64,000 nt of DNA from Oligoflexales bacterium (GCA_947494335.1 CANLUT010000003.1:135381-199380); one strand, 5' to 3'. Counted from the stretch's first letter, positions 1-64,000 are shown. Numbers and translations are program-made. The notes: a model not told the origin generated them from the sequence alone.

Positions 1-360
1 ACCGATATCGTTGAGGCCGTAATGGGTGAGGTGCCCCAAGATAGCGGTGATTTAACTCAAAACTTCGTCCAGCGTGACGATGGCACGCTTTTGGTGGATG
101 GTATGGTTTCTTTGTTTGAACTTCAGGAGAAACTGCAAATCGACACCTCTGATGTTACCGACGTTGTTCAGACTTTGAGTGGTTTAATCATGCATCTTTT
201 GAAGAATATTCCTAAAGAGGGCCAGTCGGTGACCTATAAGGATTGGGTTTTTGAAGTCGTTGATATGGATGGTAATCGCATAGACAAGGTCCTGGCTGGC
301 AAAAAATCCACCCCGGAAGCTCATGTCGAAGGTCACGAGCATGAAGATACTCATAGCTGA
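1..360 (+). CDS. C-terminal fragment of a CorC/HlyC (TlyC-like) transporter-associated-domain protein; the 5' end lies outside the window
   Basis: Frame 1 is open from nt 1 to TGA 358-360. The tail '...RDDGTLLVDGMVSLFELQEKL...GQSVTYKDWVFEVVDMDGNRIDKVL' matches the CorC_HlyC C-terminal domain pattern of CBS-pair Mg/Co efflux or hemolysin-C-like proteins. Confidence 0.6.
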   Translation, partial: TDIVEAVMGEVPQDSGDLTQNFVQRDDGTLLVDGMVSLFELQEKLQIDTSDVTDVVQTLSGLIMHLLKNIPKEGQSVTYKDWVFEVVDMDGNRIDKVLAGKKSTPEAHVEGHEHEDTHS

Positions 361-1714
361 TGATGAGCGTTTGCAAAGGGAGACGTTGTCTGCGATTTTA
401 GCAGATCACGCTCATCGCACAGTCGTTGCAGCAAACGTCTCAGAAGCGATTCATGCTTTACAGTCGGAGAGCTTTGATCTCGTTTTGACTGATTTTAAGA
501 TGCCCGATGGCACAGGAATTGAAGTTGCAACAAAGGCCCGGCAGTTTTCTCCGGAGGCCGCCGTATTTATCATGACTGCCTATGCTGACGTTTCCAGTGT
601 GATTGATGCGATGCGAGTGGGGGTTGTCGACTATCTCCTAAAGCCTCTGAATGTTGAACATTTACTGAGGAAAATTCGGCTGGTTGATGAGCACAAATCA
701 CTCCTCTCAGAGGTTACTGATTTGCGATCCATTGTAAATCCGAAGGAAAAGACCATGCTCCTCGGGGACTCTGACGCAATGCGTGGTGTTCGTCATACAA
801 TCCAACAGGTCTCTCAGACGAAGGGCACTGTTCTCATAACTGGTGAGAGCGGAACGGGCAAAGAGGTTGCCGCGCGATTGATCCATGCCTTGAGTCACGA
901 ATCGGCGAGGCGTTTTGTTGCAGTTAATTGCGCCGCGATACCAGAAAACCTACTAGAGAGTGAGTTGTTTGGTCACAAGAAAGGTGCCTTTACCGGCGCC
1001 GTGGCAGACAAAGATGGTCTATTCAAAGCCGCAAACGGTGGCACGGTATTTTTGGACGAAATTGGCGAACTTCCGAAATCCATGCAGGCAAAATTACTTC
1101 GCGTCTTACAGGAGCGGGAGATCACGCCTGTTGGTGATACGCGGCCAATTAAGATTGATATTCGGCTTATTGCGGCAACGAACCGCGATCTAGGAGCTGA
1201 CGTCGTAGCAGGTATTTTTAGACAAGATCTTTATTACCGCATTAACGTTGTCCAAATAAGTATGCCTGCATTGCGCGATCATCCTGAGGATGTGCCTGTG
1301 TTGGCGCAGCATTTCATTGATAAATATGTCAAAGAATTTTCAAAAAGGCCGGTAAAGCTGAGTAACGCGGCGGCTCGACGCCTGATGGAGTATCGATGGC
1401 CGGGAAATATTCGCGAGCTCGAAAATATTGTTGAGCGCGCCATTATTCTTGGTGCATCTGACGGGTCCTTGGATGTGGAACACTTGCCAGAAAACTTCAG
1501 AACTATGGCGTCTGGTTTAATGGATGGGTCTGATTTGACGCAGTCTCCTGCCAACCTCGAAGCGGCTCTTGACTCCTTTACTAAGCGACACATCGAGAAA
1601 GTATTAGATGCTGTCAATCAAGATAAAAAAGAGGCGGCTAAACTACTGGGTCTGGGCCTAAGCAGTCTTTACCGCAAAATGGATGAGCTCAATATTGCTC
1701 GACGCTCTTCATAA
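341..1714 (+). CDS. Sigma-54-dependent response regulator (NtrC family: receiver + AAA+ + Fis-type HTH)
   Basis: Receiver domain ('MKILIADDE...DLVLTDFKMPDGTG'). AAA+ core with Walker A 'GESGTGKE', 'ELFGHKKGAFTGA' (GAFTGA loop) and 'FLDEIGEL'. C-terminal HTH 'AAKLLGLGLSSLYRKM'. The ORF track starts at ATG 323; ATG 341 gives the canonical MKILIADD N-terminus. Either start overlaps the end of the upstream gene. Confidence 0.9.
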   Translation: MKILIADDERLQRETLSAILADHAHRTVVAANVSEAIHALQSESFDLVLTDFKMPDGTGIEVATKARQFSPEAAVFIMTAYADVSSVIDAMRVGVVDYLLKPLNVEHLLRKIRLVDEHKSLLSEVTDLRSIVNPKEKTMLLGDSDAMRGVRHTIQQVSQTKGTVLITGESGTGKEVAARLIHALSHESARRFVAVNCAAIPENLLESELFGHKKGAFTGAVADKDGLFKAANGGTVFLDEIGELPKSMQAKLLRVLQEREITPVGDTRPIKIDIRLIAATNRDLGADVVAGIFRQDLYYRINVVQISMPALRDHPEDVPVLAQHFIDKYVKEFSKRPVKLSNAAARRLMEYRWPGNIRELENIVERAIILGASDGSLDVEHLPENFRTMASGLMDGSDLTQSPANLEAALDSFTKRHIEKVLDAVNQDKKEAAKLLGLGLSSLYRKMDELNIARRSS

Positions 1715-1725
1715 CAGGTTTTGCG

Positions 1726-3528
1726 ATGTTACGTTGGAAGCTTGCAAACAAATTAAGTGGCCGAATATTTTTAACTTTTGCCGTCGCGCTTATTCTTTTG
1801 TCAGTTTTGTTTGGCGTCTTCACGAGTTATTTTGGAGGACAGTTGGTCGTAAGATCATCTGCCAATGAGCTGCGTGTTCTTAGTGTGGTTTTGAGCGAGC
1901 TTATTCAAAATCAATTTGTGAATCTCGAGAGCAGTCTTGATGAAATCGTTGATCACGAGAAGCTGCTGCTTGAGATCGAGCTCGGATCCGTCAAGCAAAG
2001 CTGGCTGGAATCCTACTTGCGTCAGGAGGCTAATAATCATCCCCATCTTACAGATCTTATGATTTATGATTTGGATGGTAATTGCATCGGTGCAACTGAT
2101 ACTGATTGGTATAAGATTCGTGGTAAGTCCGAAAGTTTCTTTAAAGACGGTCTTGAAGGTTTTAACTTTCCGCCCATTTATGGGACTGAAAGTATGGGTC
2201 GTGTCCAGCTGGCTACGGCTCCCATTATCAGTGATGACAACGTAATCGGTGTGATTGTCGCCATTATCGAACTAAAAGATATTTATGCTTTGATGGACCA
2301 AAAGATTGGTCTTACGGAGACCACAGATGCATTTTTGCTCGACGAAGATTTGAGATTTATCACTGCCGGAAGATCTGAATACCGAGGACTGGTCGAAAGT
2401 CACTTGGTGTCGACAACTTTGGCATCCCATTTGAAAGATGAGTTCTGGGTAGGGGAGTACACTGGCTCCAATGGTCAGAAGGTACTCGGCACAGCTCTAA
2501 AAATTCCAGGCTATAGCTGGTACGTTGTTGTTGAGAAAAACTACGGGGACGTGGTCCGACAGCTAACCAGCCTTCAGCGAGCTGTATCGTTTGTCTCCAT
2601 TGGACTCATTCTTGTATTTTTGATCGCGTCATTGGCCCTGAGTCGCTCTATTACGAGACCACTTAACAATCTTGTTCAATCCGCGCGTCAGATTGCATCA
2701 GGAAAATACGATGTTCCGATCATTGCGGATAAAGATATTGAAGAAGTTTCCTTCATAGGAAGCGAATTGGAGCGCATGCGACGTCAGGTGGCCAGCTCTC
2801 AAGAGAGATTAAAGGAAAGACTCTCAAAAAGCGAGCAGCTACGCATTGAAAGTGAGCGCCTAGCTGCCATAGGAACCCTGGCGGCTAGTTTGGCTCACGA
2901 GATTCGAAACCCTTTGAACGCGATGTCATTGCTGTTATCGCGGCTGCAGTACAACCTGCAGGATGACACTCGTAAGACGATTATGGCGGATTTGTTTGGA
3001 GAAATTAGTCGGCTTGATCGTTTAGTTACCAGTATTTTGGATTACGCAAGACCCGTTCAACTTGAGCGGAAGGACGTTAACATCTCGGTTCTGCTTCGCT
3101 CAGTCGTAGATTTGTATCGTTCTCTTGCGGAATCAAAGGGAGTGTCACTGAGGGTCGGGGGCGCCGCATCTTTGCAGGCTAACGTGGATCCGGATAGGAT
3201 CAAACAATGTATCGTTAATCTGGTAACGAACTCACTCGATGCCACCGATGGCGGAGGTACGATAGATCTCGTTTGCCGAAAAGATGGCGATGACGTTGTC
3301 ATCGAAGTTTCTGATACCGGTCTTGGTATTCCCCCCGAAATTCAAAAAAAGCTTTTCACTCCTTTTTTCACGACAAAAGAAAATGGGACAGGACTTGGAT
3401 TATCAGCTGTTCATAAAATCATTGCTAGTCATGGCGGACGAATTGATGTCTTTAGTGATGCCAAGTCCGGAGCAGCTCTCGCCCCTGGTTTGGGTGCTAA
3501 ATTTGTCATGACGCTACCCGGCCACTAA
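1726..3528 (+). CDS. Membrane sensor histidine kinase (extracytoplasmic sensor region, HAMP-like linker, HisKA, HATPase_c)
   Basis: N-terminal TM segment, then a sensor region of about 250 aa. A second TM segment ('VSFVSIGLILVFLIASLAL') is followed by a HAMP-like linker. H-box 'SLAHEIRNPLN', N-box 'LVTNSLDAT', G-boxes 'DTGLGI' and 'GTGLGLS'. It lies 12 nt downstream of the NtrC-like gene. Confidence 0.9.
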   Translation: MLRWKLANKLSGRIFLTFAVALILLSVLFGVFTSYFGGQLVVRSSANELRVLSVVLSELIQNQFVNLESSLDEIVDHEKLLLEIELGSVKQSWLESYLRQEANNHPHLTDLMIYDLDGNCIGATDTDWYKIRGKSESFFKDGLEGFNFPPIYGTESMGRVQLATAPIISDDNVIGVIVAIIELKDIYALMDQKIGLTETTDAFLLDEDLRFITAGRSEYRGLVESHLVSTTLASHLKDEFWVGEYTGSNGQKVLGTALKIPGYSWYVVVEKNYGDVVRQLTSLQRAVSFVSIGLILVFLIASLALSRSITRPLNNLVQSARQIASGKYDVPIIADKDIEEVSFIGSELERMRRQVASSQERLKERLSKSEQLRIESERLAAIGTLAASLAHEIRNPLNAMSLLLSRLQYNLQDDTRKTIMADLFGEISRLDRLVTSILDYARPVQLERKDVNISVLLRSVVDLYRSLAESKGVSLRVGGAASLQANVDPDRIKQCIVNLVTNSLDATDGGGTIDLVCRKDGDDVVIEVSDTGLGIPPEIQKKLFTPFFTTKENGTGLGLSAVHKIIASHGGRIDVFSDAKSGAALAPGLGAKFVMTLPGH

Positions 3529-3658
3529 AATCCAAGATTTTCTCAATATCGGGAATTTTGAGGCGTCGGATTCCCAAAAGTTAGAAAATATCCTGCATAA
3601 AATTTAATCAAAGTTTGTGATATTGGTCAGTTGCCTTAGTGTGCTCTGCTAGAAAGCC

Positions 3659-3675
3659 TGGTCTAAATTATGCAT
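3659..3675 (+). promoter_or_regulatory. Weak candidate sigma-54 (-24/-12) promoter upstream of the small secreted-protein gene
   Basis: 'TGGtctaaattaTGCAT' has GG-N10-GC spacing (GG 3660-3661, GC 3672-3673), about 58 nt upstream of ATG 3731. Only the core GG/TGC and the flanking T match the TGGCACG-N4-TTGCW consensus. It is the only GG-N10-GC I found in this spacer. Confidence 0.25.
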
Positions 3676-3730
3676 GCATGTTGTTGCACATATAGGATGT
3701 GCGGTTAACCGTTTTAAATTGGAGTTTTTT

Positions 3731-3985
3731 ATGAAATTAGTTCGCGCAATCGTTGCTGTTTCTGCTCTTGCTGCTTCCGCTGCTTTCGCTAGCGAGAAAA
3801 AAGAAGGACATGGCACAACTCCTAACTGCGAAGTTAAGGGCAAAAAGACACACGTTAAGAACGAAGCTGCTTGCAAGAAGAAGAAAGGCACATGGCTAGA
3901 AGCTGCTGCTCCTGCTGCTGATGCTGCTGCTCCTGCTGCTGCTCCTGCTGAAGCTGCTCCAGCTGAAGCTGCTCCAGCTAAGTAA
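3731..3985 (+). CDS. Small secreted protein (84 aa): signal peptide, Lys/Cys-rich core, Ala-Pro-rich tail
   Basis: GGAG lies 6 nt upstream of ATG 3731. Signal peptide 'MKLVRAIVAVSALAASAAFA|SE'. Mature part 'KKEGHGTTPNCEVKGKKTHVKNEAACKKKKGTW' followed by 'AAAPAADAAAPAAAPAEAAPAEAAPAK'. A hairpin terminator follows. Confidence 0.6.
   Translation: MKLVRAIVAVSALAASAAFASEKKEGHGTTPNCEVKGKKTHVKNEAACKKKKGTWLEAAAPAADAAAPAAAPAEAAPAEAAPAK
3899..3982 (+). repeat. Imperfect tandem GCT/CCT/GAA codon repeat (Ala-Pro-Glu low-complexity region)
   Basis: 'gctgctgctcctgctgctgatgctgctgctcctgctgctgctcctgctgaagctgctccagctgaagctgctccagct' is read directly from the sequence. The unit 'gaagctgctccagct' occurs twice in tandem. 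Confidence 0.8.
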
Positions 3986-4024
3986 TTTACCGCTTCGTAA
4001 AGAAGCGAGTAGACTGCTGAAAAG

Positions 4025-4066
4025 CAAAAAAGGGTCATCCGGTAACGGATGGCCCTTTTCAGTTTT
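4025..4066. terminator. Bidirectional rho-independent terminator between the small gene (+) and the RND gene (-)
   Basis: Stem AGGGTCATCCG (4031-4041), loop GTAA, stem CGGATGGCCCT (4046-4056) with one G-U pair. An A-run precedes the 5' side and a T-run follows the 3' side. Confidence 0.75.
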
Positions 4067-4083
4067 GATAATTCGTGGCCTGC

Positions 4084-7000
4084 TTAGTCGTCAGATAGGA
4101 ATTGGCGTCCAAGTTTTGTCTTAGCCCACACCCTGAATCTATCAATATAGGAAAAGGCTGCAGGCACAACGACAAGACTGAGTAATGTGGACGATATGAC
4201 CCCACCGATCACCGCAATACCCATTGTCGTGCGCTGTTTGGACGCCTCGTTGAGTCCGTATGCAACGGGCAGCATCCCTGCAATCAATGCAACGGATGTC
4301 ATCAGAATGGGGCGAAGCCTCGTTTTTCCGGCCTCAATCATCGCCTGATTACGATCCATGCCTTCCTGTACTTTTTGCATCGCATAATCAACCAGCAGAA
4401 TTGAGTTCTTGGTGGCAATTCCAAGCAGGAGGATGCAGCCAATCATTGCGTTAAGATCAAGCGATGATCCCATAATTAAAAGAGCGAATAGCGCGCCACT
4501 GATCGCAAGTGGTAGCACGAGCATAATAGTGAACGGCGTCACAAATGATTCGTAGAGTGAAGCCAGTACAAAATAAATGAAGATTACGGATAAGATGACT
4601 GCAATGGTCATGTTTTGGATCAGTTCCACAAAGCTTTCTGCTTGACCAACAAATTGGTAGCGCATCCCAGGTCCAAGTTTGATCTCATTAGTGTCAAACA
4701 TAGTTTTAATGTCTGACATTGCTTTGCTGAGTCCCGGTCCATCAGGAGCCACGTCAGCAGCGATCTGGATGTAGCGACCGCGATCTTGACGGTTTATCGA
4801 TGCAGGTCCTGTCGTCTCTACAGCATTCGCAACATTAGAAAGCTTCACTGTCCGGAAGTTAATATTAGGGACATAGGTTTCGTTGAAGGCAGACTTTATG
4901 TCTCTTTGGTCGTCTTGTAAACGGACGCGGATATCGTATTCGCGACCGTCTTGACGGAATACAGCAGGTGTGGCCCCTTCAACCAAAGTTCTCAACTCAA
5001 ATCCGGCAACGTTCGGCGATACTCCAACCTTTTCTGCTGCCGCACGATCAATGACAAATTGAACCTCGGGTTTGCCTGGCCTGTAGTTTATATCAACATC
5101 TTTTAAAGCCGGATGGTCTTTGAGCTTTACAAGTGCTTGTTGCGCAACATCGGCAACCTCCTCTAGATCAGATCCGACAATATTTACGTTAAACGGACGA
5201 AATCCGCCTCCGACAGCATCGATATCCTTCACAACCGGATTGGCAAACGAAAACTCTTTCAAATCGTTACGGATCAGATCCTTGACAGCCGACGTGTTAA
5301 GCTTTCTTTGCTTTGATGGCACAAGGTGTACGTAGAATTCAGCGACGTTTGACTCGCCTTCAAGGTTACCGACAGTGAGCAGTGCAATTTCAATTTCTGG
5401 ATGTTTTCTAATCACATTGTCAACCTTGCGGGCGACTTCGTCCATTTTTGCTAAGCTCGTCCCTGGTGGTAGATCAAGAGCAACTGCAAATTCGCCGTTA
5501 TCTTGAGGCGGGAGGAATGTTTTTGGAATCCATTTCGCTGAAATAAGACTTCCGACAAAGAGGGCTAAAGCAGCGGCTAGGATCATGATTGGAGCGCGGA
5601 CGGTGTATTGTAACGTCTTCTCGTAGATGCGTTCGAGCCATTGTTGAAAGCGCTCGAATGCATTTAACATTTTACCTAAGGTCGCTCGGTATAGAGCATT
5701 TCCGGGCGCGTGTTCATGACTTCCGCCGAAGTAAGCAGACATCATTGGTGCAATAGTCAGAGCGTCGAAAAGAGAAATTGCCATGGCAAAACAAATGGTC
5801 AGCCCGAATTGTTTGAAAAATTGACCCACAAGTCCTTGAAGAAATCCGATTGGCCCGAAAACTGCGATCACGGTCATTGTTGTTGCGATAACTGCCAACG
5901 TTACCTCTTTGGTGCCATCTATCGCGGCATTGACGGCTGACTTACCCATCATACGGTGACGGAAGATGTTTTCCCGCACAACGATGGCGTCGTCCACCAG
6001 GAGTCCTACGGCCAGGCTTAAGGCGAGTAGAGACATAACGTTGATGGAAAAGCCTGCCCATGCCATGAGAATAAATGCGCCCATTAGTGAGTTGGGAAGG
6101 GCAAGACCAGTAATGACAGTTGAACGGGCACTGCCAAGAAAGAAGAATACGACAATAACTGTGAGCACGATGCCAATTAGAATTGATTCTTGGACATCCA
6201 TGACGTTGTTGTTGATCTGGACAGCGGTCTGACGCACTAGTTTTAGCTCCGGTTTTCCCTCGCTAGTGGCGAGCATTTCCCGGATCTTTGAGAGCTGCTT
6301 TTCAATGCCCTTTGTCACGGCAATTGTATTTGAGTCCGACTGCTTAAATATCCTAAGCATAAGAGTCGACTGACCATTGAGATAGGTTCGATTTGTTTCA
6401 TCAACGAGGGCATCATCAATAGTCGCTACTTTGTCAAGACTAACTGGTACGTCGTTTCCGATGAAGTTGATGACGACATTCTTGAGGTCATCCAGGGATT
6501 TAAACTCACCAATCGTTCGCAACGAGACTTCGGTTTCTCCACGTTCTTTCTTGCCAACAGGAATATTCTGCCCGCTTGATTCAATCCTTTGACTGATCAT
6601 GCTGGCTGTAAGTTCGTAGTCTTTTAGTTTCTTTCGATCGAGGTTCACGTGAATTTCTCGTTTACGACCGCCGGCAACATTGACGAGTCCAACTTGAGGC
6701 ACCTGCTCTAATTTTGGCCTAATCACTTCCTCAGCTAGGTCATAGAGCTTGGCCATGGGCAGATCGGCTTGCAGTGTAATGACTGCAATTGGCTGATCCG
6801 AGGGTGAAATACGCCGAATTGACGGCTCCTTAACGTCAGATGGTAGTTTTCTCTTTGCGGCAGATACTCGGTCTCGCACCTGTTGCTCTGCATATTTAAG
6901 GTCAACTTCAAGATTAAACTCAACGATAACGGCACTAACACCTTCCTTGCTAATGCTTCGGATGGTTTTGATACCAGCAATACCTGAAACTTCGTCCTCG

Positions 7001-7200
7001 ATTACCTTTGAGACATTTGTTTCGATTTCATTTGGCCCAGCGCCAGGATAGACAGTGGTTACGGTCATTATGGGAAAGTTAATGTCAGGAAAAAGATCAA
7101 CAGGGAGCTTTTTCATGGATAGCCAGCCCACAATCAGCATCAGCAAAATAACGCAGGTCAAAAATGTTGGCCGTTTGATTGAAATATTGGCTAAACTCAC
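4084..7200 (-). CDS. RND efflux transporter permease (AcrB/HAE1-type, 1038 aa)
   Basis: Typical N-terminus 'SIKRPTFLTCVILLMLIVGWLSMKKLPVDLFPDINFPIMTVTTVYPGAGP'. Length and the 12-TM, two-large-loop layout fit the family. The GTG start overlaps the upstream OMF stop codon (GTGA, 7197-7200). Confidence 0.95.
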   Translation of the reverse strand: MSLANISIKRPTFLTCVILLMLIVGWLSMKKLPVDLFPDINFPIMTVTTVYPGAGPNEIETNVSKVIEDEVSGIAGIKTIRSISKEGVSAVIVEFNLEVDLKYAEQQVRDRVSAAKRKLPSDVKEPSIRRISPSDQPIAVITLQADLPMAKLYDLAEEVIRPKLEQVPQVGLVNVAGGRKREIHVNLDRKKLKDYELTASMISQRIESSGQNIPVGKKERGETEVSLRTIGEFKSLDDLKNVVINFIGNDVPVSLDKVATIDDALVDETNRTYLNGQSTLMLRIFKQSDSNTIAVTKGIEKQLSKIREMLATSEGKPELKLVRQTAVQINNNVMDVQESILIGIVLTVIVVFFFLGSARSTVITGLALPNSLMGAFILMAWAGFSINVMSLLALSLAVGLLVDDAIVVRENIFRHRMMGKSAVNAAIDGTKEVTLAVIATTMTVIAVFGPIGFLQGLVGQFFKQFGLTICFAMAISLFDALTIAPMMSAYFGGSHEHAPGNALYRATLGKMLNAFERFQQWLERIYEKTLQYTVRAPIMILAAALALFVGSLISAKWIPKTFLPPQDNGEFAVALDLPPGTSLAKMDEVARKVDNVIRKHPEIEIALLTVGNLEGESNVAEFYVHLVPSKQRKLNTSAVKDLIRNDLKEFSFANPVVKDIDAVGGGFRPFNVNIVGSDLEEVADVAQQALVKLKDHPALKDVDINYRPGKPEVQFVIDRAAAEKVGVSPNVAGFELRTLVEGATPAVFRQDGREYDIRVRLQDDQRDIKSAFNETYVPNINFRTVKLSNVANAVETTGPASINRQDRGRYIQIAADVAPDGPGLSKAMSDIKTMFDTNEIKLGPGMRYQFVGQAESFVELIQNMTIAVILSVIFIYFVLASLYESFVTPFTIMLVLPLAISGALFALLIMGSSLDLNAMIGCILLLGIATKNSILLVDYAMQKVQEGMDRNQAMIEAGKTRLRPILMTSVALIAGMLPVAYGLNEASKQRTTMGIAVIGGVISSTLLSLVVVPAAFSYIDRFRVWAKTKLGRQFLSDD

Positions 7201-8621
7201 TGTTCACCTCCAAAGGTTTTCATCCGTGCGATAATCCCAAGGATTTCAGCCTTTGTTCGGATGACATTTAGCTGAGACGTTGCCAGATCGGATTCCGCTT
7301 GCATGACCTGAAACATGGTTGAGCGTCCTTTGCTCTGACGATCGCGCTCCGCCTCCAGTTTTCGCTTCTGCGTATCCTCAATTTTTTGACTGAGTGTTAG
7401 TCGAGCCTTGCTCTCTTTAAGTTTACTGTTGAGATCTTCCCACTCCCGATCGTTTTCAAATCGCCTTCGACTCGCCAAAAGGGAGGCTGCCTCTATATCC
7501 TTAGCATACCCGGCCTTCACATCGCTGGACGTGGATCCTCCAAGAGGCGCATTAATTTTTATTCCGACTGTGTAGGTATTGCGTTTGGCTTTCTTAGCCT
7601 CATTAAATGCTTCGCTATAATTATCTTTTCGCCCGTTCATTGTGCCGCTGGCAAATACGTCAACCGAGGGATCGTGCTTACCGTTGCCCAGATCGGCTGC
7701 AAGTGTTGCAAGAGCCTGCCCGGCGAGCGCAGCTTTCAGATCTTCTCGCTCTCCCGAGCGCTGTGGTATCGGAAGTTTTGCAATAATGTCCGGCGTAATT
7801 TTGCTAAGTTCCTCTTTGACCGAACCTGTTGGCAGTCCGCGGGTATTGTTAAACGCGTGTGACGCTGACCTCTCCTCGTCCAAGGCCATAGTTAATTCAA
7901 TTTCTCTTACCTCTCCCAAGGCCTGCGCTTGGATCAGGTCTGCACGGTCGGCTAGTTCGCTGCTTACTCGCCGACGATTCCAATCAGTAATTTTTTTTGC
8001 TCGGTCCAGATTTTCTCGGCATGTGCGTACGTTTTCTCTAGCGAGGACCAATCGCCAGTATGCACCTTCGGATTCCGCTAATGTAAATTTTCGCTTCAGC
8101 GATTCCGTCAGACGTGTCACGTTCGCCTGCTGCTCCTGGATTTGGATCCCCTTTGCTACTCCAAGTCCATTCGCGTTCCGCCAAAGTGGATGGGAGACTT
8201 CCAACGTTGGACCTCCCTCATACCACTCCGGTTCGGGAACAAACATAGGACCTGCGCCTTTGATCTTTGTGTGAGACGTTGAGTAGTAGAGTTTGGCAGC
8301 AGTGCCAAAGGAAGATAATTTGCTTACGCCCATCTGATACGAGGAATAATCCGTCTGTTCTCCGCGCATGGCGGCGGGAACCTGTTCTTTTTTATCGACG
8401 GCAGATTGTATCGTTGCAAACACATTGGTTGCATAAATCATCTCTGCGTCGGAGATCTTTCCAGCAGCTGCATCAGAGGACACAGAACTTGCCTTGTACC
8501 CGTCATGATTTTTTTTGACCTGTTCCAGAAACTCTTCGAGCGACAGAGGCGCTGCCTCGCTTGTTGCACTCAGTGCAACTAGGGTAATTGTTATTGCTGC
8601 AAGGTTAAATCGTCTAGTCAT
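7197..8621 (-). CDS. TolC-like outer-membrane efflux protein (OEP family)
   Basis: Signal peptide 'MTRRFNLAAITITLVALSATSEA|A'. A 474-aa protein with two coiled-coil/beta repeats typical of outer membrane factors (for example 'AESEGAYWRLVLARENV...NLDRAKK' and 'SQKIEDTQKRKLEAERDR...QAESDLATSQLN'). Confidence 0.8.
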   Translation of the reverse strand: MTRRFNLAAITITLVALSATSEAAPLSLEEFLEQVKKNHDGYKASSVSSDAAAGKISDAEMIYATNVFATIQSAVDKKEQVPAAMRGEQTDYSSYQMGVSKLSSFGTAAKLYYSTSHTKIKGAGPMFVPEPEWYEGGPTLEVSHPLWRNANGLGVAKGIQIQEQQANVTRLTESLKRKFTLAESEGAYWRLVLARENVRTCRENLDRAKKITDWNRRRVSSELADRADLIQAQALGEVREIELTMALDEERSASHAFNNTRGLPTGSVKEELSKITPDIIAKLPIPQRSGEREDLKAALAGQALATLAADLGNGKHDPSVDVFASGTMNGRKDNYSEAFNEAKKAKRNTYTVGIKINAPLGGSTSSDVKAGYAKDIEAASLLASRRRFENDREWEDLNSKLKESKARLTLSQKIEDTQKRKLEAERDRQSKGRSTMFQVMQAESDLATSQLNVIRTKAEILGIIARMKTFGGEQ

Positions 8622-8650
8622 GTCCCCACCAATATTCCTTAATAAAAATT

Positions 8651-9331
8651 TCAGTTTCGGGTCGTGAGTCCGAGAAGATGTGATTTCACTATGTAATTTC
8701 GAGAAAGACTGCGAACGTCTGGATTGCTGATAGTTTGATTAAAAATCTTTTCCCGGATTGAGTCGGAGCGCAGGGTGTGAATCACTGATCCCATCAACTG
8801 CATTGCCGAAAGGTTTGGTTGCGCCCAGTCTGCTATCAAATTGCATTTTCTGGCTGTCTCAAAAAACTTGCTCAGTAGTTCAAACATTTTCAAAAATGTT
8901 TCTTTAAAGATGTCCTCAACCAAATGAAACTCAGAGTTGAGATCGCGATAGAGGATGGCAAACATGTCGGGATTAGAGATGCCGTAAAGAAACATCTCGT
9001 CGACAAACATCTCCAGACGTATCCGGATCTCATCAATGGTTTCCGGTTCTTTGGAAAGAATACGCATGGCGACGCTCAGCTGGTCTGTACCGGCGCGTTC
9101 AAGACAAGCCTTGAAAAGGCCTTCTTTACCTCCGAAGTGATAGCTGACAAGGCTGACATTAACGCCAGCATCACGCGCAATATCATGGACGCTGGCTGCG
9201 AGGAATCCTCTTGCGCCGAAGTGTTTCAAAGCGGAATCTTGTAGTGCTGCGCGCGTCTCGGTGGCGCTTGGAGATTGTTTTGTGCTTGCCGAGCGGCGAC
9301 GTTTTTGGCTGCGTTCTTGGGATTGCGGCAT
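8651..9331 (-). CDS. TetR-family transcriptional regulator
   Basis: HTH region 'ALKHFGARGFLAASVHDIARDAGVNVSLVSYHFGGKEGLF'. The ORF track extends to 9382, but ATG 9331 (MPQSQERS...) has an AGGGA Shine-Dalgarno about 8 nt upstream and leaves room for the promoter/operator. Confidence 0.85.
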   Translation of the reverse strand: MPQSQERSQKRRRSASTKQSPSATETRAALQDSALKHFGARGFLAASVHDIARDAGVNVSLVSYHFGGKEGLFKACLERAGTDQLSVAMRILSKEPETIDEIRIRLEMFVDEMFLYGISNPDMFAILYRDLNSEFHLVEDIFKETFLKMFELLSKFFETARKCNLIADWAQPNLSAMQLMGSVIHTLRSDSIREKIFNQTISNPDVRSLSRNYIVKSHLLGLTTRN

Positions 9332-9388
9332 GGATATGTCCCTGGTGATCATCCTGTTCCATGATAGAAGGTCGGAACTCAAAAATCA

Positions 9389-9415
9389 AACGTTTGTTTA
9401 AATTATACAAACATT
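9389..9415. promoter_or_regulatory. Inverted repeat (candidate TetR operator) overlapping a perfect minus-strand TATAAT
   Basis: AACGTTTGT (9389-9397) and ACAAACATT (9407-9415) form an 8/9 inverted repeat. The plus-strand 'attata' at 9402-9407 reads TATAAT on the minus strand. The site is directly upstream of the tetR-OMF-RND genes. Confidence 0.4.
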
Positions 9416-9556
9416 CGTACAATATTTTTAAACACTATTTTAATTTTATGGGTTTAAGCCAATTATTTTGGGACCTTATTATAGTCTTGACCAACGGCTG
9501 TCCCAGAACTATTCAGGTGCTCCCACGTTTAGCAGCGGAAATCCTGGAGGATCGAT

Positions 9557-10750
9557 ATGGAACACGGCACGGTGATATTAAATCCTGGTAAGGATAAACC
9601 GGTGAAACAGGGTCACCCATGGATCTTCAGCGGTGCGATCAAAAAAGAGCCGACCCGTGTTTCCGCGGGCATGACCGTAGACGTGTTGGATGCTAACAAG
9701 CAGTTTGTTGCTCGAGGATACTTTAATCCTGCATCTCAAATCAGGGTACGCGTTTTGACCACAAATGAATTTGAGATGATTGACGCCGATCTTATCCGGC
9801 GCCGCATTAAGGCTGCCGTGGGGCGAAGAGAGCGCCTTGTGAAGTCTGGACAAACAAATGCGGTCCGTTTGGTTGCGCATGAATCAGATTTGCTGCCTGG
9901 GCTGATTGTTGATCGCTATGGTGAATGGCTCTCGTTTCAAATTGTCACAGCGGGTATGGAACTATGGCGATCTGAGATCATTTCGTCGCTCAAAGAGATC
10001 GTAAGTCCAAAAGGTATTATGGAACGCAGTGATGACGCAGTCCGCGAAAAAGAAGGACTGTCTCAGCGCAATGAGGTTGTTTATGGTGATACTGAGATTT
10101 CCGAAGTGCCGATTCTTGAAAATGGAATGAAGATTCTGGTTGATATTCGCAGTGGTCACAAAACCGGGTTCTATCTTGATCAGCGAGATAACAGAGCTGT
10201 CATTCGGGATTATGCTGCGGGCTGTGATGTTTTAAATTGTTTTTCATTTTCGGGCGGATTTTCTGTGGCAGCGATGATGGGTGGTGCAAAGAGCGTCATC
10301 AATGTTGATGAAAGTGGTCCAGCACTCACACTTGCAAGCAAGAATTTGGAGAACAATGGATTTTCGTCGTCTCCAAATCAGTCTGTGCAGGGTGATGTTT
10401 TCAAACTTTTACGAGATTATAAGTCATCCGGTAAGGTCTTCGATTTAATTGTTCTTGATCCGCCAAAGTTTGTTTCATCTAGTGCGCAAATTGATCGAGC
10501 GTGTCGAGGCTATAAAGATTTAAATTTGCTGGCTATGCAACTGTTAAGGCCCGGTGGTTTACTAGCAACCTTTTCATGTAGTGGCTTGATTAGTCGTGAC
10601 TTATTTCAGAAGGTTGTTTTTGGAGCTAGCATTGATGCCAAAGCAGACATGCAAATCATTAGGCATTTGAGTCAGTCTGAAGATCATCCAACGCTGCTGA
10701 CATTCCCAGAGTCCTTGTACCTTAAGGGATTACTTCTACGAAAAATCTGA
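9557..10750 (+). CDS. rlmI: 23S rRNA m5C methyltransferase RlmI-like (PUA + class I SAM methyltransferase)
   Basis: GGAGGA Shine-Dalgarno. N-terminal 'GKDKPVKQGHPWIFSGAI' as in RlmI/YccW. SAM-binding 'VLNCFSFSGGFS' and 'DLIVLDPPKF'. Confidence 0.8.
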   Translation: MEHGTVILNPGKDKPVKQGHPWIFSGAIKKEPTRVSAGMTVDVLDANKQFVARGYFNPASQIRVRVLTTNEFEMIDADLIRRRIKAAVGRRERLVKSGQTNAVRLVAHESDLLPGLIVDRYGEWLSFQIVTAGMELWRSEIISSLKEIVSPKGIMERSDDAVREKEGLSQRNEVVYGDTEISEVPILENGMKILVDIRSGHKTGFYLDQRDNRAVIRDYAAGCDVLNCFSFSGGFSVAAMMGGAKSVINVDESGPALTLASKNLENNGFSSSPNQSVQGDVFKLLRDYKSSGKVFDLIVLDPPKFVSSSAQIDRACRGYKDLNLLAMQLLRPGGLLATFSCSGLISRDLFQKVVFGASIDAKADMQIIRHLSQSEDHPTLLTFPESLYLKGLLLRKI

Positions 10751-10847
10751 TTAAAAAATCATGACATTTCGGTGTCTTAAGAGATTTTCCTCCATTTCGC
10801 AAAGACTCGACCGAAACCCCCTTGGGTTCTTTTGGAGGAAACACGTT

Positions 10848-11765
10848 ATGAAGTCCATGTTAAAGGGTATCGCCCCTTGCGCGACGCTACTTTTGATAGG
10901 TTGCGGAGATCTTTCGATGCCAGACGCAGGCTCGTCCATTCGCCGAACTTCTGCCGATAGGAATCGTGTACCTGCTTCGAATGAATTAGATTTTGATCTT
11001 TCAAAATGCGGTTTTGACCTAACGAAGCCAGCAGAGACGATTTCATCGCGTCGAATGAGTATGGTTCCAAGAAAGATTTCCATACCACGTTTACTTTGGA
11101 CAGAGACGTATACAATATCTGGCATGTCAATCGTAGAGGAATCACTTAGTCGATCAATTGTCACCTATTCCGCTCAGTCCACGCCAGCTTCTACGCTGGA
11201 TCAGGTCAACGCGCAGCTGGGTGCTCTGAGTGCAGGTTTTACTGCTGATCTTTTGAAGCTTGAAGAGCGCGCAAAAATTGGAAGTCTCCATTCAGATTGG
11301 CGCGGCGTGTTTTGCTCTTTGCAGCCTGCAATTCGTCTCGAGCATGGTATGACCGAGAAGGTGGCTGTAGAGTTTGATAAACCTCTGCCTATTAATCCGC
11401 TAGTTATTGCGGATGTATCGCGTCTAATGGCGGAGATGGGTTCTTCGCGTTCATGGTCTGGAATTACTGCAAAAGTTTCGGACTCGCTGAATCCAGAAAT
11501 TCCGATTGGCTCGACATGGAGTGGTCGTGTTACGTCAGGACCCGTATCGTCTGTTGTTGATATAGAGGGACCAGCAGGACCAATGCGGATTCAAGCTGAA
11601 TTTGCTGTTAAGCTTTCCTACGATTTTGGTTCTTCTTCAGCGAATCGATCGATGGGATTGCCGAATTCCGTCACATGGTATGTCGATTCCTCGACCAACA
11701 TGTTTAAGCTTACACAGATTGATTTTGGCGATGGAACCATCGTCAATTACCTGCCTGATCGCTAA
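10848..11765 (+). CDS. Hypothetical lipoprotein
   Basis: GGAGGA lies 7 nt upstream of ATG 10848. Lipobox 'ATLLLIGC|GD'. No recognisable family. The upstream part of the ORF-track call (10761-) lacks a Shine-Dalgarno. Confidence 0.6.
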   Translation: MKSMLKGIAPCATLLLIGCGDLSMPDAGSSIRRTSADRNRVPASNELDFDLSKCGFDLTKPAETISSRRMSMVPRKISIPRLLWTETYTISGMSIVEESLSRSIVTYSAQSTPASTLDQVNAQLGALSAGFTADLLKLEERAKIGSLHSDWRGVFCSLQPAIRLEHGMTEKVAVEFDKPLPINPLVIADVSRLMAEMGSSRSWSGITAKVSDSLNPEIPIGSTWSGRVTSGPVSSVVDIEGPAGPMRIQAEFAVKLSYDFGSSSANRSMGLPNSVTWYVDSSTNMFKLTQIDFGDGTIVNYLPDR

Positions 11766-11780
11766 ATTAATTAAAAGAAA

Positions 11781-11802
11781 AAGGGCCCTTCGCAGGGCCC
11801 TG
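11781..11802. terminator. Hairpin between convergent genes (lipoprotein + / peroxiredoxin -)
   Basis: 'AAGGGCCCTTCGCAGGGCCCTG' has GGGCC/GGCCC arms around a short loop. It is flanked by 'aaaagaaaaa' on the 5' side. Confidence 0.5.
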
Positions 11803-11831
11803 AATCAATCAAACGTACAAATGCTGGATTT

Positions 11832-12416
11832 TCACTTTTTGAAGAAAGTCTTAAGACCTTCTTGGTTAGCTTTCATGGCTGTCTCGCCTTTTTTCCAGTT
11901 CGCTGGACAGACTTCGCCATGCTGCTCAGTGTGCTGAAGAGCTTCCAGCAAGCGGAGCATTTCGTCAACGCTGCGTCCAAGTGGAAGGTTATTAATGGTC
12001 TGCTGTTGAACAACGCCATTCTTATCGATCAGGAATGTACCGCGCAGTGCGACTCCGGCTTCAGGAATTAACACGTCGTAGTCACGAGAGATGGTTTTGT
12101 GGATATCGGAGACGATCGGGTAGGTCACGCCTTTGATACCGCCTTCGGTTTTCGGGGTGTTCAACCATGCCAAGTGTGAGAACTGACTGTCGACCGATAC
12201 ACCAATCACTTCACAGTTATGCTTTTTGAATGCTTCAAGTTTGTCTTGGAATGCATGCAGCTCTGTAGGGCAAACAAATGTGAAATCAAGAGGGTAAAAG
12301 AACAGGACAACATACTTACCGTTAAGATCGCTTAATTTGATTTCTTTGAAATCGTTGCCATTGACAACTGCCGTCGCTTTGAAATCTGGAGCTTTTTTGC
12401 CGACTAATACGCCCAT
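11832..12416 (-). CDS. ahpC: Typical 2-Cys peroxiredoxin (AhpC/Prx1 subfamily)
   Basis: AAGGAGG Shine-Dalgarno before ATG 12416. Peroxidatic Cys motif '[13 protein letters not shown]'. Resolving Cys 'HGEVCPANW'. Confidence 0.9.
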
Positions 12417-12563
12417 AATAGGCCTCCTTAGAGTAGAAATATCACCTGTGGATGGATACATAAGTTTACTATCCCAGTCAACTATAATTTCCACCGGGTG
12501 TGCCAGTGTGATTCTGCAATTTTTTCATGAGGTTATCGAGGTATCTAGAAAGCTTTTTTGAGT

Positions 12564-13646
12564 CTAAAAAGAACAGAAGACAGTAACCTCTTTGCGGTCA
12601 TGATAGAGCTGTTTGGCAGCAATTTTAAGTTGTCTACCGGAGGCGTTGACGGTTGTTTCAAGATAGCGAAGACAGTCCTTTGTCTCCCGATACCTCTGTT
12701 TCATGGGAAGCTTTAGATTAAAAATCGAGCGTTTACAGTAGTCATGGGTAAACCAGTCAGCAATCAGAGCCGAAATTTTTGAGGGTTGTTCAACGACATC
12801 GCAGACGAGCCAATCCACCCGTTCATGCGGCCTAAACTTGAAGGCGTCTTCTCGCAAATGGGTCACCAGGCCTGAGGCCATAAGTTTTTCGTCGATGGCT
12901 CCGTTGTCGACGGCTATGGTTTGAATACCTCGCTGAACAAACTGATACGTCCAACCGCCAGGACATGCGCCCAGGTCTACGGCCAACATTTGCGGCCTAA
13001 GTTCTTGCGCCATGCCAGTGGCTCCCAAAAAAACGTGAAATGCCTCCTCGAGTTTTAGAGTGCTGCGACTCGGGGCATTTGGTGGAAATCTTAGGCGCGG
13101 AATTCCCATGGTCCATGGGCTTGAATTACCAACATCAGATAGCGAGATCGATGCCTGCTGCCCCGTAAGCATCACTATATTGATGCGCGGAAGGTGTGCA
13201 GCACCTTTCCCTTTAGGGAGAAGCTTTAGTTTGTTCAAGGTGTTTTCAATTGGACGCGTTAACGCTTTGCAGAAATGTGATAGTTCTTTCGAGGAGTCCG
13301 TGTCAGGTGTTTCAAGTTGCAGGGCCGAAAAAGCATTTGACCCTGAGGACGGGAGAAGATGCTCCTGAATTGCTTGAATTATTGACGATGCGCGGTCGCC
13401 ATCCGATGGTAGATTGATTTGCGCAGCCTGCCATAGAAGTTGTCGGGCGAATATGAGCTTCTCCAGTTTGATTTTTTGGCGAGCGACTTGCCAGTCCTCA
13501 TCGGAAAGTTTCACCCTGACAAATGCCGTCTCAGCATCTGCGTCGACACTGGCCGCAGAGATTTCTGCCAACTTTAGATGATCTTTGATCTCCTCTGCGG
13601 CATCAGATTCAAAGCCTTGGCGAACGTGTATAAAAATCGCTTTCAA
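12564..13646 (-). CDS. rlmM: 23S rRNA 2'-O-ribose C2498 methyltransferase RlmM-like
   Basis: N-terminus 'KAIFIHVRQGFESDAAEEI' parallels E. coli RlmM 'VVLLCRPGFEKECAAEI'. FtsJ-like core 'AVDLGACPGGWTYQFVQRG' and 'WLVCDVVEQP'. The TTG start overlaps the pruA stop codon (TTGA). Confidence 0.8.
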   Translation of the reverse strand: MKAIFIHVRQGFESDAAEEIKDHLKLAEISAASVDADAETAFVRVKLSDEDWQVARQKIKLEKLIFARQLLWQAAQINLPSDGDRASSIIQAIQEHLLPSSGSNAFSALQLETPDTDSSKELSHFCKALTRPIENTLNKLKLLPKGKGAAHLPRINIVMLTGQQASISLSDVGNSSPWTMGIPRLRFPPNAPSRSTLKLEEAFHVFLGATGMAQELRPQMLAVDLGACPGGWTYQFVQRGIQTIAVDNGAIDEKLMASGLVTHLREDAFKFRPHERVDWLVCDVVEQPSKISALIADWFTHDYCKRSIFNLKLPMKQRYRETKDCLRYLETTVNASGRQLKIAAKQLYHDRKEVTVFCSF

Positions 13647-15274
13647 GGCTCGGCCATAAATGGATAGCGGTAGTCAACGATTGGTAAATAATTTTCTTTG
13701 ATGGTGCGGTGGTTGACCCAGCGCAGCAAATTGTAGACTGATCCTGCTTTGTCATTGGTTCCTGACGCGCGAGCACCGCCAAAAGGCTGCTGTCCCACAA
13801 CGGCACCCGTTGGTTTGTCGTTTATATAGAAATTACCTGCCGCATTCTCCAGGGCTGCAGACATCTGGTGAATCGTGTGCCTATCTTTAGCGAAGATGGC
13901 TCCAGTCAGTGCATATGGTGTCGATTCGTCACAAAGTTTTAGGGCCGTATCAAAGTCTTTGTCTTCATAAACATAGACCGTGAGTACGGGGCCAAAAATT
14001 TCTTCCACCATAGTGGTAGATTTTGGGTTTGTGGTCTCGATGATTGTCGGGCGAATAAAATAACCTCGACTGCTGTCGCAATGTCCCCCAGCGATGACCT
14101 TACAAGCCGAATCAGCCTTTGCATTTTCAATGTAGTTCTTAATTTTTTTGAACGCTCGCTCATCAATAACTGCACCGACAAAGTTTGTGAAGTCTTCGGG
14201 ATCTCCCATCTTGAGTTCTTCAGTCATTGCAACCAGCTTATCCTTGAGTTTTGGCCAAATGCTCCGCGGAATATAAGCGCGTGATGCGGCGGAACACTTT
14301 TGTCCCTGATACTCAAAAGCACCCCTCACCAATGCCACGGCGAGCATATCAACGTCTGCTGAATGATGTGCAAACACAAAGTCTTTACCGCCAGTTTCTC
14401 CAACAAGGCGCGGGTAGGACGCATATTTTGACAGGTTATTACCCACGGTTTGCCAAATGTTGTTGAATGTGTTTGTGGAACCGGTGAAATGCACACCAGC
14501 AAGATCTTTGTGGTTTAGCGCCACATTGGAAATTTCAGCAGCATCGCCCGGGATAAAGTTTATGACGCCCGCAGGTAGACCGGCTTCTTCGAGAATTTCC
14601 ATCCCGATCCAGGATCCCAATACTGCAGTAGCAGCAGGCTTCCACAGGACTGAACATCCCATCAGAGCGGGTGTTGCCGCAAGATTGACTGAAATGGAGG
14701 TAAAATTAAACGGTGCTACCGCGTATACAAAACCTTCGAGACCACGGGCTGATAAGCGATTCCATGTGCCTGGTGCCGATATTGGTTGTTGACGATAAAT
14801 CTGCTCTGCAAAGTGCACGTTAAACCTGAAAAAATCAATGAGTTCACAGGCGGCGTCGATCTCCGCCTGGAACACGGTTTTACTTTGACCAAGCATCGTC
14901 GCAGCATTCATCCGAGCGCGGTATTTTGTAGTTAATAGATCAGCGGCCTTTAGGAAGACTGCGGCCCGGTCTTCCCAGGGTAGAGACGCCCAGTGTTTTC
15001 TTGCTTTGAGACTTGCATCGATTGCAAGCTGTGCCTCTTTGGCGCCTCCTTGAGAAAAAGTTGCCAACGTCAAAGATGTGTTATGAGGGCAGTTTACTTG
15101 CCCCATTTTTGATGTGAAAACGTGCTCGCCGCCAATGACTAAAGGGATTTTGATCGGAGATGCTTTCATCTCCGTCAGGCATTTTTTTATGTCACGCTTT
15201 TCAGGTGATCCAGGACCATAAGGCTTCACTGGTTCGTTGATCGGGGTCGGTGTTGAGAAGATTCCATTCGACAT
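13643..15274 (-). CDS. pruA: L-glutamate gamma-semialdehyde (1-pyrroline-5-carboxylate) dehydrogenase
   Basis: Aldehyde dehydrogenase superfamily with 'FTGSTNTF', catalytic 'GQKCSAASR' and 'EEIFGPVL'. N-terminus 'PINEPVKPYGPGSPEK' is typical of monofunctional P5CDH. ATG 15274 (MSNGIF) has a GAGGG Shine-Dalgarno; the ORF track starts at 15295. Confidence 0.85.
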   Translation of the reverse strand: MSNGIFSTPTPINEPVKPYGPGSPEKRDIKKCLTEMKASPIKIPLVIGGEHVFTSKMGQVNCPHNTSLTLATFSQGGAKEAQLAIDASLKARKHWASLPWEDRAAVFLKAADLLTTKYRARMNAATMLGQSKTVFQAEIDAACELIDFFRFNVHFAEQIYRQQPISAPGTWNRLSARGLEGFVYAVAPFNFTSISVNLAATPALMGCSVLWKPAATAVLGSWIGMEILEEAGLPAGVINFIPGDAAEISNVALNHKDLAGVHFTGSTNTFNNIWQTVGNNLSKYASYPRLVGETGGKDFVFAHHSADVDMLAVALVRGAFEYQGQKCSAASRAYIPRSIWPKLKDKLVAMTEELKMGDPEDFTNFVGAVIDERAFKKIKNYIENAKADSACKVIAGGHCDSSRGYFIRPTIIETTNPKSTTMVEEIFGPVLTVYVYEDKDFDTALKLCDESTPYALTGAIFAKDRHTIHQMSAALENAAGNFYINDKPTGAVVGQQPFGGARASGTNDKAGSVYNLLRWVNHRTIKENYLPIVDYRYPFMAEP

Positions 15275-15324
15275 AAAGCCCTCGGAGTTCAGCATTTGTT
15301 GATTGAGCTCTTTTTATAGCCTTT

Positions 15325-16200
15325 TCATGGGGATGTGCGCAACAAAACCTCGATGCGTCGGGCCAACTTATGACTCAGCATGCTGGTAAAGTGTGTTTCC
15401 CCGGTCAAAGAGAATGTCTGCAGGTTCAACGAGGCTATAAATTCATCAATTTTTCGGTGGTTCGCGAAAAAATCAAGGCTCCCTGCCACAAGCAATGATG
15501 GAAACGTCAATAGCTGGAGTTTTGCCAAGGGGTTTATATTTTCGATAATACGGGCAGCAACATACAGGTATGAACCTGACTCATCAGGAGCAACTCGCAC
15601 AGGATAGCGGCTGCGTAAAATTGGACCTAAAGACGGATGGATTCCAAGAAATCCGTAGTCTCTTAGGGCCTGCATATATGATGGTCGAAGCGGTGAGATA
15701 ACTTCCGTTGCTAAAAGATAACCCGCATTTAAATTCAAGGGTAATCCAATCATCGAAAGAGACTGAATTCTCTCTGGATGGTGTACGGCGTAATCTAGTA
15801 GCAGGACGGCTCCCATGCTATAGCCACATAAATGAAGTCTCGGTCTTCCAACTGTTAATTGGTCAATTTGCCCGATCATGTCGGTAACCAGGTTTTTTAT
15901 CGAGGCACGTCCCAAAAGGGACGTGCAATTTTTACCGTGGCCATCGAGATCGGTTGTCACGATGTTATAACCTGATTCCAAAAGATGTTGAAACAGATGG
16001 ACGTTTGGAAACAAAGCGTCGTTACCTAAGCCGTGAAGGAAAAGCACAATCGGCCTTTCAATATTTTGTAAGTGACCGATTGCAAGTAGCTCACTTGTCC
16101 CACCCGCGCGCACCCAATTCATAGATCTTGCGTCAAATCCTGCAGATTGCAGCCACGTTGCAAATTTGTGGGTCCAAGGCTGGCGATGAAGCATGCTCAT
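15325..16200 (-). CDS. Alpha/beta-fold hydrolase
   Basis: 'VLFLHGLGND' (oxyanion region) and nucleophile elbow 'CGYSMGA'. Length is about 290 aa. Confidence 0.75.
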   Translation of the reverse strand: MSMLHRQPWTHKFATWLQSAGFDARSMNWVRAGGTSELLAIGHLQNIERPIVLFLHGLGNDALFPNVHLFQHLLESGYNIVTTDLDGHGKNCTSLLGRASIKNLVTDMIGQIDQLTVGRPRLHLCGYSMGAVLLLDYAVHHPERIQSLSMIGLPLNLNAGYLLATEVISPLRPSYMQALRDYGFLGIHPSLGPILRSRYPVRVAPDESGSYLYVAARIIENINPLAKLQLLTFPSLLVAGSLDFFANHRKIDEFIASLNLQTFSLTGETHFTSMLSHKLARRIEVLLRTSP

Positions 16201-16338
16201 GCGACTTTATCCTGAGGGTGAAAACGTCCGAAATCTTTAAGATTTAATACAATATTTTGTGGAATTTCAATGCTTCAAACTCCAGCCTGGGTATGCAAAT
16301 GCCGATAGATTAGGAAATTCGGAGGGAGTTACCTCGTC

Positions 16339-17280
16339 GTGATACAAGCAAAGACCCCCACACAGCTGCCGGTTTCTTTGGGACCGTACCGCCTCATTCA
16401 AGAGGTGGGTGCCGGTGGCGTTGGTCGTGTCTTCAAGGCTATCGACGAGCGCAATGGTAAAACTGTAGCCGTGAAATTGCTACATGATACTTTGCTCCGG
16501 GATCCAAAGCGACTTGGCCATTTTCATCGAGAGTTACTGATCATGGCAAGCTTTAACCATCGTCATATTGTCAGCTATGTTGATTCATATTTCGATCCCC
16601 CTGCCTGCTATATTGTTACTGAATTTATTGAGGGATGGTCAGGATACAGTCTCTACAAGAAAACAGGTCGCATGCCACCGGTAGTTGCTCTGTGTATTCT
16701 TATTGATATCCTCAAGGGTATTGATTATCTCCATTTACACAACACGATTCATTCTGATCTTTCAGCAGCTAATTATCTTGTAGATGTTAGTGGGCGTGTT
16801 GCTCTGACTGATTTCGGTTTGTCGATCAAGCAGGAAATTGAGGACTACAAAAATTATTCATTGGGAACGCCGGGCTATTATGCTCCCGAGCACATTACAG
16901 GCTCTGGAATCACGCCTCGTACGGATCTTTATTGCGCTGGATTGATTCTCTATGAGTTAATTGTTGGTCAAAAAGCCGTTGCAGCCACGAAAGATTCTGC
17001 AAAAAATTTGGCAGCCATGAAAAAAATAAATTTCGACTTGATCGAAACCACAGATGCCAAAATGACAAAAAAAATCAAATCAGTTTTAGAGAAGTCACTA
17101 GCCTTCAACCCATCGCGCCGCTTTGCTGCAGCTGATGAAATGATGTGGGCCGCATACGAAATAATAAAGAGGTTTAATATTCGCTTCGCTCGCTACGCAA
17201 TCAATCAATATTTAATTGATAAGGGACTCGCTAAAGGGCCGTACTCGGGCCCTGAACAAGATATTTACCGCGGATTTTGA
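16339..17280 (+). CDS. Hanks-type Ser/Thr protein kinase, kinase domain only (non-RD type)
   Basis: GGAGGGAG Shine-Dalgarno and GTG start. Motifs: 'VGAGGVGRVFKA', 'VAVKLL', catalytic loop 'HSDLSAANYLV', 'LTDFGLS', 'YYAPEH', 'RTDLYCAGLILYEL'. Confidence 0.85.
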   Translation: MIQAKTPTQLPVSLGPYRLIQEVGAGGVGRVFKAIDERNGKTVAVKLLHDTLLRDPKRLGHFHRELLIMASFNHRHIVSYVDSYFDPPACYIVTEFIEGWSGYSLYKKTGRMPPVVALCILIDILKGIDYLHLHNTIHSDLSAANYLVDVSGRVALTDFGLSIKQEIEDYKNYSLGTPGYYAPEHITGSGITPRTDLYCAGLILYELIVGQKAVAATKDSAKNLAAMKKINFDLIETTDAKMTKKIKSVLEKSLAFNPSRRFAAADEMMWAAYEIIKRFNIRFARYAINQYLIDKGLAKGPYSGPEQDIYRGF

Positions 17281-18896
17281 TTTTTATAGGTTGTGATCCA
17301 CCACTCCCGTAAACCCTTTTCACAGGGCAACTGGAGGTTAGATATATTAAAGATACCGCTGCTTCCATCAGGGCAAACGCGCATTCCTGAAAAGGTGATA
17401 GCTTCAAATCCTTTGATCACCTTTGGATAAGGTTTTAATGAAATGATCGTTACATTTTCCTGGGACATGAGGCTCTGTTCTACGACGACGTCATCGGGAT
17501 CATTTCTTGTATACTCGGACCCCCGCGTGATCCCTGGCCATTGAGCAACCATTGCGCCAGGAACTTGATATCGCACTGCAGATTTAAGTTGATAGCTATC
17601 AACAGCTATTGCCTGGCCCGGGAAAGTTTGAGCAACCCAATTACCTAAAGCTTGAAAGCCTTTTGATTCAAGCAAGATTCGATTATTGCGAGCCATCGGA
17701 AATAATTGTGGCTGATGAATCATAAGTCCAAGGATCAACACTGCTGCTGCGTGTGACGTTAGTGCAATTATTGACATGCTGGTGGAAACAAATACTCTCG
17801 CTGAGATCCAGATAGCTAGAGGCGCCATATGCATGGCAGGCCAATTTGCCTCTATTTTCGAGACGGGACTAAGAATTCCGAAAAACAAAAGTGGAAAAAA
17901 CGCTGCCGCTTCAATGATGCTTGTGCCTTCGACGTTAATGGAGGATTTATCGAGGGCGCGACGTTTGATAAACAGCCAACCGAGCAAAGCTATTGAGTAT
18001 ATCCCCCACAGACCTGCGACACCACCAAGGAAGTCGCCGGTGTATTGAATCGCTTTTTCAAGTTTACTTTTGTCAGGCTTTGTCGAGACAAAAACCTCAT
18101 CAAATCCAGAGACACTGGACATTGCGTCAAATAGTTCCTTTTGGAGCTTTCGGGACGCATGATCATCTTTCGATGGATCGGTGGCGACGGGAAGACTTGA
18201 GATGCTAGCAATTGATTGCTGAATGGAGAATCCATGTCCAAACTGGAAACGAAAAGTTATCCAATCATTCTGGCTTTGCCACCATATGTGCGGCGCGATG
18301 ACTAATGCGCAAACAATTCCGCCTGCATAGGGCCAAATCGTGAAAAGCTGTCTGCGCCCTTGGCGTAGCAGTCCCCAGAGAAATACTGGACCAATAAGGA
18401 CCATAGTGTATTTACTCCAAAGTCCAAGACCCGTAGCTAGCCCTGCCGTCAGCCACCGCCCTCGATGTCCTCTGATAGCCAATATTGACTCATGTACAGC
18501 AATGATCCACATGGCCATGATTCCCGCATCGGGAGTGACAAGAAAACCGTTGGCAATGGCTCCCAGTGTCGATGCAACTAGCAACGTCGCTGTCAAAGCA
18601 TGATTTGGAATTATGAGCTTTGCAGTCTTCCAAACATAGAACATTGACATCAGATGTAACACCCACACTACGATCCGTGCAGAGACAATGTGATGGTACA
18701 TGTTTGAGGCCCCGGCTAGCCAGCTGACCATCGGTGGGTGATCAAAAAATCCTAACCTAGGCCATCCTGAACGTGTCGCCCAGTCAAGGTAGTAGGCTTC
18801 ATCTGTAATAATGGGGAATGTCAGGCCGACGACGAGCGGAATGAGCGTTGAGAGTGCGAGTAGGAAAAAAGACGTCTTTTTAGATGGGCTATTCAT
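17265..18896 (-). CDS. Glycosyltransferase family 39 (ArnT/PMT-like) integral membrane protein
   Basis: Multi-TM protein with the first-loop motif 'PIITDEAYYLDWA'. Size and hydrophobicity pattern fit GT39. Confidence 0.75.
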   Translation of the reverse strand: MNSPSKKTSFFLLALSTLIPLVVGLTFPIITDEAYYLDWATRSGWPRLGFFDHPPMVSWLAGASNMYHHIVSARIVVWVLHLMSMFYVWKTAKLIIPNHALTATLLVASTLGAIANGFLVTPDAGIMAMWIIAVHESILAIRGHRGRWLTAGLATGLGLWSKYTMVLIGPVFLWGLLRQGRRQLFTIWPYAGGIVCALVIAPHIWWQSQNDWITFRFQFGHGFSIQQSIASISSLPVATDPSKDDHASRKLQKELFDAMSSVSGFDEVFVSTKPDKSKLEKAIQYTGDFLGGVAGLWGIYSIALLGWLFIKRRALDKSSINVEGTSIIEAAAFFPLLFFGILSPVSKIEANWPAMHMAPLAIWISARVFVSTSMSIIALTSHAAAVLILGLMIHQPQLFPMARNNRILLESKGFQALGNWVAQTFPGQAIAVDSYQLKSAVRYQVPGAMVAQWPGITRGSEYTRNDPDDVVVEQSLMSQENVTIISLKPYPKVIKGFEAITFSGMRVCPDGSSGIFNISNLQLPCEKGLREWWITTYKNQNPR

Positions 18897-21163
18897 TGCG
18901 AGCAGGTCAATTCCTGTTGGATGCGAGATGCTAATCGTGTTTGCCTGGAAATGCTAACATTGTTGCGTACTGAAAAGCTCAAAGCTTTCTTGGATCCGAT
19001 GAATATAGCTAGCTTTCGTGCTCGAGTTAGTCCGGTATAAATTAGATTTCGTTGAAGCATCACATAGTGCTGCATCGACATAGGAAGAATGACCACGGGG
19101 AACTCGCTGCCTTGGGATTTATGAATTGTAATGGCGTAAGCTAACCTCAGATCATCTACTTGGTCACGATCATAAGTAACTAAACGCCCATCGCCAAAAC
19201 TGACTTTTGTTTTCCCACCTTCGACATTTGTTGCGCTCACGAATCCAATGTCTCCATTGAATACCTGCAAATCATAATTGTTGGCGGTTTGAATGACTTT
19301 ATCGCCCTCGCGAAGCTCGCCTTCACGTTGTTTCTGATTAGCCTCTCGCATGTGAGCTTTGGGGTCAGGGTTCAAAAGTTCTTGTAGCTCGTTATTTAAA
19401 TTATGAGTTCCAAGATCTCCACGGTTCATCGGTGAAAGAATTTGAATGTCTCGCGTGGCGTCAAGTTTATATTTGGTTGGCAGCACCTCTGTTAGGAGGT
19501 GTTTGATAACTCTATGAATATCATCACTGGACTCAACTTCGATAAATTGACAGTCAGTCGGTCCGTCGACAGAAAAATCAGGCGTTAGACCTTCGTTGAT
19601 ATTGTGAGCGTAACGAACAATCGAGCTGGTTGCAGCCTGGCGGAAAATCTCCCGTAGCTTTACACAAGGTATTTTTTCCGAGTTGATCATGTCCCGCAAA
19701 ACATTTCCCGGACCAACTGATGGTAGTTGATCGACGTCGCCGATAAAAATTACTTGCGCGTGGTCAGGGATAGCTCCCATTAGAGAGCTTGCGAGACGAA
19801 CATCCAGCATCGATGACTCGTCGCAAATGATGACGTCGGCTTTTAGAGGGTTTATCTCGTTGCGACCAAATCCACCTTCTGCGGGCTGCCACTCAAGAAG
19901 CCTATGAATCGTCCGTGCTTTTTCTGCTGAGACCTCGCTAAGACGCTGGGCGGCGCGACCAGTTGGGGCCGCAAGCAGTACCGATTTCCCCATGGCTTTA
20001 AAAAGTCGGATGATTGCGTTTGCTGTCGTTGTTTTCCCGACGCCAGGTCCGCCAGTCAGAACGAAAATCCGGCTACAAGCCGCTTGAACGACCGCATCGG
20101 CTTGCGATTGGGAAAGTGGGGACGGAGAAACTTCGTTGTAGCGTTTAATCCACTGGTGTACACGTTCCGGATCCTGATCAACACTTCGTTTCATCAGGCG
20201 TGCTAAACCATCGGCGATGTCTTGCTCTGCTGCCAACAGATCTGGGCGCCAATGACACAAGTTGGTTCCTGATTCGTCAGCCTTGGACTCAGTCAGAAGA
20301 GACCCTGCTTTTGCGAGGAGCTCTAGTTGTTCTGGTACCAGGTCTCTGAGTCTTTGTTCAGGGAGTCCCAAGATCCCTTGTAATAACTCAGTGATTTGAG
20401 AACTCGTTTGAAAGCAGTGCCCGCGTTCCTCTGACTGCTGCATTTGGTAAATGATGGCAGCACGAATTCTCTCCGGCGAATCTGGCGCAATTCCGATGCT
20501 TTTGGCAATGGCGTCAGCTTTTATAAAGCCAATGCCATTAATATCTACTGCAAGCTGATAGGGATTGGCTGAGATCAGCTCAATGGCTGTATCGCCATAA
20601 AGTCTCAAAATTCTTTGGGCGTAGGTTAGGGATATGCCGTGATGGGTCAAAAACATCATTACGTCAGCAATCGACTTTTGTGCTTTCCATGACTCAATGA
20701 TTTCCTGCGCCTTCTTTTTTCCAATTTTCGGAACTTGTGTAAGGCAGCCGGGGTTTTCATCGAGAATCTTGAAAGTATCAAGTCCGAAATGTCCCACAAT
20801 TCGTTCAGCGGTTTTGTCGCCAATGCCTTTAATCACTCCTGACGACAGATACCGTAGAATGGCTGCTCGCGTTGTTGGTCTGACGGGCACTGCCCGCTCT
20901 GCTTTGAATTGACGGCCATAAGTCGCGTGGCTTGACCATGACCCAATTAATTGAAGGTGCTCGCCTTCACTACACGGAGGCAGACTGCCTGTGACTGTTA
21001 CAAGAGACTGATCGTCCACGTTTCTTACTTTTAGGACGGTCCATCCATTCTCATCATTTCGGTAGGTAATTCTCTCTATCTCAGCGTGAATCTGCTCTTT
21101 GCCCGCAAGAGACAAATCATTCGGCGTTGCCTTGATTGGTTGTTGTGACAGTAGATCCAGCAT
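18893..21163 (-). CDS. recD2: RecD2-like SF1B ATP-dependent DNA helicase (RecD/TraA family)
   Basis: Walker A 'LTGGPGVGKTT', motif II 'VIICDESSMLD', 'FIGDVDQLPSVGPGN', 'AYAITIHKSQGSEF'. N-terminal HhH-like region. Its stop codon overlaps the GT39 start (ATGA, 18893-18896). Confidence 0.85.
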   Translation of the reverse strand: MLDLLSQQPIKATPNDLSLAGKEQIHAEIERITYRNDENGWTVLKVRNVDDQSLVTVTGSLPPCSEGEHLQLIGSWSSHATYGRQFKAERAVPVRPTTRAAILRYLSSGVIKGIGDKTAERIVGHFGLDTFKILDENPGCLTQVPKIGKKKAQEIIESWKAQKSIADVMMFLTHHGISLTYAQRILRLYGDTAIELISANPYQLAVDINGIGFIKADAIAKSIGIAPDSPERIRAAIIYQMQQSEERGHCFQTSSQITELLQGILGLPEQRLRDLVPEQLELLAKAGSLLTESKADESGTNLCHWRPDLLAAEQDIADGLARLMKRSVDQDPERVHQWIKRYNEVSPSPLSQSQADAVVQAACSRIFVLTGGPGVGKTTTANAIIRLFKAMGKSVLLAAPTGRAAQRLSEVSAEKARTIHRLLEWQPAEGGFGRNEINPLKADVIICDESSMLDVRLASSLMGAIPDHAQVIFIGDVDQLPSVGPGNVLRDMINSEKIPCVKLREIFRQAATSSIVRYAHNINEGLTPDFSVDGPTDCQFIEVESSDDIHRVIKHLLTEVLPTKYKLDATRDIQILSPMNRGDLGTHNLNNELQELLNPDPKAHMREANQKQREGELREGDKVIQTANNYDLQVFNGDIGFVSATNVEGGKTKVSFGDGRLVTYDRDQVDDLRLAYAITIHKSQGSEFPVVILPMSMQHYVMLQRNLIYTGLTRARKLAIFIGSKKALSFSVRNNVSISRQTRLASRIQQELTCSQ

Positions 21164-21385
21164 AAGTTGCCCCAGTCTAGCACGGGGTTAGGGTCAGCCC
21201 TAGAGGGCATTGGTAAGATAGAAAAAATTATTTATTTTCCAATAATTTTAGATATTTACAATCATTTTTGCTGGGTGGGGTTAATTGTTTTTTAGGGGTA
21301 GCCGAAACCCCTAGAAGGGCGATCGGGGGGCTCACAGGCCGCTTGACCGCTGTTCTAAACCTGAGCCAGTAGAAGGAGATCATGC

Positions 21386-21799
21386 ATGCGGTTTCAGTTC
21401 TCATTTAAACACATGGAAACGTCTGACGCTCTACAGTCTTATGCTGAAGGCAAGTTAAGGCAAGAGATCCAAAAATTTGCCACCAAGCCAGTGGAGTGTC
21501 ACTTAACATTTTCCGTTGATCGTCACAACCACACAGCTCATTTGTCTTTCAATGGCGGTGACGGCTTCTCTTTCCAAGTTGATCATACGTGTACTGACAT
21601 GTACGGAAGTGTGGATCACATGGTGGACAAGCTTGAAAGCCAACTTCGTAAGCAAAAAGAAAAGCTGAAAAATCACAAAGGACATAAGGGTCGAAAAGAT
21701 GTTCTCTATCTTGTGGATCGTGGTTTCGAAGTAGCTGAGGTGGATGCAGGTGACATACTTAAGTACGAGGCGGCCAGGCGTAAAGTGTCTGGTGGGTAA
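21386..21799 (+). CDS. hpf: Ribosome hibernation promoting factor (HPF/RaiA/YfiA family)
   Basis: 'MRFQFSFKHMETSDALQSYAEGKL...' matches the sigma-54 modulation protein / S30EA fold pattern. GAAGGAG Shine-Dalgarno. Confidence 0.85.
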   Translation: MRFQFSFKHMETSDALQSYAEGKLRQEIQKFATKPVECHLTFSVDRHNHTAHLSFNGGDGFSFQVDHTCTDMYGSVDHMVDKLESQLRKQKEKLKNHKGHKGRKDVLYLVDRGFEVAEVDAGDILKYEAARRKVSGG

Positions 21800-21811
21800 C
21801 TAAATTTGAGA

Positions 21812-21850
21812 CAAAAAAGCCCCCGGTCAATCGGGGGCTTTCTTATTTTA
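21812..21850. terminator. Rho-independent terminator after hpf (shared with the convergent gene)
   Basis: Stem AGCCCCCG (21818-21825), loop GTCAAT, stem CGGGGGCT (21832-21839), then 'ttcttatttt'. An A-run lies upstream. Confidence 0.8.
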
Positions 21851-21859
21851 AAAGCGATA

Positions 21860-22819
21860 TCAGTTTAGAGGTAGCATGACCACGGGTGGCTCAGGTTTGG
21901 CCAAAGCCGTATTAGAGACAACTATGGCTTCAAAGCGCTTTTTTGCGTGGCTGACGTAATACGTTGTCACGTTTGACAGCTCATTGATTTGAGGATTTCC
22001 TTTTTCAAACTGAGTCGTGACTTCCCAAGCCGCATCAGCTTGCACGGCTCGGCTTTCGCTCGTCAATGCGTCCGTGAATACAGCAGCTGGACTGACCGGC
22101 TTAAATGTTACAGTGCCATTAAAAACTCTTGGGTTGGCATCGATCATTGCTGTTACCTTAACGCTTCGTCCGCCACGTAATTCCTTTTGATATTGATCTG
22201 CTGAAGCCATCGGGTTCACGGCGTTTGCCAAACCAGGGTTGAATGTAATGGTGTGGTTGCCTGCTTTTCCTGAAAGTTTGTGGGTTCTGCTGGCAGTGGC
22301 GACGCATAGGAAGTCTTTCCACTCAGGGTTGCTTCCGTTTGTGAGTTTTAACCATTCGCCGTTTGGAATAGCTGTCGTTTCGACGGTGCCAGCGCGCGAG
22401 TTTGAAGCAATACGTGCACCTATCAAAAGAATAAGACTCTGTAGCGGCGTGACGTTTGTCGATTTATCGATGACCTTATTGAGTTTGACATCAATTGTTG
22501 TCTTTGATGCGCCTCTGGTTGACTGGATATCCAGATTCGCCATAGCCTCCACTCTGTAGGACATATTCAGTGCTTGGCCTTCGCTGACAATATTTTGACT
22601 TTGGAGCTTCTGCGTATAAAGAGGATTACCAGCATCCTCCTCAACATCGACTCCACAGTTTTTCTTGAAATCAAAACCCTGGGGAACTTCACCCGCAGGC
22701 TTCCAAGGCGCAGATCCTCGATTGCCAGAATCTGATTTTCCCAAGAAAGGCACACATGAATGATTAAGGAATGCAGCCCCTGCCAATACAGCCGCGAAAA
22801 ACCTGGCAATGCTGGTCAT
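21860..22819 (-). CDS. Hypothetical secreted protein or lipoprotein
   Basis: Likely start is ATG 22819 ('MTSIARFFAAVLAGAAFLNHSC...': hydrophobic signal, weak lipobox). The ORF-track extension to 22942 is not signal-like. No recognisable family. Confidence 0.55.
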   Translation of the reverse strand: MTSIARFFAAVLAGAAFLNHSCVPFLGKSDSGNRGSAPWKPAGEVPQGFDFKKNCGVDVEEDAGNPLYTQKLQSQNIVSEGQALNMSYRVEAMANLDIQSTRGASKTTIDVKLNKVIDKSTNVTPLQSLILLIGARIASNSRAGTVETTAIPNGEWLKLTNGSNPEWKDFLCVATASRTHKLSGKAGNHTITFNPGLANAVNPMASADQYQKELRGGRSVKVTAMIDANPRVFNGTVTFKPVSPAAVFTDALTSESRAVQADAAWEVTTQFEKGNPQINELSNVTTYYVSHAKKRFEAIVVSNTALAKPEPPVVMLPLN

Positions 22820-23039
22820 AAATGCCCATCCTTGCAATATGATTGATTGGTAACCCTTTAATGTTGCCCTACCAACACTAGACAAATCAAGTTTTTGCGC
22901 TGCGGCGAGCCCTGCTAAATTGGCATATGTGCCTGACAACAATGCCTAATTTGGTCAGCTGGCCAATTTGTGATATTCTCTTCTGATAACTTCAAAAAGC
23001 ATCTGCATGGATGCAGCTAGTGAACCCAGGGAGGGGATT

Positions 23040-25124
23040 ATGAAAGCTTGGAGCAGGGCGCTTATTATTGTTGGTCTCATGACCAGCTCATCGGTTTTGG
23101 CCGGTCAGTTTAATCTCGACAAGGAGCATGTTCCTGGCGAACTGATCGTTAAGTTTAAGGACGGTAAATCAGCAGCGGCAACAAGCGTTCTGAAGTCCCT
23201 TGGCGGTACAACCAAAACTCAATTCAAAACGCGCGGTGCACAGGTTGTAAAATTTTCCAATGCAAAATCAAATAAGGCCCTGCTTGCAACAGCGAAACTA
23301 TTGAACGCTCGTTCAGACGTTGAATACGTCGAAGCGAACAATATTATTCGTATCAATAAGGTTCCGAATGATATCGATTTCAGCAAGCAGTACGGCATGC
23401 ACAACACTGGCACTGATGGTGGCACGGCTGACGCTGATATTGACGCGGTGGAAGCCTGGGAGGTCTCTACCGGTTCAAAAGACGTAGTCGTTGGCATTAT
23501 AGATACTGGAGTTGATTACTCACATCCGGATATCGCTCCGAACTACTGGAGTAACCCAGGCGAAGTTGGACTCGATGCCAGCGGGAAAGACAAAACAACC
23601 AATGGTGTTGATGATGACGGTAACGGCTATATTGACGACTTCCGTGGATGGGATTTCGTAAATAAAGATAATGACCCAATGGACGATCACGCTCACGGTA
23701 CTCACTGCGCTGCGGTCATTGGCGCACGTGGAAATGATGGCGTAGGTGTTTCAGGAGTTAATTGGAATACATCACTTGTCGGCTTAAAGTTTTTGTCAGG
23801 TGGCGGCAGTGGAACCCTCGAAGACGCTGTTTTGGCGATCGAGTATGCAAACACCTTGGGGCTCAGTATGACCAGCAACAGCTGGGGTGGTGGTGGCTAC
23901 AGCCAGACTATGGTTGATGCTATTCGCGCAGCAAACGAGCGTGGAATTTTGTTCATCGCTGCTGCTGGCAACGACAGTAATAACAACGATAACTCACCAT
24001 CGTATCCAGCCACGTATGATGTTCCAAACGTAATCTCTGTTGCTGCGTCAGACAACAAGGATCAAATGGCCTACTTCTCTAATAGTGGCGTTAGAACTGT
24101 GCACGTTGCTGCTCCAGGCGTGGATATCTACTCTGCTGTACTGGGTGGCCGTTACCAAAAAATGAGTGGTACATCTATGGCGACACCGCATGTTGCCGGG
24201 GTTGCAGCGCTTGTTAAATCTGCGCTTCCAGATGCGACAGCTGCGCAAATTCGTGCAAGAATTTTAAATGGTGTTGATCGTTCAAGCTACTGGGCAACTC
24301 GCGTCCAATCAGGTGGCCGCGTCAATGCAATGAACTCTCTGGAAGTTGATACGATTCCTCCAGCAACGGTAAGTGATCTTGGCGTTGTCTCATCCTCGAC
24401 CATGTCCGTCACATTGCAGTGGTCGCCAGTCGGTGATGATAATACGAATGGATCGGCAAGTGGCTATGAGATCCGCTCGAGTGCTCGCCCTATAACTAAT
24501 GATGCTGAATGGCAGGCTGCAACGCTGGTCTCCTCGACGCAAACAATTGTTGATGGAAAGATTCAAGCCGTAGTTCTATTCGGTGATTTTAATCAGACAG
24601 GATATTTAGCGGTCAGGGCAACTGATAACGTTGGTAACCAGAGCCGTGGAGTCCAGTCTGTTGAGTTCGCAACACGGGCCGTCAACCGGTTCTATGACCG
24701 CAATGCCACGAGTATGGATGGATTTACAGCGCAGGCACCGTGGGCAATTGAGACTCTTACAGATGGAACAGCAGTGTTCTCTGATAGTCCCGGCACGACC
24801 TACGAAAATTCCGTCAATGTATCTTTGACCTCGGCTCCCATTTCGGTTCCGTCTTCTGATGTGACGTTGTCGGTTGAACTCAATGCTGATCTTGAAAGCA
24901 CTTATGACTTCCTTAATGTTGAACTTTCTAGTGATGGTGGAGTCACATGGACGGCTACTGATCGGATGACCGGAGCAACTGGTGGGTTTGTTCGTAAACT
25001 ATACCCTCTTCAGGGGATTGCTGCGGACTCTTCGATTCAGGTTCGCTTTAGAATGGAGTCAGATACGTCGATTGGAAAAGACGGTGTAATGGTGAAAAAT
25101 ATTTCTTTGATCGCACCTCTTTGA
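23040..25124 (+). CDS. Secreted subtilisin-like serine protease (peptidase S8) with C-terminal accessory domains
   Basis: GGGAGGGG Shine-Dalgarno. Signal peptide 'MKAWSRALIIVGLMTSSSVLA|GQ'. Catalytic triad motifs 'VGIIDTGVD', 'HGTHCAAVIG', 'SGTSMATPHVAG'. An FN3-like segment 'MSVTLQWSPVGDD...GYEIRSS' and a further C-terminal beta-rich domain follow. Confidence 0.9.
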   Translation: MKAWSRALIIVGLMTSSSVLAGQFNLDKEHVPGELIVKFKDGKSAAATSVLKSLGGTTKTQFKTRGAQVVKFSNAKSNKALLATAKLLNARSDVEYVEANNIIRINKVPNDIDFSKQYGMHNTGTDGGTADADIDAVEAWEVSTGSKDVVVGIIDTGVDYSHPDIAPNYWSNPGEVGLDASGKDKTTNGVDDDGNGYIDDFRGWDFVNKDNDPMDDHAHGTHCAAVIGARGNDGVGVSGVNWNTSLVGLKFLSGGGSGTLEDAVLAIEYANTLGLSMTSNSWGGGGYSQTMVDAIRAANERGILFIAAAGNDSNNNDNSPSYPATYDVPNVISVAASDNKDQMAYFSNSGVRTVHVAAPGVDIYSAVLGGRYQKMSGTSMATPHVAGVAALVKSALPDATAAQIRARILNGVDRSSYWATRVQSGGRVNAMNSLEVDTIPPATVSDLGVVSSSTMSVTLQWSPVGDDNTNGSASGYEIRSSARPITNDAEWQAATLVSSTQTIVDGKIQAVVLFGDFNQTGYLAVRATDNVGNQSRGVQSVEFATRAVNRFYDRNATSMDGFTAQAPWAIETLTDGTAVFSDSPGTTYENSVNVSLTSAPISVPSSDVTLSVELNADLESTYDFLNVELSSDGGVTWTATDRMTGATGGFVRKLYPLQGIAADSSIQVRFRMESDTSIGKDGVMVKNISLIAPL

Positions 25125-25133
25125 ATCCTCCTA

Positions 25134-25171
25134 GAAAAGGCCCGCCAGTAAAATGGCGGGTCTTTTTTTTT
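25134..25171 (+). terminator. Rho-independent terminator after the S8 protease gene
   Basis: Stem GGCCCGCCA, loop GTAAAA, stem TGGCGGGTC, followed by a 9-T run (25162-25170). Confidence 0.85.
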
Positions 25172-25434
25172 GCAAAAAACGACTTCGGTAATCGCTGTTT
25201 GCTGACCATATCTGGCCCCGGATTCAGGCGCGTTTTGACGCCGTTCGTGATCATCCCTTTAGTCCTGCGTCCGCATTTCATTTACCAGCGTCACGTTAAT
25301 TGGACTCTGTACTAAAAGATTGTTTGATTACAGATGGTTGAAGAGGTTCAAACGGTTGTGGTCGCCGCCCTTTTCCCCTTTTCGAGATAGCTAATCTCGT
25401 GTACCTTCCCGGTTCCTAAAAAAGGGGGTTCCTA

Positions 25435-26712
25435 GTGTCCAGGCCGATTCGGATGTTGTTTGGCTTTTCTCTCGGTGCCGTTCTTGGACTGTTGGTTTTT
25501 GCATTTGCACCAACGGCGCCCTGGGTTGAGCCATCCATAAAGTATTTCTTTCAGCCCTTAAGCCAGGTTTTCCTGAGGATGATCTTTGCGGCCGTCGTTC
25601 CCTTGGTATTTTGCTCGCTCGTGCTCGGTGTGTTTGAAATGGGTGATTTCAAGGCGTTGGGTCGTATCTCTTTAAAAACAATGCTCTATACGATCTTTGC
25701 CAGCACCGCATCGGTGGCGATTGGCTTGGGTTTGGTGTCGTGGTTTAAGCCTGGCGTTGGGTTTGATGCGGCTATGATCGAATCCGCAAAGTCCATGCCC
25801 CAAAGTTTGCAGGTTATAGATAATGCATCTCAGGCTAAATCAGCAGTGCAAGTCCTCGTCGAGCTAATCCCAAAGAATCCCTTTGAATCAGCTGTTCGCG
25901 CTCTTGATGGCGAAATGTTGTCACTAATGGTCTTTGCTTTGATTTTTGGAACTGCCCTCTTGGCGGTCCGTAATGGAAGAAGCGGGGATCCGCTCATTAG
26001 AGTTTTGGAGAGTATCCGTGATGTGGCGATGAAGATCGTGGATTTTGCCATGTCTTTGGCTCCCTACGCCATCGCTGCCCTGACGTTTTCGCTGTGTGCT
26101 CGTTTCGGTTGGGGTTTACTGGTTAAACTTGGAGCCTACGTGGGTGTTGTATTACTTGGTCTTTCTATACAACAGTTTGTTGTTTTTGGTGCAGTACTCG
26201 CTATCTTTGCGCGACGTAACATTTGGACTTTCATGGGTGACACCAAGGAAGTGATTGTGACGGCTTTTTCGACGGCGTCCAGTAATGCTACCTTGCCAGT
26301 CTCCATTAGAGTTGCGGATCAAAAGCTCCGGCTCAATAAGAAGGTCTCGAGTTTCGTGTTAACTGTCGGGGCGACGGCCAATCAAAATGGAACAGCTCTC
26401 TTCGAAGGTGTTACGGTCCTATTTCTTGCCCAGGTATTTAACGTTGATTTGACCTTGATGCAGCAGGCTACGGTCATGGCGATGTCCGTCATTGCAGGTA
26501 TCGGTACCGCAGGCGTGCCGGGTGGTAGTCTACCGCTCATTGTGATTGTACTTCAGTCTGTGGGCATCCCCGCTGAAGGCATTGGCCTTGTTTTAGGGGT
26601 CGACCGATTTCTTGATATGTGTAGAACGGTGTTAAATGTCATGGGTGATCTGGTTGCAGCAACTGTGATTGATGCAACAGAGGACAATCCAGATCAGTCT
26701 AGCTTCGCCTGA
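25435..26712 (+). CDS. Dicarboxylate/amino acid:cation symporter (DAACS family)
   Basis: GTG start with an AGGGGG Shine-Dalgarno. Family motifs 'TASSNATLPVS', 'GATANQNGTALFEGV' and 'GIGTAGVPGGSLPLI'. Confidence 0.85.
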   Translation: MSRPIRMLFGFSLGAVLGLLVFAFAPTAPWVEPSIKYFFQPLSQVFLRMIFAAVVPLVFCSLVLGVFEMGDFKALGRISLKTMLYTIFASTASVAIGLGLVSWFKPGVGFDAAMIESAKSMPQSLQVIDNASQAKSAVQVLVELIPKNPFESAVRALDGEMLSLMVFALIFGTALLAVRNGRSGDPLIRVLESIRDVAMKIVDFAMSLAPYAIAALTFSLCARFGWGLLVKLGAYVGVVLLGLSIQQFVVFGAVLAIFARRNIWTFMGDTKEVIVTAFSTASSNATLPVSIRVADQKLRLNKKVSSFVLTVGATANQNGTALFEGVTVLFLAQVFNVDLTLMQQATVMAMSVIAGIGTAGVPGGSLPLIVIVLQSVGIPAEGIGLVLGVDRFLDMCRTVLNVMGDLVAATVIDATEDNPDQSSFA

Positions 26713-26735
26713 TTTGCCGAATTTATTGATCTTAC

Positions 26736-27257
26736 CTATTTGTTATCTTTCTTTTGTCCGTTGTCGGCGGCGTCTTTGCTCGTCTCGCTGTCTGCGGCAT
26801 TTTCAGGCGTTGCAGGTGTCGAAGCTGCTGCTAATTCAATGTCCGTAGGCGATTTTACAATTTTGTAGGGAATTTTGAGAGAGACTCGTATCGGTAGCCG
26901 TTTGCCAAAGGTTCGCTTTGCACGCGGCCCTAGTGTAACTCCAGCTTCATGGCTTGTGATAGTCATCTTACTTGAGCAGTCGGCGGCGCAATTGGCCGCA
27001 CCTTCAGCCGAGTCATAGGTACGTTGACAATAAATGCAGTGAAACTCGAGCTTACCTAGGCGTTTCTGGCTGATCCAAGGAGCGTCTTTCAATACAGTTT
27101 GCCAGCACTGATGCAGACATGAGTTGGCATCATCTGCAGATGCGTGCGCTTTCCTACAAATTCCGCAAACGAAGCTTGTTCCCTGAGTGAAAACGCGTCT
27201 CATCATAAAACTGCGCAGAGTTCTAGGCTTCACCGACCCTGGTGATTTGGCAGACAT
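26736..27257 (-). CDS. Hypothetical protein with two C-x2-C-x12-C-x3-C modules and a disordered acidic/lysine tail
   Basis: 'FVCGICRKAHASADDANSCLHQC' and 'FHCIYCQRTYDSAEGAANCAADC'. Its ATG (27255-27257) lies 2 nt after the ettA stop codon (27260-27262). Confidence 0.55.
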   Translation of the reverse strand: MSAKSPGSVKPRTLRSFMMRRVFTQGTSFVCGICRKAHASADDANSCLHQCWQTVLKDAPWISQKRLGKLEFHCIYCQRTYDSAEGAANCAADCSSKMTITSHEAGVTLGPRAKRTFGKRLPIRVSLKIPYKIVKSPTDIELAAASTPATPENAADSETSKDAADNGQKKDNK

Positions 27258-27259
27258 GT

Positions 27260-28933
27260 TTATCCTCGAGTTAACGGCTTGTACTTAATCCTGTGAGGCT
27301 GATCCGCCGCAATTCCAAGGCGGCGCTTACGGTCGGCCTCGTAGTCTTGATAGTTTCCTTCAAACCAAACGACTTTCGAGTCTCCCTCAAATGCCAGGAT
27401 ATGGGTTGCTATGCGATCCAGGAACCAGCGGTCGTGACTGATGACACATACGCATCCAGAAAAGTTCAAGATGGCATCTTCCAGGGCTCGTAGCGTATCG
27501 ACGTCCAGGTCGTTGGTTGGCTCGTCGAGAAGCAAAAGGTTGCCGCCGCGCTTGATGCATTTTGCGAGATTTAGTCGATTACGTTCACCGCCGGACAGCC
27601 AGCCAACCTTCTTATTTTGGTCGGTGCCCTTAAACCCAAAGCTAGCAACGTATGCGCGCGATTGGATCTTTTGTCGACCCCATTCAAAGACTTCTTCGCC
27701 CTCAGAGAGGTCGTCAAATACAGACTTGTCACCATCTAGAGTATCTCTTGACTGATCGACGTAGGCAGTCTTCACGGTGTCACCCATACGAAGGTCGCCA
27801 ACACCAGGCTTTTCCACACCTGCAATCATTTTAAAGAGTGTTGATTTACCAGCTCCGTTCGGGCCGATAATTCCAACGATTGCTCCTTTGGGGAAGTTAA
27901 AGCTTAGGTTTTCAAAGAGTAGTTTGTCTCCAAAAGCTTTGGATACGCCTTTGGCCTCAACAACCAAGTCTCCCAGTCGGGGGGCTGGAGGCATTTTAAT
28001 CTCGTTGATCGTTTCGTAAGACTCTTGTTCTTGAGCTGCCATTTCTTCATATGCAGCAAGTCGCGCTTTGCTCTTGGCCTGCCGAGCCTTCGCCGACTGG
28101 CGAACCCAATCCAATTCTTTTGCTAAGGCCTTGCGACGAGCTGATTCCTGCTTTTCTTCAACCGCGAGTCGTTTTTGTTTCTGATCTAGCCAGCTGGAGT
28201 AGTTTCCTTCCCAGGGAATTCCAGATCCGCGGTCAAGTTCAAGGATCCATCCCGCAACATTATCCAAGAAATAACGATCGTGAGTTACAGCAACAACAGT
28301 GCCCGGGTAGTCATGGAGGAAGCGCTCAAGCCATGCGACGCTTTCGGCATCAAGATGGTTTGTAGGCTCGTCTAAAATCAGCATATCAGGCTTTTCAAGA
28401 AGCAGGCGACAAAGTGCCACGCGACGCTTCTCTCCACCCGATAAAACCTTAACGTCCGCATCTGGTGGGGGCAGTCGAAGTGCATCCATTGCAATTTCAA
28501 GATGACGATCAAGCTCCCAAAGGTTCTTGGCATCGATCTCAGCCTGCACTTTGCCCTGTTCATCAATGACTTTGTTCATCTCATCATCAGACATAGGCTC
28601 ACAGAGCTTCATCGAGAGATCTTCAAACTTCTTCAGCAGAGCCTTTTGATCCGCGACGGCTAGTTCCACATTGCCGAGTACGTCCTTCGTGGGATCGAGC
28701 TCCGGCTCTTGCGGGAGATAGCCAATTTTGAGGCCAGGCGCAGGAAATGCTTCCCCTTGAAAATTCTTATCAACCCCGGCCATGATCTTTAGAAGAGTCG
28801 ACTTACCAGAACCATTCAAACCAAGAACGCCGATTTTAGCGCCCGGTAAAAACGACAGATAGATTCCTTTTAGAACTTCTTTGGTTCCGTAAACCTTGCG
28901 AAGGTTTACCATGTTATAGACATACTGGGTCAC
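27260..28933 (-). CDS. ettA: Energy-dependent translational throttle protein EttA (ABC-F ATPase)
   Basis: Near-colinear with E. coli EttA: 'QYVYNM...[23 protein letters not shown]', '[43 protein letters not shown]', and a second ABC cassette '[14 protein letters not shown]'. Confidence 0.95.
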
Positions 28934-29027
28934 AGATCAGCTCCCGCTAAAAATGGGTCTTGCTTTCACAAAATGATCCAGTTTTTTAGCAGTTTACGAA
29001 CTTATGCACAATAAGGATTCAGCCTGA

Positions 29028-29825
29028 TCAAAGGCCCAGCCAAACACCGCTGCTAACAATAAGTGAATAACCCCTGATCATGCCGGTAGACGTGTGAACG
29101 GTGGGTGATTGGCTTAAGCCTTCGGAGGATGAGCGTTTTATCACCTCTACTCGGGAGCGTGAGTACACTGGTATCGTCGAGCTGACTTTTAAATAGGCTG
29201 ACTCCACTCGAGTCATTAGTAATTCCGGTTCATTACCCATGGGGCGTGGTGCTTTTGTCCAACTCCAACCGATCCCAGGCATTAAGTAAATGGCCCCAAA
29301 TCCTGTCTTGAAGGACTGCTCCAGATAGTAATTTGACGGATCCTCGGGGTTTCCAGAAAACTTGCGGTTGCCCCCGATATTTCGCCCTGACAGGTCCATG
29401 TATCCACCTGCGACAAACAGTATGGGCGTCGATCCTTGTCTCAGTTCGGTTCCAGGAAAGCTGGTCCCGTATTCGATGTCCAGTCCTGAACCACTAAAGT
29501 CAGTATCGAAGGCGCCATCTCGCGCAGATGACCAAGGTCCAGCTAAAAAGTGAAAACGGCCAACCAGCCACGAGTTGTCTCGGATTTTTCCGTAACCAAA
29601 TGTGAATGCGCCTCCAACTCCATGCAGTTTTGAACTGTCAGGCGCCACAAACTGATTTTGGATGACCGAGGCGTCAAATGACCAGAACGTAGTGCGAGGG
29701 GGGCGTGTCTTAAGAAGAGTTTCATAGTCCAATGTTTCGCACCAAGCATTAGGAGCGTAAACTCCAGCCGACGAGATGGTGACCATCAAAATACGAGCTA
29801 AGAATTTATTATTTCGCGTGTTCAT
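29028..29825 (-). CDS. Hypothetical secreted protein, possibly an outer-membrane beta-barrel
   Basis: N-terminal signal-like segment 'KFLARILMVTISSAGVYA'. Gly/aromatic-rich alternating segments ('GGAFTFGYGK', 'WLVGRFHFLAG', 'FGAIYLMPGIGWSW'). The start overlaps the tatC 3' end by 17 nt. Confidence 0.4.
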   Translation of the reverse strand: MNTRNNKFLARILMVTISSAGVYAPNAWCETLDYETLLKTRPPRTTFWSFDASVIQNQFVAPDSSKLHGVGGAFTFGYGKIRDNSWLVGRFHFLAGPWSSARDGAFDTDFSGSGLDIEYGTSFPGTELRQGSTPILFVAGGYMDLSGRNIGGNRKFSGNPEDPSNYYLEQSFKTGFGAIYLMPGIGWSWTKAPRPMGNEPELLMTRVESAYLKVSSTIPVYSRSRVEVIKRSSSEGLSQSPTVHTSTGMIRGYSLIVSSGVWLGL

Positions 29826-30597
29826 GCTTGGATGAGTCCTGCCTGCCTCTCTTGATAAATCGAATGATCAATAGGGAAAGCTCAAACATAAGATAGCACG
29901 GAATGGCCATGCCAAGCATGGATATTGGATCTGGGGGAGTCAAAATGGCTGCGGCAATTAAAATACCAACGAAAATAATTCGTCGTTGGCTGGCCAGAGT
30001 CTCCGCAGAAACTATGTCCAGCATTGCCAGTAATATCAGAATTACCGGAGTCTCGAATACCAGTCCAAACCCAATCACCATCACTGTTACTAAACTCATG
30101 TAGTCGGTGATGGTGATGATCGGTGAAGCAACCTCTAATCCGATACCAACTAAGTATTGAAGTGCTGCTGGAATCATAAGGAAGTAGCAAAAAGCGACGC
30201 CCACCAAAAAGCAGCCAATTGTAGCGGCGATGAATGGGATAATATATTTGCGCTCTCGAGGATAAAGAGCGGGTTCGATAAATTTCCAGAATTGATAAAG
30301 CCAGATAGGGGCACCAAATACGACGGCCATCAAAAAAGCGACCTTAATGTTCACCATAAAGACATCCATGGGCCCGGTAAAGTGCAGAGCGTTGACGCCT
30401 TTGGGAAGTGCTTCTTCAAGTGGCTTTTTGAGTACGGACAATATTTTAGTGCTAAATGCGAGCGAGAGAACAAAGAGAATGAGAATTGAGAAAAGAGATT
30501 TTACAAGACGCGATCTGAGTTCGTCCAGGTGTCCCCAAAGCCCCATTGTTTTTCCGCCGTGGATCAACTGATCTTGCTGCTCAGACTCTCGGGACAT
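29809..30597 (-). CDS. tatC: Twin-arginine translocase subunit TatC
   Basis: 'MGLWGHLDELRSRLVKSLFSILILFV...' and a 6-TM layout. The ATG abuts the polA stop codon (TAAATG). Confidence 0.9.
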   Translation of the reverse strand: MSRESEQQDQLIHGGKTMGLWGHLDELRSRLVKSLFSILILFVLSLAFSTKILSVLKKPLEEALPKGVNALHFTGPMDVFMVNIKVAFLMAVVFGAPIWLYQFWKFIEPALYPRERKYIIPFIAATIGCFLVGVAFCYFLMIPAALQYLVGIGLEVASPIITITDYMSLVTVMVIGFGLVFETPVILILLAMLDIVSAETLASQRRIIFVGILIAAAILTPPDPISMLGMAIPCYLMFELSLLIIRFIKRGRQDSSKHEHAK

Positions 30598-33420
30598 TTA
30601 GTGGGCCTCCAACCAATTCGATCCCGCGCCAACCTCAACTTTAAGCGGAACGGAGAGTTTCATGGCCTGTTCCATGGCGTCGCGGACCAACGCTATAAGG
30701 TTGTCTTTGGCCGATTTGTCACACTCAAAAACCAATTCGTCATGGACTTGCATCAGCATCACGGCGTCCATTCCAGAGTCATCAAGACGATGTTGAATTT
30801 CAATCATGGCAAGTTTAATGAGATCGGCCGCACTTCCCTGAATGGGGCTATTTACTGCCATATTTTCGCCATTAACCATGACAAGCCGTTCCTTGGAGTG
30901 AATCTCCGGAATCGGACGGCGTCGGCCAGTCATGGTCCAGCTATATCCTGTTTCTCTTGTTTTCGCTTTTGCTTGCTCAATGTATTTCCGAATATTTGGA
31001 AATCCTTCAAAATACTTTTCGATGAATGATTTCGCCTCGGCCATGGAGACGCCAGTCTCACGCGCCAATCGCTGTGGACCCATGCCGTAAATAATCCCAA
31101 AGTTAATTGCTTTGGCATTTGAGCGAAGATCCGGGGTTACTTTGTCTGGTGTCACGCCAAAGATGCGGCAAGCAGTCGCCGTGTGAATGTCTAGTCCACT
31201 CGCAAATGCTGACTTGAGGCCTACATCGTCTGCGATGTGGGCTAGCAGTCTTAATTCGATTTGTGAGTAATCGGCAGAAACAATAAGTCGGTTGGGCGAA
31301 GGTGCACTAAATGCCTTTCTAATCTCTCGCCCCTCGTCCTTTCTGATAGGTATATTCTGTAGATTAGGATCGCTGGAACTGAGTCGGCCTGTTGCGGTTC
31401 CTGTTTGATGAAAGTTTGTGTGAATACGCCCGGTCTTTTGACTGATCAGTTGCGGGAGCGTGTCAACATAGGTGTTTTTTAGCTTGGTAACCGTCCGATA
31501 TTCCAAAATTGCGCGCGGGAGAGGATGTTCAGCCATTGACTCGAGGACTGATACATCCGTTGAGTAGCCAGTTTTTGTCTTTTTTAACCGTGTAAGTCCA
31601 AGTTTGGTGTGGATGGCAAGCTTTTCGAAAAGTATTTGCTGAAGCTGCTTGGTGCTATTTATGTTAAATGTTTCACCGGCCTCGCTATAGATAGTTTGTT
31701 CCAGGTCTTTAGCGCGGCGATCCAGCTTGGTTGATATTTCTGCCAAGGCGTCGGCATCGACGTAAACACCGGTTTGTTCCATCTTTCCTATAATTGGTGC
31801 AAGGGGCACTTCGATCGTTGCATAGACCTCATAAAGGTTTTCTTCGTGCAACCGTTTCAGTAAATGATCATTCAGCCTGAGGACAATGTCTGCATCTTCG
31901 CAGGCATACGCCGTTAAATCATCCAGTGGGACGTCGATCATAGGGGTTTGATATTTAGGCCCCATCAATGCGGTGGTGGGTGTTTTTTTGAAGTGGAGCT
32001 GTTCAAGTGCGCAAAAGTCCAGGCCGTGCTCGCGCGACAGTGGATTGATGACATAGCTCGCCAGCATTGTGTCCCCGAATGGTCCGACAACAGGGATGTC
32101 AATATTACTGAGCATCTGAATGTCAAACTTCAAATTATGCGCGATTTTCGTCTTATTTTTATCTGCGAAAATTGGCCTTAGTTGATCTTTGATGAAGTCA
32201 GGTGTTACCCAACCAGTAAGATGGTTGGTGACGAGGGGGATATAATAAGCGGAGCCAGATTTAAACGATACACTTACGCCAATCGGAACATCAGTCGTGC
32301 GGTCCAAACCGGTCGTCTCAGTGTCGAAACTAAACGTAGTACAATCCTTAAGTTGCTGTACAACTTTTAAAATGAGTTCTGCCGTGTTGGCGAGTATGTA
32401 GTCTGATCCAAGTTTGTCTTTGCTGCCATTGTTAGGCAGATCGTTTTTTAAGTTGGAGTTTGTATCTATTTCCTGCTTAGACGAAGGGCTAATAGTAGAT
32501 GATTGGGGTCGGTTACCCCCAGTTAATTTATCTTTGATTTTGGTGGTTAAACCGCGGAATTCAAGCTTGGTAAATAAGTCCAGCAGCTTTTCGTTGGCAA
32601 GAGCGTCATCATTGAGGCGCATTTCTGATTCTAGCACGTCGAGTGGAATGTCAGTTTTAATGGTAACGAGCTCGCGTGACAAAAACGCATTATCTTTGTC
32701 CGCCTGAAGCGCATTTTTCAATTTTGCATTCGATACTTTTTCAATATTCCCGTAGATGCCCTCAAGTGACCCGTACTCGGCAATCAGTTTTGCTGCCCCT
32801 TTGTCTCCGATGCCGTGGACTCCGGGAACATTGTCTGAAGTGTCTCCGATCAGTGCGAGCACTTCAATGACCTGTTCCGGTTTGCAGCCAAATTTGTCAT
32901 GAACACCTTGATGACCAACAAGCAGCGACGGCTCATTTTTTTTGGGAGCGTAGAGGTATACAGTCGAGTTGATGAGCTGCATAAAGTCTTTGTCGCCAGA
33001 GACAATAAAACAGTGCATGTCATCGCGAGCAAATTTTTTGCAAATGGATCCGATTAGATCATCCGCCTCCATTCCAGGCTGTCTTAAAACAGGAATACCC
33101 ATGGCCGAAAACAACTCAAAAAAATACGGTAGCTGATCTGCCAAGTCCTGCGGCATTTCCGAGCGATTCGCTTTGTACTGTGGGTAAATTTCGTGGCGAA
33201 ATGTTTTTTCTTTGCTGTCGGTGGCAACAATCACCAAGTCCGGTTTTTCGTCCTCAATGAGCTTCATCATGAACATTGCGCTGCCGAACACAGCTGACGT
33301 GTGAATTCCACTGGAAGTCATCAGAGGGCGTTGGCCAAATGCATGATAATTACGGAAAGCCATGGCCATGGCATCAATTATGAAAAGTTTCTTCGGAGTT
33401 CCCATCAAATTTGCTTTCAC
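30598..33420 (-). CDS. polA: DNA polymerase I
   Basis: 5' nuclease 'KLFIIDAMAMAFRNYHA'. 3'-5' exonuclease ExoI 'FSFDTETTGLD'. Polymerase motif A 'SADYSQIELRLLAH', motif B 'RSNAKAINFGIIYGM', motif C 'LMQVHDELVFE'. Confidence 0.95.
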   Translation of the reverse strand: MKANLMGTPKKLFIIDAMAMAFRNYHAFGQRPLMTSSGIHTSAVFGSAMFMMKLIEDEKPDLVIVATDSKEKTFRHEIYPQYKANRSEMPQDLADQLPYFFELFSAMGIPVLRQPGMEADDLIGSICKKFARDDMHCFIVSGDKDFMQLINSTVYLYAPKKNEPSLLVGHQGVHDKFGCKPEQVIEVLALIGDTSDNVPGVHGIGDKGAAKLIAEYGSLEGIYGNIEKVSNAKLKNALQADKDNAFLSRELVTIKTDIPLDVLESEMRLNDDALANEKLLDLFTKLEFRGLTTKIKDKLTGGNRPQSSTISPSSKQEIDTNSNLKNDLPNNGSKDKLGSDYILANTAELILKVVQQLKDCTTFSFDTETTGLDRTTDVPIGVSVSFKSGSAYYIPLVTNHLTGWVTPDFIKDQLRPIFADKNKTKIAHNLKFDIQMLSNIDIPVVGPFGDTMLASYVINPLSREHGLDFCALEQLHFKKTPTTALMGPKYQTPMIDVPLDDLTAYACEDADIVLRLNDHLLKRLHEENLYEVYATIEVPLAPIIGKMEQTGVYVDADALAEISTKLDRRAKDLEQTIYSEAGETFNINSTKQLQQILFEKLAIHTKLGLTRLKKTKTGYSTDVSVLESMAEHPLPRAILEYRTVTKLKNTYVDTLPQLISQKTGRIHTNFHQTGTATGRLSSSDPNLQNIPIRKDEGREIRKAFSAPSPNRLIVSADYSQIELRLLAHIADDVGLKSAFASGLDIHTATACRIFGVTPDKVTPDLRSNAKAINFGIIYGMGPQRLARETGVSMAEAKSFIEKYFEGFPNIRKYIEQAKAKTRETGYSWTMTGRRRPIPEIHSKERLVMVNGENMAVNSPIQGSAADLIKLAMIEIQHRLDDSGMDAVMLMQVHDELVFECDKSAKDNLIALVRDAMEQAMKLSVPLKVEVGAGSNWLEAH

Positions 33421-33845
33421 TTTTTGTCCTTGGCTACGGCGATCGCTTTCATCTCAATGAGATTTAGTCCAGGAAGCTCTTTGACGGCGATCGTAGTTCT
33501 GGTAGGGGGAGGAGATACGTCCTTAAAAAACTCGTTCCAGACTTTATTCATGATCGGGAACTGGTCTGTCATACTTGTGAGGAACACCTGAATATCAATA
33601 ATCTGATGTTTGGTTAGCCCCTCAACGGCGAGGACGGCATCGATGTTTCTGAAAACCCCACGGACCTGAGCTTCAAAATCAATTGTGGTGACATTTCCGC
33701 TTTTATCGAATGTCACCCCCGCCCACACATCTGTTTCCGGATCCCGGCACCCCTGTCCTGCAATAAAGACAAGATGGCCAGCTTGTCTGGCATGGCTATA
33801 GTGGGCGAGTGGTTTGGTTAAATTTTCTTTGGATTCGGTTGCCAT
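33417..33845 (-). CDS. RidA/YjgF/TdcF family protein
   Basis: 'HLVFIAGQGCRDPETD' and the C-terminal 'PTRTTIAVKELPGLNLIEMKAIA' pattern. The stop codon overlaps the polA GTG start. Confidence 0.8.
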   Translation of the reverse strand: MATESKENLTKPLAHYSHARQAGHLVFIAGQGCRDPETDVWAGVTFDKSGNVTTIDFEAQVRGVFRNIDAVLAVEGLTKHQIIDIQVFLTSMTDQFPIMNKVWNEFFKDVSPPPTRTTIAVKELPGLNLIEMKAIAVAKDKK

Positions 33846-34058
33846 CCTGCGTTTTCCATTCCTTTTGAGCGTCTGGTCATGGATTTGATCGATCAGTTAA
33901 TGACCTTATTCTCCATGTGTCCACCAAAAAGAGCGTGGGCGCGAACTTCAGCGGCAGCTAGAAGCAGGACGGTGTTTGACACGCGCTGCGGTATCTGGTT
34001 CTAATGTCTCGTCAGGACTGCTATTTTGACCAAAAAAGAAGCAATCAAAGGAGTTGCC

Positions 34059-35015
34059 GTGAGTAAGAATTGCACAAGCTGGATTGCATCCATTTTTTTG
34101 ATTTTTCTTTCCTGTCTGCCAATGACCGCAAAACTTCAGGCCGCAGACGCTGCAGTAAAAGGCGAAAAGAGCAAGGATGACGGGCCTGCGGCCACGTCTT
34201 GGTCTCAATTGAATGTTGAGAAGCGCTGTGAAGGACTTCTCAAATTTTTCAATGAGCAGTCAGTGGCAAACACTCCCGATTGGAAAATGATCAAGCCTCA
34301 GTGCGTGATCTCTGGAAGCGTGGATAAAGACACGTCATGGTCATTTGAGGCCAGTTGGCAACGGGGTGCAAAGGCGCTTCCCCTGCGCTTCGTGGTGGCT
34401 GAGACGCGTCAGCAGAAACCGCGGACGTCCTGGTGTGTGATTAAAGGAAAGAAGTCCGGCTGTGCCTCGCCGTGGGAGAATTCATTTGCTACGGGTGATC
34501 TATTCGTAAAAAAAGAGGAGGCCCTGTCTGCGTTTCAAGGAGTCGTCAAAATGTCACAAGGTTTTTTAGGTATGGCGACAAAGCTCGATGAATGGGTGAG
34601 CAAACCAGGTGGCGATTACAAGATTTTTGATTTGACTTATCCAGAATGGGTAAAAGCTTGGTCTAAGTCGACCCGTTCGCTTCCGGTTAAAAAGGAAATT
34701 TTCAAATCAGACTTCAAAGCTGACGGCGAGGGAGCGTTGACGGGCTTAGTGATGCCCAAGGATCAGATTCCATCGGAGCTTAGAGAATGCTTGGGTTGTG
34801 CAAAAACACCCTGCGAAAAGGCGCCTATTTCGTTCGTGTTTTGGGGCTTAGGTCTGACTATTTCTCGTGAAACGACGCCAGACGAGCGCCAAGCAAGCGG
34901 ACAGAAGTCCGGACGCGCGACGTGGGTCATGCTTGAGCCGACGCCGTTTGTTGGCCGTGAACCAAAATGGCCATTTATGTGTGGAGCCCACCGCATGAGT
35001 ATTCAGAAGTTATAA
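34059..35015 (+). CDS. Hypothetical secreted protein
   Basis: AAAGGAG Shine-Dalgarno 5-6 nt before GTG 34059. Hydrophobic signal 'WIASIFLIFLSCLPMTAKLQA|AD'. Trp/Cys-rich, with no recognisable family. Confidence 0.5.
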   Translation: MSKNCTSWIASIFLIFLSCLPMTAKLQAADAAVKGEKSKDDGPAATSWSQLNVEKRCEGLLKFFNEQSVANTPDWKMIKPQCVISGSVDKDTSWSFEASWQRGAKALPLRFVVAETRQQKPRTSWCVIKGKKSGCASPWENSFATGDLFVKKEEALSAFQGVVKMSQGFLGMATKLDEWVSKPGGDYKIFDLTYPEWVKAWSKSTRSLPVKKEIFKSDFKADGEGALTGLVMPKDQIPSELRECLGCAKTPCEKAPISFVFWGLGLTISRETTPDERQASGQKSGRATWVMLEPTPFVGREPKWPFMCGAHRMSIQKL

Positions 35016-35082
35016 AACTGGTGGTCTTCGACAACTTATTTTTTAACTCAAGAATTGCTATGCGCAGAAGCGGAGTCCTCTA

Positions 35083-36957
35083 ATGACAATAAAACAGCTG
35101 ACCGATGAACAGATCCGAACGATGACCCTAGAGGAGAAGGATCGTTGGTGGCTGGAAAACTGTTACCGAGGTGATATGCCTCAGCTCACCTTACGATCAG
35201 CTCTTACCGGAATGATCATCGGCGGTGTTCTAAGCGTCACAAACTTGTACGTTGGAATAAAGACGGGGTGGACACTTGGGATCGGCATTACATCGGTAGT
35301 CCTTGCCTTTGCTTTTTTCAAGTTACTGTCGCGAGTTGGTTGGGGACAGGAAATAACCATTCTTGAAAATAACGCGATGCAGTCTATCGCAACCTCTGCT
35401 GGGTATATGACGGCCCCGCTGATTTCGTCGATTTCCGCTTACATGGTTGTGACTAATTCTATGATCCCCCAGTATCAAACTATCGTTTGGATATCGCTTT
35501 TGTCGCTGATGGGTGTGTTTTTTGCGTTTCCGCTTAAAAAGCGTTTTATCAATGACGAGCAGTTGCCCTTTCCGGAAGGACGGGCTGCAGGCGTTGTCAT
35601 GTCAAACCTTCACTCATCAGATGGTGGAAAAGATGGGATTTTAAAAGCTCAGATTCTTATTTTCGGCGCGCTGATCAGTGCAGCCGTAGAGTTGTTTCGT
35701 AGTGAAAAAATTATGGAGCATCTTCGGATTAAGTTTTTGATGCTGCCAGAGCACTGGGACGATTTTATCTATAAGTTTTTGACGCCCAAGATACTGGGAA
35801 CACCTCTTAAGGATTTGACGATTCGATGGGAGTCGTCACTCGTGATGATGGCCACGGGTGGTCTGATGGGTATCAAGGTTGGCGCCTCGCTACTCCTTGG
35901 CGCCATCATAAATTATTGTTTTCTAGTTCCTTGGGCATTGTCAGAGGGCATCATCGCTTCGGCAAGCTATAAACAGATCAATATGTGGCTTCTGTGGGGT
36001 GGAGTGGCTATGATGACAACATCATCGCTTTACGCTTTTTTTGCGAAGCCAGACATCATCTTGGCAGCATTCAAGAGAAAGAATTCTGTGAAGAAAAAAG
36101 ATATTCTTCACCACATCGAGTTGCCCGTTTCAATCTCATTGATCGGAATTCCCATCACCGGTCTCATCATGATGTGGCTTGGTCAAATATGGTTTAACAT
36201 CGAATGGTGGGTATCTCTTATCGCGATACCTCTTGTTTTTGTGTTCACATTGATCGCGGTAACATCTACGGGACTCACAGCGATCACTCCAGGTGGGGCT
36301 TTAGGTAAGCTCACGCAATTGACCTTCGCCATCATAAAGCCGGGAGACATGGGAACCAACATCATGACCGCCGGAATCAACGGCGAGGTCGCTCTCAATG
36401 CATCGAATCTTTTGATGGACATAAAACCTGGTTATATGTTGGGTGGAAAGCCTCGGCACCAGGCAATTGGACACTGTCTAGGGATCATCGCTGGAGCCAT
36501 TGTGGCGGTCCCGGTTTTTTACCTTCTAATTCAAAATGATATTTCCAGAATCACCTCAGCGTCACTTCCAATGCCCGGGGCGAGTATTTGGATTGCAGTC
36601 GCTGAGGTTTTGGCTAAGGGGCTTTCTGTTTTGCCTGATTCCACCCGCATCGCTGTGGTGATTGGAGCTTTAGTTGGCATACTCATTGAGTTTTTGAATC
36701 GGAGATCACAAGGTCGTTTCCCAATTTCTGCCATGGGACTTGGGCTTTCATTCGTTTTAAAGTTTTCTGATTGTTGGGCTATGGCAGCAGGAAGTCTGTT
36801 CTTCTGGTTCATGTCTCGTCACTTCGGCGAGCGTACCGATTCGAAAATGTCGGCCATTTTCAGGGACAATCAGGAGACTCTCTGCGCCGGCGTGATCGCC
36901 GGAGGATCAATCATGGGGATTGTGCTCATCATTATGGAGACCATCGTCCTGGCCTAG
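35083..36957 (+). CDS. OPT-family oligopeptide transporter
   Basis: 'LTLRSALTGMIIGGVLSVTNLYVGIKTGWTLGIGITS' N-terminal signature. A polytopic protein of about 620 aa. Confidence 0.8.
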   Translation: MTIKQLTDEQIRTMTLEEKDRWWLENCYRGDMPQLTLRSALTGMIIGGVLSVTNLYVGIKTGWTLGIGITSVVLAFAFFKLLSRVGWGQEITILENNAMQSIATSAGYMTAPLISSISAYMVVTNSMIPQYQTIVWISLLSLMGVFFAFPLKKRFINDEQLPFPEGRAAGVVMSNLHSSDGGKDGILKAQILIFGALISAAVELFRSEKIMEHLRIKFLMLPEHWDDFIYKFLTPKILGTPLKDLTIRWESSLVMMATGGLMGIKVGASLLLGAIINYCFLVPWALSEGIIASASYKQINMWLLWGGVAMMTTSSLYAFFAKPDIILAAFKRKNSVKKKDILHHIELPVSISLIGIPITGLIMMWLGQIWFNIEWWVSLIAIPLVFVFTLIAVTSTGLTAITPGGALGKLTQLTFAIIKPGDMGTNIMTAGINGEVALNASNLLMDIKPGYMLGGKPRHQAIGHCLGIIAGAIVAVPVFYLLIQNDISRITSASLPMPGASIWIAVAEVLAKGLSVLPDSTRIAVVIGALVGILIEFLNRRSQGRFPISAMGLGLSFVLKFSDCWAMAAGSLFFWFMSRHFGERTDSKMSAIFRDNQETLCAGVIAGGSIMGIVLIIMETIVLA

Positions 36958-36984
36958 GCTAAATAGGACAGTTAGGTTGGGATG

Positions 36985-37019
36985 GTGAACAAAGACAGGC
37001 CACTGTCTAGGGTGTTCAC
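36985..37019 (+). other. Nested stem-loop downstream of the OPT gene, in the long citrate synthase leader
   Basis: GTGAACA (36985-36991) pairs with TGTTCAC (37013-37019), with an inner GACAG/CTGTC pair. No T-run follows, so terminator function is uncertain. Confidence 0.3.
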
Positions 37020-37207
37020 TTAAAACTCCACGAAACCGCCATGAATTTGCTTATTTTGTGGTCATGCCAATACGTGAATCCTCGACGTGGCGCGTCCTCT
37101 GATTTCGTTACGAGTTTGCTCTAAGTCATTATTTCCAGTAGCATATAGGCGAGTTTGAACACTGACATTTGTTTCGGAAGAAATCTTATTTTTTGCAGAG
37201 GTTGATC

Positions 37208-38497
37208 ATGAGCGGAATGGGCGAAATCATTCTAGATGGAAAATCCTACAAGCTACCTGTCCTCGTTGGCACTGAAAAAGAGAAGGCTGTAGATATCACA
37301 AAACTTCGTCAAGATAGCGGCTACATCACTCTCGATTCTGGTTATGGCAACACGGGCGCATGCAAATCTGCGATCACGTTCATCGATGGCGACTTGGGAA
37401 TTCTTCGCTACCGAGGCATCCCGATTGAAGAACTTGCGGACAAGAGTGATTTTGTTGAGACCTCTTACTTGTTGATCTACGGTCAGCTTCCTAATCGTAC
37501 GCAGCGTGAGGAGTTCCGTAATCTTCTCAGTGGTCATGCGATGATTCATGAAGGGATGATTAAGTTCTTTGATGGATATCCAACCACGGCCCATCCAATG
37601 GCAATTTTGTCAGCGATGGTTTGCTCGTTGTCCAGCTACTATCCAGAGCACCTTGATCCAAATGACCCCACCCAGGTGAACCACTTGGTGCCTCGCCTTC
37701 TTTCTAAGATGCGCACCATTGCTGCGTACTCATATAAGAAGTCCAAAGGTCAGCCGGTGATCTATCCTAAATCTGATCTTGATTACTGCTCTAACTTTCT
37801 GCGCATGATGTTTGCAACTCCTGCAGAGGAATATCAGATCGATCCTGATATGGTTAAGGCATTGAACGTACTCTTGATCCTTCATGCTGACCACGAGCAG
37901 AACTGTTCAACGTCTACCGTGCGTTTGGTGGGATCGTCTGATGCCAACCTTTTTGCATCGATTGCAGCTGGAATTTGTGCTCTTTGGGGTCCAAAGCACG
38001 GCGGTGCAAACCAGGAAGTGGTTGAAATGCTCGAACTCATCGAAAAAGAAAAAGTTCCAGTGAAGGAGATCGTTCGCCGCGCGAAAGACAAAAATAGCGG
38101 CTTCCGCTTGATGGGCTTTGGTCATCGCGTTTACAAGAACTTCGACCCTCGCGCTAAAGTGATCAAGACCTACTGTGACAAATTACTTGCGAAGAAAGGC
38201 ATCAAAGATCCTTTACTGGATATTGCCAAGGAGCTTGAGGAGGCGGCGTTGTCTGATGATTTCTTCAAGGAGCGGAAACTTTATCCAAACGTAGACTTTT
38301 ACTCTGGTGTCATTTACCGCGCTATGGGTATTCCGACAGACATGTTTACCGTAATGTTTGCTTTAGGTCGTCTGCCTGGATGGATCGCTCACTGGATCGA
38401 GATGCATCGTGACGGTGATGGTCGAATTGGTCGTCCTCGTCAGGTGTATGTAGGGGACACTCAGCGTCCTTACATTCCGATGGATCAACGTAAATAA
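37208..38497 (+). CDS. gltA: Citrate synthase
   Basis: 'LILHADHEQNCSTST', 'GFGHRVYKNFDPRA', 'YPNVDFYSG'. ATG 37208 (MSGMGEIILDGKSYKLPV) is preferred over the TTG at 37169. Confidence 0.95.
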   Translation: MSGMGEIILDGKSYKLPVLVGTEKEKAVDITKLRQDSGYITLDSGYGNTGACKSAITFIDGDLGILRYRGIPIEELADKSDFVETSYLLIYGQLPNRTQREEFRNLLSGHAMIHEGMIKFFDGYPTTAHPMAILSAMVCSLSSYYPEHLDPNDPTQVNHLVPRLLSKMRTIAAYSYKKSKGQPVIYPKSDLDYCSNFLRMMFATPAEEYQIDPDMVKALNVLLILHADHEQNCSTSTVRLVGSSDANLFASIAAGICALWGPKHGGANQEVVEMLELIEKEKVPVKEIVRRAKDKNSGFRLMGFGHRVYKNFDPRAKVIKTYCDKLLAKKGIKDPLLDIAKELEEAALSDDFFKERKLYPNVDFYSGVIYRAMGIPTDMFTVMFALGRLPGWIAHWIEMHRDGDGRIGRPRQVYVGDTQRPYIPMDQRK

Positions 38498-38519
38498 TCA
38501 AGCTGCGTAAGCAATAGAT

Positions 38520-38556
38520 CCCCGGAGCACTTCGGTCTCCGGGGCTTTATTTTTGC
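38520..38556. terminator. Rho-independent terminator after gltA; overlaps the stop codon of the convergent ORF
   Basis: Stem CCCCGGAG (38520-38527), loop CACTTCGGT, stem CTCCGGGG (38537-38544), then 'ctttattttt'. Confidence 0.8.
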
Positions 38557-38972
38557 CAAAATGGGATTTTTGACGGTGACGACCCTCGACCATTTGGGAC
38601 GGACTCTTTGGTAAGCTGGTGGGAGAAGTTATCTAAAAATCGTGAAAAAACAGCTGATCTCCTTTTAGGAAGATCCGCTACCTCTGGGCGTTCAAATGAA
38701 ATCGCAAGATAGCTGGCGCGCAGCTGAAGTGTGATGAGCCCAGTCCGAGGCATTGCCTCGATACTATCGAAGCGTAACTCGCAGTAACGGGATGCAACGA
38801 GTTTTGCTGCTTGTGTTCCGAGGGTTCTCGGGTCTGCACCCATGATTTTGATAGGGACTCCTCCCACTGGTCGGCCGGAAATTTCCTCACGTATACGACA
38901 AATATAAAAGTCCATGAATTGATTCTGCCCTATGTGACCAGAAAGTTTTCCAGTCATACCGTTATCTGACAT
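38547..38972 (-). CDS. Hypothetical cytoplasmic protein (141 aa)
   Basis: AAGGAG lies 9 nt upstream of ATG 38972. No signal peptide and no motif I recognise. Confidence 0.45.
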   Translation of the reverse strand: MSDNGMTGKLSGHIGQNQFMDFYICRIREEISGRPVGGVPIKIMGADPRTLGTQAAKLVASRYCELRFDSIEAMPRTGLITLQLRASYLAISFERPEVADLPKRRSAVFSRFLDNFSHQLTKESVPNGRGSSPSKIPFWQK

Positions 38973-39126
38973 CGTCTTCATCTCCTTATCCAATAATCAG
39001 TTACGCTGCGACGGTATCAGAAAGAGGATCTGACCTGGGCGGACTTTCTCTTGTCGTCAAAGATATGAACTCGCTCCCCAGAGACGTGACAGGGGTGTCC
39101 TCCAGGGGCGAATGAATTGAATATGT

Positions 39127-39822
39127 CTATTGGATCTCGTAAACCTGATTGATGGACTGCCCGTTCAGGCTTCGCACGTGGACCAGGTATCGTCCACTTG
39201 GTTTCTTTGGAAGCTCAAATTTGTGTTCAAATGGCTGATCTTTATGCTCGCAATTGCGTGCCGTCCCTGCTTTCATGATGGGCAAGACCTCGATCGTGTT
39301 ACCGCTATCAACCAATTTGACCTCCTGTAATTCGGCACAGCGAGACGCAAATCGACCACGGATGGTAGCAGTCGCAAACTGAGACGTTACATCAACATTG
39401 AGAGTGTCGACTGGAGCATACACAAAGTCGTCTGGACTCAGGGTGCTTGAGTGTTTGATTGCAAACGCTGCAGCAGGTCTTGATGTCCCCACCTTAAGGC
39501 TCCAATCGCCAGCTTCAAGCTTACCGATTGTCACAACCTGGGTCCAAGGAACAAGGACTTCCAAGCACAACCAATTGTAATAGGCTGCTTTGGGCTGGAC
39601 TAAAATTTCATGATTTGAATGGTCTGTTTTAATTTCTGCTGTTTCTAATCGATAACAGTCATTAGGAAGATGACCCTCAATCACAATTTGCGTCTGATCG
39701 TTGTCGTCAAAGCCTCGGGGGATGAAAGTGCGATCGGATGTCGTTGAAACAAGAGAGTCGTCTGCGGCAATTGCATGACCTAGGTTGCAGAAAAGTACCA
39801 GTGAATAGAAAATCTTTTTCAT
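39127..39822 (-). CDS. Hypothetical secreted protein built from two tandem Cys-pair domains
   Basis: GGGAGGA Shine-Dalgarno. Signal 'MKKIFYSLVLFCNLGHAIA|AD'. The two halves align by eye ('IVIEGHLPNDCYRLE...ILVQP...WLCLE...GDWSLKV' against 'ATIRGRFASRCAELQ...IEVLP...RNCEH...GRYLVHV'). Confidence 0.6.
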   Translation of the reverse strand: MKKIFYSLVLFCNLGHAIAADDSLVSTTSDRTFIPRGFDDNDQTQIVIEGHLPNDCYRLETAEIKTDHSNHEILVQPKAAYYNWLCLEVLVPWTQVVTIGKLEAGDWSLKVGTSRPAAAFAIKHSSTLSPDDFVYAPVDTLNVDVTSQFATATIRGRFASRCAELQEVKLVDSGNTIEVLPIMKAGTARNCEHKDQPFEHKFELPKKPSGRYLVHVRSLNGQSINQVYEIQ

Positions 39823-40010
39823 AAATCCTCCCTGAAGTATTGATTAAGTCACTGAAAGGCGTCAATTAGGCTCCAACATTTGGCGCCCTATTGATTGTTA
39901 CGACTAGTAAGAATGCAGGAACCCTGCCAACATCATGAAGTCCTTGTGAGGAACAGATTTTGAGGAAAAATTCTATCTGTTAGACTATTAAAAAGTATCT
40001 AATTGCGCAT

Positions 40011-40072
40011 CAATTGCGGCAAATTACACATCTCATTGCCTAAAAATATAACTCACCATAACCAATTGCGGC
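40011..40072 (+). repeat. Exact direct 10-mer repeat CAATTGCGGC (two copies, 52 bp apart) plus a third AATTGCG
   Basis: CAATTGCGGC occurs at 40011-40020 and 40063-40072, and AATTGCG at 40001-40007. All lie in the AT-rich spacer upstream of the acidic-protein gene. Confidence 0.7.
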
Positions 40073-40182
40073 CCCTTGATCGAAATAAGGTGACAAACGT
40101 ACAATTTCATTAGAAATATTTTTCATGAGACAGGTCTAAATTTATCTCGAATAAGCGCAAGATTTTGGATGAAGGGGTTCTT

Positions 40183-40527
40183 GTGAGCTGGAAAATCTAC
40201 AACATTCACACTGGTAAAACGATCAAAGCGGGTTTTGGTGAAGAAGAAATTGCCAAGGAATGGCTTGAAAACCGCCGCGATCTGGACATTGAAGACTATA
40301 TAGTTGAAGAAATGGACGAAGAGGAAGAAGAGGCTCTTGAGGACGAAGATGAAGAGGAGGATGAGCCTCGCACATGGTCCCGTGCTGATGATGATGAAGA
40401 TGAGAGCGATGAAGAGGAATTTAACCGTGAGACATCCTCGGATGACGATGATGACTATGGTGACGAAGAATACGAGGACGACGAGGACGACGACGAAGAA
40501 GAAGAAGAAGAGGAAGACGATTACTGA
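40183..40527 (+). CDS. Hyper-acidic small protein (114 aa, C-terminal ~70 residues almost entirely Asp/Glu)
   Basis: AAGGGG lies 5 nt before GTG 40183. The N-terminal part 'SWKIYNIHTGKTIKAGFGEEEIAKEWLENRRDLDIEDY' is followed by 'EEMDEEEEEALEDEDEEEDE...DDEDDDEEEEEEEDDY'. The gene has its own terminator. Confidence 0.6.
   Translation: MSWKIYNIHTGKTIKAGFGEEEIAKEWLENRRDLDIEDYIVEEMDEEEEEALEDEDEEEDEPRTWSRADDDEDESDEEEFNRETSSDDDDDYGDEEYEDDEDDDEEEEEEEDDY
40300..40524 (+). repeat. GAA/GAG/GAT/GAC codon-rich low-complexity tract (poly-acidic coding region)
   Basis: Read directly from the sequence, for example 'gacgacgaggacgacgacgaagaagaagaagaagaggaagacgat'. Confidence 0.8.
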
Positions 40528-40552
40528 ATTCCAAAAATTTTGCTATGCTGGG

Positions 40553-40577
40553 GCCCTGCTTTTGCAGGGCTTTTTTC
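40553..40577 (+). terminator. Rho-independent terminator after the acidic-protein gene
   Basis: Stem GCCCTGC (40553-40559), loop TTTT, stem GCAGGGC (40564-40570), then TTTTTT. Confidence 0.8.
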
Positions 40578-40622
40578 TTGGTTGTTGCGCTGAATTGAGC
40601 GTAAAAGTTGCAGGTGGTATTT

Positions 40623-42389
40623 ATGGTTCAAAATAGCATCGAGGCTCTTCCTCCTTATCTGAAACGCTATTGTACCGTCCAAGATTATGACAAATATACT
40701 AGTCGCGATCATGCTGCTTGGCGGTTCATCATGCGTCAGTCGCGAGAATTTTTCCGTGATAATGCTGTTGGTATTTATCTTGAGGGGCTGCGTAAGACAG
40801 GCATTCCTCTTGATCGGATTCCCAAGGTCAGTGAAATGGATCGCGCTCTCCAGGAGTTTGGTTGGGGTGCGATCCCAGTTTGTGGATTCATTCCGCCCAT
40901 CGCTTTTCTTGATTTACAGGCGCGCGGAATTTTGCCGATTGCAACGGACATGCGAACCATTGAGCACATTGCATATACTCCTGCACCGGATATCGTTCAT
41001 GAAGCTGCTGGTCATGCTCCCATAATTGCGGACAAAACCTATCGTGAATATCTTCGCAAATACGCAAAGGTTGCAGAGAAGACGATCATGAGCAGCGAAG
41101 ATTTGGCTCTTTATGAGGCCATCCGTGTTTTGTCTGACATCAAAGAAAATCCCGACACTAAACCTGGTCAAATTACTGAGGCGCAAAAAGCTTTAGATTT
41201 CGCGATAAAAAATGTCAGCTACGCATCAGAAGCAGCCAAGGTTTCACGGATGGCTTGGTGGACGGTCGAGTACGGGCTGGTTGGTGATATCAATTCACCC
41301 AAGATTTATGGCGCGGGTCTTCTATCAAGCGTTGGAGAAAGTCAGGCTTGTTTACATCCTAAAGTTCGTAAAGTCCCCCTAACAGTGAAGTGTGTTGATA
41401 CAGCGTTTGATATCACTGAGCCGCAACCACAACTCTTCGTTGCGCAAAGCTTGGATCAACTCACAGATGTTTTGGAGGAGCTGGAGAATCGACTCTCATT
41501 CAAGATCGGTGGCGTCTACGGTCTCGAGCAGGCAAGGTTGGCGAAAACTGTGAATACGGTCCAACTGGACACGGGTGCTCAAGTCAGTGGCAAGCTCGTG
41601 TCATATGAAGCTGCCGTTTATGGAGATCGGGGCGAGCCCCAGTTCATCAAGTTTGAAGGGCCCGTCCAAATTTGTGTCGGTGGTCGGGAACTTCCAGGTC
41701 AGGGGCGGTCACGACATGGCCATGGTTTTTCATCTCCGCTTGGTCGTTGGACCGCAACTAAAAACAAATCGCCCTCAGGACTCTCAGACAGTGAGCTGTC
41801 AAACATTGGCATCTTAAAGGGTAAAAAAGCTGTACTTGAGTTTGTCAATGGTTTTAGGGTTGAAGGTGTGGTCCAAAACATCGTTCGGGAGAATCACAAG
41901 ATCCTTTATATCACCTGGATTGATTGCTCGGTACGAAGAGGTGATAAACTATATTACGAACCTGCTTGGGGTGAGTTTGACATGGTGGTGGGTGAGGCGG
42001 TAACCAGTGTTTTCGGTGGTCCTGCGGACCGCGGCGCATATGGTGACTATCACATGGGTGGTGTCTCGACCCAACCCGGTCGCCAGAGCCCATTTACTGA
42101 TGAGGAGATACGGACGTTTGAATGTTATGCAAAAATTCGCGAGCAACGGCACAGATTACAGATTTCCGGAGCGGTTCCGATAGACTCATTGGTAGAAGAA
42201 GTCTTATCAAGATCAGGTAAAGATTGGCTGATTGCTCTTGAGTTGTTAGAGCTCTCAAAAAAGAGTAGTTTGTCGTCACGCTTGGAGGCCAAAGTGATGG
42301 AGATGTTGACTGGCTATCAGCAGTCGGTGGATCCGGATCTAGGTCGCCTGATCGGAAAAGGTGTGAATATCGCTGCGGTCGCTGATTAA
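40623..42389 (+). CDS. Long-form aromatic amino acid hydroxylase (phenylalanine-4-hydroxylase-like catalytic domain plus a ~270-aa C-terminal extension)
   Basis: 'YTPAPDIVHEAAGHAPI' matches PAH 'YTPEPDICHELLGHVPL' (the two iron-ligand His). 'WWTVEYGLV...KIYGAGLLSSVGE' matches 'WFTVEFGLC...KAYGAGLLSSFGE' (ligand Glu). AGGTGG Shine-Dalgarno before ATG 40623. Confidence 0.8.
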   Translation: MVQNSIEALPPYLKRYCTVQDYDKYTSRDHAAWRFIMRQSREFFRDNAVGIYLEGLRKTGIPLDRIPKVSEMDRALQEFGWGAIPVCGFIPPIAFLDLQARGILPIATDMRTIEHIAYTPAPDIVHEAAGHAPIIADKTYREYLRKYAKVAEKTIMSSEDLALYEAIRVLSDIKENPDTKPGQITEAQKALDFAIKNVSYASEAAKVSRMAWWTVEYGLVGDINSPKIYGAGLLSSVGESQACLHPKVRKVPLTVKCVDTAFDITEPQPQLFVAQSLDQLTDVLEELENRLSFKIGGVYGLEQARLAKTVNTVQLDTGAQVSGKLVSYEAAVYGDRGEPQFIKFEGPVQICVGGRELPGQGRSRHGHGFSSPLGRWTATKNKSPSGLSDSELSNIGILKGKKAVLEFVNGFRVEGVVQNIVRENHKILYITWIDCSVRRGDKLYYEPAWGEFDMVVGEAVTSVFGGPADRGAYGDYHMGGVSTQPGRQSPFTDEEIRTFECYAKIREQRHRLQISGAVPIDSLVEEVLSRSGKDWLIALELLELSKKSSLSSRLEAKVMEMLTGYQQSVDPDLGRLIGKGVNIAAVAD

Positions 42390-42430
42390 TGGTGATCAGA
42401 CTGTAGTCTTTTGACTGGGGGATAATAGTT

Positions 42431-43924
42431 ATGTCGTCCATGCAGAAACTTAACGAAATGCGAGCATTTGCGGGGTCGCGTCAAACGACAGGTCTTTCAG
42501 ACGACATATTAGGACAACTCATTCCAAAGTTCCCGCAGCTGGTGGCCGCGATTGATCAGGCTTATGGGTTTTGGTCTTGTTTCAAATTGGAATATCCAGA
42601 TTGGTTCAAGTCATCAGAGAAGGAGTTAATCCACAAACTGCAAGATGGTTACGTGAATTTCTATAAAGATGAAGCCATCAATCCATACGTCGCATTGGCA
42701 GCCCAAGGACCTTGGATTATTACCTCTCATGGCGCTGTGATTCACGACAATGGTGGATACGGCATGCTTGGTCTCGGTCAAGGTCCGGCTAAGGTTATCA
42801 GAGCTATGAGTGGCGATTACGTCATGGCAAACATCATGACGGCTAGCTTCACGCATCGTCGTTTCCTTGACCACATATTTAAGGAGATTGGACGTAATCG
42901 TCCTGAGGGGAAAAAGAAGCCTTTCGCAAAATTCCTGTGTTTAAATTCGGGATCAGAGTCGATGACGGTTGCGTGTCGGATTTCAGACATCCAGGCAAAG
43001 ATAATGACCGATTCCGGTGGAAAGCATGCGGGCAAAAAAATTCGATTTCTGTCGCAGGAAGGAAGTTTCCACGGACGAACAGAGCGTCCTGCGCGTGTGT
43101 CTCACTCATCAAAGAAGTCATATCAGCATCTAGCCTCTTTCAGAGGTGATACAGAGCTGGACATTATTCCAGCGGGAAATATTGAAAAACTGAAGGAAGC
43201 ATTTACAAAGGCCGACAAAGAGGGTGTTTTCTATGAGGCTTTTTTTATTGAACCAGTGATGGGCGAGGGCAATCCTGGTATGGCGCTCAGTCGTGCGTTT
43301 TATGATGAGGCGCGCAAGCTGACAAAAGAGCGAGGCTCCATGCTTATCCTGGACTCCATTCAGGCTGGGATCCGGACCACTGGAAACTTGAGTATTTGTG
43401 ATTATCCAGGGTTTGAAGATTGTGATCCGCCCGATATGGAGTCGTACTCGAAGGCTATTAATGCCGGTCAATATCCTTTATCGGTTTTGGCTCTGACAGA
43501 ATCCGCGGCCTCATTATACAGGAAGGGCGTGTATGGTAACACCATGACCACCAACCCTCGAGCTTTGGAAGTTGCTTGTGCGGTATTAGCGTCTCTCACA
43601 CCTGAATTAAGGCAGAATATCCGTGATCGAGGCGTAGAGTTCCTTAAAAAATTTGAGGCTCTTGCCAAAGAGTTCCCCGGAGTGATCACAAAAGTGCAAG
43701 GTACGGGACTCTTATTTTCAGTAGAGTTAAACGAAGATGGTTACACCGTGTTGGGCAAGAAGTGCGTCGAGTTGGACCTGCGCTTGAATGGAATTGGTGT
43801 GATTCACGGTGGTAAGAACGCCCTTCGATTTACCCCACACTTTGGAATTACCTCAGCTGAAGTTGATCTTGTTGTGGAAGCCGTTCGAAAATCGTTGGCA
43901 AAAGGGCCAATTTATAAAGACTAG
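42431..43924 (+). CDS. Class-III (omega-type) PLP-dependent aminotransferase, atypical
   Basis: 'LNSGSES', 'SFHGRT', 'EPVMGEGNPG', 'LILDSIQAGIRTTG' (normally DEVQTG), 'SYSKAINAG' (putative PLP Lys), 'YGNTMTTNP'. Confidence 0.75.
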   Translation: MSSMQKLNEMRAFAGSRQTTGLSDDILGQLIPKFPQLVAAIDQAYGFWSCFKLEYPDWFKSSEKELIHKLQDGYVNFYKDEAINPYVALAAQGPWIITSHGAVIHDNGGYGMLGLGQGPAKVIRAMSGDYVMANIMTASFTHRRFLDHIFKEIGRNRPEGKKKPFAKFLCLNSGSESMTVACRISDIQAKIMTDSGGKHAGKKIRFLSQEGSFHGRTERPARVSHSSKKSYQHLASFRGDTELDIIPAGNIEKLKEAFTKADKEGVFYEAFFIEPVMGEGNPGMALSRAFYDEARKLTKERGSMLILDSIQAGIRTTGNLSICDYPGFEDCDPPDMESYSKAINAGQYPLSVLALTESAASLYRKGVYGNTMTTNPRALEVACAVLASLTPELRQNIRDRGVEFLKKFEALAKEFPGVITKVQGTGLLFSVELNEDGYTVLGKKCVELDLRLNGIGVIHGGKNALRFTPHFGITSAEVDLVVEAVRKSLAKGPIYKD

Positions 43925-43935
43925 GAGTGATAATT

Positions 43936-44535
43936 ATGTTGAAGCGTCTTGGCTTAATGGTCATTTTTGCTGTGCTTATGAGTGGCTGCGGTCTGCAATC
44001 GATTCCGCAGGCCAAGAACGAGGTTGATGCGACTTTTGCGGAGATCACAAACCAGTATAAACGCCGTTCGGATTTAATTCCAAATTTAGTCGAGGTCGTC
44101 AAAGGCTACGCTAGTCATGAGAAGGAAACGCTTGAGGCGGTGGTCAATGCTCGCGCGAAAGCTACAAGTGTAACAATTGATCCCACCAATATGAGTGCTG
44201 AGAAATTAGCCGAGTTTCAAAAGGCCCAAGGAAGTTTGAGTCAGGCCCTCGGTCGATTGATGGTTGTCTCTGAAAATTATCCTCAGTTAAAAGCTGATCG
44301 CAATTTCAGTGAGCTCCAGGCACAGCTCGAAGGAACCGAGAACCGCATCACAGTTTCCCGTAATCGTCACATCGAGGCGATAAAAAATTTCAATAATCAA
44401 GTCACTGTTCCGTTTACTAGCTGGACCAACTCCCTGATTTATCATTATAAGCCAATGCCGCAATGGACTGTGGATGATTCAGAACTAAAGCAGATCCAGT
44501 CAGCGCCTAAAGTTGATTTTGGCTCTAAGGAGTGA
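43936..44535 (+). CDS. lemA: LemA-family protein (lipoprotein-type signal)
   Basis: 'YKRRSDLIPNLVEVVKGYASHEKETLEAV', 'LMVVSENYPQLKADRNFSELQAQLEGTENRI'. Signal 'LMVIFAVLMSGC'. TAGGAG Shine-Dalgarno before ATG 43936. Confidence 0.85.
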   Translation: MLKRLGLMVIFAVLMSGCGLQSIPQAKNEVDATFAEITNQYKRRSDLIPNLVEVVKGYASHEKETLEAVVNARAKATSVTIDPTNMSAEKLAEFQKAQGSLSQALGRLMVVSENYPQLKADRNFSELQAQLEGTENRITVSRNRHIEAIKNFNNQVTVPFTSWTNSLIYHYKPMPQWTVDDSELKQIQSAPKVDFGSKE

Positions 44536-45329
44536 CAAGTTTCACAAAAATTTTGGCACGCGTATTTCTCCTCGTGGCGTTGCTGGATGCAACCGCGTTT
44601 GGGGCGGAGTTTGCCGTGCCACAACTTACTTCACCTGTTGTTGATCAGGCAGGTATCATCTCCGCCGGTGTGCGTGCGCAGATTGAATCTTTAATTCGTA
44701 GCTTACATGATGGGGGAGGAAGCCAGATCGCTGTCTTGACCTTGCCGTCACTGAACGGGCTTACGATCGAAGAAGTGAGTATTAAGGTTGTCGAAACCTG
44801 GCAACTTGGATCAAAGGATAAGGACGACGGTGTGCTGCTTTTGATCGCGCCGTCTGATCGCAGGGTGCGAATAGAGGTGGGTCAGGGTAAAGAGGGTGAC
44901 CTTCCGGACGCGATTGCGAGACGTATCATTGCGGAGGTGATAGCGCCTCAATTCAAGACTGGTCGCTATGGAGAGGGGGTTCTCCATGGTGTGATTGCAA
45001 TCATCCAGAAGACCGATCCGCAATTTGATCTCAATGCTGCTGGAGTATCACGAGTGAACATGAGTTCGCGCAGAGGTCAATCTGCGAGAGGATTCAATTG
45101 GTTTCCTATTATTTTAATATTGATATTTTGCTTCCGGATTTGGCGCGGTATGCACACAGGGCTTCGGACGCCTTATGGCGTTCCCGGCGGACGAATTGGC
45201 AGCCACCGAGGCGGCATGGGTCGAAGTAGCTGGGGTTCATCTGGATTTGGCGGCGGTGGTTTTGGCGGCGGAGGTTTTGGCGGCGGAGGCGGAGGTTTCA
45301 GCGGTGGAGGGTCTTCCGGCTCATGGTAG
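44532..45329 (+). CDS. TPM-domain protein (YgcG-like) with TM segment and Gly-rich tail
   Basis: 'VVDQAGIIS...IAVLTLPSLNG...DDGVLLLIAPSDRRVRIEVGQG' TPM pattern. C-terminal 'GFGGGGFGGGGFGGGGGGFSGGGSSGSW'. It overlaps the lemA stop codon. Confidence 0.8.
   Translation: MTSFTKILARVFLLVALLDATAFGAEFAVPQLTSPVVDQAGIISAGVRAQIESLIRSLHDGGGSQIAVLTLPSLNGLTIEEVSIKVVETWQLGSKDKDDGVLLLIAPSDRRVRIEVGQGKEGDLPDAIARRIIAEVIAPQFKTGRYGEGVLHGVIAIIQKTDPQFDLNAAGVSRVNMSSRRGQSARGFNWFPIILILIFCFRIWRGMHTGLRTPYGVPGGRIGSHRGGMGRSSWGSSGFGGGGFGGGGFGGGGGGFSGGGSSGSW
45243..45310 (+). repeat. Imperfect tandem GGN repeat encoding (GGFGG)n
   Basis: 'ggatttggcggcggtggttttggcggcggaggttttggcggcggaggcggaggtttcagcggtggagg' is read directly from the sequence. 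Confidence 0.8.
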
Positions 45330-46015
45330 ATCAAAGCAAATTTAAAGGAACGCAGTTTCCGCAAAAGAGTCCTCACTGGCTTGACAGATTGCTTACAAGC
45401 GAACAATTACGTCGTGTTGAGTCTCGGATTGAAGCAGCAGAGTTAAAGACCTCCGGCGAGATTGTTGTTGTTCTCTCTCAACGAAGCGTTCCTCTCCGCT
45501 CCTTGGAGTTGGTCTGCGGCTTTATATTTGCCGCGCTGACTTTGATATCTATCGAGCCATTTTTGGGTGATTGGTTGTCCTACATGGATATGTTTCTTGT
45601 TGGGCTAGTAGTTTTTTCTGTCGGATTACTAGGGTCTTTTATTGGTAAATGGTCATTTATCCGCAGACTCTTACTTAATGACAGGGACTCTGCAGCGCTC
45701 GCTGCTCAGCGTGCTGAATTGGAATTTTATCGTGCGGGTATTGGTCGTACACAGAATAAAACTGGTATCTTGCTTTATTTGGCGTTGCAGGACCATGAGG
45801 TCGTCGTATTGGCTGACAGGGGGATCTCGGAAAAACTTTCTGCTGAGACATGGGGAGAGGTCGTAGAGATGATTTTGCAGGGTATTAAGAGCAAGGACCT
45901 TGCTCTCGGTCTGCAAAATGCTGTTGATAAATGTGGTGATATTTTAGCGAGTCATTTTCCTGTTAGTGAAAATGATCGCAATGAGCTCTCAAATCATCTG
46001 ATAATCCTCGATTAG
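45323..46015 (+). CDS. Second TPM-domain membrane protein (TLP18.3/Psb32/MOLO-1-like)
   Basis: 'LRRVESRIEAAELKTSGEIVVVLSQRS', two TM segments, 'GILLYLALQDHEVVVLADRGI'. It overlaps the previous gene by 7 nt. Confidence 0.7.
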   Translation: MVDQSKFKGTQFPQKSPHWLDRLLTSEQLRRVESRIEAAELKTSGEIVVVLSQRSVPLRSLELVCGFIFAALTLISIEPFLGDWLSYMDMFLVGLVVFSVGLLGSFIGKWSFIRRLLLNDRDSAALAAQRAELEFYRAGIGRTQNKTGILLYLALQDHEVVVLADRGISEKLSAETWGEVVEMILQGIKSKDLALGLQNAVDKCGDILASHFPVSENDRNELSNHLIILD

Positions 46016-46017
46016 AG

Positions 46018-47247
46018 TTAGTGCTCGACCCAGTTTAGGTCACGTCCAAAGCTCTCTTTGATGCGCCGAAGAGCGAAAAATCCAATGACAACGCAAACCA
46101 TGCCAACAGTCAAAGCGCTTTGAATGATACCAACGCGCTCTTTCAGAAAGGCAAATGACGTCGTAATGATAACAACGCTTCCGCGGACAAAGTTCGGTAC
46201 CGTTGTAGTTACCGTTGCTCGAAGGTTGGTACCAAATTGTTCTGCGGCAACAGTTACAAAGATCGCCCAGTAGCCTACGGAGCATCCCATCAGAAAACAC
46301 AGAAGATAGTAGTAGGATGGAGGCATGTTCTTAGAGAACAGATATATAATAATCAAGATGGCGCTAGTAATTTGAAAAATCCACAGGGTGAGCTTACGTG
46401 ATTTCAACCACTGACTCACAATGCCGCTACCAATGTCACCGACTACAAGACCAGCGTAGGCCCAAAAAATACCATCACCGGCACTTACCGGTCCCGTAGC
46501 TCCCAAGGCGCTGCAGATTTCCGGTGCAAACGTCACCAAGATGCCGATCACAAACCACAGGGGGATGCCAATAAGAATGCAGTCCATGTAGCGCCCGAAA
46601 CGCTCAAGGTTGTTGAATAACATGGATACATCCCCGCGCCGGATGCCATCATCGCCTTTGACTTGATGGAACATTCCACTTTCCAGCATTTTAACCCGTA
46701 AGATTAAAAGCGTAAGACCGAGTGCGCCGCCGATGATATATGCTGTCTGCCATGAAAAATACTTACCAACAGTCGCAGCGAGCAGTGCTCCAGACACTCC
46801 GACGCCTGCAACTACAGACGTCCCGATGCCGCGACTTTCTTTGGGGAGGCTTTCACTTACAAGCGTGATAGCTGCTCCAAGCTCTCCTGCCAGACCGATT
46901 CCTGCTATAAGGCGAAGCCAAGCATACGTTTCAACATCGGTCACCATGCCGTTAGCAATATTAGCGAGCGAATACATGAGAATAGAGCCAAAAAGTACCG
47001 ATACACGACCAAGTTTATCGCCGAGGATGCCCCAGATAATCCCACCAACCAGCATGCCGGTCATTTGCATGTTAAGAAGTCGAACCCCTACCGGTAGCAG
47101 CTCAGATTCAGCGACTCCGAGATCTCTTAAGCTCGCAACACGGACAATGCTAAATAAAACCAAGTCGTAAATATCAACGAAGTATCCTAAGGCGGAAACG
47201 ATCACTGTGAGATTCAGTACATCTCTTTTCAAGTTTATGTCTTTCAT
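46018..47247 (-). CDS. MFS transporter
   Basis: A 12-TM profile. 'GDKLGRVSVLFGSILMY' matches the loop 2-3 motif G-x3-D-(R/K)-x-G-R. Confidence 0.85.
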   Translation of the reverse strand: MKDINLKRDVLNLTVIVSALGYFVDIYDLVLFSIVRVASLRDLGVAESELLPVGVRLLNMQMTGMLVGGIIWGILGDKLGRVSVLFGSILMYSLANIANGMVTDVETYAWLRLIAGIGLAGELGAAITLVSESLPKESRGIGTSVVAGVGVSGALLAATVGKYFSWQTAYIIGGALGLTLLILRVKMLESGMFHQVKGDDGIRRGDVSMLFNNLERFGRYMDCILIGIPLWFVIGILVTFAPEICSALGATGPVSAGDGIFWAYAGLVVGDIGSGIVSQWLKSRKLTLWIFQITSAILIIIYLFSKNMPPSYYYLLCFLMGCSVGYWAIFVTVAAEQFGTNLRATVTTTVPNFVRGSVVIITTSFAFLKERVGIIQSALTVGMVCVVIGFFALRRIKESFGRDLNWVEH

Positions 47248-47274
47248 GCACTCGTATCCTGCGATTTACATTAG

Positions 47275-47300
47275 AAAAAAGGCTCCGAAAGTCGGAGCCT
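47275..47300 (-). terminator. Rho-independent terminator after ald (minus strand)
   Basis: GGCTCCG (47281-47287) and CGGAGCC (47293-47299) flank the loop AAAGT. On the minus strand a T-run follows (plus-strand 'aaaaaa' at 47275-47280). Confidence 0.75.
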
Positions 47301-47324
47301 TTAGGGGCAACAGCTGTTGGCTGA

Positions 47325-48425
47325 TCAGAAAGCGGCGTAAGGCATATTAAGCGCTTCTGCGACTGCTTTATGAGTGACCTTACCAGCGTGAGTGTTAAGA
47401 CCTTTGCGCAGCGCTTCACTTTGCTCAAGTGCGCGTGCGAGACCTTTGTTTGCAAGCTCCAGTGCGTATCTGAGAGTGACATTGGTTAGAGCGTAGGTGG
47501 ATGTCTTTGGCACGTCGCCAGGGATGTTGGTTACACCGTAGTGCAACACGCCTTCAGCCTTGTAGACCGGATCGTCGTGAGTTGTAGGCTTGATGGTTTC
47601 AATGCAACCACCCTGGTCTATTGCGACGTCGACAACTACGGAGTCTGGTTCCATATTTGCAACATCTTTGCGACCAACCAACATAGGTGCTTTTGCTCCA
47701 GTTATCAATACAGCGCCGACAACTAAATCAGCTTCGCGAACTGCAGTGGCAACGTTCTCGGGATTCGACATCAGTGTGCTGATATTATTTCCAAAGACAT
47801 CGTCAAGGTAAGCTAGTCTTGCAGCATTAACGTCGAGAATCGTAACACTGGCGCCAAGACCTACAGCCATCTTTGCGGAGTTAATACCAACGACGCCACC
47901 ACCGATAATGACAACGCGTCCACGCTTCACACCTGGCACGCCGCCTAGAAGCAAGCCTTTACCGCCATTATGTTTTTGTAGACACTGAGCGCCAACTTGC
48001 ACGGCCATACGACCAGCAACTTCAGACATCGGTGTCAGCAATGGGAGAGATCCGTTGGAGAGTTCAATGGTCTCATATGCGACTGCGGAAACTTTGCGAT
48101 TCACTAATTCTTTAGCAAGTTCAGGAACAGCGGCAAGGTGCAGGTAGGTATAAAGAATCTGACCATCGCGCATTAGCTTGTACTCGGGCTCGATGGGTTC
48201 TTTAACTTTCATGACCATATCGGCGCGACCCCAAACGTCTTCTTTTGTCTCGACGATTTGAGCTCCAGCAGCGACAAACTTTTCGTCCGGAATGCCAGCC
48301 CCTAGGCCAGCGCCCTTTTGAATAATCACTTTGTGTCCGGCTGCAATAAGTTGGGCCACGCCGCCTGGGACAACGCCGACACGATTTTCACGGTTTTTAA
48401 TTTCCTTAGGTACACCAATAAGCAT
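47325..48425 (-). CDS. ald: Alanine dehydrogenase
   Basis: '[18 protein letters not shown]', NAD-binding '[14 protein letters not shown]', 'YCVANMPG'-like 'HYGVTNIPG'. AGGAAGG Shine-Dalgarno 9 nt before ATG 48425. Confidence 0.9.
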
Positions 48426-48527
48426 GGCTTCCATCCTTCCTGATTGAGGAGGTTAGTTGGTTAAAACAGGCTTGTAGGCTACCAAAAGCCATGTCTCACC
48501 GCAAGAATTCCGAGAGCTTAGGCGACT

Positions 48528-49250
48528 CTAGTGCTGGTCCAGAGCGGAAACGACAAAATTTGGCTCCAGCCAAACATTAGAAAACTCATGGCTCGACTGA
48601 CAGTGACTGCTATTTTTTAACCAATCAGCAAATAATTGATCGGCCACATTGTTTAAAACCCAGTAATTTTGATTGGTTACAGAATTTGTCGTTGTGAAGT
48701 CGATCCGGGCGGCACGGACCTTTTGCCCTTTGAGAAGATGCTCGTAGATGGCGTGACCAAAGATAAGATCAACCGAATCACCCTTGTTGTCTTTCAGTCT
48801 GATAACACCGCCCTCGTCGAATACGGTTAAAAGATCTTGGGTTCTTGTGCGATTTTCTCCAGGCATCAATCCATTTGGGGACTCTTGAAAGTGACGTAGA
48901 TTCAGCTGCAATTTCGACATGGGAAAAATGAGAAAAGACAAACAATTGAGAAAATCATGAAGACTGCGTTGGCGGACCGGAATTTTACCCTGAGTGCCGA
49001 TGAGAGCAACATAGCCGCTAAGCGATGCGTCCCCACGTGATTTTGCCCGCCTAGGGACAACGGATTGTTCCACAAAAACCCATTGAAAATCTGGACGCAA
49101 CTCTTTGGATACCTGATTTAACTCATCGATGCTCGGCCAGTCGTTAAATCGCTCAATAAATGGAATTATGTAGTTGTGCGCTCCAATGAATGCAGAGTCT
49201 TCGCAGCAACGTCTTCGAACGATTGGCCAAGTTATGGCTGCGGCAGTCAT
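48528..49250 (-). CDS. Hypothetical protein, possibly DUF3025-like
   Basis: 'SLHDFLNCLSFLIFPMSKLQLNLRH' resembles the 'HDxFNALxWxxFPxxKxxLNxxH' signature I associate with DUF3025. This is from memory only. Confidence 0.4.
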   Translation of the reverse strand: MTAAAITWPIVRRRCCEDSAFIGAHNYIIPFIERFNDWPSIDELNQVSKELRPDFQWVFVEQSVVPRRAKSRGDASLSGYVALIGTQGKIPVRQRSLHDFLNCLSFLIFPMSKLQLNLRHFQESPNGLMPGENRTRTQDLLTVFDEGGVIRLKDNKGDSVDLIFGHAIYEHLLKGQKVRAARIDFTTTNSVTNQNYWVLNNVADQLFADWLKNSSHCQSSHEFSNVWLEPNFVVSALDQH

Positions 49251-49378
49251 CGCATGCTCCTGTTAGGGCCCAGATGGGCAAGATTTTCCCGTTCAGTTAC
49301 CAGAAGTCTTTCCGATAGGCGAGTATCAATTTGGGTTTCAGTATTTGTAAATGAGAACCAACGCGTATGGAGGGGTAA

Positions 49379-50104
49379 ATGAACATCTATAAAACAATAG
49401 GGCTAGCTGTTTTGGCTATGAGTGCCCGCGCAGAGGCGGGAGATGTTATGAGGAAAATGATACTTGAAGTGGATCCGGTGGCTCCGGCCTCTTCGGCGTA
49501 CGAGCAGTCAATCAACGGGATCACAACAAGCAAATACGGCGCTGGGGTGGATTTCAATTTGGGTACAACTGTGTCGACAGGACCAGAAATTTGGTCAGGT
49601 ACATTTGTCGCGCGTGGCGATGACAGCGGAGCATCGTATCGGCGAGAAGATTTGTGGCCAGGTGAGCGTCATAAAATTGATGCCATGCGGTTTCGATGGT
49701 CCGTCGGTGTCTGGGAACAAGGACAATCCATGCGCGGATGGTATTTTAAAGCTGCCTATAATTGGACTCGCATCAACAGCCGCGCCAATCGATTCACAGA
49801 GACAATTTCCGATGGTCTTAGCGCATCAGTAAATGACAGTCCAAATGATGAAACAGATTTGATCACTGATATGCGTCACGGGGTCAGTCTTGCCTTTGGA
49901 AATCGTTGGGTCATTGGCGAAAACTTTATGGCCGGAATTGGCGCCAGTGTGACTCACAATTTCCGACGCGCCGTGGCAGTTGATAGCAAGGATCCTATGG
50001 CAAAGGCTGATTATGAGGATCTCATCAATCATGCACTGCCTGATACGAGAATGGCTGTAAGACCAACGCCTGAAGTGAATATTGGACTTGGTTACAGTCT
50101 GTAG
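49379..50104 (+). CDS. Hypothetical secreted protein, possibly an outer-membrane beta-barrel
   Basis: GGAGGGG Shine-Dalgarno. Signal 'MNIYKTIGLAVLAMSARAEA|G'. Alternating aromatic/Gly segments ('WYFKAAYNWTRI', 'GVSLAFGNRWVIG', 'VNIGLGYSL'). Confidence 0.45.
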   Translation: MNIYKTIGLAVLAMSARAEAGDVMRKMILEVDPVAPASSAYEQSINGITTSKYGAGVDFNLGTTVSTGPEIWSGTFVARGDDSGASYRREDLWPGERHKIDAMRFRWSVGVWEQGQSMRGWYFKAAYNWTRINSRANRFTETISDGLSASVNDSPNDETDLITDMRHGVSLAFGNRWVIGENFMAGIGASVTHNFRRAVAVDSKDPMAKADYEDLINHALPDTRMAVRPTPEVNIGLGYSL

Positions 50105-50187
50105 TTTTTTGGTTTTAAACTTAGACCCTCCGGGCAATCGACCGAAAGGTTGATTGCCCAATTTCTTTTGTATGATATAAACGCCAG

Positions 50188-51114
50188 ATGTCGATTATCT
50201 GGTTTTTACCTTTTATGATTTTTGCTGCCAGTCCGTGGTGTGACTCCTCATGGGCTCTGGCGCTTGGGCTTTTCGTAAGTCTTTTATTGCAGTGGCCGCT
50301 TCCAACTCAACTTCGCAACGGTGGCAAGTGGCTCATGCAGATTTCAATTGTTGGTTTGGGCTTTGCCTTGGACCCGTCCGCCGTCCAGCGTGCCGGCACA
50401 CAGTCTGTAGTTGTGACCTTGGTTGGCCTGATTGGAATTATGACGGTAGCATTTGTCGTAGCAAAGCCTCTCAAAATTAATGCTTCAACGGGCTCTCTGA
50501 TTGCTGCAGGAACTGGGATTTGTGGCGGTAGCGCCATTGCGGCGATGTCCCCGGTTGTCGGTGCTTCAAGCGCTGAAACGGCTGTCGCATTGGCCACAGT
50601 TTTTTCACTGAATGCGATCGCGCTTTTTGTGTTTCCACCCTTAGGGCACTTGTTTGCTTTAAATCCTGAGCAATTTGGGCTTTGGTCTGCGATAGCAATT
50701 CATGACACCAGTTCTGTTGTGGGAGCCGCAACTCAATTTCATCCGGACAGTGTAGCTGTTGCTGTGACAACCAAGCTTACGCGTGCCTTGTGGATTGTTC
50801 CCATGATTTTTGTGACGACATATGTTGTTCGTCGCAATGGATCTGTTGATGGCCAGGGGAAGGCTAAAATTCCAGTATTCATTTTTTTATTTGTGTTGGC
50901 TGTGATCATTCATGCGCTGCTCCCCGAGATGCCCCAAGTTTATAAAGCGATCGATACTGCAGGTAAGTCGTTATTGAGAGTGGCTATCTTTCTTATCGGA
51001 GCTCAATTATCGAGGTCGATGATCAAAAGTGTCGGAAGCCGGGCGCTGGCAATGGGAGTCATCCTGTGGGTGGTCATGGGGACGGGGTCACTGCTATGGG
51101 TGAGGACTTTGTAA
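50188..51114 (+). CDS. YeiH/UPF0324-family membrane protein (putative sulfate exporter family)
   Basis: Polytopic. 'LIAAGTGICGGSAIAAMSPVV' matches the family 'GTxICGxSAIxA' motif. Confidence 0.7.
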   Translation: MSIIWFLPFMIFAASPWCDSSWALALGLFVSLLLQWPLPTQLRNGGKWLMQISIVGLGFALDPSAVQRAGTQSVVVTLVGLIGIMTVAFVVAKPLKINASTGSLIAAGTGICGGSAIAAMSPVVGASSAETAVALATVFSLNAIALFVFPPLGHLFALNPEQFGLWSAIAIHDTSSVVGAATQFHPDSVAVAVTTKLTRALWIVPMIFVTTYVVRRNGSVDGQGKAKIPVFIFLFVLAVIIHALLPEMPQVYKAIDTAGKSLLRVAIFLIGAQLSRSMIKSVGSRALAMGVILWVVMGTGSLLWVRTL

Positions 51115-51178
51115 CAGATTTAAAAGCGAACAGCCCGCCCTTTATAGTCAGGGCGAGCTGCTGATGATTGCCAAAAGA

Positions 51179-52528
51179 TCACTTGAACTTTACGAAGCAG
51201 ACCACTCCGTGCTTTTCACCTGGTTTGATGTCTTTGGCTGAACGAAATGTACCGGTCGCCATGTTGAAAACGCGTCCACCAGCCATCCAGAACGTGGTGG
51301 TCTGTGCTCCTAATTTTGGTGCGTCGCCGAATACGAGGTCCTTGATGTTGCGATCATAAGCGGCCTTCATGTCTGCTCCGTAAGGTAGCAGGCGTTTACC
51401 CGCTGGTTCATCCGCGTTGGCGGCAGGACAGAGTTTGAAACGTTGGCCTGCAGTGACTTTTTCCATCGATGGACGAACCCAGACGTTACAGTTGGCTGTA
51501 TCCTGCCAGCGACCACGGCCAGTTGTAGTGTTTGTAGCCAGCAGTACAAAGTTGGCGCGATCTCCTTGCGGCACACAGACTGGGTTTGCCGCAATGCTAT
51601 CTGCATTCATGCGAACAAAGCCATAGGAGTATGAATTCTGCTTGCCAATGACGACCAAGTACACCCTGGAGTCAGCGAGGCCAGTAATATTTATGCCCAA
51701 TTGGCTACTCCTATCAATCGTGGAAGGCAGATCTTTGAAAAGAACACCAGATTTTGAAATGGCGCTTGGTAGATCAGTTTCTAATGGCGTTGTTTCATCG
51801 TCACGCGTTACAACGGCGATCTTCAGATCTTTCACAGCGTCCGTGCCGCACTTCATTTGTTTCATCTCTGTACCCACGAAGCCTGCCGCATCTTTACAGA
51901 TGAGCTTGAGATTCAGTGCGTTTGCAAGAAGTTTCGCAGCAGCGACCTTGATTTGTGGTGCTGTGGTCGGCTCAGACGTTGGCAGGATAGGAATTCCATC
52001 TCGGGTTCCAACAACGGTCTCAAAGGCTTGAACGTTTGAATAGTCGTACTCCACGGTAGCGTCTGCTTTCAGCGGAGATGGAAGTTGTTTTTTGACTCTT
52101 ACGTACAGTTGATCATTGGCGTCTTTATCATTTACAAACTTTCCAACCTCGTTGACCGCATACTTAGTAAAGCCTGAGCCTCCAGCTGCTTCAATATAGT
52201 TCTTTTCACCAACTTTGATGGACTTTAGTTTTGCTACACAGTTTACGGCGCCGATCGGGATTTCAAATGGTGCGGCTTCCACATCCATGGCTTCAACATC
52301 GTCGCACTCAACCTGAAGTTTGTAAGCAACGACAGGTTGCGCATCATCACCATCGGCGAGAGATAGCGAGTTTTGATCGTGTTCGGCGTTTCCTGCCTCA
52401 AAATCAACGGACGCCCAACCACTGTTGCTGCTGCGTTTTCCGCGCGAGCTTCCCTGGTCTCCTTGGCAGGAGGTTATCGTAACCCCTAAAAGGGCGACTA
52501 ACGCAGGTAGATAAAGCTTCGAGTTCAT
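51179..52528 (-). CDS. Hypothetical lipoprotein (449 aa)
   Basis: GGGAGG Shine-Dalgarno before ATG 52528. Lipobox 'LLGVTITSC|QG'. Cys-rich C-terminal half. The ORF-track extension to 52681 lacks signal features. Confidence 0.55.
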   Translation of the reverse strand: MNSKLYLPALVALLGVTITSCQGDQGSSRGKRSSNSGWASVDFEAGNAEHDQNSLSLADGDDAQPVVAYKLQVECDDVEAMDVEAAPFEIPIGAVNCVAKLKSIKVGEKNYIEAAGGSGFTKYAVNEVGKFVNDKDANDQLYVRVKKQLPSPLKADATVEYDYSNVQAFETVVGTRDGIPILPTSEPTTAPQIKVAAAKLLANALNLKLICKDAAGFVGTEMKQMKCGTDAVKDLKIAVVTRDDETTPLETDLPSAISKSGVLFKDLPSTIDRSSQLGINITGLADSRVYLVVIGKQNSYSYGFVRMNADSIAANPVCVPQGDRANFVLLATNTTTGRGRWQDTANCNVWVRPSMEKVTAGQRFKLCPAANADEPAGKRLLPYGADMKAAYDRNIKDLVFGDAPKLGAQTTTFWMAGGRVFNMATGTFRSAKDIKPGEKHGVVCFVKFK

Positions 52529-52736
52529 GATGCGGCCTCCCAAACCTTGGTCCAATGTCAGAAGATGCTTCGGAGTAAAGCGATCCATTCTTGAGCTAAA
52601 TTTAAAAATATCTGATTTTATTAAATAAAATTTTAACCTTTCAAATGTCGTGCTAACGCCTCGGTCTGGCTGACAGGGCAAAAGCTGATGAAATTTTTGA
52701 AGTTTGTGTCTCTGTTTACAGGCTAGTGCATTAAAG

Positions 52737-53297
52737 TCATTTAAACAGAAGAGAACGATATTGCTTCAACTCTTCAATGCTCTCCTTGATGTCATCGAGG
52801 GCGCGATGTGAGCTTCTTTTCTCAATGAGGCTTGCTAGAGCGGCAGGTTGCCAAATCTTTCCTAAAATTTTGACCGTGCTGACGTCAATCAGTCTATAGT
52901 GAAGATACGCGTCGAGCTGTTTCATATGCTTGGCAATAAAACGACGATCCTGCCAAATGCTGTTACCGCAAAGTGGACTCTCCCGCGGTCCCACGTGTTT
53001 TTTAATAAAATCAACCGTCATGGTCTCTGCCTGTTGTTGAGAGACCGTCGATTTTAGTACTTTATCCCAGAGTCCACTTTTTGTGTGATGCTCTTGATTC
53101 CATGCGTCCATCGACTGGAACATCGATTCGGGTTGGTTGATGACGATCTCAGGACCTTCCGCAACGACGGAAAGATCCGTATCAGTTATGAGCGTTGCCA
53201 TCTCGATAATGACATCACGATCGGGATCTAACCCTGTCATCTCGAGATCCATCCATACAAGTTTAACGGGAGCGTCATTTTTCTTTTTTTCGGTCAC
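52737..53297 (-). CDS. orn: Oligoribonuclease
   Basis: 'LVWMDLEMTGLDPDRDVIIEMATLITD', 'PLCGNSIWQDRRFI', 'YLHYRLIDVSTVK', 'SSHRALDDIKESIEEL'. Colinear with E. coli Orn. Confidence 0.95.
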   Translation of the reverse strand: MTEKKKNDAPVKLVWMDLEMTGLDPDRDVIIEMATLITDTDLSVVAEGPEIVINQPESMFQSMDAWNQEHHTKSGLWDKVLKSTVSQQQAETMTVDFIKKHVGPRESPLCGNSIWQDRRFIAKHMKQLDAYLHYRLIDVSTVKILGKIWQPAALASLIEKRSSHRALDDIKESIEELKQYRSLLFK

Positions 53298-53332
53298 GAT
53301 TCTTTTCTCTCAATCTCTCTTATTACGATTTT

Positions 53333-54067
53333 TCAGTTAGCACGAAATTCAAAGATTTTCTGCCTTTCTGCAATCCATTCAAAGATAGAGTTTACTTGAA
53401 CATTCTGCAAAATGTCCTCGTTTGATTTTACGGCTTGCCTAGCGACCTGCGTCTCTTCAAATGGGTTGCAAGCAGCGCTGTAATAATCATTCCCTTCGTG
53501 AGTGGCGGAAATTGCACCTGCCTGCATCAAAGAATCGATAACTGCAGATGGTGTCGAGCCGGAGCGAGCTTTGGCCAGAATTTTAGATGGTCGATGGCCA
53601 AAAGATGTCGGATAGAGATTAGAATCGAGTATGCCAGTTGATGAATCCTGAAAGACCCAGTCCGCATGGCGTGGATCAAAAGAAAAAACAACGTTACCGC
53701 GGCTTGTTTTTACTAGTGCACGACCTTGTGCTGCAAGGGGGTTCGATTCTGGCACTGACAACCAAATCTGAATTTCGGTATTGGGAGCCAGTTCGCTACT
53801 CGGCTGTCTTGCTGTAAGCCAGTGTCGAGCCGCTTCCTGTATGCGATCTTGGAATAATTCTTTGCTGTAAATAAACGTTTCGTCTCCGAGGCGTATTTCA
53901 TAATCGCTCTCTAATTCACATGCTTCGACGATGGGATTTGGACTACCCAGGGGAAATCCCATGCAGCTTATGTTGGCGATGGCCACCTCTGACATGCTAA
54001 AGCCGAGGGCAATGGCAGTAAGGCGAACCCAATTATGTTTTAAAAACCTGATCAAAGAGGCCCCCAA
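53333..54067 (-). CDS. Hypothetical protein (possible signal/lipobox)
   Basis: An uninterrupted 244-codon ORF with a hydrophobic N-terminus 'VRLTAIALGFSMSEVAIANISC'. No recognisable family. Confidence 0.4.
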   Translation of the reverse strand: MGASLIRFLKHNWVRLTAIALGFSMSEVAIANISCMGFPLGSPNPIVEACELESDYEIRLGDETFIYSKELFQDRIQEAARHWLTARQPSSELAPNTEIQIWLSVPESNPLAAQGRALVKTSRGNVVFSFDPRHADWVFQDSSTGILDSNLYPTSFGHRPSKILAKARSGSTPSAVIDSLMQAGAISATHEGNDYYSAACNPFEETQVARQAVKSNEDILQNVQVNSIFEWIAERQKIFEFRAN

Positions 54068-54277
54068 CTCAACATCGGCAAGTGCCGAAGATTAGGGGGC
54101 TGCTCGGATGGTTTTGGTGAAAAGTTAAGTAGCATTTAGGAAAAACAAACACCGCCGTTGCGAAGCGTCCAAAATTTAAAGCTTTTTTCCTTGGGCTAGG
54201 GGTTTTAAGTTGCTTATTCATGGCCCCCATGGTCAGATAAGGTCGAAGTTTTTCACCCATTTGGAGAGTTATTCTTT

Positions 54278-55339
54278 ATGAAGCTGACGGCATTGAGATG
54301 TTTGGTTGGTCTTACTGCGATCGTATTAACCGGTCTTGCGCAAGCAGCTGAGCCTGCATTTAAAGTTTATGGCACTGCGGTGACTATGGAAGAGGTCGCA
54401 AAGGAGAAACAGGGCGACTTTTACGAGATCGAAAAGAAAAAATATGAACTAATCGAGAGCATGGCTTTTGAAAAGTACCTCGAGAAGTTTTGGGAAAAGA
54501 AAGCTGCTGACCAGAAAACGACAGTCTCAGAAGCTCGACGTGTGTACATGGAAAAGAATGCCAAAATATCTGAATCAGAAGTGCGGCAGATGGTTGATAA
54601 GTACAAAGACAACCCCCAGTTTGCTAAATTCAGCAAAGACGAACAGCAAAAGCAGGTTCGTGAATTTTTGCGTGATCGCGCGTCTCGAAACATCGAGATG
54701 GACATCATCAAGCAAGGAAAAAAGAGTGGCGATTTGGCGATTTCATTTCCAGAGCCAAAGGAACCTGTTTTTGCGATTGTCTTGAAAGACACAGACCAAA
54801 CTCGTTATGGACCTGGCATGGATGACATCAAACCGCTTGGATGTGAGAGAAAGGCGTGTCCAATTACTATTGTTGAATACAGCGAATTTCAGTGTCCTTT
54901 TTGCTCCAAAGTTATGCCAGCTATCAAGCGTATCTTGACCGAGTATCGTGGCAAGATCAGTTGGACGGTTAGGGACTTCCCGCTGAGCTTTCATGATCGC
55001 GCCCGTCCGGCGGCTGTGGCTGCGCACTGTGCCGGTGACCAAGGAAAGTATTGGGGTATGTACCAAGCTATGTTTGATAACCAAACGGAGCTTCAGGACG
55101 AACATCTCAAGAAGTACGCACTAAAACTTGTGCCAAACAAGCCAAAGTGGGAAGAGTGCTTCAAAAATGCCTCAGCTAAATACGCACTGATCGATGCCAA
55201 TATGGAATCTGGAATGAAAGTTGGTGTGTCGGGAACTCCTGCGTTTTTTATTAATGGCCGGCGTCTCAGTGGGGCCTTGCCATACGAGGAGTTTAAACGG
55301 GTGATTGATGACGAGCTTTCTCGTCGAAAAAAGAGCTAA
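54278..55339 (+). CDS. Periplasmic DsbA-family thiol:disulfide oxidoreductase with an N-terminal helical (SurA-N-like) extension
   Basis: Signal 'LVGLTAIVLTGLAQA|AE'. Thioredoxin-fold active site 'EFQCPFCSK' and 'GVSGTPAFFINGR'. Confidence 0.75.
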   Translation: MKLTALRCLVGLTAIVLTGLAQAAEPAFKVYGTAVTMEEVAKEKQGDFYEIEKKKYELIESMAFEKYLEKFWEKKAADQKTTVSEARRVYMEKNAKISESEVRQMVDKYKDNPQFAKFSKDEQQKQVREFLRDRASRNIEMDIIKQGKKSGDLAISFPEPKEPVFAIVLKDTDQTRYGPGMDDIKPLGCERKACPITIVEYSEFQCPFCSKVMPAIKRILTEYRGKISWTVRDFPLSFHDRARPAAVAAHCAGDQGKYWGMYQAMFDNQTELQDEHLKKYALKLVPNKPKWEECFKNASAKYALIDANMESGMKVGVSGTPAFFINGRRLSGALPYEEFKRVIDDELSRRKKS

Positions 55340-55367
55340 ATTTAGATTGTTTGAACGCAGAGAATTT

Positions 55368-55403
55368 CGGGAGTTTCGCAAGAAGCTCCCGTTTATTTTT
55401 TTA
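55368..55403 (+). terminator. Rho-independent terminator after the DsbA-family gene
   Basis: Stem CGGGAG (55368-55373), 12-nt loop, stem CTCCCG (55386-55391), then 'tttattttttta'. Confidence 0.75.
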
Positions 55404-55546
55404 TTTAATTTTAAATGGTTAGCTGGTTGGCGGGATAGTTAAGGTTGACACTCCATCGTGTCGCTGGCAAAAGGTCCGGACTTCTATGTCTTTTATTTAA
55501 TCAGATGAGTTGCATGCAACTGATCATCGCGATCGAGGTTGGATTG

Positions 55547-56644
55547 ATGAAGTATTTTGAATGCGTGCGTGCCGTTGCGGCATGGTCCACTGGATGTGTG
55601 ATGTTTTTCAGTGCCTTTGCAGGGGACAGTCGGGCCTGCACGACCTTCAAGTTTTCGACCGAGGGACGTTCTTTTGTTGCAAAAAACTATGATTGGGACA
55701 AAGAGCAGGGGATGATTTACGTCAATAAACGTGGGGTTTCCAAACAATCTCTAAAAGTTTTTGCCAATGATCAGATCCTTGAGTGGACATCAAAATTTGG
55801 AAGTCTAACTTTCAATCAATATGGACGCGAGTTGCCCAATGCGGGAATGAACGAGGCAGGTCTCGTGGTTGAAGTGATGGAGCTTGGAACATCACGATTT
55901 GAAACAGCCGGTGCCAAGTCATCAGTTAACGAAAGTCAGTGGGTTCAATTCATGTTGGATAATGCCGCATCCGTTGAGGATGTGAAAGCTTTGTCCAAAA
56001 ATATCAGGATTTCGAAGATCCTTGTGCCATTACACTATATGGTTTGTGACAGCGACGGGAGCTGCGCTGCTTTTGAAAGTTTAAACGGCCGGCTTCTAAT
56101 AACAGACCAGATTCAACCTGGCACCGCAGTTCTGACAAATCACACATATGCCGAGTCTATGACATACCTTCGACAGTTTTCAGGTTTTGGTGGCTCAAGA
56201 AATCCTCCGGATGGAGATGGGTCTCTTGAACGATTTGCTCGTGCCGCTACGTTTGTAAAAAATTCGCAGTTGGCCCTAGTCTCATCTTTTGATGTTGGAG
56301 ACGGTTTTGAAGGCTTGAGTGCGGTTCAAACGGCAATCACCCAATGGAGTATCGTTTATGATTTGGGACGCCGTCAGATCGCTTTCAAATCTCGTTCGTC
56401 AAGGGCATTAAAAAGCGTGCAATTGAATAATTTCGACCTTGGTTGTTCCAGTCCTGTGATGGGCTTTCCGATCATTTCGCGGGACTCAGGCGACGTTTCA
56501 ACAATGTTTAGGCCCTACAGTGATCAGCTGAATCGGCAGTTGGTTGAGAAATCGCTCGCGGGCGATGTGCCTCGTCAGCTCATCGAGGCCGCGGCGAATC
56601 TTCCTGGTTCCACTCAGTGTGTTTCGTCGATGGATGCTAATTAA
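55547..56644 (+). CDS. Secreted Ntn hydrolase, choloylglycine hydrolase / linear amide C-N hydrolase family
   Basis: Signal peptide ending 'AFAGDSRA|CTTFKF', placing a Cys at the mature N-terminus as in this family. 'AKNYDWD' follows. ATG 55547 is preferred over 55445. Confidence 0.65.
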   Translation: MKYFECVRAVAAWSTGCVMFFSAFAGDSRACTTFKFSTEGRSFVAKNYDWDKEQGMIYVNKRGVSKQSLKVFANDQILEWTSKFGSLTFNQYGRELPNAGMNEAGLVVEVMELGTSRFETAGAKSSVNESQWVQFMLDNAASVEDVKALSKNIRISKILVPLHYMVCDSDGSCAAFESLNGRLLITDQIQPGTAVLTNHTYAESMTYLRQFSGFGGSRNPPDGDGSLERFARAATFVKNSQLALVSSFDVGDGFEGLSAVQTAITQWSIVYDLGRRQIAFKSRSSRALKSVQLNNFDLGCSSPVMGFPIISRDSGDVSTMFRPYSDQLNRQLVEKSLAGDVPRQLIEAAANLPGSTQCVSSMDAN

Positions 56645-57947
56645 ATAGGTCGATGATTGCTTTTACACTTCGGTTTATTGATTGCTCGGCTTGGTCGCTG
56701 GCGGGCTGGATGACCCCCGAAATTCCGTCAGAGACCCGATCACCGATAATTGATTTTTGAATAGCTTCGAGAGGATTGAAAGGTCGTACATTGCGTTTTG
56801 TGTCGATCGTTTTCCATCCAAATGTGTAGGTTTTTACCATGATTGGAAGCTCTGACGAGCTGGCATCGACGGTAAGTGTTTTTAAGTCAATTCCTAACGA
56901 CGAAATCATCATTTTAAATTGATTCAGGCTCAGCGCAGATGCGAACGCCTTTTTGTACCAGCTACCTGTCATAACGGCGTTGATTGTGGGGATCGTTTCG
57001 AGTTTTGGTATGCATGAGTCTCCCGTGCATACCACACTTTTCATGGTTGATGGGTCAAGCGGTCCAAAACTGACCTGAATAATGGCAGGTTGGGAGCTTC
57101 CTCCCAATGAGCTATAAGTGCGCTGTGTGGATAACTGCAGGATGTCTGCGTTTTCTTTCTTTGGCTGATAAATTACAGATTCAATTGAAATTTCGTCCAT
57201 GGTTTCTTTTGGAATTGAAAAGCCAACAGGAATCATGCTGACCTGGAAATTTGTTTTGATTGTCTTCGTTCGGTCGATGGTGATTTGAGCCTTGAAATAT
57301 AATGGTAGCCATGCACCTTGATTCAAGTCTCTAAGTTGGCTGTAGGCGGATTTTGACTCGGCCGCCAGCGAATCTATTCCTCCTAGAATTTCCGTTTCGC
57401 GAGCAGTCTCTAGGCCCATCAGTTGCGAGCCTAGTTGAATGGCAAACGGATTGATGGCATTTGAGTCTTTATTGGGTGAAGGACTCAGGATCTTAAAAAG
57501 CATTCCCACGATACTGCTGTTGATTGGAAGGACTTTCGATCCAAAGGTTCGAGTTGTCCAATAAAACTGAATGGCGTTGTCTGCGTTGTCCGTAGTTGGT
57601 GCCTTCAAGAGGTGGTGAATGCTACGAATGCGGTTTGCCATCATCAAATCCATATTTAATAGCATTTTTCGAAGCGAGCTAATTGGTCCTGGAGTTGCGG
57701 ACCCAGAATACCCAAATGATTTGTCAGTTCCGTAGAATTGCTGGCCCAAGGTTTTTAACGAGCTTTCCCGTATGGCAGATGAGAAATTTTCAACAAGGAT
57801 TTTTCGAGTTTCCGGGTCTAGGTATCCTGATTTTGATGTAATCAATACAGGGTGCAAATTTTTCGTTGACTGTGCAATGGCAACGCGAGGAAGCCACAAC
57901 CCGAGGATCGTACTGGCAATTATAAAATTTAGCCGCTTTCTATTCAT
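56637..57947 (-). CDS. Hypothetical secreted protein (436 aa)
   Basis: Signal 'LNFIIASTILGLWLPRVAIA|QS'. No recognisable family. The start overlaps the upstream gene's stop codon by 4 nt. Confidence 0.5.
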   Translation of the reverse strand: MNRKRLNFIIASTILGLWLPRVAIAQSTKNLHPVLITSKSGYLDPETRKILVENFSSAIRESSLKTLGQQFYGTDKSFGYSGSATPGPISSLRKMLLNMDLMMANRIRSIHHLLKAPTTDNADNAIQFYWTTRTFGSKVLPINSSIVGMLFKILSPSPNKDSNAINPFAIQLGSQLMGLETARETEILGGIDSLAAESKSAYSQLRDLNQGAWLPLYFKAQITIDRTKTIKTNFQVSMIPVGFSIPKETMDEISIESVIYQPKKENADILQLSTQRTYSSLGGSSQPAIIQVSFGPLDPSTMKSVVCTGDSCIPKLETIPTINAVMTGSWYKKAFASALSLNQFKMMISSLGIDLKTLTVDASSSELPIMVKTYTFGWKTIDTKRNVRPFNPLEAIQKSIIGDRVSDGISGVIQPASDQAEQSINRSVKAIIDLFN

Positions 57948-59416
57948 TGAATCCCCATGCGAGTTGAAGCGGAATCTAAAATAGCATCTACTATGGCCGT
58001 GCGAGGTAGGTTTGCTGCTGGTGCGGATTCAAGCGCATCTAATCTTCTAGAGAATCCCAAGGCCATGTGATCTAGCGCTAAAACGCCGAGAAGGCTTGCC
58101 TTTGCTCCCTTGGGTACAACATCAACGGGCAGAACAGAGTGTTCCAATGCAACACAGGAGTCACTGATCGGGTGGCGCCGGAAATTTATGATCGAAGTGA
58201 GCTGACCCATATGAGTTAGATCCTGGGTCCCAGATTGGATCACAATATTTCCATCACTATCGGTGCTGAGTAAAGGGAACGCCTCTAGCTTTGCAACATC
58301 GAGAGCCGCCGCAACGTGAAAAATCGGAAAATCTCTGGTGCCTGTCATCGGATCAGGCTCGCTTCGGGAAAGATCCCAGCTTTTGACCTTTTCGAATAGA
58401 AAATTTTTTCTTTGACTTGGTAGAAGTGAGCGAATCCCAGCTCTCACTGTTTCAAACTCTGGTCCCGTGTACATAGGTAATATTTTTTGAGCTACGGAGG
58501 CGCTATTTCCTAAAGACGCGCCAGCACCGAATGAGAGCATCGTTCCCAGGAGACCTCGGTTAAACTCGGTCATCTCGCTTCGATTTTTCGCTAAAGACTC
58601 CACCAGAGGGTGAATCATGACCATCGGTAGCCCGCCACCAAATGGCGATCCTACGGTAATGAGCGCAAGAGTGCGTTCTCTGATATCGGGAAAGCTCGCC
58701 AGCGCCTGCAGCATGCTGGTACCCCCTTTGGAGTAGCCCCAGAATAAGTAGCGATGCTCCTTGGTTTTGGTGGCTTCAAGTTCCATAAACTTCGTGTGGA
58801 TTTTCGGAGCGCACTCATCGTCGGTTGCAAAGGAGTTAGGCTGACATTCGTGCCGAAGTATACGTAAGTCACCCCTTTTTATGTCTTCGGCAAACGCTTT
58901 GCTCCACAGATCTCTGCTGTCATATAACGCTCCAGATTCGGTCAAATGACTACCGAAACCGCCAGCCATTATAAAGGTCAGACCAAGGTTCTTTTGTCTG
59001 GCAGCAGATAGCAGTTTTCGCATCCCGGTTAATTCTGATTCCGCAGATTTTTTTGACTGAGGAGCGCACTGAGCTATACGACTCCCCGGATTAAACAGTT
59101 GCTCCAGTAAAAATTCGTATGGATAGGGAGATTGATAGGTCCCAGTAACTGTTTTTTTCAATGATCCTGACGCTGGTAAAATAACAAGCTCAGCTGCTGC
59201 TTTGCAATCAATTCTTGAAGACAGTGCTTTCAGAAGCAAATTGTCGGTTTCGTACTGAAAATCTCTCAAAGAAATAACGTCCTGCTCGTCACCAGCAAGG
59301 CTTGACCCTGCGGTCCGCCGCTTGGCAGCAGTCTTACAATTTGAGAGAACAACCGCAAAAAAAAGTGCTGCCAAAATGACTCTGGAGCGAAAGCGTATGA
59401 AGGATAATGGTGTCAT
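57944..59416 (-). CDS. Hypothetical secreted protein or lipoprotein, alpha/beta-hydrolase (lipase)-like
   Basis: Signal 'VILAALFFAVVLSNC' (atypical lipobox). Nucleophile-elbow-like 'LFWGYSKGGTSML', preceded by 'FIMAGGFGSH' (oxyanion-like). Confidence 0.5.
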   Translation of the reverse strand: MTPLSFIRFRSRVILAALFFAVVLSNCKTAAKRRTAGSSLAGDEQDVISLRDFQYETDNLLLKALSSRIDCKAAAELVILPASGSLKKTVTGTYQSPYPYEFLLEQLFNPGSRIAQCAPQSKKSAESELTGMRKLLSAARQKNLGLTFIMAGGFGSHLTESGALYDSRDLWSKAFAEDIKRGDLRILRHECQPNSFATDDECAPKIHTKFMELEATKTKEHRYLFWGYSKGGTSMLQALASFPDIRERTLALITVGSPFGGGLPMVMIHPLVESLAKNRSEMTEFNRGLLGTMLSFGAGASLGNSASVAQKILPMYTGPEFETVRAGIRSLLPSQRKNFLFEKVKSWDLSRSEPDPMTGTRDFPIFHVAAALDVAKLEAFPLLSTDSDGNIVIQSGTQDLTHMGQLTSIINFRRHPISDSCVALEHSVLPVDVVPKGAKASLLGVLALDHMALGFSRRLDALESAPAANLPRTAIVDAILDSASTRMGIQ

Positions 59417-59708
59417 GGTGACGCTCTTGTTGCTGCAAAAAAGTACCCCACCGCAGTCTCTATTGACAAAAAATAACCGTGGAGCTGTCTGATCGCCTTA
59501 ATTTTATCATATCCGGTAAGGGTGGCGTGGAGTCTGATGGAGGATAAAAGATGCCTAACAGCTGTTCGTTTGGGACTAAGTCCAAGGTCATTATTTTTTT
59601 AACTCACCAAAATTGCAGAATATTTTAAGTTTTTTCTTAAGTTTGCCATCGTTGCTCCGACACCCCTCTTGTAGGCGGTGACGGGGAATCACTATTAGGG
59701 GTTTATCG

Positions 59709-60110
59709 ATGTCAGAAGGTCGGCGCGAAAATAGAAAAATGGTTAGGTTGATCCTTGATCATCCGCTCAAGGTGTCAATTGGCTCCCTAGGCGCTGAGGT
59801 CCGCTATGATCTTAAAACTCGCAACGTGTCATATACTGGTTTTTTTCTTGATTTTGAAAAGCCAGGACGATTTCCTTTCACTCCAGCCTCGATCATGGAG
59901 ATCTGGATTGATCTCGAACCAAATAACCGTATTTTCTTTAACGGAAAAATGGTGCGAAAAGTTATGCCTGGCGATCCTGGTTCCGAGATTACAGGCCCAG
60001 GTATTGCTGTTCGAATTATTCAGATGGATTCTAAAACCGAGCATCAGCTCAAAGAATTCATCGACCGGAAAATTTCTGAAAAAAACTCCAATGCGATCAA
60101 GTCAGCATAA
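59709..60110 (+). CDS. PilZ-domain (c-di-GMP-binding) protein
   Basis: N-terminal 'RRENR' (RxxxR) and 'NVSYTG' ((D/N)xSxxG) about 30 residues later. Size is 133 aa. Confidence 0.75.
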   Translation: MSEGRRENRKMVRLILDHPLKVSIGSLGAEVRYDLKTRNVSYTGFFLDFEKPGRFPFTPASIMEIWIDLEPNNRIFFNGKMVRKVMPGDPGSEITGPGIAVRIIQMDSKTEHQLKEFIDRKISEKNSNAIKSA

Positions 60111-60163
60111 TCGTCTTTAGGCCTGCAGGCTTGCGCTGATATGAATGCACTTTCAATGATAAA

Positions 60164-60733
60164 TTAATAGCGGGGCTCGTGTCCCGGCTTCCATTTGATA
60201 TTGCACCCAAGGCTAGGTTTTTGCTCAGATGGTAGTCTCGTATTTGTCAGCAAAGCGTCGAGCGCTAACCTAAGGTCTTTCCCCGTGACTGGAATTTGAT
60301 TGGATGGACGACTGTCGTCCAGCTGACCTCGATAGACCAAGCGATGACTTCTATCAAAAAGAAAGATGTCCGGGGTGCAAGCAGCTTTAAAGGCTTTCGC
60401 TACATCTTGCGTTTCGTCAAAAAGATAGGGGAATACATAGCCTGCTTTTACTTTCTCAATTTTCATTTTTTCAGGCGAGTCATCTGGATGGCTTATGACA
60501 TCGTTGCTGTTTATTGCGACTATTCCAATTCCTTTTGATGTGTAATCGCGACCAAGTGCAGCAAGCTGATCACGGATGTGGATCACAAAAGGACAGTGAT
60601 TACAAATGAACAATACAAGTAACGGCTTACCATGGAAATCTTGGCTGCTGACCTTGTTGCCGTCGGTATCGGGAAGGCAAAAGCTGGGTGCCGAGGTACC
60701 TAATTCGAGCATATATGATGGAGTGCGTGCCAT
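60164..60733 (-). CDS. Thioredoxin-fold protein (TlpA/AhpC-TSA-like, CxxC)
   Basis: 'GKPLLVLFICNHCPFV' active-site region. ATG 60733 (MARTPSYML...) has a GGGAGA Shine-Dalgarno. The ORF track starts at TTG 60793. Confidence 0.75.
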   Translation of the reverse strand: MARTPSYMLELGTSAPSFCLPDTDGNKVSSQDFHGKPLLVLFICNHCPFVIHIRDQLAALGRDYTSKGIGIVAINSNDVISHPDDSPEKMKIEKVKAGYVFPYLFDETQDVAKAFKAACTPDIFLFDRSHRLVYRGQLDDSRPSNQIPVTGKDLRLALDALLTNTRLPSEQKPSLGCNIKWKPGHEPRY

Positions 60734-60789
60734 TGTTGGTTCTCCCGCGCGAGGTTCGACTCCGGTTGTGTCACAAAGATACGGGTAGG

Positions 60790-61575
60790 TCAATCCGGGA
60801 TCACGATTTCCATGCCATCATAAGCGAGCTCTACACCGGCAGGTAGCTTGGCCGTTTCAACGTCGTAATCAATCTCGTGATTCATGTGGGTTATAATTCC
60901 TCGTTCAACGTCGAGCTTACGGAACAGATCAATGGTTTCGCCAATTGTCGAGTGGGTTTTGTGATCTCGCCATCTGAGACCGCTGGCGACCATCGTGTGA
61001 ACTTTACCGCGCCATGCTCTAATGATGTTGTCACCGAGAGTCTTAAAGTCTGTTGCATAAGCAAAGCGTCCAAAACGAAATACATTCGTAAAGGTGTTGC
61101 CATGGGGCGCGAGAAACGTCTCGACCTCAAGGCCAGCAATTTGGGTCACGCCTTGGTTCGCGGGGAGTGGGCATAGTTTCAAGTTTGGTCGTCCACCCAG
61201 ATACCCAGTGTCTTCAAAAGCGTAGTGGAATCTTAGTTTTAATTCCTGGATGAGATCGGGGTGTAGCCAACACTCTATTTGTTTTTGACTGTTGAAATAA
61301 AGTCCACGTAGATCATCAAAGCCATGGCAGTGATCAGCATGAAGGTGACTGTATATAACATGTTGAAGTGATGAGATGCCTGCTCTCAAGGCCTGGAGTC
61401 GAAACTCCGGTCCTGTGTCGATCACAATTGGTACTTGATTAGGACCCCATACTGCGATTGACGCGCGCCATCTTTGATTGCGCGGATTGGTACTTTGACA
61501 AACAGCACAAGAACACCCCAATACAGGAACGCCTGTAGAGGTGCCGCAACCCATAATCTTGACTAAATACGTCAT
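60790..61575 (-). CDS. MBL-fold metallo-hydrolase, PhnP-like
   Basis: 'IMGCGTSTGVPVLGCSCAVCQS' (Cys-rich N-terminus as in the PhnP family) and 'SHLHADHCHGFDDL' (HxHxDH). Confidence 0.8.
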   Translation of the reverse strand: MTYLVKIMGCGTSTGVPVLGCSCAVCQSTNPRNQRWRASIAVWGPNQVPIVIDTGPEFRLQALRAGISSLQHVIYSHLHADHCHGFDDLRGLYFNSQKQIECWLHPDLIQELKLRFHYAFEDTGYLGGRPNLKLCPLPANQGVTQIAGLEVETFLAPHGNTFTNVFRFGRFAYATDFKTLGDNIIRAWRGKVHTMVASGLRWRDHKTHSTIGETIDLFRKLDVERGIITHMNHEIDYDVETAKLPAGVELAYDGMEIVIPD

Positions 61576-61584
61576 AGTTTGATT

Positions 61585-63099
61585 TTAAGATCGTATGAGA
61601 CTTCTCAGAAGGCGGGCACGATCACCCTCTTTTGAGGTAAAATCTCGCATTTTATCCAGTCTTGTTACGTGATCGATTTTTCTAAGTGGGTACTCGTGCC
61701 AAAAATTAGCCTCTTCCTCTTGGGATACCGAGAAGGCGACGTGGTCGATACCTGTATCCTGATCCGGCAACCTTTCTAGAAGACCCTCACGGAACATGAC
61801 CTGTAGACATTGGGACACGTCTTCATCTGGATAAGGGGTGGCCATCTTGATGTGAGCACTCAATGTTTCCAGCGATACAGCGGACTTGCTTCCAAACACA
61901 TCCTTTACACCCTGGAAACAAGCACGCATCAATAATGCATCTGGATAGCTTTTATCAATGGAGAAACGATGGTGAAAGTAGTCTTTTTCTCCGCAGATTA
62001 CGACAGTGCGAATAAAGCCAGAATCTTCAACTCCAAAAATTTCACGAGCCAAGGTTTCGGTGCTGTCCGTCATGCCGTTAAAAATCACAAATTCAACGTA
62101 TCGAGTGTTTTCAATTTCACTCAGAAATGGCCCAATTGATATAACAATGCGAACGTCTCCCGTTTCAAACTGCTGCCGGGCTTTGTTGGCTGAAAAATCA
62201 TCTGTTCCAGGTCGGATAATGGCGAATTCTTCGCCTTTTTTTTCCAATAATTCGGCAGTATCGTAAAGCTGTTTGATGGAATTGCAATAAATCACGCCTT
62301 GGCCAGGTGAGCGGTTAAGCTCTAAATCGAGAATATTCAGCCGATCTAAGTCGTTTGTTGCCGGGATACACTCCACTCCAAATCCTGGGACGGTCTCAGG
62401 AGAGAGTCGTCCTTGGAATGGTTCGTTTAGACATAATAGTTTAGTGAGGTCGTGTGTGACTCTAGCACTAGGGTTCCATACGATCGCAATTTTTTGGGGG
62501 CGCTTTATTTGGCTTTGTAAAGAGGCCAAAAAACTTCCAACAAATCTGTAGTTGGGTAAAAACTTATGTGACCAAGGGCTCATAAGCTGTGCCTGGTCAA
62601 TGATCACTATGCCAATGTCACGACGACGAAGCCGTTCACGGAATCTTTGACTCGACAGTCGACCAGGGGTAACCAGAAGAATTTGGACGTCTCCGTGATC
62701 CATCCTGTCCCAAATGATCTTTTTTTCAGCTTTGGTCGGTGCCAGGTCAAAAGACTCCGAGTTTATATTCAGAGCACAGAAACGCGCCTTCATCCGTCGA
62801 ATACTTTGAATGGAGTGCGTGACCACAAGGACCAGGCCGCAGCCGGCGGCAGCTGGTAAAGCTGCACAGGTGATCGAGGCCAGACGATCAGGCCCGCTGA
62901 CAATAATGTCTCGGCCCTTACCAAGATGTTCAATAACTTCAAGGTTTTCAGAGGATACGTAGGTAAGTCCAGGTATGCTGGTGGACGCATCCACAAGTCG
63001 ACCGAGGATATCCTGCCCTCGAGAGGAGCTATCCAAACTTTCGGCACTGTAGCTGGCATCGCCAGGAGAACAGCTTGCTGCGTTAAGGTCCATGCTCAT
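61585..63099 (-). CDS. RecQ-like protein with degenerate helicase motifs (probable pseudo-helicase)
   Basis: 'IIDQAQLMSPWSHKFLPNY' corresponds to RecQ 'VDEAHCISQWGHDFRPEY'. 'GVIYCNSIKQ' corresponds to 'GIIYCNSR'. The Walker A position reads 'SGPDRLAS', motif VI reads 'LAREIFGVEDSG', and there is no Zn-binding Cys cluster. Confidence 0.65.
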   Translation of the reverse strand: MSMDLNAASCSPGDASYSAESLDSSSRGQDILGRLVDASTSIPGLTYVSSENLEVIEHLGKGRDIIVSGPDRLASITCAALPAAAGCGLVLVVTHSIQSIRRMKARFCALNINSESFDLAPTKAEKKIIWDRMDHGDVQILLVTPGRLSSQRFRERLRRRDIGIVIIDQAQLMSPWSHKFLPNYRFVGSFLASLQSQIKRPQKIAIVWNPSARVTHDLTKLLCLNEPFQGRLSPETVPGFGVECIPATNDLDRLNILDLELNRSPGQGVIYCNSIKQLYDTAELLEKKGEEFAIIRPGTDDFSANKARQQFETGDVRIVISIGPFLSEIENTRYVEFVIFNGMTDSTETLAREIFGVEDSGFIRTVVICGEKDYFHHRFSIDKSYPDALLMRACFQGVKDVFGSKSAVSLETLSAHIKMATPYPDEDVSQCLQVMFREGLLERLPDQDTGIDHVAFSVSQEEEANFWHEYPLRKIDHVTRLDKMRDFTSKEGDRARLLRSLIRS

Positions 63100-63212
63100 A
63101 CAATGATTGTACTGTGATTTCGAAGAAAACTGGTAATTTTTTTTTATTTTTTTAGTAAATCACACAACACATCCTATTATTCTTGGGCTTTGTTTTATGG
63201 GATTGCTCTTTA

Positions 63213-64000
63213 ATGGCTTCGATTTCAAGTACAAGCGGTAAGTTGGTCATTCAAAAATATGGCGGGACCTCAGTGGGCTCGATCGACCGTATTAAGCACG
63301 TGGCTGCCCATATAGCCGACACGGTCAGGCGGGGTGAGCAGGTGGTTGCCGTAATTAGTGCCATGGGCGATCAGACCGACGACTTGCTGGCTATGGCTCA
63401 TGCAATTTCCAAGACCCCTCCTCGCAGGGAGCTGGATATGCTTTTGACCGCTGGCGAGCGTATTGCAATGGCGCTGGTCACGATTGCTCTGAATGAAATT
63501 GGACAAAAAGCTGTCTCGCTGACTGGTTCTCAAAGCGGCATTATCACAGATACAGTCCATGGGAACGCAAGGATCAGTCGGGTTGGGCCTCATCGAATTG
63601 AAGAAAATTTAAAGCTCGGAAATGTGGTTATCGTAGCTGGGTTTCAGGGCGTTAGCGCTGAATCAAAAGAAATTACAACTTTAGGTCGAGGTGGTAGTGA
63701 TCTGAGCGCCATTGCCTTGGCTGCAACATTGAAAGCTAGGACTTGTCAGCTATATAAGGATGTCGATGGCGTTTGTTCGGCGGATCCCAGAGTCGTCACG
63801 AGTCCACTGGTCCATAAAACTCTAACGTGGGACACAATGACCCAGATGGCATGGGCTGGCGCTTCGGTGTTGCATCCGCGCGGCGCCCATCTTGCACAGA
63901 AATTCAGTATTCCGATAGAGATTCGGAGTAGTTTCAATTTAAACCTACCAGGAACACTGGTTAGCGGGAGCGAAAAGATGGAGTCATATGCTGTACAGGC
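63213..64000 (+). CDS. lysC: Aspartate kinase, N-terminal part (3' end outside the window)
   Basis: The frame is open from ATG 63213 to the window end. It translates to 'MASISSTSGKLVIQKYGGTSVGSIDRIKHVA...VVAVISAMGDQTDDLL...TTLGRGGSDLSAIALA...LYKDVDGVCSADPR'. It is absent from the ORF track only because no stop codon lies in the window. Confidence 0.9.
   Translation, partial: MASISSTSGKLVIQKYGGTSVGSIDRIKHVAAHIADTVRRGEQVVAVISAMGDQTDDLLAMAHAISKTPPRRELDMLLTAGERIAMALVTIALNEIGQKAVSLTGSQSGIITDTVHGNARISRVGPHRIEENLKLGNVVIVAGFQGVSAESKEITTLGRGGSDLSAIALAATLKARTCQLYKDVDGVCSADPRVVTSPLVHKTLTWDTMTQMAWAGASVLHPRGAHLAQKFSIPIEIRSSFNLNLPGTLVSGSEKMESYAVQ

Follow-up and report, generated by a model that had tools for sequence, protein, structure and literature searches.

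A predicted catalytically dead RecQ-family protein encoded beside an MBL-fold hydrolase gene in freshwater Oligoflexales

The window analyzed here is a 64,000-nt stretch of DNA from an Oligoflexales bacterium (GCA_947494335.1, CANLUT010000003.1:135381-199380). A sequence-only reading had proposed three minus-strand ORFs toward its end, at 61585-63099, 60790-61575, and 60164-60793; all are present, beside a divergent aspartate kinase gene. The features of the locus are:

60164-60793 (likely 60164-60733), minus strand: thioredoxin-fold (redoxin) gene, 209 aa if begun at TTG (ORF, PF00578)
60790-61575, minus strand: MBL-fold metallo-hydrolase gene, 261 aa, with HLHADH and an N-terminal CxCxxC (PF12706, 96 bits)
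61585-63099, minus strand: pseudo-RecQ (pRecQ) gene, 504 aa, RecQ fold, all ATPase motifs gone
61678-61704, minus strand: C-terminal signature FWHEYPLRK, fixed across the dead clade; YPLRK also in several active short RecQs
61939-61989, minus strand: subfamily signature EKDYFHHRFSIDKSYPD, where active short RecQs have RDYYIQKFMIDKSYP
62017-62055, minus strand: former motif VI, TLAREIFGVEDSG for QEiGRAGRDG, with other residues, some of them acidic, in place of the arginine fingers
62545-62583, minus strand: kept aromatic-rich loop (ARL), MSPWSHKFLPNYR (from alignments)
62587-62598, minus strand: former motif II, DQAQ for DEAH (from alignment to active RecQ)
62629-62670, minus strand: kept motif Ib region, TPGRLSSQRFRERL, with P145, R147, and F153 invariant in dead and active proteins
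62875-62898, minus strand: former Walker A (motif I), SGPDRLAS for PTGxGKS, with Lys->Leu and Ser/Thr->Ala (from alignment to active RecQ)
63100-63212, no strand: 113-nt divergent intergenic region between the pRecQ and aspartate kinase genes, with a clade-conserved promoter-like element
63213-64000, plus strand: 5' part of the aspartate kinase gene (from translation), which marks the slot as orthologous

The best family match of pRecQ is recQ TIGR01389 (E 3e-26), at 91.9 bits against a curated cut-off of 640.2, which is not reached; its TIGR00614 score is also below the family threshold (71 vs. 219.8 bits), while an active homologue from the neighbor slot is above it, at 348 bits. A PDB sequence search aligns pRecQ with the E. 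coli and C. sakazakii RecQs (E 1e-20). Its AF2 model (pLDDT 87.4, pTM 0.84) has the RecQ-type architecture of two RecA-like lobes followed by a helical/winged-helix C-terminal region, and the top 50 Foldseek matches to it in the PDB are all RecQ, WRN, BLM, RECQ1, or RECQL5 structures (E down to 3e-21). The RecQ origin first proposed for this ORF is thus borne out by both its best profile and its best fold matches. Among solved structures, the E. coli and C. sakazakii RecQ cores (1OYW, 4TMU; E 6e-19 to 8e-20, TM 0.62) share with the model the two lobes and the C-terminal helical and predicted winged-helix-like region, with conservation extending to motif Ib and the aromatic-rich loop; unlike these enzymes, pRecQ has no ATPase motifs, four-Cys zinc site, or HRDC domain. 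The order of secondary-structure elements in the model, together with the alignment, suggests that the predicted winged-helix-like segment sits as an insertion among the helices of what was the zinc subdomain.

The motif strings originally picked out (VVTHSIQSI, MSPWSHKFLPNY, GVIYCNSIK, and TLAREIFGVEDSG) are all found in pRecQ. In the alignment with the E. coli and C. sakazakii proteins, SGPDRLAS faces PTGGGKS, IDQAQLMSPWSHKFLPNY faces VDEAHCISQWGHDFRPEY, and GVIYCNS faces GIIYCNS. Alignments to active homologues uphold the claim that every motif for ATP binding and hydrolysis has been ablated: the motif 0 Gln, Walker A, DEAH, motif III, motif V, and the motif VI arginines are gone. Motif VI reads REIFGVEDSG in pRecQ, and the consensus of 36 members of its family is “Elf..eda”; motif II varies across this dead clade (DQAQ, DQAH, NQAQ, LQAH, MHGQ, LNAH, LHAE), and a motif search of the retrieved sequences found G.GK[ST] in none of its members. 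As predicted from these losses, pRecQ belongs to the RecQ family but is catalytically dead, with neither ATPase nor 3'-5' helicase activity expected of it; it looks like a natural bacterial “pseudo-RecQ.” Several sources label its homologues “ATP-dependent DNA helicase RecQ” or “DEAD/DEAH box helicase,” almost certainly wrongly.

The four-Cys zinc cluster is a separate matter. Its absence, noted earlier, is confirmed, as PF16124 gives no match in pRecQ, but it does not belong to the decay in which it had been included: the active short sister helicases also lack PF16124, so this absence is ancestral and lies outside the inactivation. W176, F180, and P182 of the aromatic-rich loop are invariant across dead, short active, and canonical RecQs, and R147 and F153 of motif Ib are unchanged even in comparison with canonical RecQ. 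Since this loop touches single-stranded DNA directly in RecQ (PMC5175346), the invariance of these five residues suggests that pRecQ may bind DNA.

About 36 homologues of pRecQ were found (98-37% identity), all of about 500 aa and with the same motif losses; the losses were followed in two alignments, one of 19 and one of 36 sequences, and 70 columns of the pRecQ alignment are invariant at identities down to 37%. A further motif screen covered the 142 newly retrieved sequences in the top 150 representatives drawn from 1.84 billion proteins. Among these 142, those lacking every one of the three motifs tested were only the dead family itself (two full-length sequences) and three short fragments, which match the C-terminus of this family. 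Between the window and its closest relative, L001, the pRecQ genes differ at 46 synonymous and 9 non-synonymous positions, for a dN/dS of 0.053 vs. 0.035 for the adjacent MBL gene, with similar dN; these values rest on this one pair, more distant pairs being saturated at synonymous sites (pS 0.76-0.90). Purifying selection on the gene is therefore strong, and comparable to that on the adjacent enzyme gene. Because some 36 homologues show the same losses, and because of the dN/dS of 0.05, motif loss here is not strain-specific decay, and the view of this gene as retained rather than decaying stands.

Other Oligoflexia carry short (~485 aa) RecQ-family helicases, also without the zinc cluster but with all motifs intact, as in the cultured Pseudobacteriovorax antillogorgiicola (P0191, 483 aa, annotated as “RecQ family ATP-dependent DNA helicase”) and an Oligoflexus sp. 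assembly (P0189). These occupy the same chromosomal slot as pRecQ: the aspartate kinase gene is divergent, and the RecQ-like gene is followed by the MBL gene after 7-33 nt or with an overlap. The slot divergent from aspartate kinase and with MBL next is found in the window, in the dead locus L022 and the P0081 contig, and with active helicases in L014 (where NCBIfam identifies the neighbor as aspartate kinase; similarly L015), L016, and L017; in L018 an active helicase and MBL gene lie beside the dnaX block instead. The short helicases resemble pRecQ in slot and length, are collinear with it throughout, and share its C-terminal signatures F.IDKsYP and YPLRK...L..M. They differ in their intact PTGxGKS, DEAH, TATAT, FGMGI, and QEiGRAGRDG, none of which pRecQ has, and are only 22-34% identical to it. 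Because active enzymes hold the same slot, pRecQ is a positional orthologue and not the additional RecQ paralog it was first taken for; in other Oligoflexia the gene ahead of this MBL gene is an active short RecQ.

In a neighbor-joining distance tree (no bootstrap), the dead clade, consisting of uncultured freshwater Oligoflexales bacteria, is monophyletic (19 of 19) and nested within the short RecQs, on a stem of 1.02 substitutions per site; its sister is the active short RecQ P0215, and active P0283 branches next. When MBL divergence is held equal (~51% identity), helicase identity is 0.46 between active pairs vs. 0.27 between dead and active ones. pRecQ descends from a short, active RecQ-family helicase of the Oligoflexia that lacked the zinc cluster.

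The MBL gene begins, in the same frame, with an ATG 9 nt past the pRecQ TAA. It had been called PhnP-like, but assignment to PhnP (TIGR03307) fails, at 68.2 bits vs. a cut-off of 272 and with no phn genes among the 45 ORFs of the window that were compared with Pfam (ORFs of at least 150 aa plus PilZ). The closest NCBIfam families are NF038231 (“GPMC-system” MBL; 230.7 bits, cut-off 360) and PRK02113 (182.8 bits, cut-off 386), and neither cut-off is reached. The product thus shares the HxHxDH MBL fold with the PhnP, PRK02113, and GPMC-system phosphodiesterases but falls under every curated cut-off; the closest solved structures are 6B9V (E 1.5e-45) and 3PY5/3MD7, and its likeness to PhnP, RNase Z, and Apyc1 is at the superfamily level only. 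The N-terminal CxCxxC presumably resembles the PhnP structural metal site.

A RecQ-like gene and an MBL gene lie on the same strand, 7-48 nt apart or overlapping (L018), at all 12 dead loci examined (11 genome loci plus L022) and at all seven active ones (L014-L018, L020, L021), with HxHxDH intact at every locus compared. The tight packing of the two genes pointed out originally, with its HLHADH and 9-nt gap, is accordingly real and conserved, as is their synteny in related genomes. At L021 extra genes separate aspartate kinase from the helicase, and at L020 the flanks are unrelated to the Oligoflexia block; the pair is kept at both. The pairing is old, although shared ancestry explains part of its conservation, since it lies within one class or phylum. 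An MBL gene also occurs without any RecQ-like gene (L012/L013, L019), and therefore does not depend on one. No RecQ-MBL (Rosetta-stone) fusions were found among 302 retrieved helicase-like proteins.

The thioredoxin-fold gene had been grouped with these two as a trio. Its product matches PF00578 (AhpC/TSA-Redoxin; 67.5 bits, threshold 26), has its CxxC as CNHC, and resembles a widespread stand-alone family (PDB 2ywi, E 2e-66; 3u5r; 2cvb). Of the two starts first considered, the ATG at 60733, leaving a 56-nt gap after MBL, is the most likely, because homologue alignments begin at residues 17-20 and GGGAG lies 8 nt upstream; the TTG at 60793, with a 4-nt overlap, was dropped. The order pRecQ, MBL, redoxin is found at 10 of 11 Oligoflexales genome loci. 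Deeper branches break up the pair: redoxin is set apart from MBL by an MFS transporter gene or ~2 kb of other DNA (L022, L011, L003, and the P0081 contig), and in every active lineage alanine dehydrogenase (AlaDH) takes the place of redoxin, whose adjacency is limited to the dead clade. There it is part of a lineage-specific block inserted between MBL and AlaDH, which in the window is displaced by 12.4 kb. The trio does not hold together as a unit, and the thioredoxin-fold gene probably lies outside the pRecQ/MBL unit; a PilZ gene is likewise a neighbor and not a component.

The promoter-like element upstream of pRecQ consists of an A-tract, TTACCA, ~19 nt, TACAAT, 6 nt, and the ATG. A scan of 59400-63400 for sigma-70 promoters and intrinsic terminators gave no more sites than shuffled sequence, or fewer, and an Rfam scan of 55000-64000 gave no RNA families. 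A defense island (Dpd/DpdF or PsyrTA) was considered and rejected: PADLOC matches are to generic RecQ only (DpdF/PsyrT, E 1e-27 to 1e-22 for pRecQ and 1e-124 for an active homologue in the housekeeping slot), no partner genes were found, MBL, redoxin, and PilZ have no PADLOC matches, and the flanks are ordinary chromosomal genes. No canonical RecQ was found among the window's 45 Pfam-scanned ORFs.

The reading favored here, to which we would give a probability of about 60%, is that a dead RecQ has arisen from the active helicase of this slot and is now an ATP-independent partner of the MBL enzyme. Ancestrally, an active short RecQ would have lain upstream of MBL, divergent from aspartate kinase. 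In one clade of uncultured freshwater Oligoflexales, motifs 0, I, II, III, V, and VI were removed through one event and the burst of divergence after it, which spared the two-lobe RecA-like fold, motif Ib, the ARL, the C-terminal region, the length, and the gene position. pRecQ would now work as an ATP-independent nucleic-acid-binding or scaffolding protein, most likely co-expressed and acting with the downstream phosphodiesterase- or nuclease-like MBL enzyme, for which the conserved gene order suggests it as a DNA-binding partner. The clade would have retained that half of an ancestral helicase/hydrolase pair which recognizes or recruits, and given up the motor half.

Several other explanations can be set against this. 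The dead RecQ may be functional but unrelated to MBL, with the adjacency a frozen ancestral gene order; it might, for instance, bind DNA structures, have a regulatory role, or work with proteins of replication or repair. The block dnaX...aspK|RecQ->MBL->AlaDH recurs in synteny across Oligoflexia, so that neighbors can stay together through vertical inheritance alone, and the MBL genes without a RecQ-like gene and the lack of fusions among the proteins retrieved point the same way. This is nonetheless a rather unlikely account, if one to be taken seriously, given that the pair stays at 7-48 nt or overlapping while other neighbors have been rearranged: AlaDH has moved, genes have been inserted at L021, and the flanks at L020 are wholly different. 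That the gene is a decaying pseudogene or an annotation artifact is scarcely conceivable: a dying enzyme gene would indeed lose all its catalytic motifs, but it would not show an intact ORF of ~500 aa across ~36 clusters, some as low as 37% in identity, a dN/dS of 0.05 with dN like that of the neighboring enzyme, a confident AF2 model, and a promoter-like element conserved upstream.

Some pseudokinases use nucleotide through a non-canonical site, and pRecQ could in the same way remain a motor or switch; two residues of the former motifs are conserved, D168 (motif II) almost without variation and G69 (P-loop) throughout the dead clade. Yet the P-loop Lys and Ser/Thr, the catalytic Glu, motifs III and V, and both motif VI arginines have been replaced together, and by residues that vary within the clade (DQAQ, LQAH, MHGQ, LNAH), as is not expected of a working active site, which makes nucleotide use highly improbable. 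A three-component, possibly redox-controlled, system of pRecQ, MBL, and the CxxC protein is just as hard to credit; the gene order at 10 of 11 loci and two cysteines invariant in the dead clade (C394 and C431) would suit it, but it is largely refuted by the synteny breaks between MBL and redoxin. Also against it are the AlaDH in redoxin's place in active lineages, the membership of redoxin in a stand-alone family, and the SD-like site that redoxin has to itself, 56 nt of gap separating it from MBL. Returning to an ATP-independent partner of MBL, a bolder version can be offered tentatively: short RecQ and MBL may form an unrecognized helicase/phosphodiesterase (nuclease) module, of which the freshwater pRecQ would be the ATP-independent recognition or clamp subunit. 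If so, it would be a natural separation-of-function case, in which the essential contribution of RecQ is binding and recruitment, not unwinding.

A literature search found no description of a dead bacterial RecQ or of a RecQ/MBL pair. Deinococcus radiodurans PriA, an SF2 pseudohelicase that binds DNA and a partner (DnaB) without ATPase activity (PMC4504706), is the best functional analogy, being likewise an orthologue of a bacterial SF2 helicase with motifs degenerated in one lineage and the gene kept. It belongs to the PriA family and is biochemically proven, whereas pRecQ belongs to the RecQ family, is known from its sequence, and has a conserved enzyme-gene partner. pRecQ has the sequence-level loss of ATPase motifs and the low dN/dS (0.053) looked for in a pseudohelicase and, as far as the searched literature shows, would be the second bacterial one of the SF2 class after PriA, the sole one characterized. 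Utp25/Def, a DEAD-box-like pseudohelicase of the SSU processome and non-catalytic assembly factor, also keeps the SF2 fold without catalysis (PMC9539457), but is eukaryotic, of an RNA-helicase lineage, and unrelated in sequence.

At this locus, nature has apparently made and kept a fully motor-dead RecQ orthologue, which has persisted long enough for synonymous saturation and for members to diverge to 37% identity. RecQ helicases are central to genome maintenance, and engineered K->A or E->Q mutants are the usual means of studying what they do apart from catalysis. With an active ancestor-like form in cultured relatives and an enzyme-gene partner common to both, pRecQ offers a clean comparison for a RecQ scaffold without ATP use, and the locus flags an unstudied pairing of short RecQs with MBL hydrolases in the Bdellovibrionota.

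The 504-aa product considered here (pRecQ) is encoded by one of three consecutive minus-strand ORFs (60164-63099), divergent from an aspartate kinase gene (aspK) across an AT-rich spacer of 113 nt:

Features around the pRecQ gene (window coordinates, strand, description)
59709-60110, +, PilZ-domain gene (domain match), just beyond the redoxin gene
60164-60793, -, thioredoxin-fold gene ("redoxin"; ORF call), 209 aa from a TTG start
60790-61575, -, metallo-hydrolase gene ("MBL"; ORF call), 261 aa
61585-63099, -, pRecQ gene (ORF call), 504 aa
63100-63145, -, promoter-like element upstream of pRecQ
63213 (start), +, aspartate kinase gene

The motif strings and coordinates quoted in the sequence-only reading all agree with the window sequence, and its derivation of pRecQ from RecQ is borne out by profile, PDB-sequence and Foldseek searches, in all of which the best matches are RecQ. 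The top NCBIfam matches are the recQ models TIGR01389 (E 3e-26), PRK11057 and TIGR00614, all scoring far too low for the curated thresholds (TIGR01389, 92 against 640 bits); in Pfam only DEAD and Helicase_C match, both sub-threshold. The nearest solved structures by sequence are the bacterial RecQ cores 4TMU and 1OYW (E ~1e-20). An AlphaFold2 model (input alignment of 39 sequences) is confident (pLDDT 87.4, pTM 0.84), with disorder limited to residues 1-28, and the 50 top Foldseek matches in the PDB are without exception RecQ-family helicases (WRN, RecQ, RECQ1, RECQL5, and BLM; E down to 3e-21, TM ~0.6). The fold has been kept.

The ablation of ATPase motifs pointed out earlier extends across the clade: when 36 homologues sharing these losses (the dead family) were aligned to 73 relatives that are active, the same motifs proved to be missing in all dead-family members, a complete loss of the ATP-site motifs.

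Helicase motifs (active relatives; window protein/dead clade)
Motif 0: Gln; lost
Walker A: PTGxGKS; SGPDRLAS (Lys to Leu, Ser to Ala)
Motif Ia: SPLI; THSI
Motif II: DEAH; DQAQ
Motif III: TATAT; VWNPS
Motif V: FGMGI; FLSEI
Motif VI: QEiGRAGRDG; REIFGVEDSG

RecQ DNA-contact elements are retained. Motif Ib, (S/T)P(E/G)RL..FR, is kept, as are the aromatic-rich loop (W..F.P.YR), which in RecQ makes direct ssDNA contact (PMC5175346), a motif-IV-like GxGVIY, and two C-terminal signatures (DY..+F.IDKsYPD and YPLRK...L..M); W176, F180, P182, R147, and F153 are invariant, canonical RecQs included. Two cysteines are also invariant throughout the dead clade: C394, in the RAC of the helix following the IDKxYPD signature, and C431, in the QC of the predicted recognition helix of a predicted winged-helix-like segment. 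By its placement in the alignment, C394 may lie at about the position where canonical RecQ has the first Cys of its zinc site.

That pRecQ is simply a decaying gene is ruled out by the conserved family and by purifying selection; the suggestion that it is retained therefore stands, since homologues share the losses and dN/dS is low. A search of 5.8 billion proteins recovered the 36 dead-family members, at 98% to 40% identity and nearly all of 496-529 aa, beyond which scores fall to genuine RecQs at E ~1e-8. Apart from the motifs, 70 alignment columns are invariant while the motif replacements drift, the former motif II reading DQAQ, DQAH, NQAQ, LQAH, MHGQ, or LNAH. Compared with its closest relative (L001, a Lake Mendota MAG; 98% aa identity), pRecQ has 46 synonymous and 9 non-synonymous differences, a dN/dS of 0.053 (MBL gene 0.035, redoxin gene 0.10); beyond L001 synonymous sites are saturated, and pRecQ dN at these distances (0.13-0.31) is similar to that of the MBL gene. 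A profile search over 1.84 billion representatives agrees with this: of its best 150 sequences, 142 were new. Among these, only the dead family (two full-length sequences and three short fragments matching its C-terminus) is without all three of the motifs tested, namely Walker A, DExH, and motif VI; in other partial sequences one or two are absent. The next match, P0283 (287 bits), is fully active. The dead RecQ family is genuine, has clear limits, and lends itself to direct testing.

It occurs in a single uncultured clade: all 11 genome loci encoding it are MAGs of or near Oligoflexales (Bdellovibrionota), mostly freshwater. Four of these (L004, L005, L007, and L011), with pRecQ/MBL/redoxin/PilZ blocks 48-79% identical, are labeled "Pseudobacteriovorax antillogorgiicola," "uncultured Polynucleobacter sp." or "Bdellovibrio sp. 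ZAP7"; these species-level labels look unreliable, because cultured P. antillogorgiicola carries an active helicase instead. Several sources name dead-family proteins "ATP-dependent DNA helicase RecQ."

The sequence-only reading had suggested that pRecQ may be a RecQ paralog. The position of pRecQ indicates an orthologue instead: in other Oligoflexia the same slot ahead of MBL is filled by a RecQ-family helicase of 483-523 aa with every motif intact. Carriers, traced with the MBL gene and the active helicases as starting points, include several MAGs (L014/L015, L018, L021), the Oligoflexus sp. assembly L017, and cultured P. antillogorgiicola (L016). The L014 helicase, with PTGSGKS, DEAH, LTATLT, FGMGI, and QEIGRAGRDG, scores 348 bits on TIGR00614 (cut-off 220). 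These active short RecQs are themselves without zinc-cluster and HRDC domains, and the dead family's C-terminal signatures occur in them too. In a neighbor-joining distance tree without bootstrap, the dead clade is monophyletic (19/19) inside the short-RecQ clade, on a stem of ~1.0 substitutions per site, with P0215 as its sister and P0283 as the next branch, both active short RecQs. At equal MBL divergence (~51% identity), helicase identity is 46% for active-active but 27% for dead-active comparisons. The simplest reading is a single inactivation event in the ancestral slot, followed by a burst of change and then renewed constraint; pRecQ would therefore be the helicase orthologue itself, converted to a pseudo-enzyme, and not a paralogue gained in addition.

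Three conserved ORFs without Pfam or NCBIfam matches (~192, ~155, and ~271-304 aa; L014 1232-3143, L016 1712-3688, L017 1628-3598, L018 3030-4946) come after dnaX in Oligoflexia, located between it and the aspK/RecQ-like/MBL genes; in many bacteria ybaB-recR takes this place. Other DNA-metabolism genes in the window encode a RecD2-type SF1 helicase (18893-21163, -; OB_YrrC, HHH_RecD2, AAA_30, SH3_13, UvrD_C_2), DNA polymerase I (30598-33420, -), and an RNase_T/DnaQ-type exonuclease (52737-53297, -); the 45 window ORFs scanned against Pfam include no canonical RecQ.

At 12 of 12 dead loci and 7 of 7 active loci examined, the MBL gene comes after the RecQ-like one, co-oriented with it and 7-48 nt away, except that the two overlap at L018. 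The pair persists where other neighbours have changed: at L020 it stands in flanks with no relation to the Oligoflexia block, and at L021 several genes have come to lie between aspK and the helicase. The association is not strict, since MBL occurs without a RecQ-like gene in L012/L013 and L019, and no RecQ-MBL fusion was found among the retrieved helicase-like proteins. MBL belongs to a very large family (2727 matches at E<1e-20). In the window the two genes share one reading frame, separated by TAA and 9 nt (61575-61587). The spacer is divisible by three (9, 36, or 48 nt) at 9 of 13 dead-clade loci, which may mean nothing because these loci are phylogenetically non-independent.

The HxHxDH motif of MBL is intact. 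MBL is not PhnP (68 bits vs a cut-off of 272), to which the sequence-only reading had likened it. The closest families are NF038231 ("GPMC system" MBL) and PRK02113, with scores under both cut-offs, and the nearest solved structures (6B9V, 3PY5/3MD7) are uncharacterised "beta-lactamase-like" proteins. Its characterised distant relatives (PhnP, RNase Z, and Apyc1-type enzymes) are all enzymes that cleave phosphodiesters.

On this evidence pRecQ would no longer hydrolyse ATP and would still bind nucleic acid, serving another protein by binding or scaffolding without catalysis; the most plausible partner is the putative MBL phosphodiesterase encoded in the same orientation. We put the probability of a selected, motor-dead RecQ orthologue at about 0.9. 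Joint action with MBL on nucleic acid is a more tentative proposal, with the odds slightly against it; the combined statement, as worded, falls between the two, a little on the favorable side of even. Pseudo-enzymes, including pseudohelicases, are a known phenomenon; full-text literature searches returned no description of a bacterial pseudo-RecQ or of a RecQ/MBL pairing. The best precedent is Deinococcus radiodurans PriA: in this bacterial orthologue of an SF2 helicase the motifs have degenerated, and the protein neither hydrolyses ATP nor unwinds DNA, yet it still binds DNA and DnaB (PMC4504706). pRecQ is known here from sequence.

Upstream of the dead-clade gene (12 of 12 loci: L001-L011, L022), an A-tract is followed by ATTACCAG, ~18-19 nt, TACAAT, TACACT, or TAGAAT, and then, after 6-7 nt, the ATG (TTACCA-N19-TACAAT-N6-ATG in the window). 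With a -10 box this near the start codon, the pRecQ mRNA is predicted to be leaderless or nearly so. A consensus promoter scanner missed the pRecQ element because of its 19-nt spacer; the element is not recognisable upstream of active orthologues.

The evidence is against the redoxin as a component of the pRecQ/MBL unit, and the proposed trio is improbable. Redoxin adjoins MBL in the dead clade only; an MFS transporter or other DNA splits them in L022, L011, L003, and the P0081 contig, and alanine dehydrogenase occupies its place in every active lineage. Redoxin is one of a common family of stand-alone proteins (2YWI match, E 2e-66). The window's alanine dehydrogenase orthologue (47328-48434, -; 75-79% identical) sits on the MBL strand but 12.4 kb downstream, adjoining an MFS transporter gene (46018-47247, -). 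Because of this displacement, the redoxin/PilZ/DsbA/RNase-T block looks like a lineage-specific insertion, or a rearrangement, specific to the dead clade. Between MBL and alanine dehydrogenase are genes for DUF3025, RNase_T-type exonuclease, DsbA-like, PilZ, and redoxin proteins, with three unknown ORFs. The L011 MFS gene between MBL and redoxin (3451-4633) is frameshifted: it aligns with its L022 homologue in two pieces that overlap but differ in frame, so either the gene is a pseudogene or the assembly is wrong here. Two window ORFs overlapping by 4 nt (57944-59416 and 56637-57947, both -; 490 and 436 aa) have no significant Pfam match and are conserved in L001 (91-96%) and L004 (64-67%); the 490-aa product begins with a signal- or lipoprotein-like sequence and carries a serine-hydrolase-like GYSKG (GxSxG) motif.
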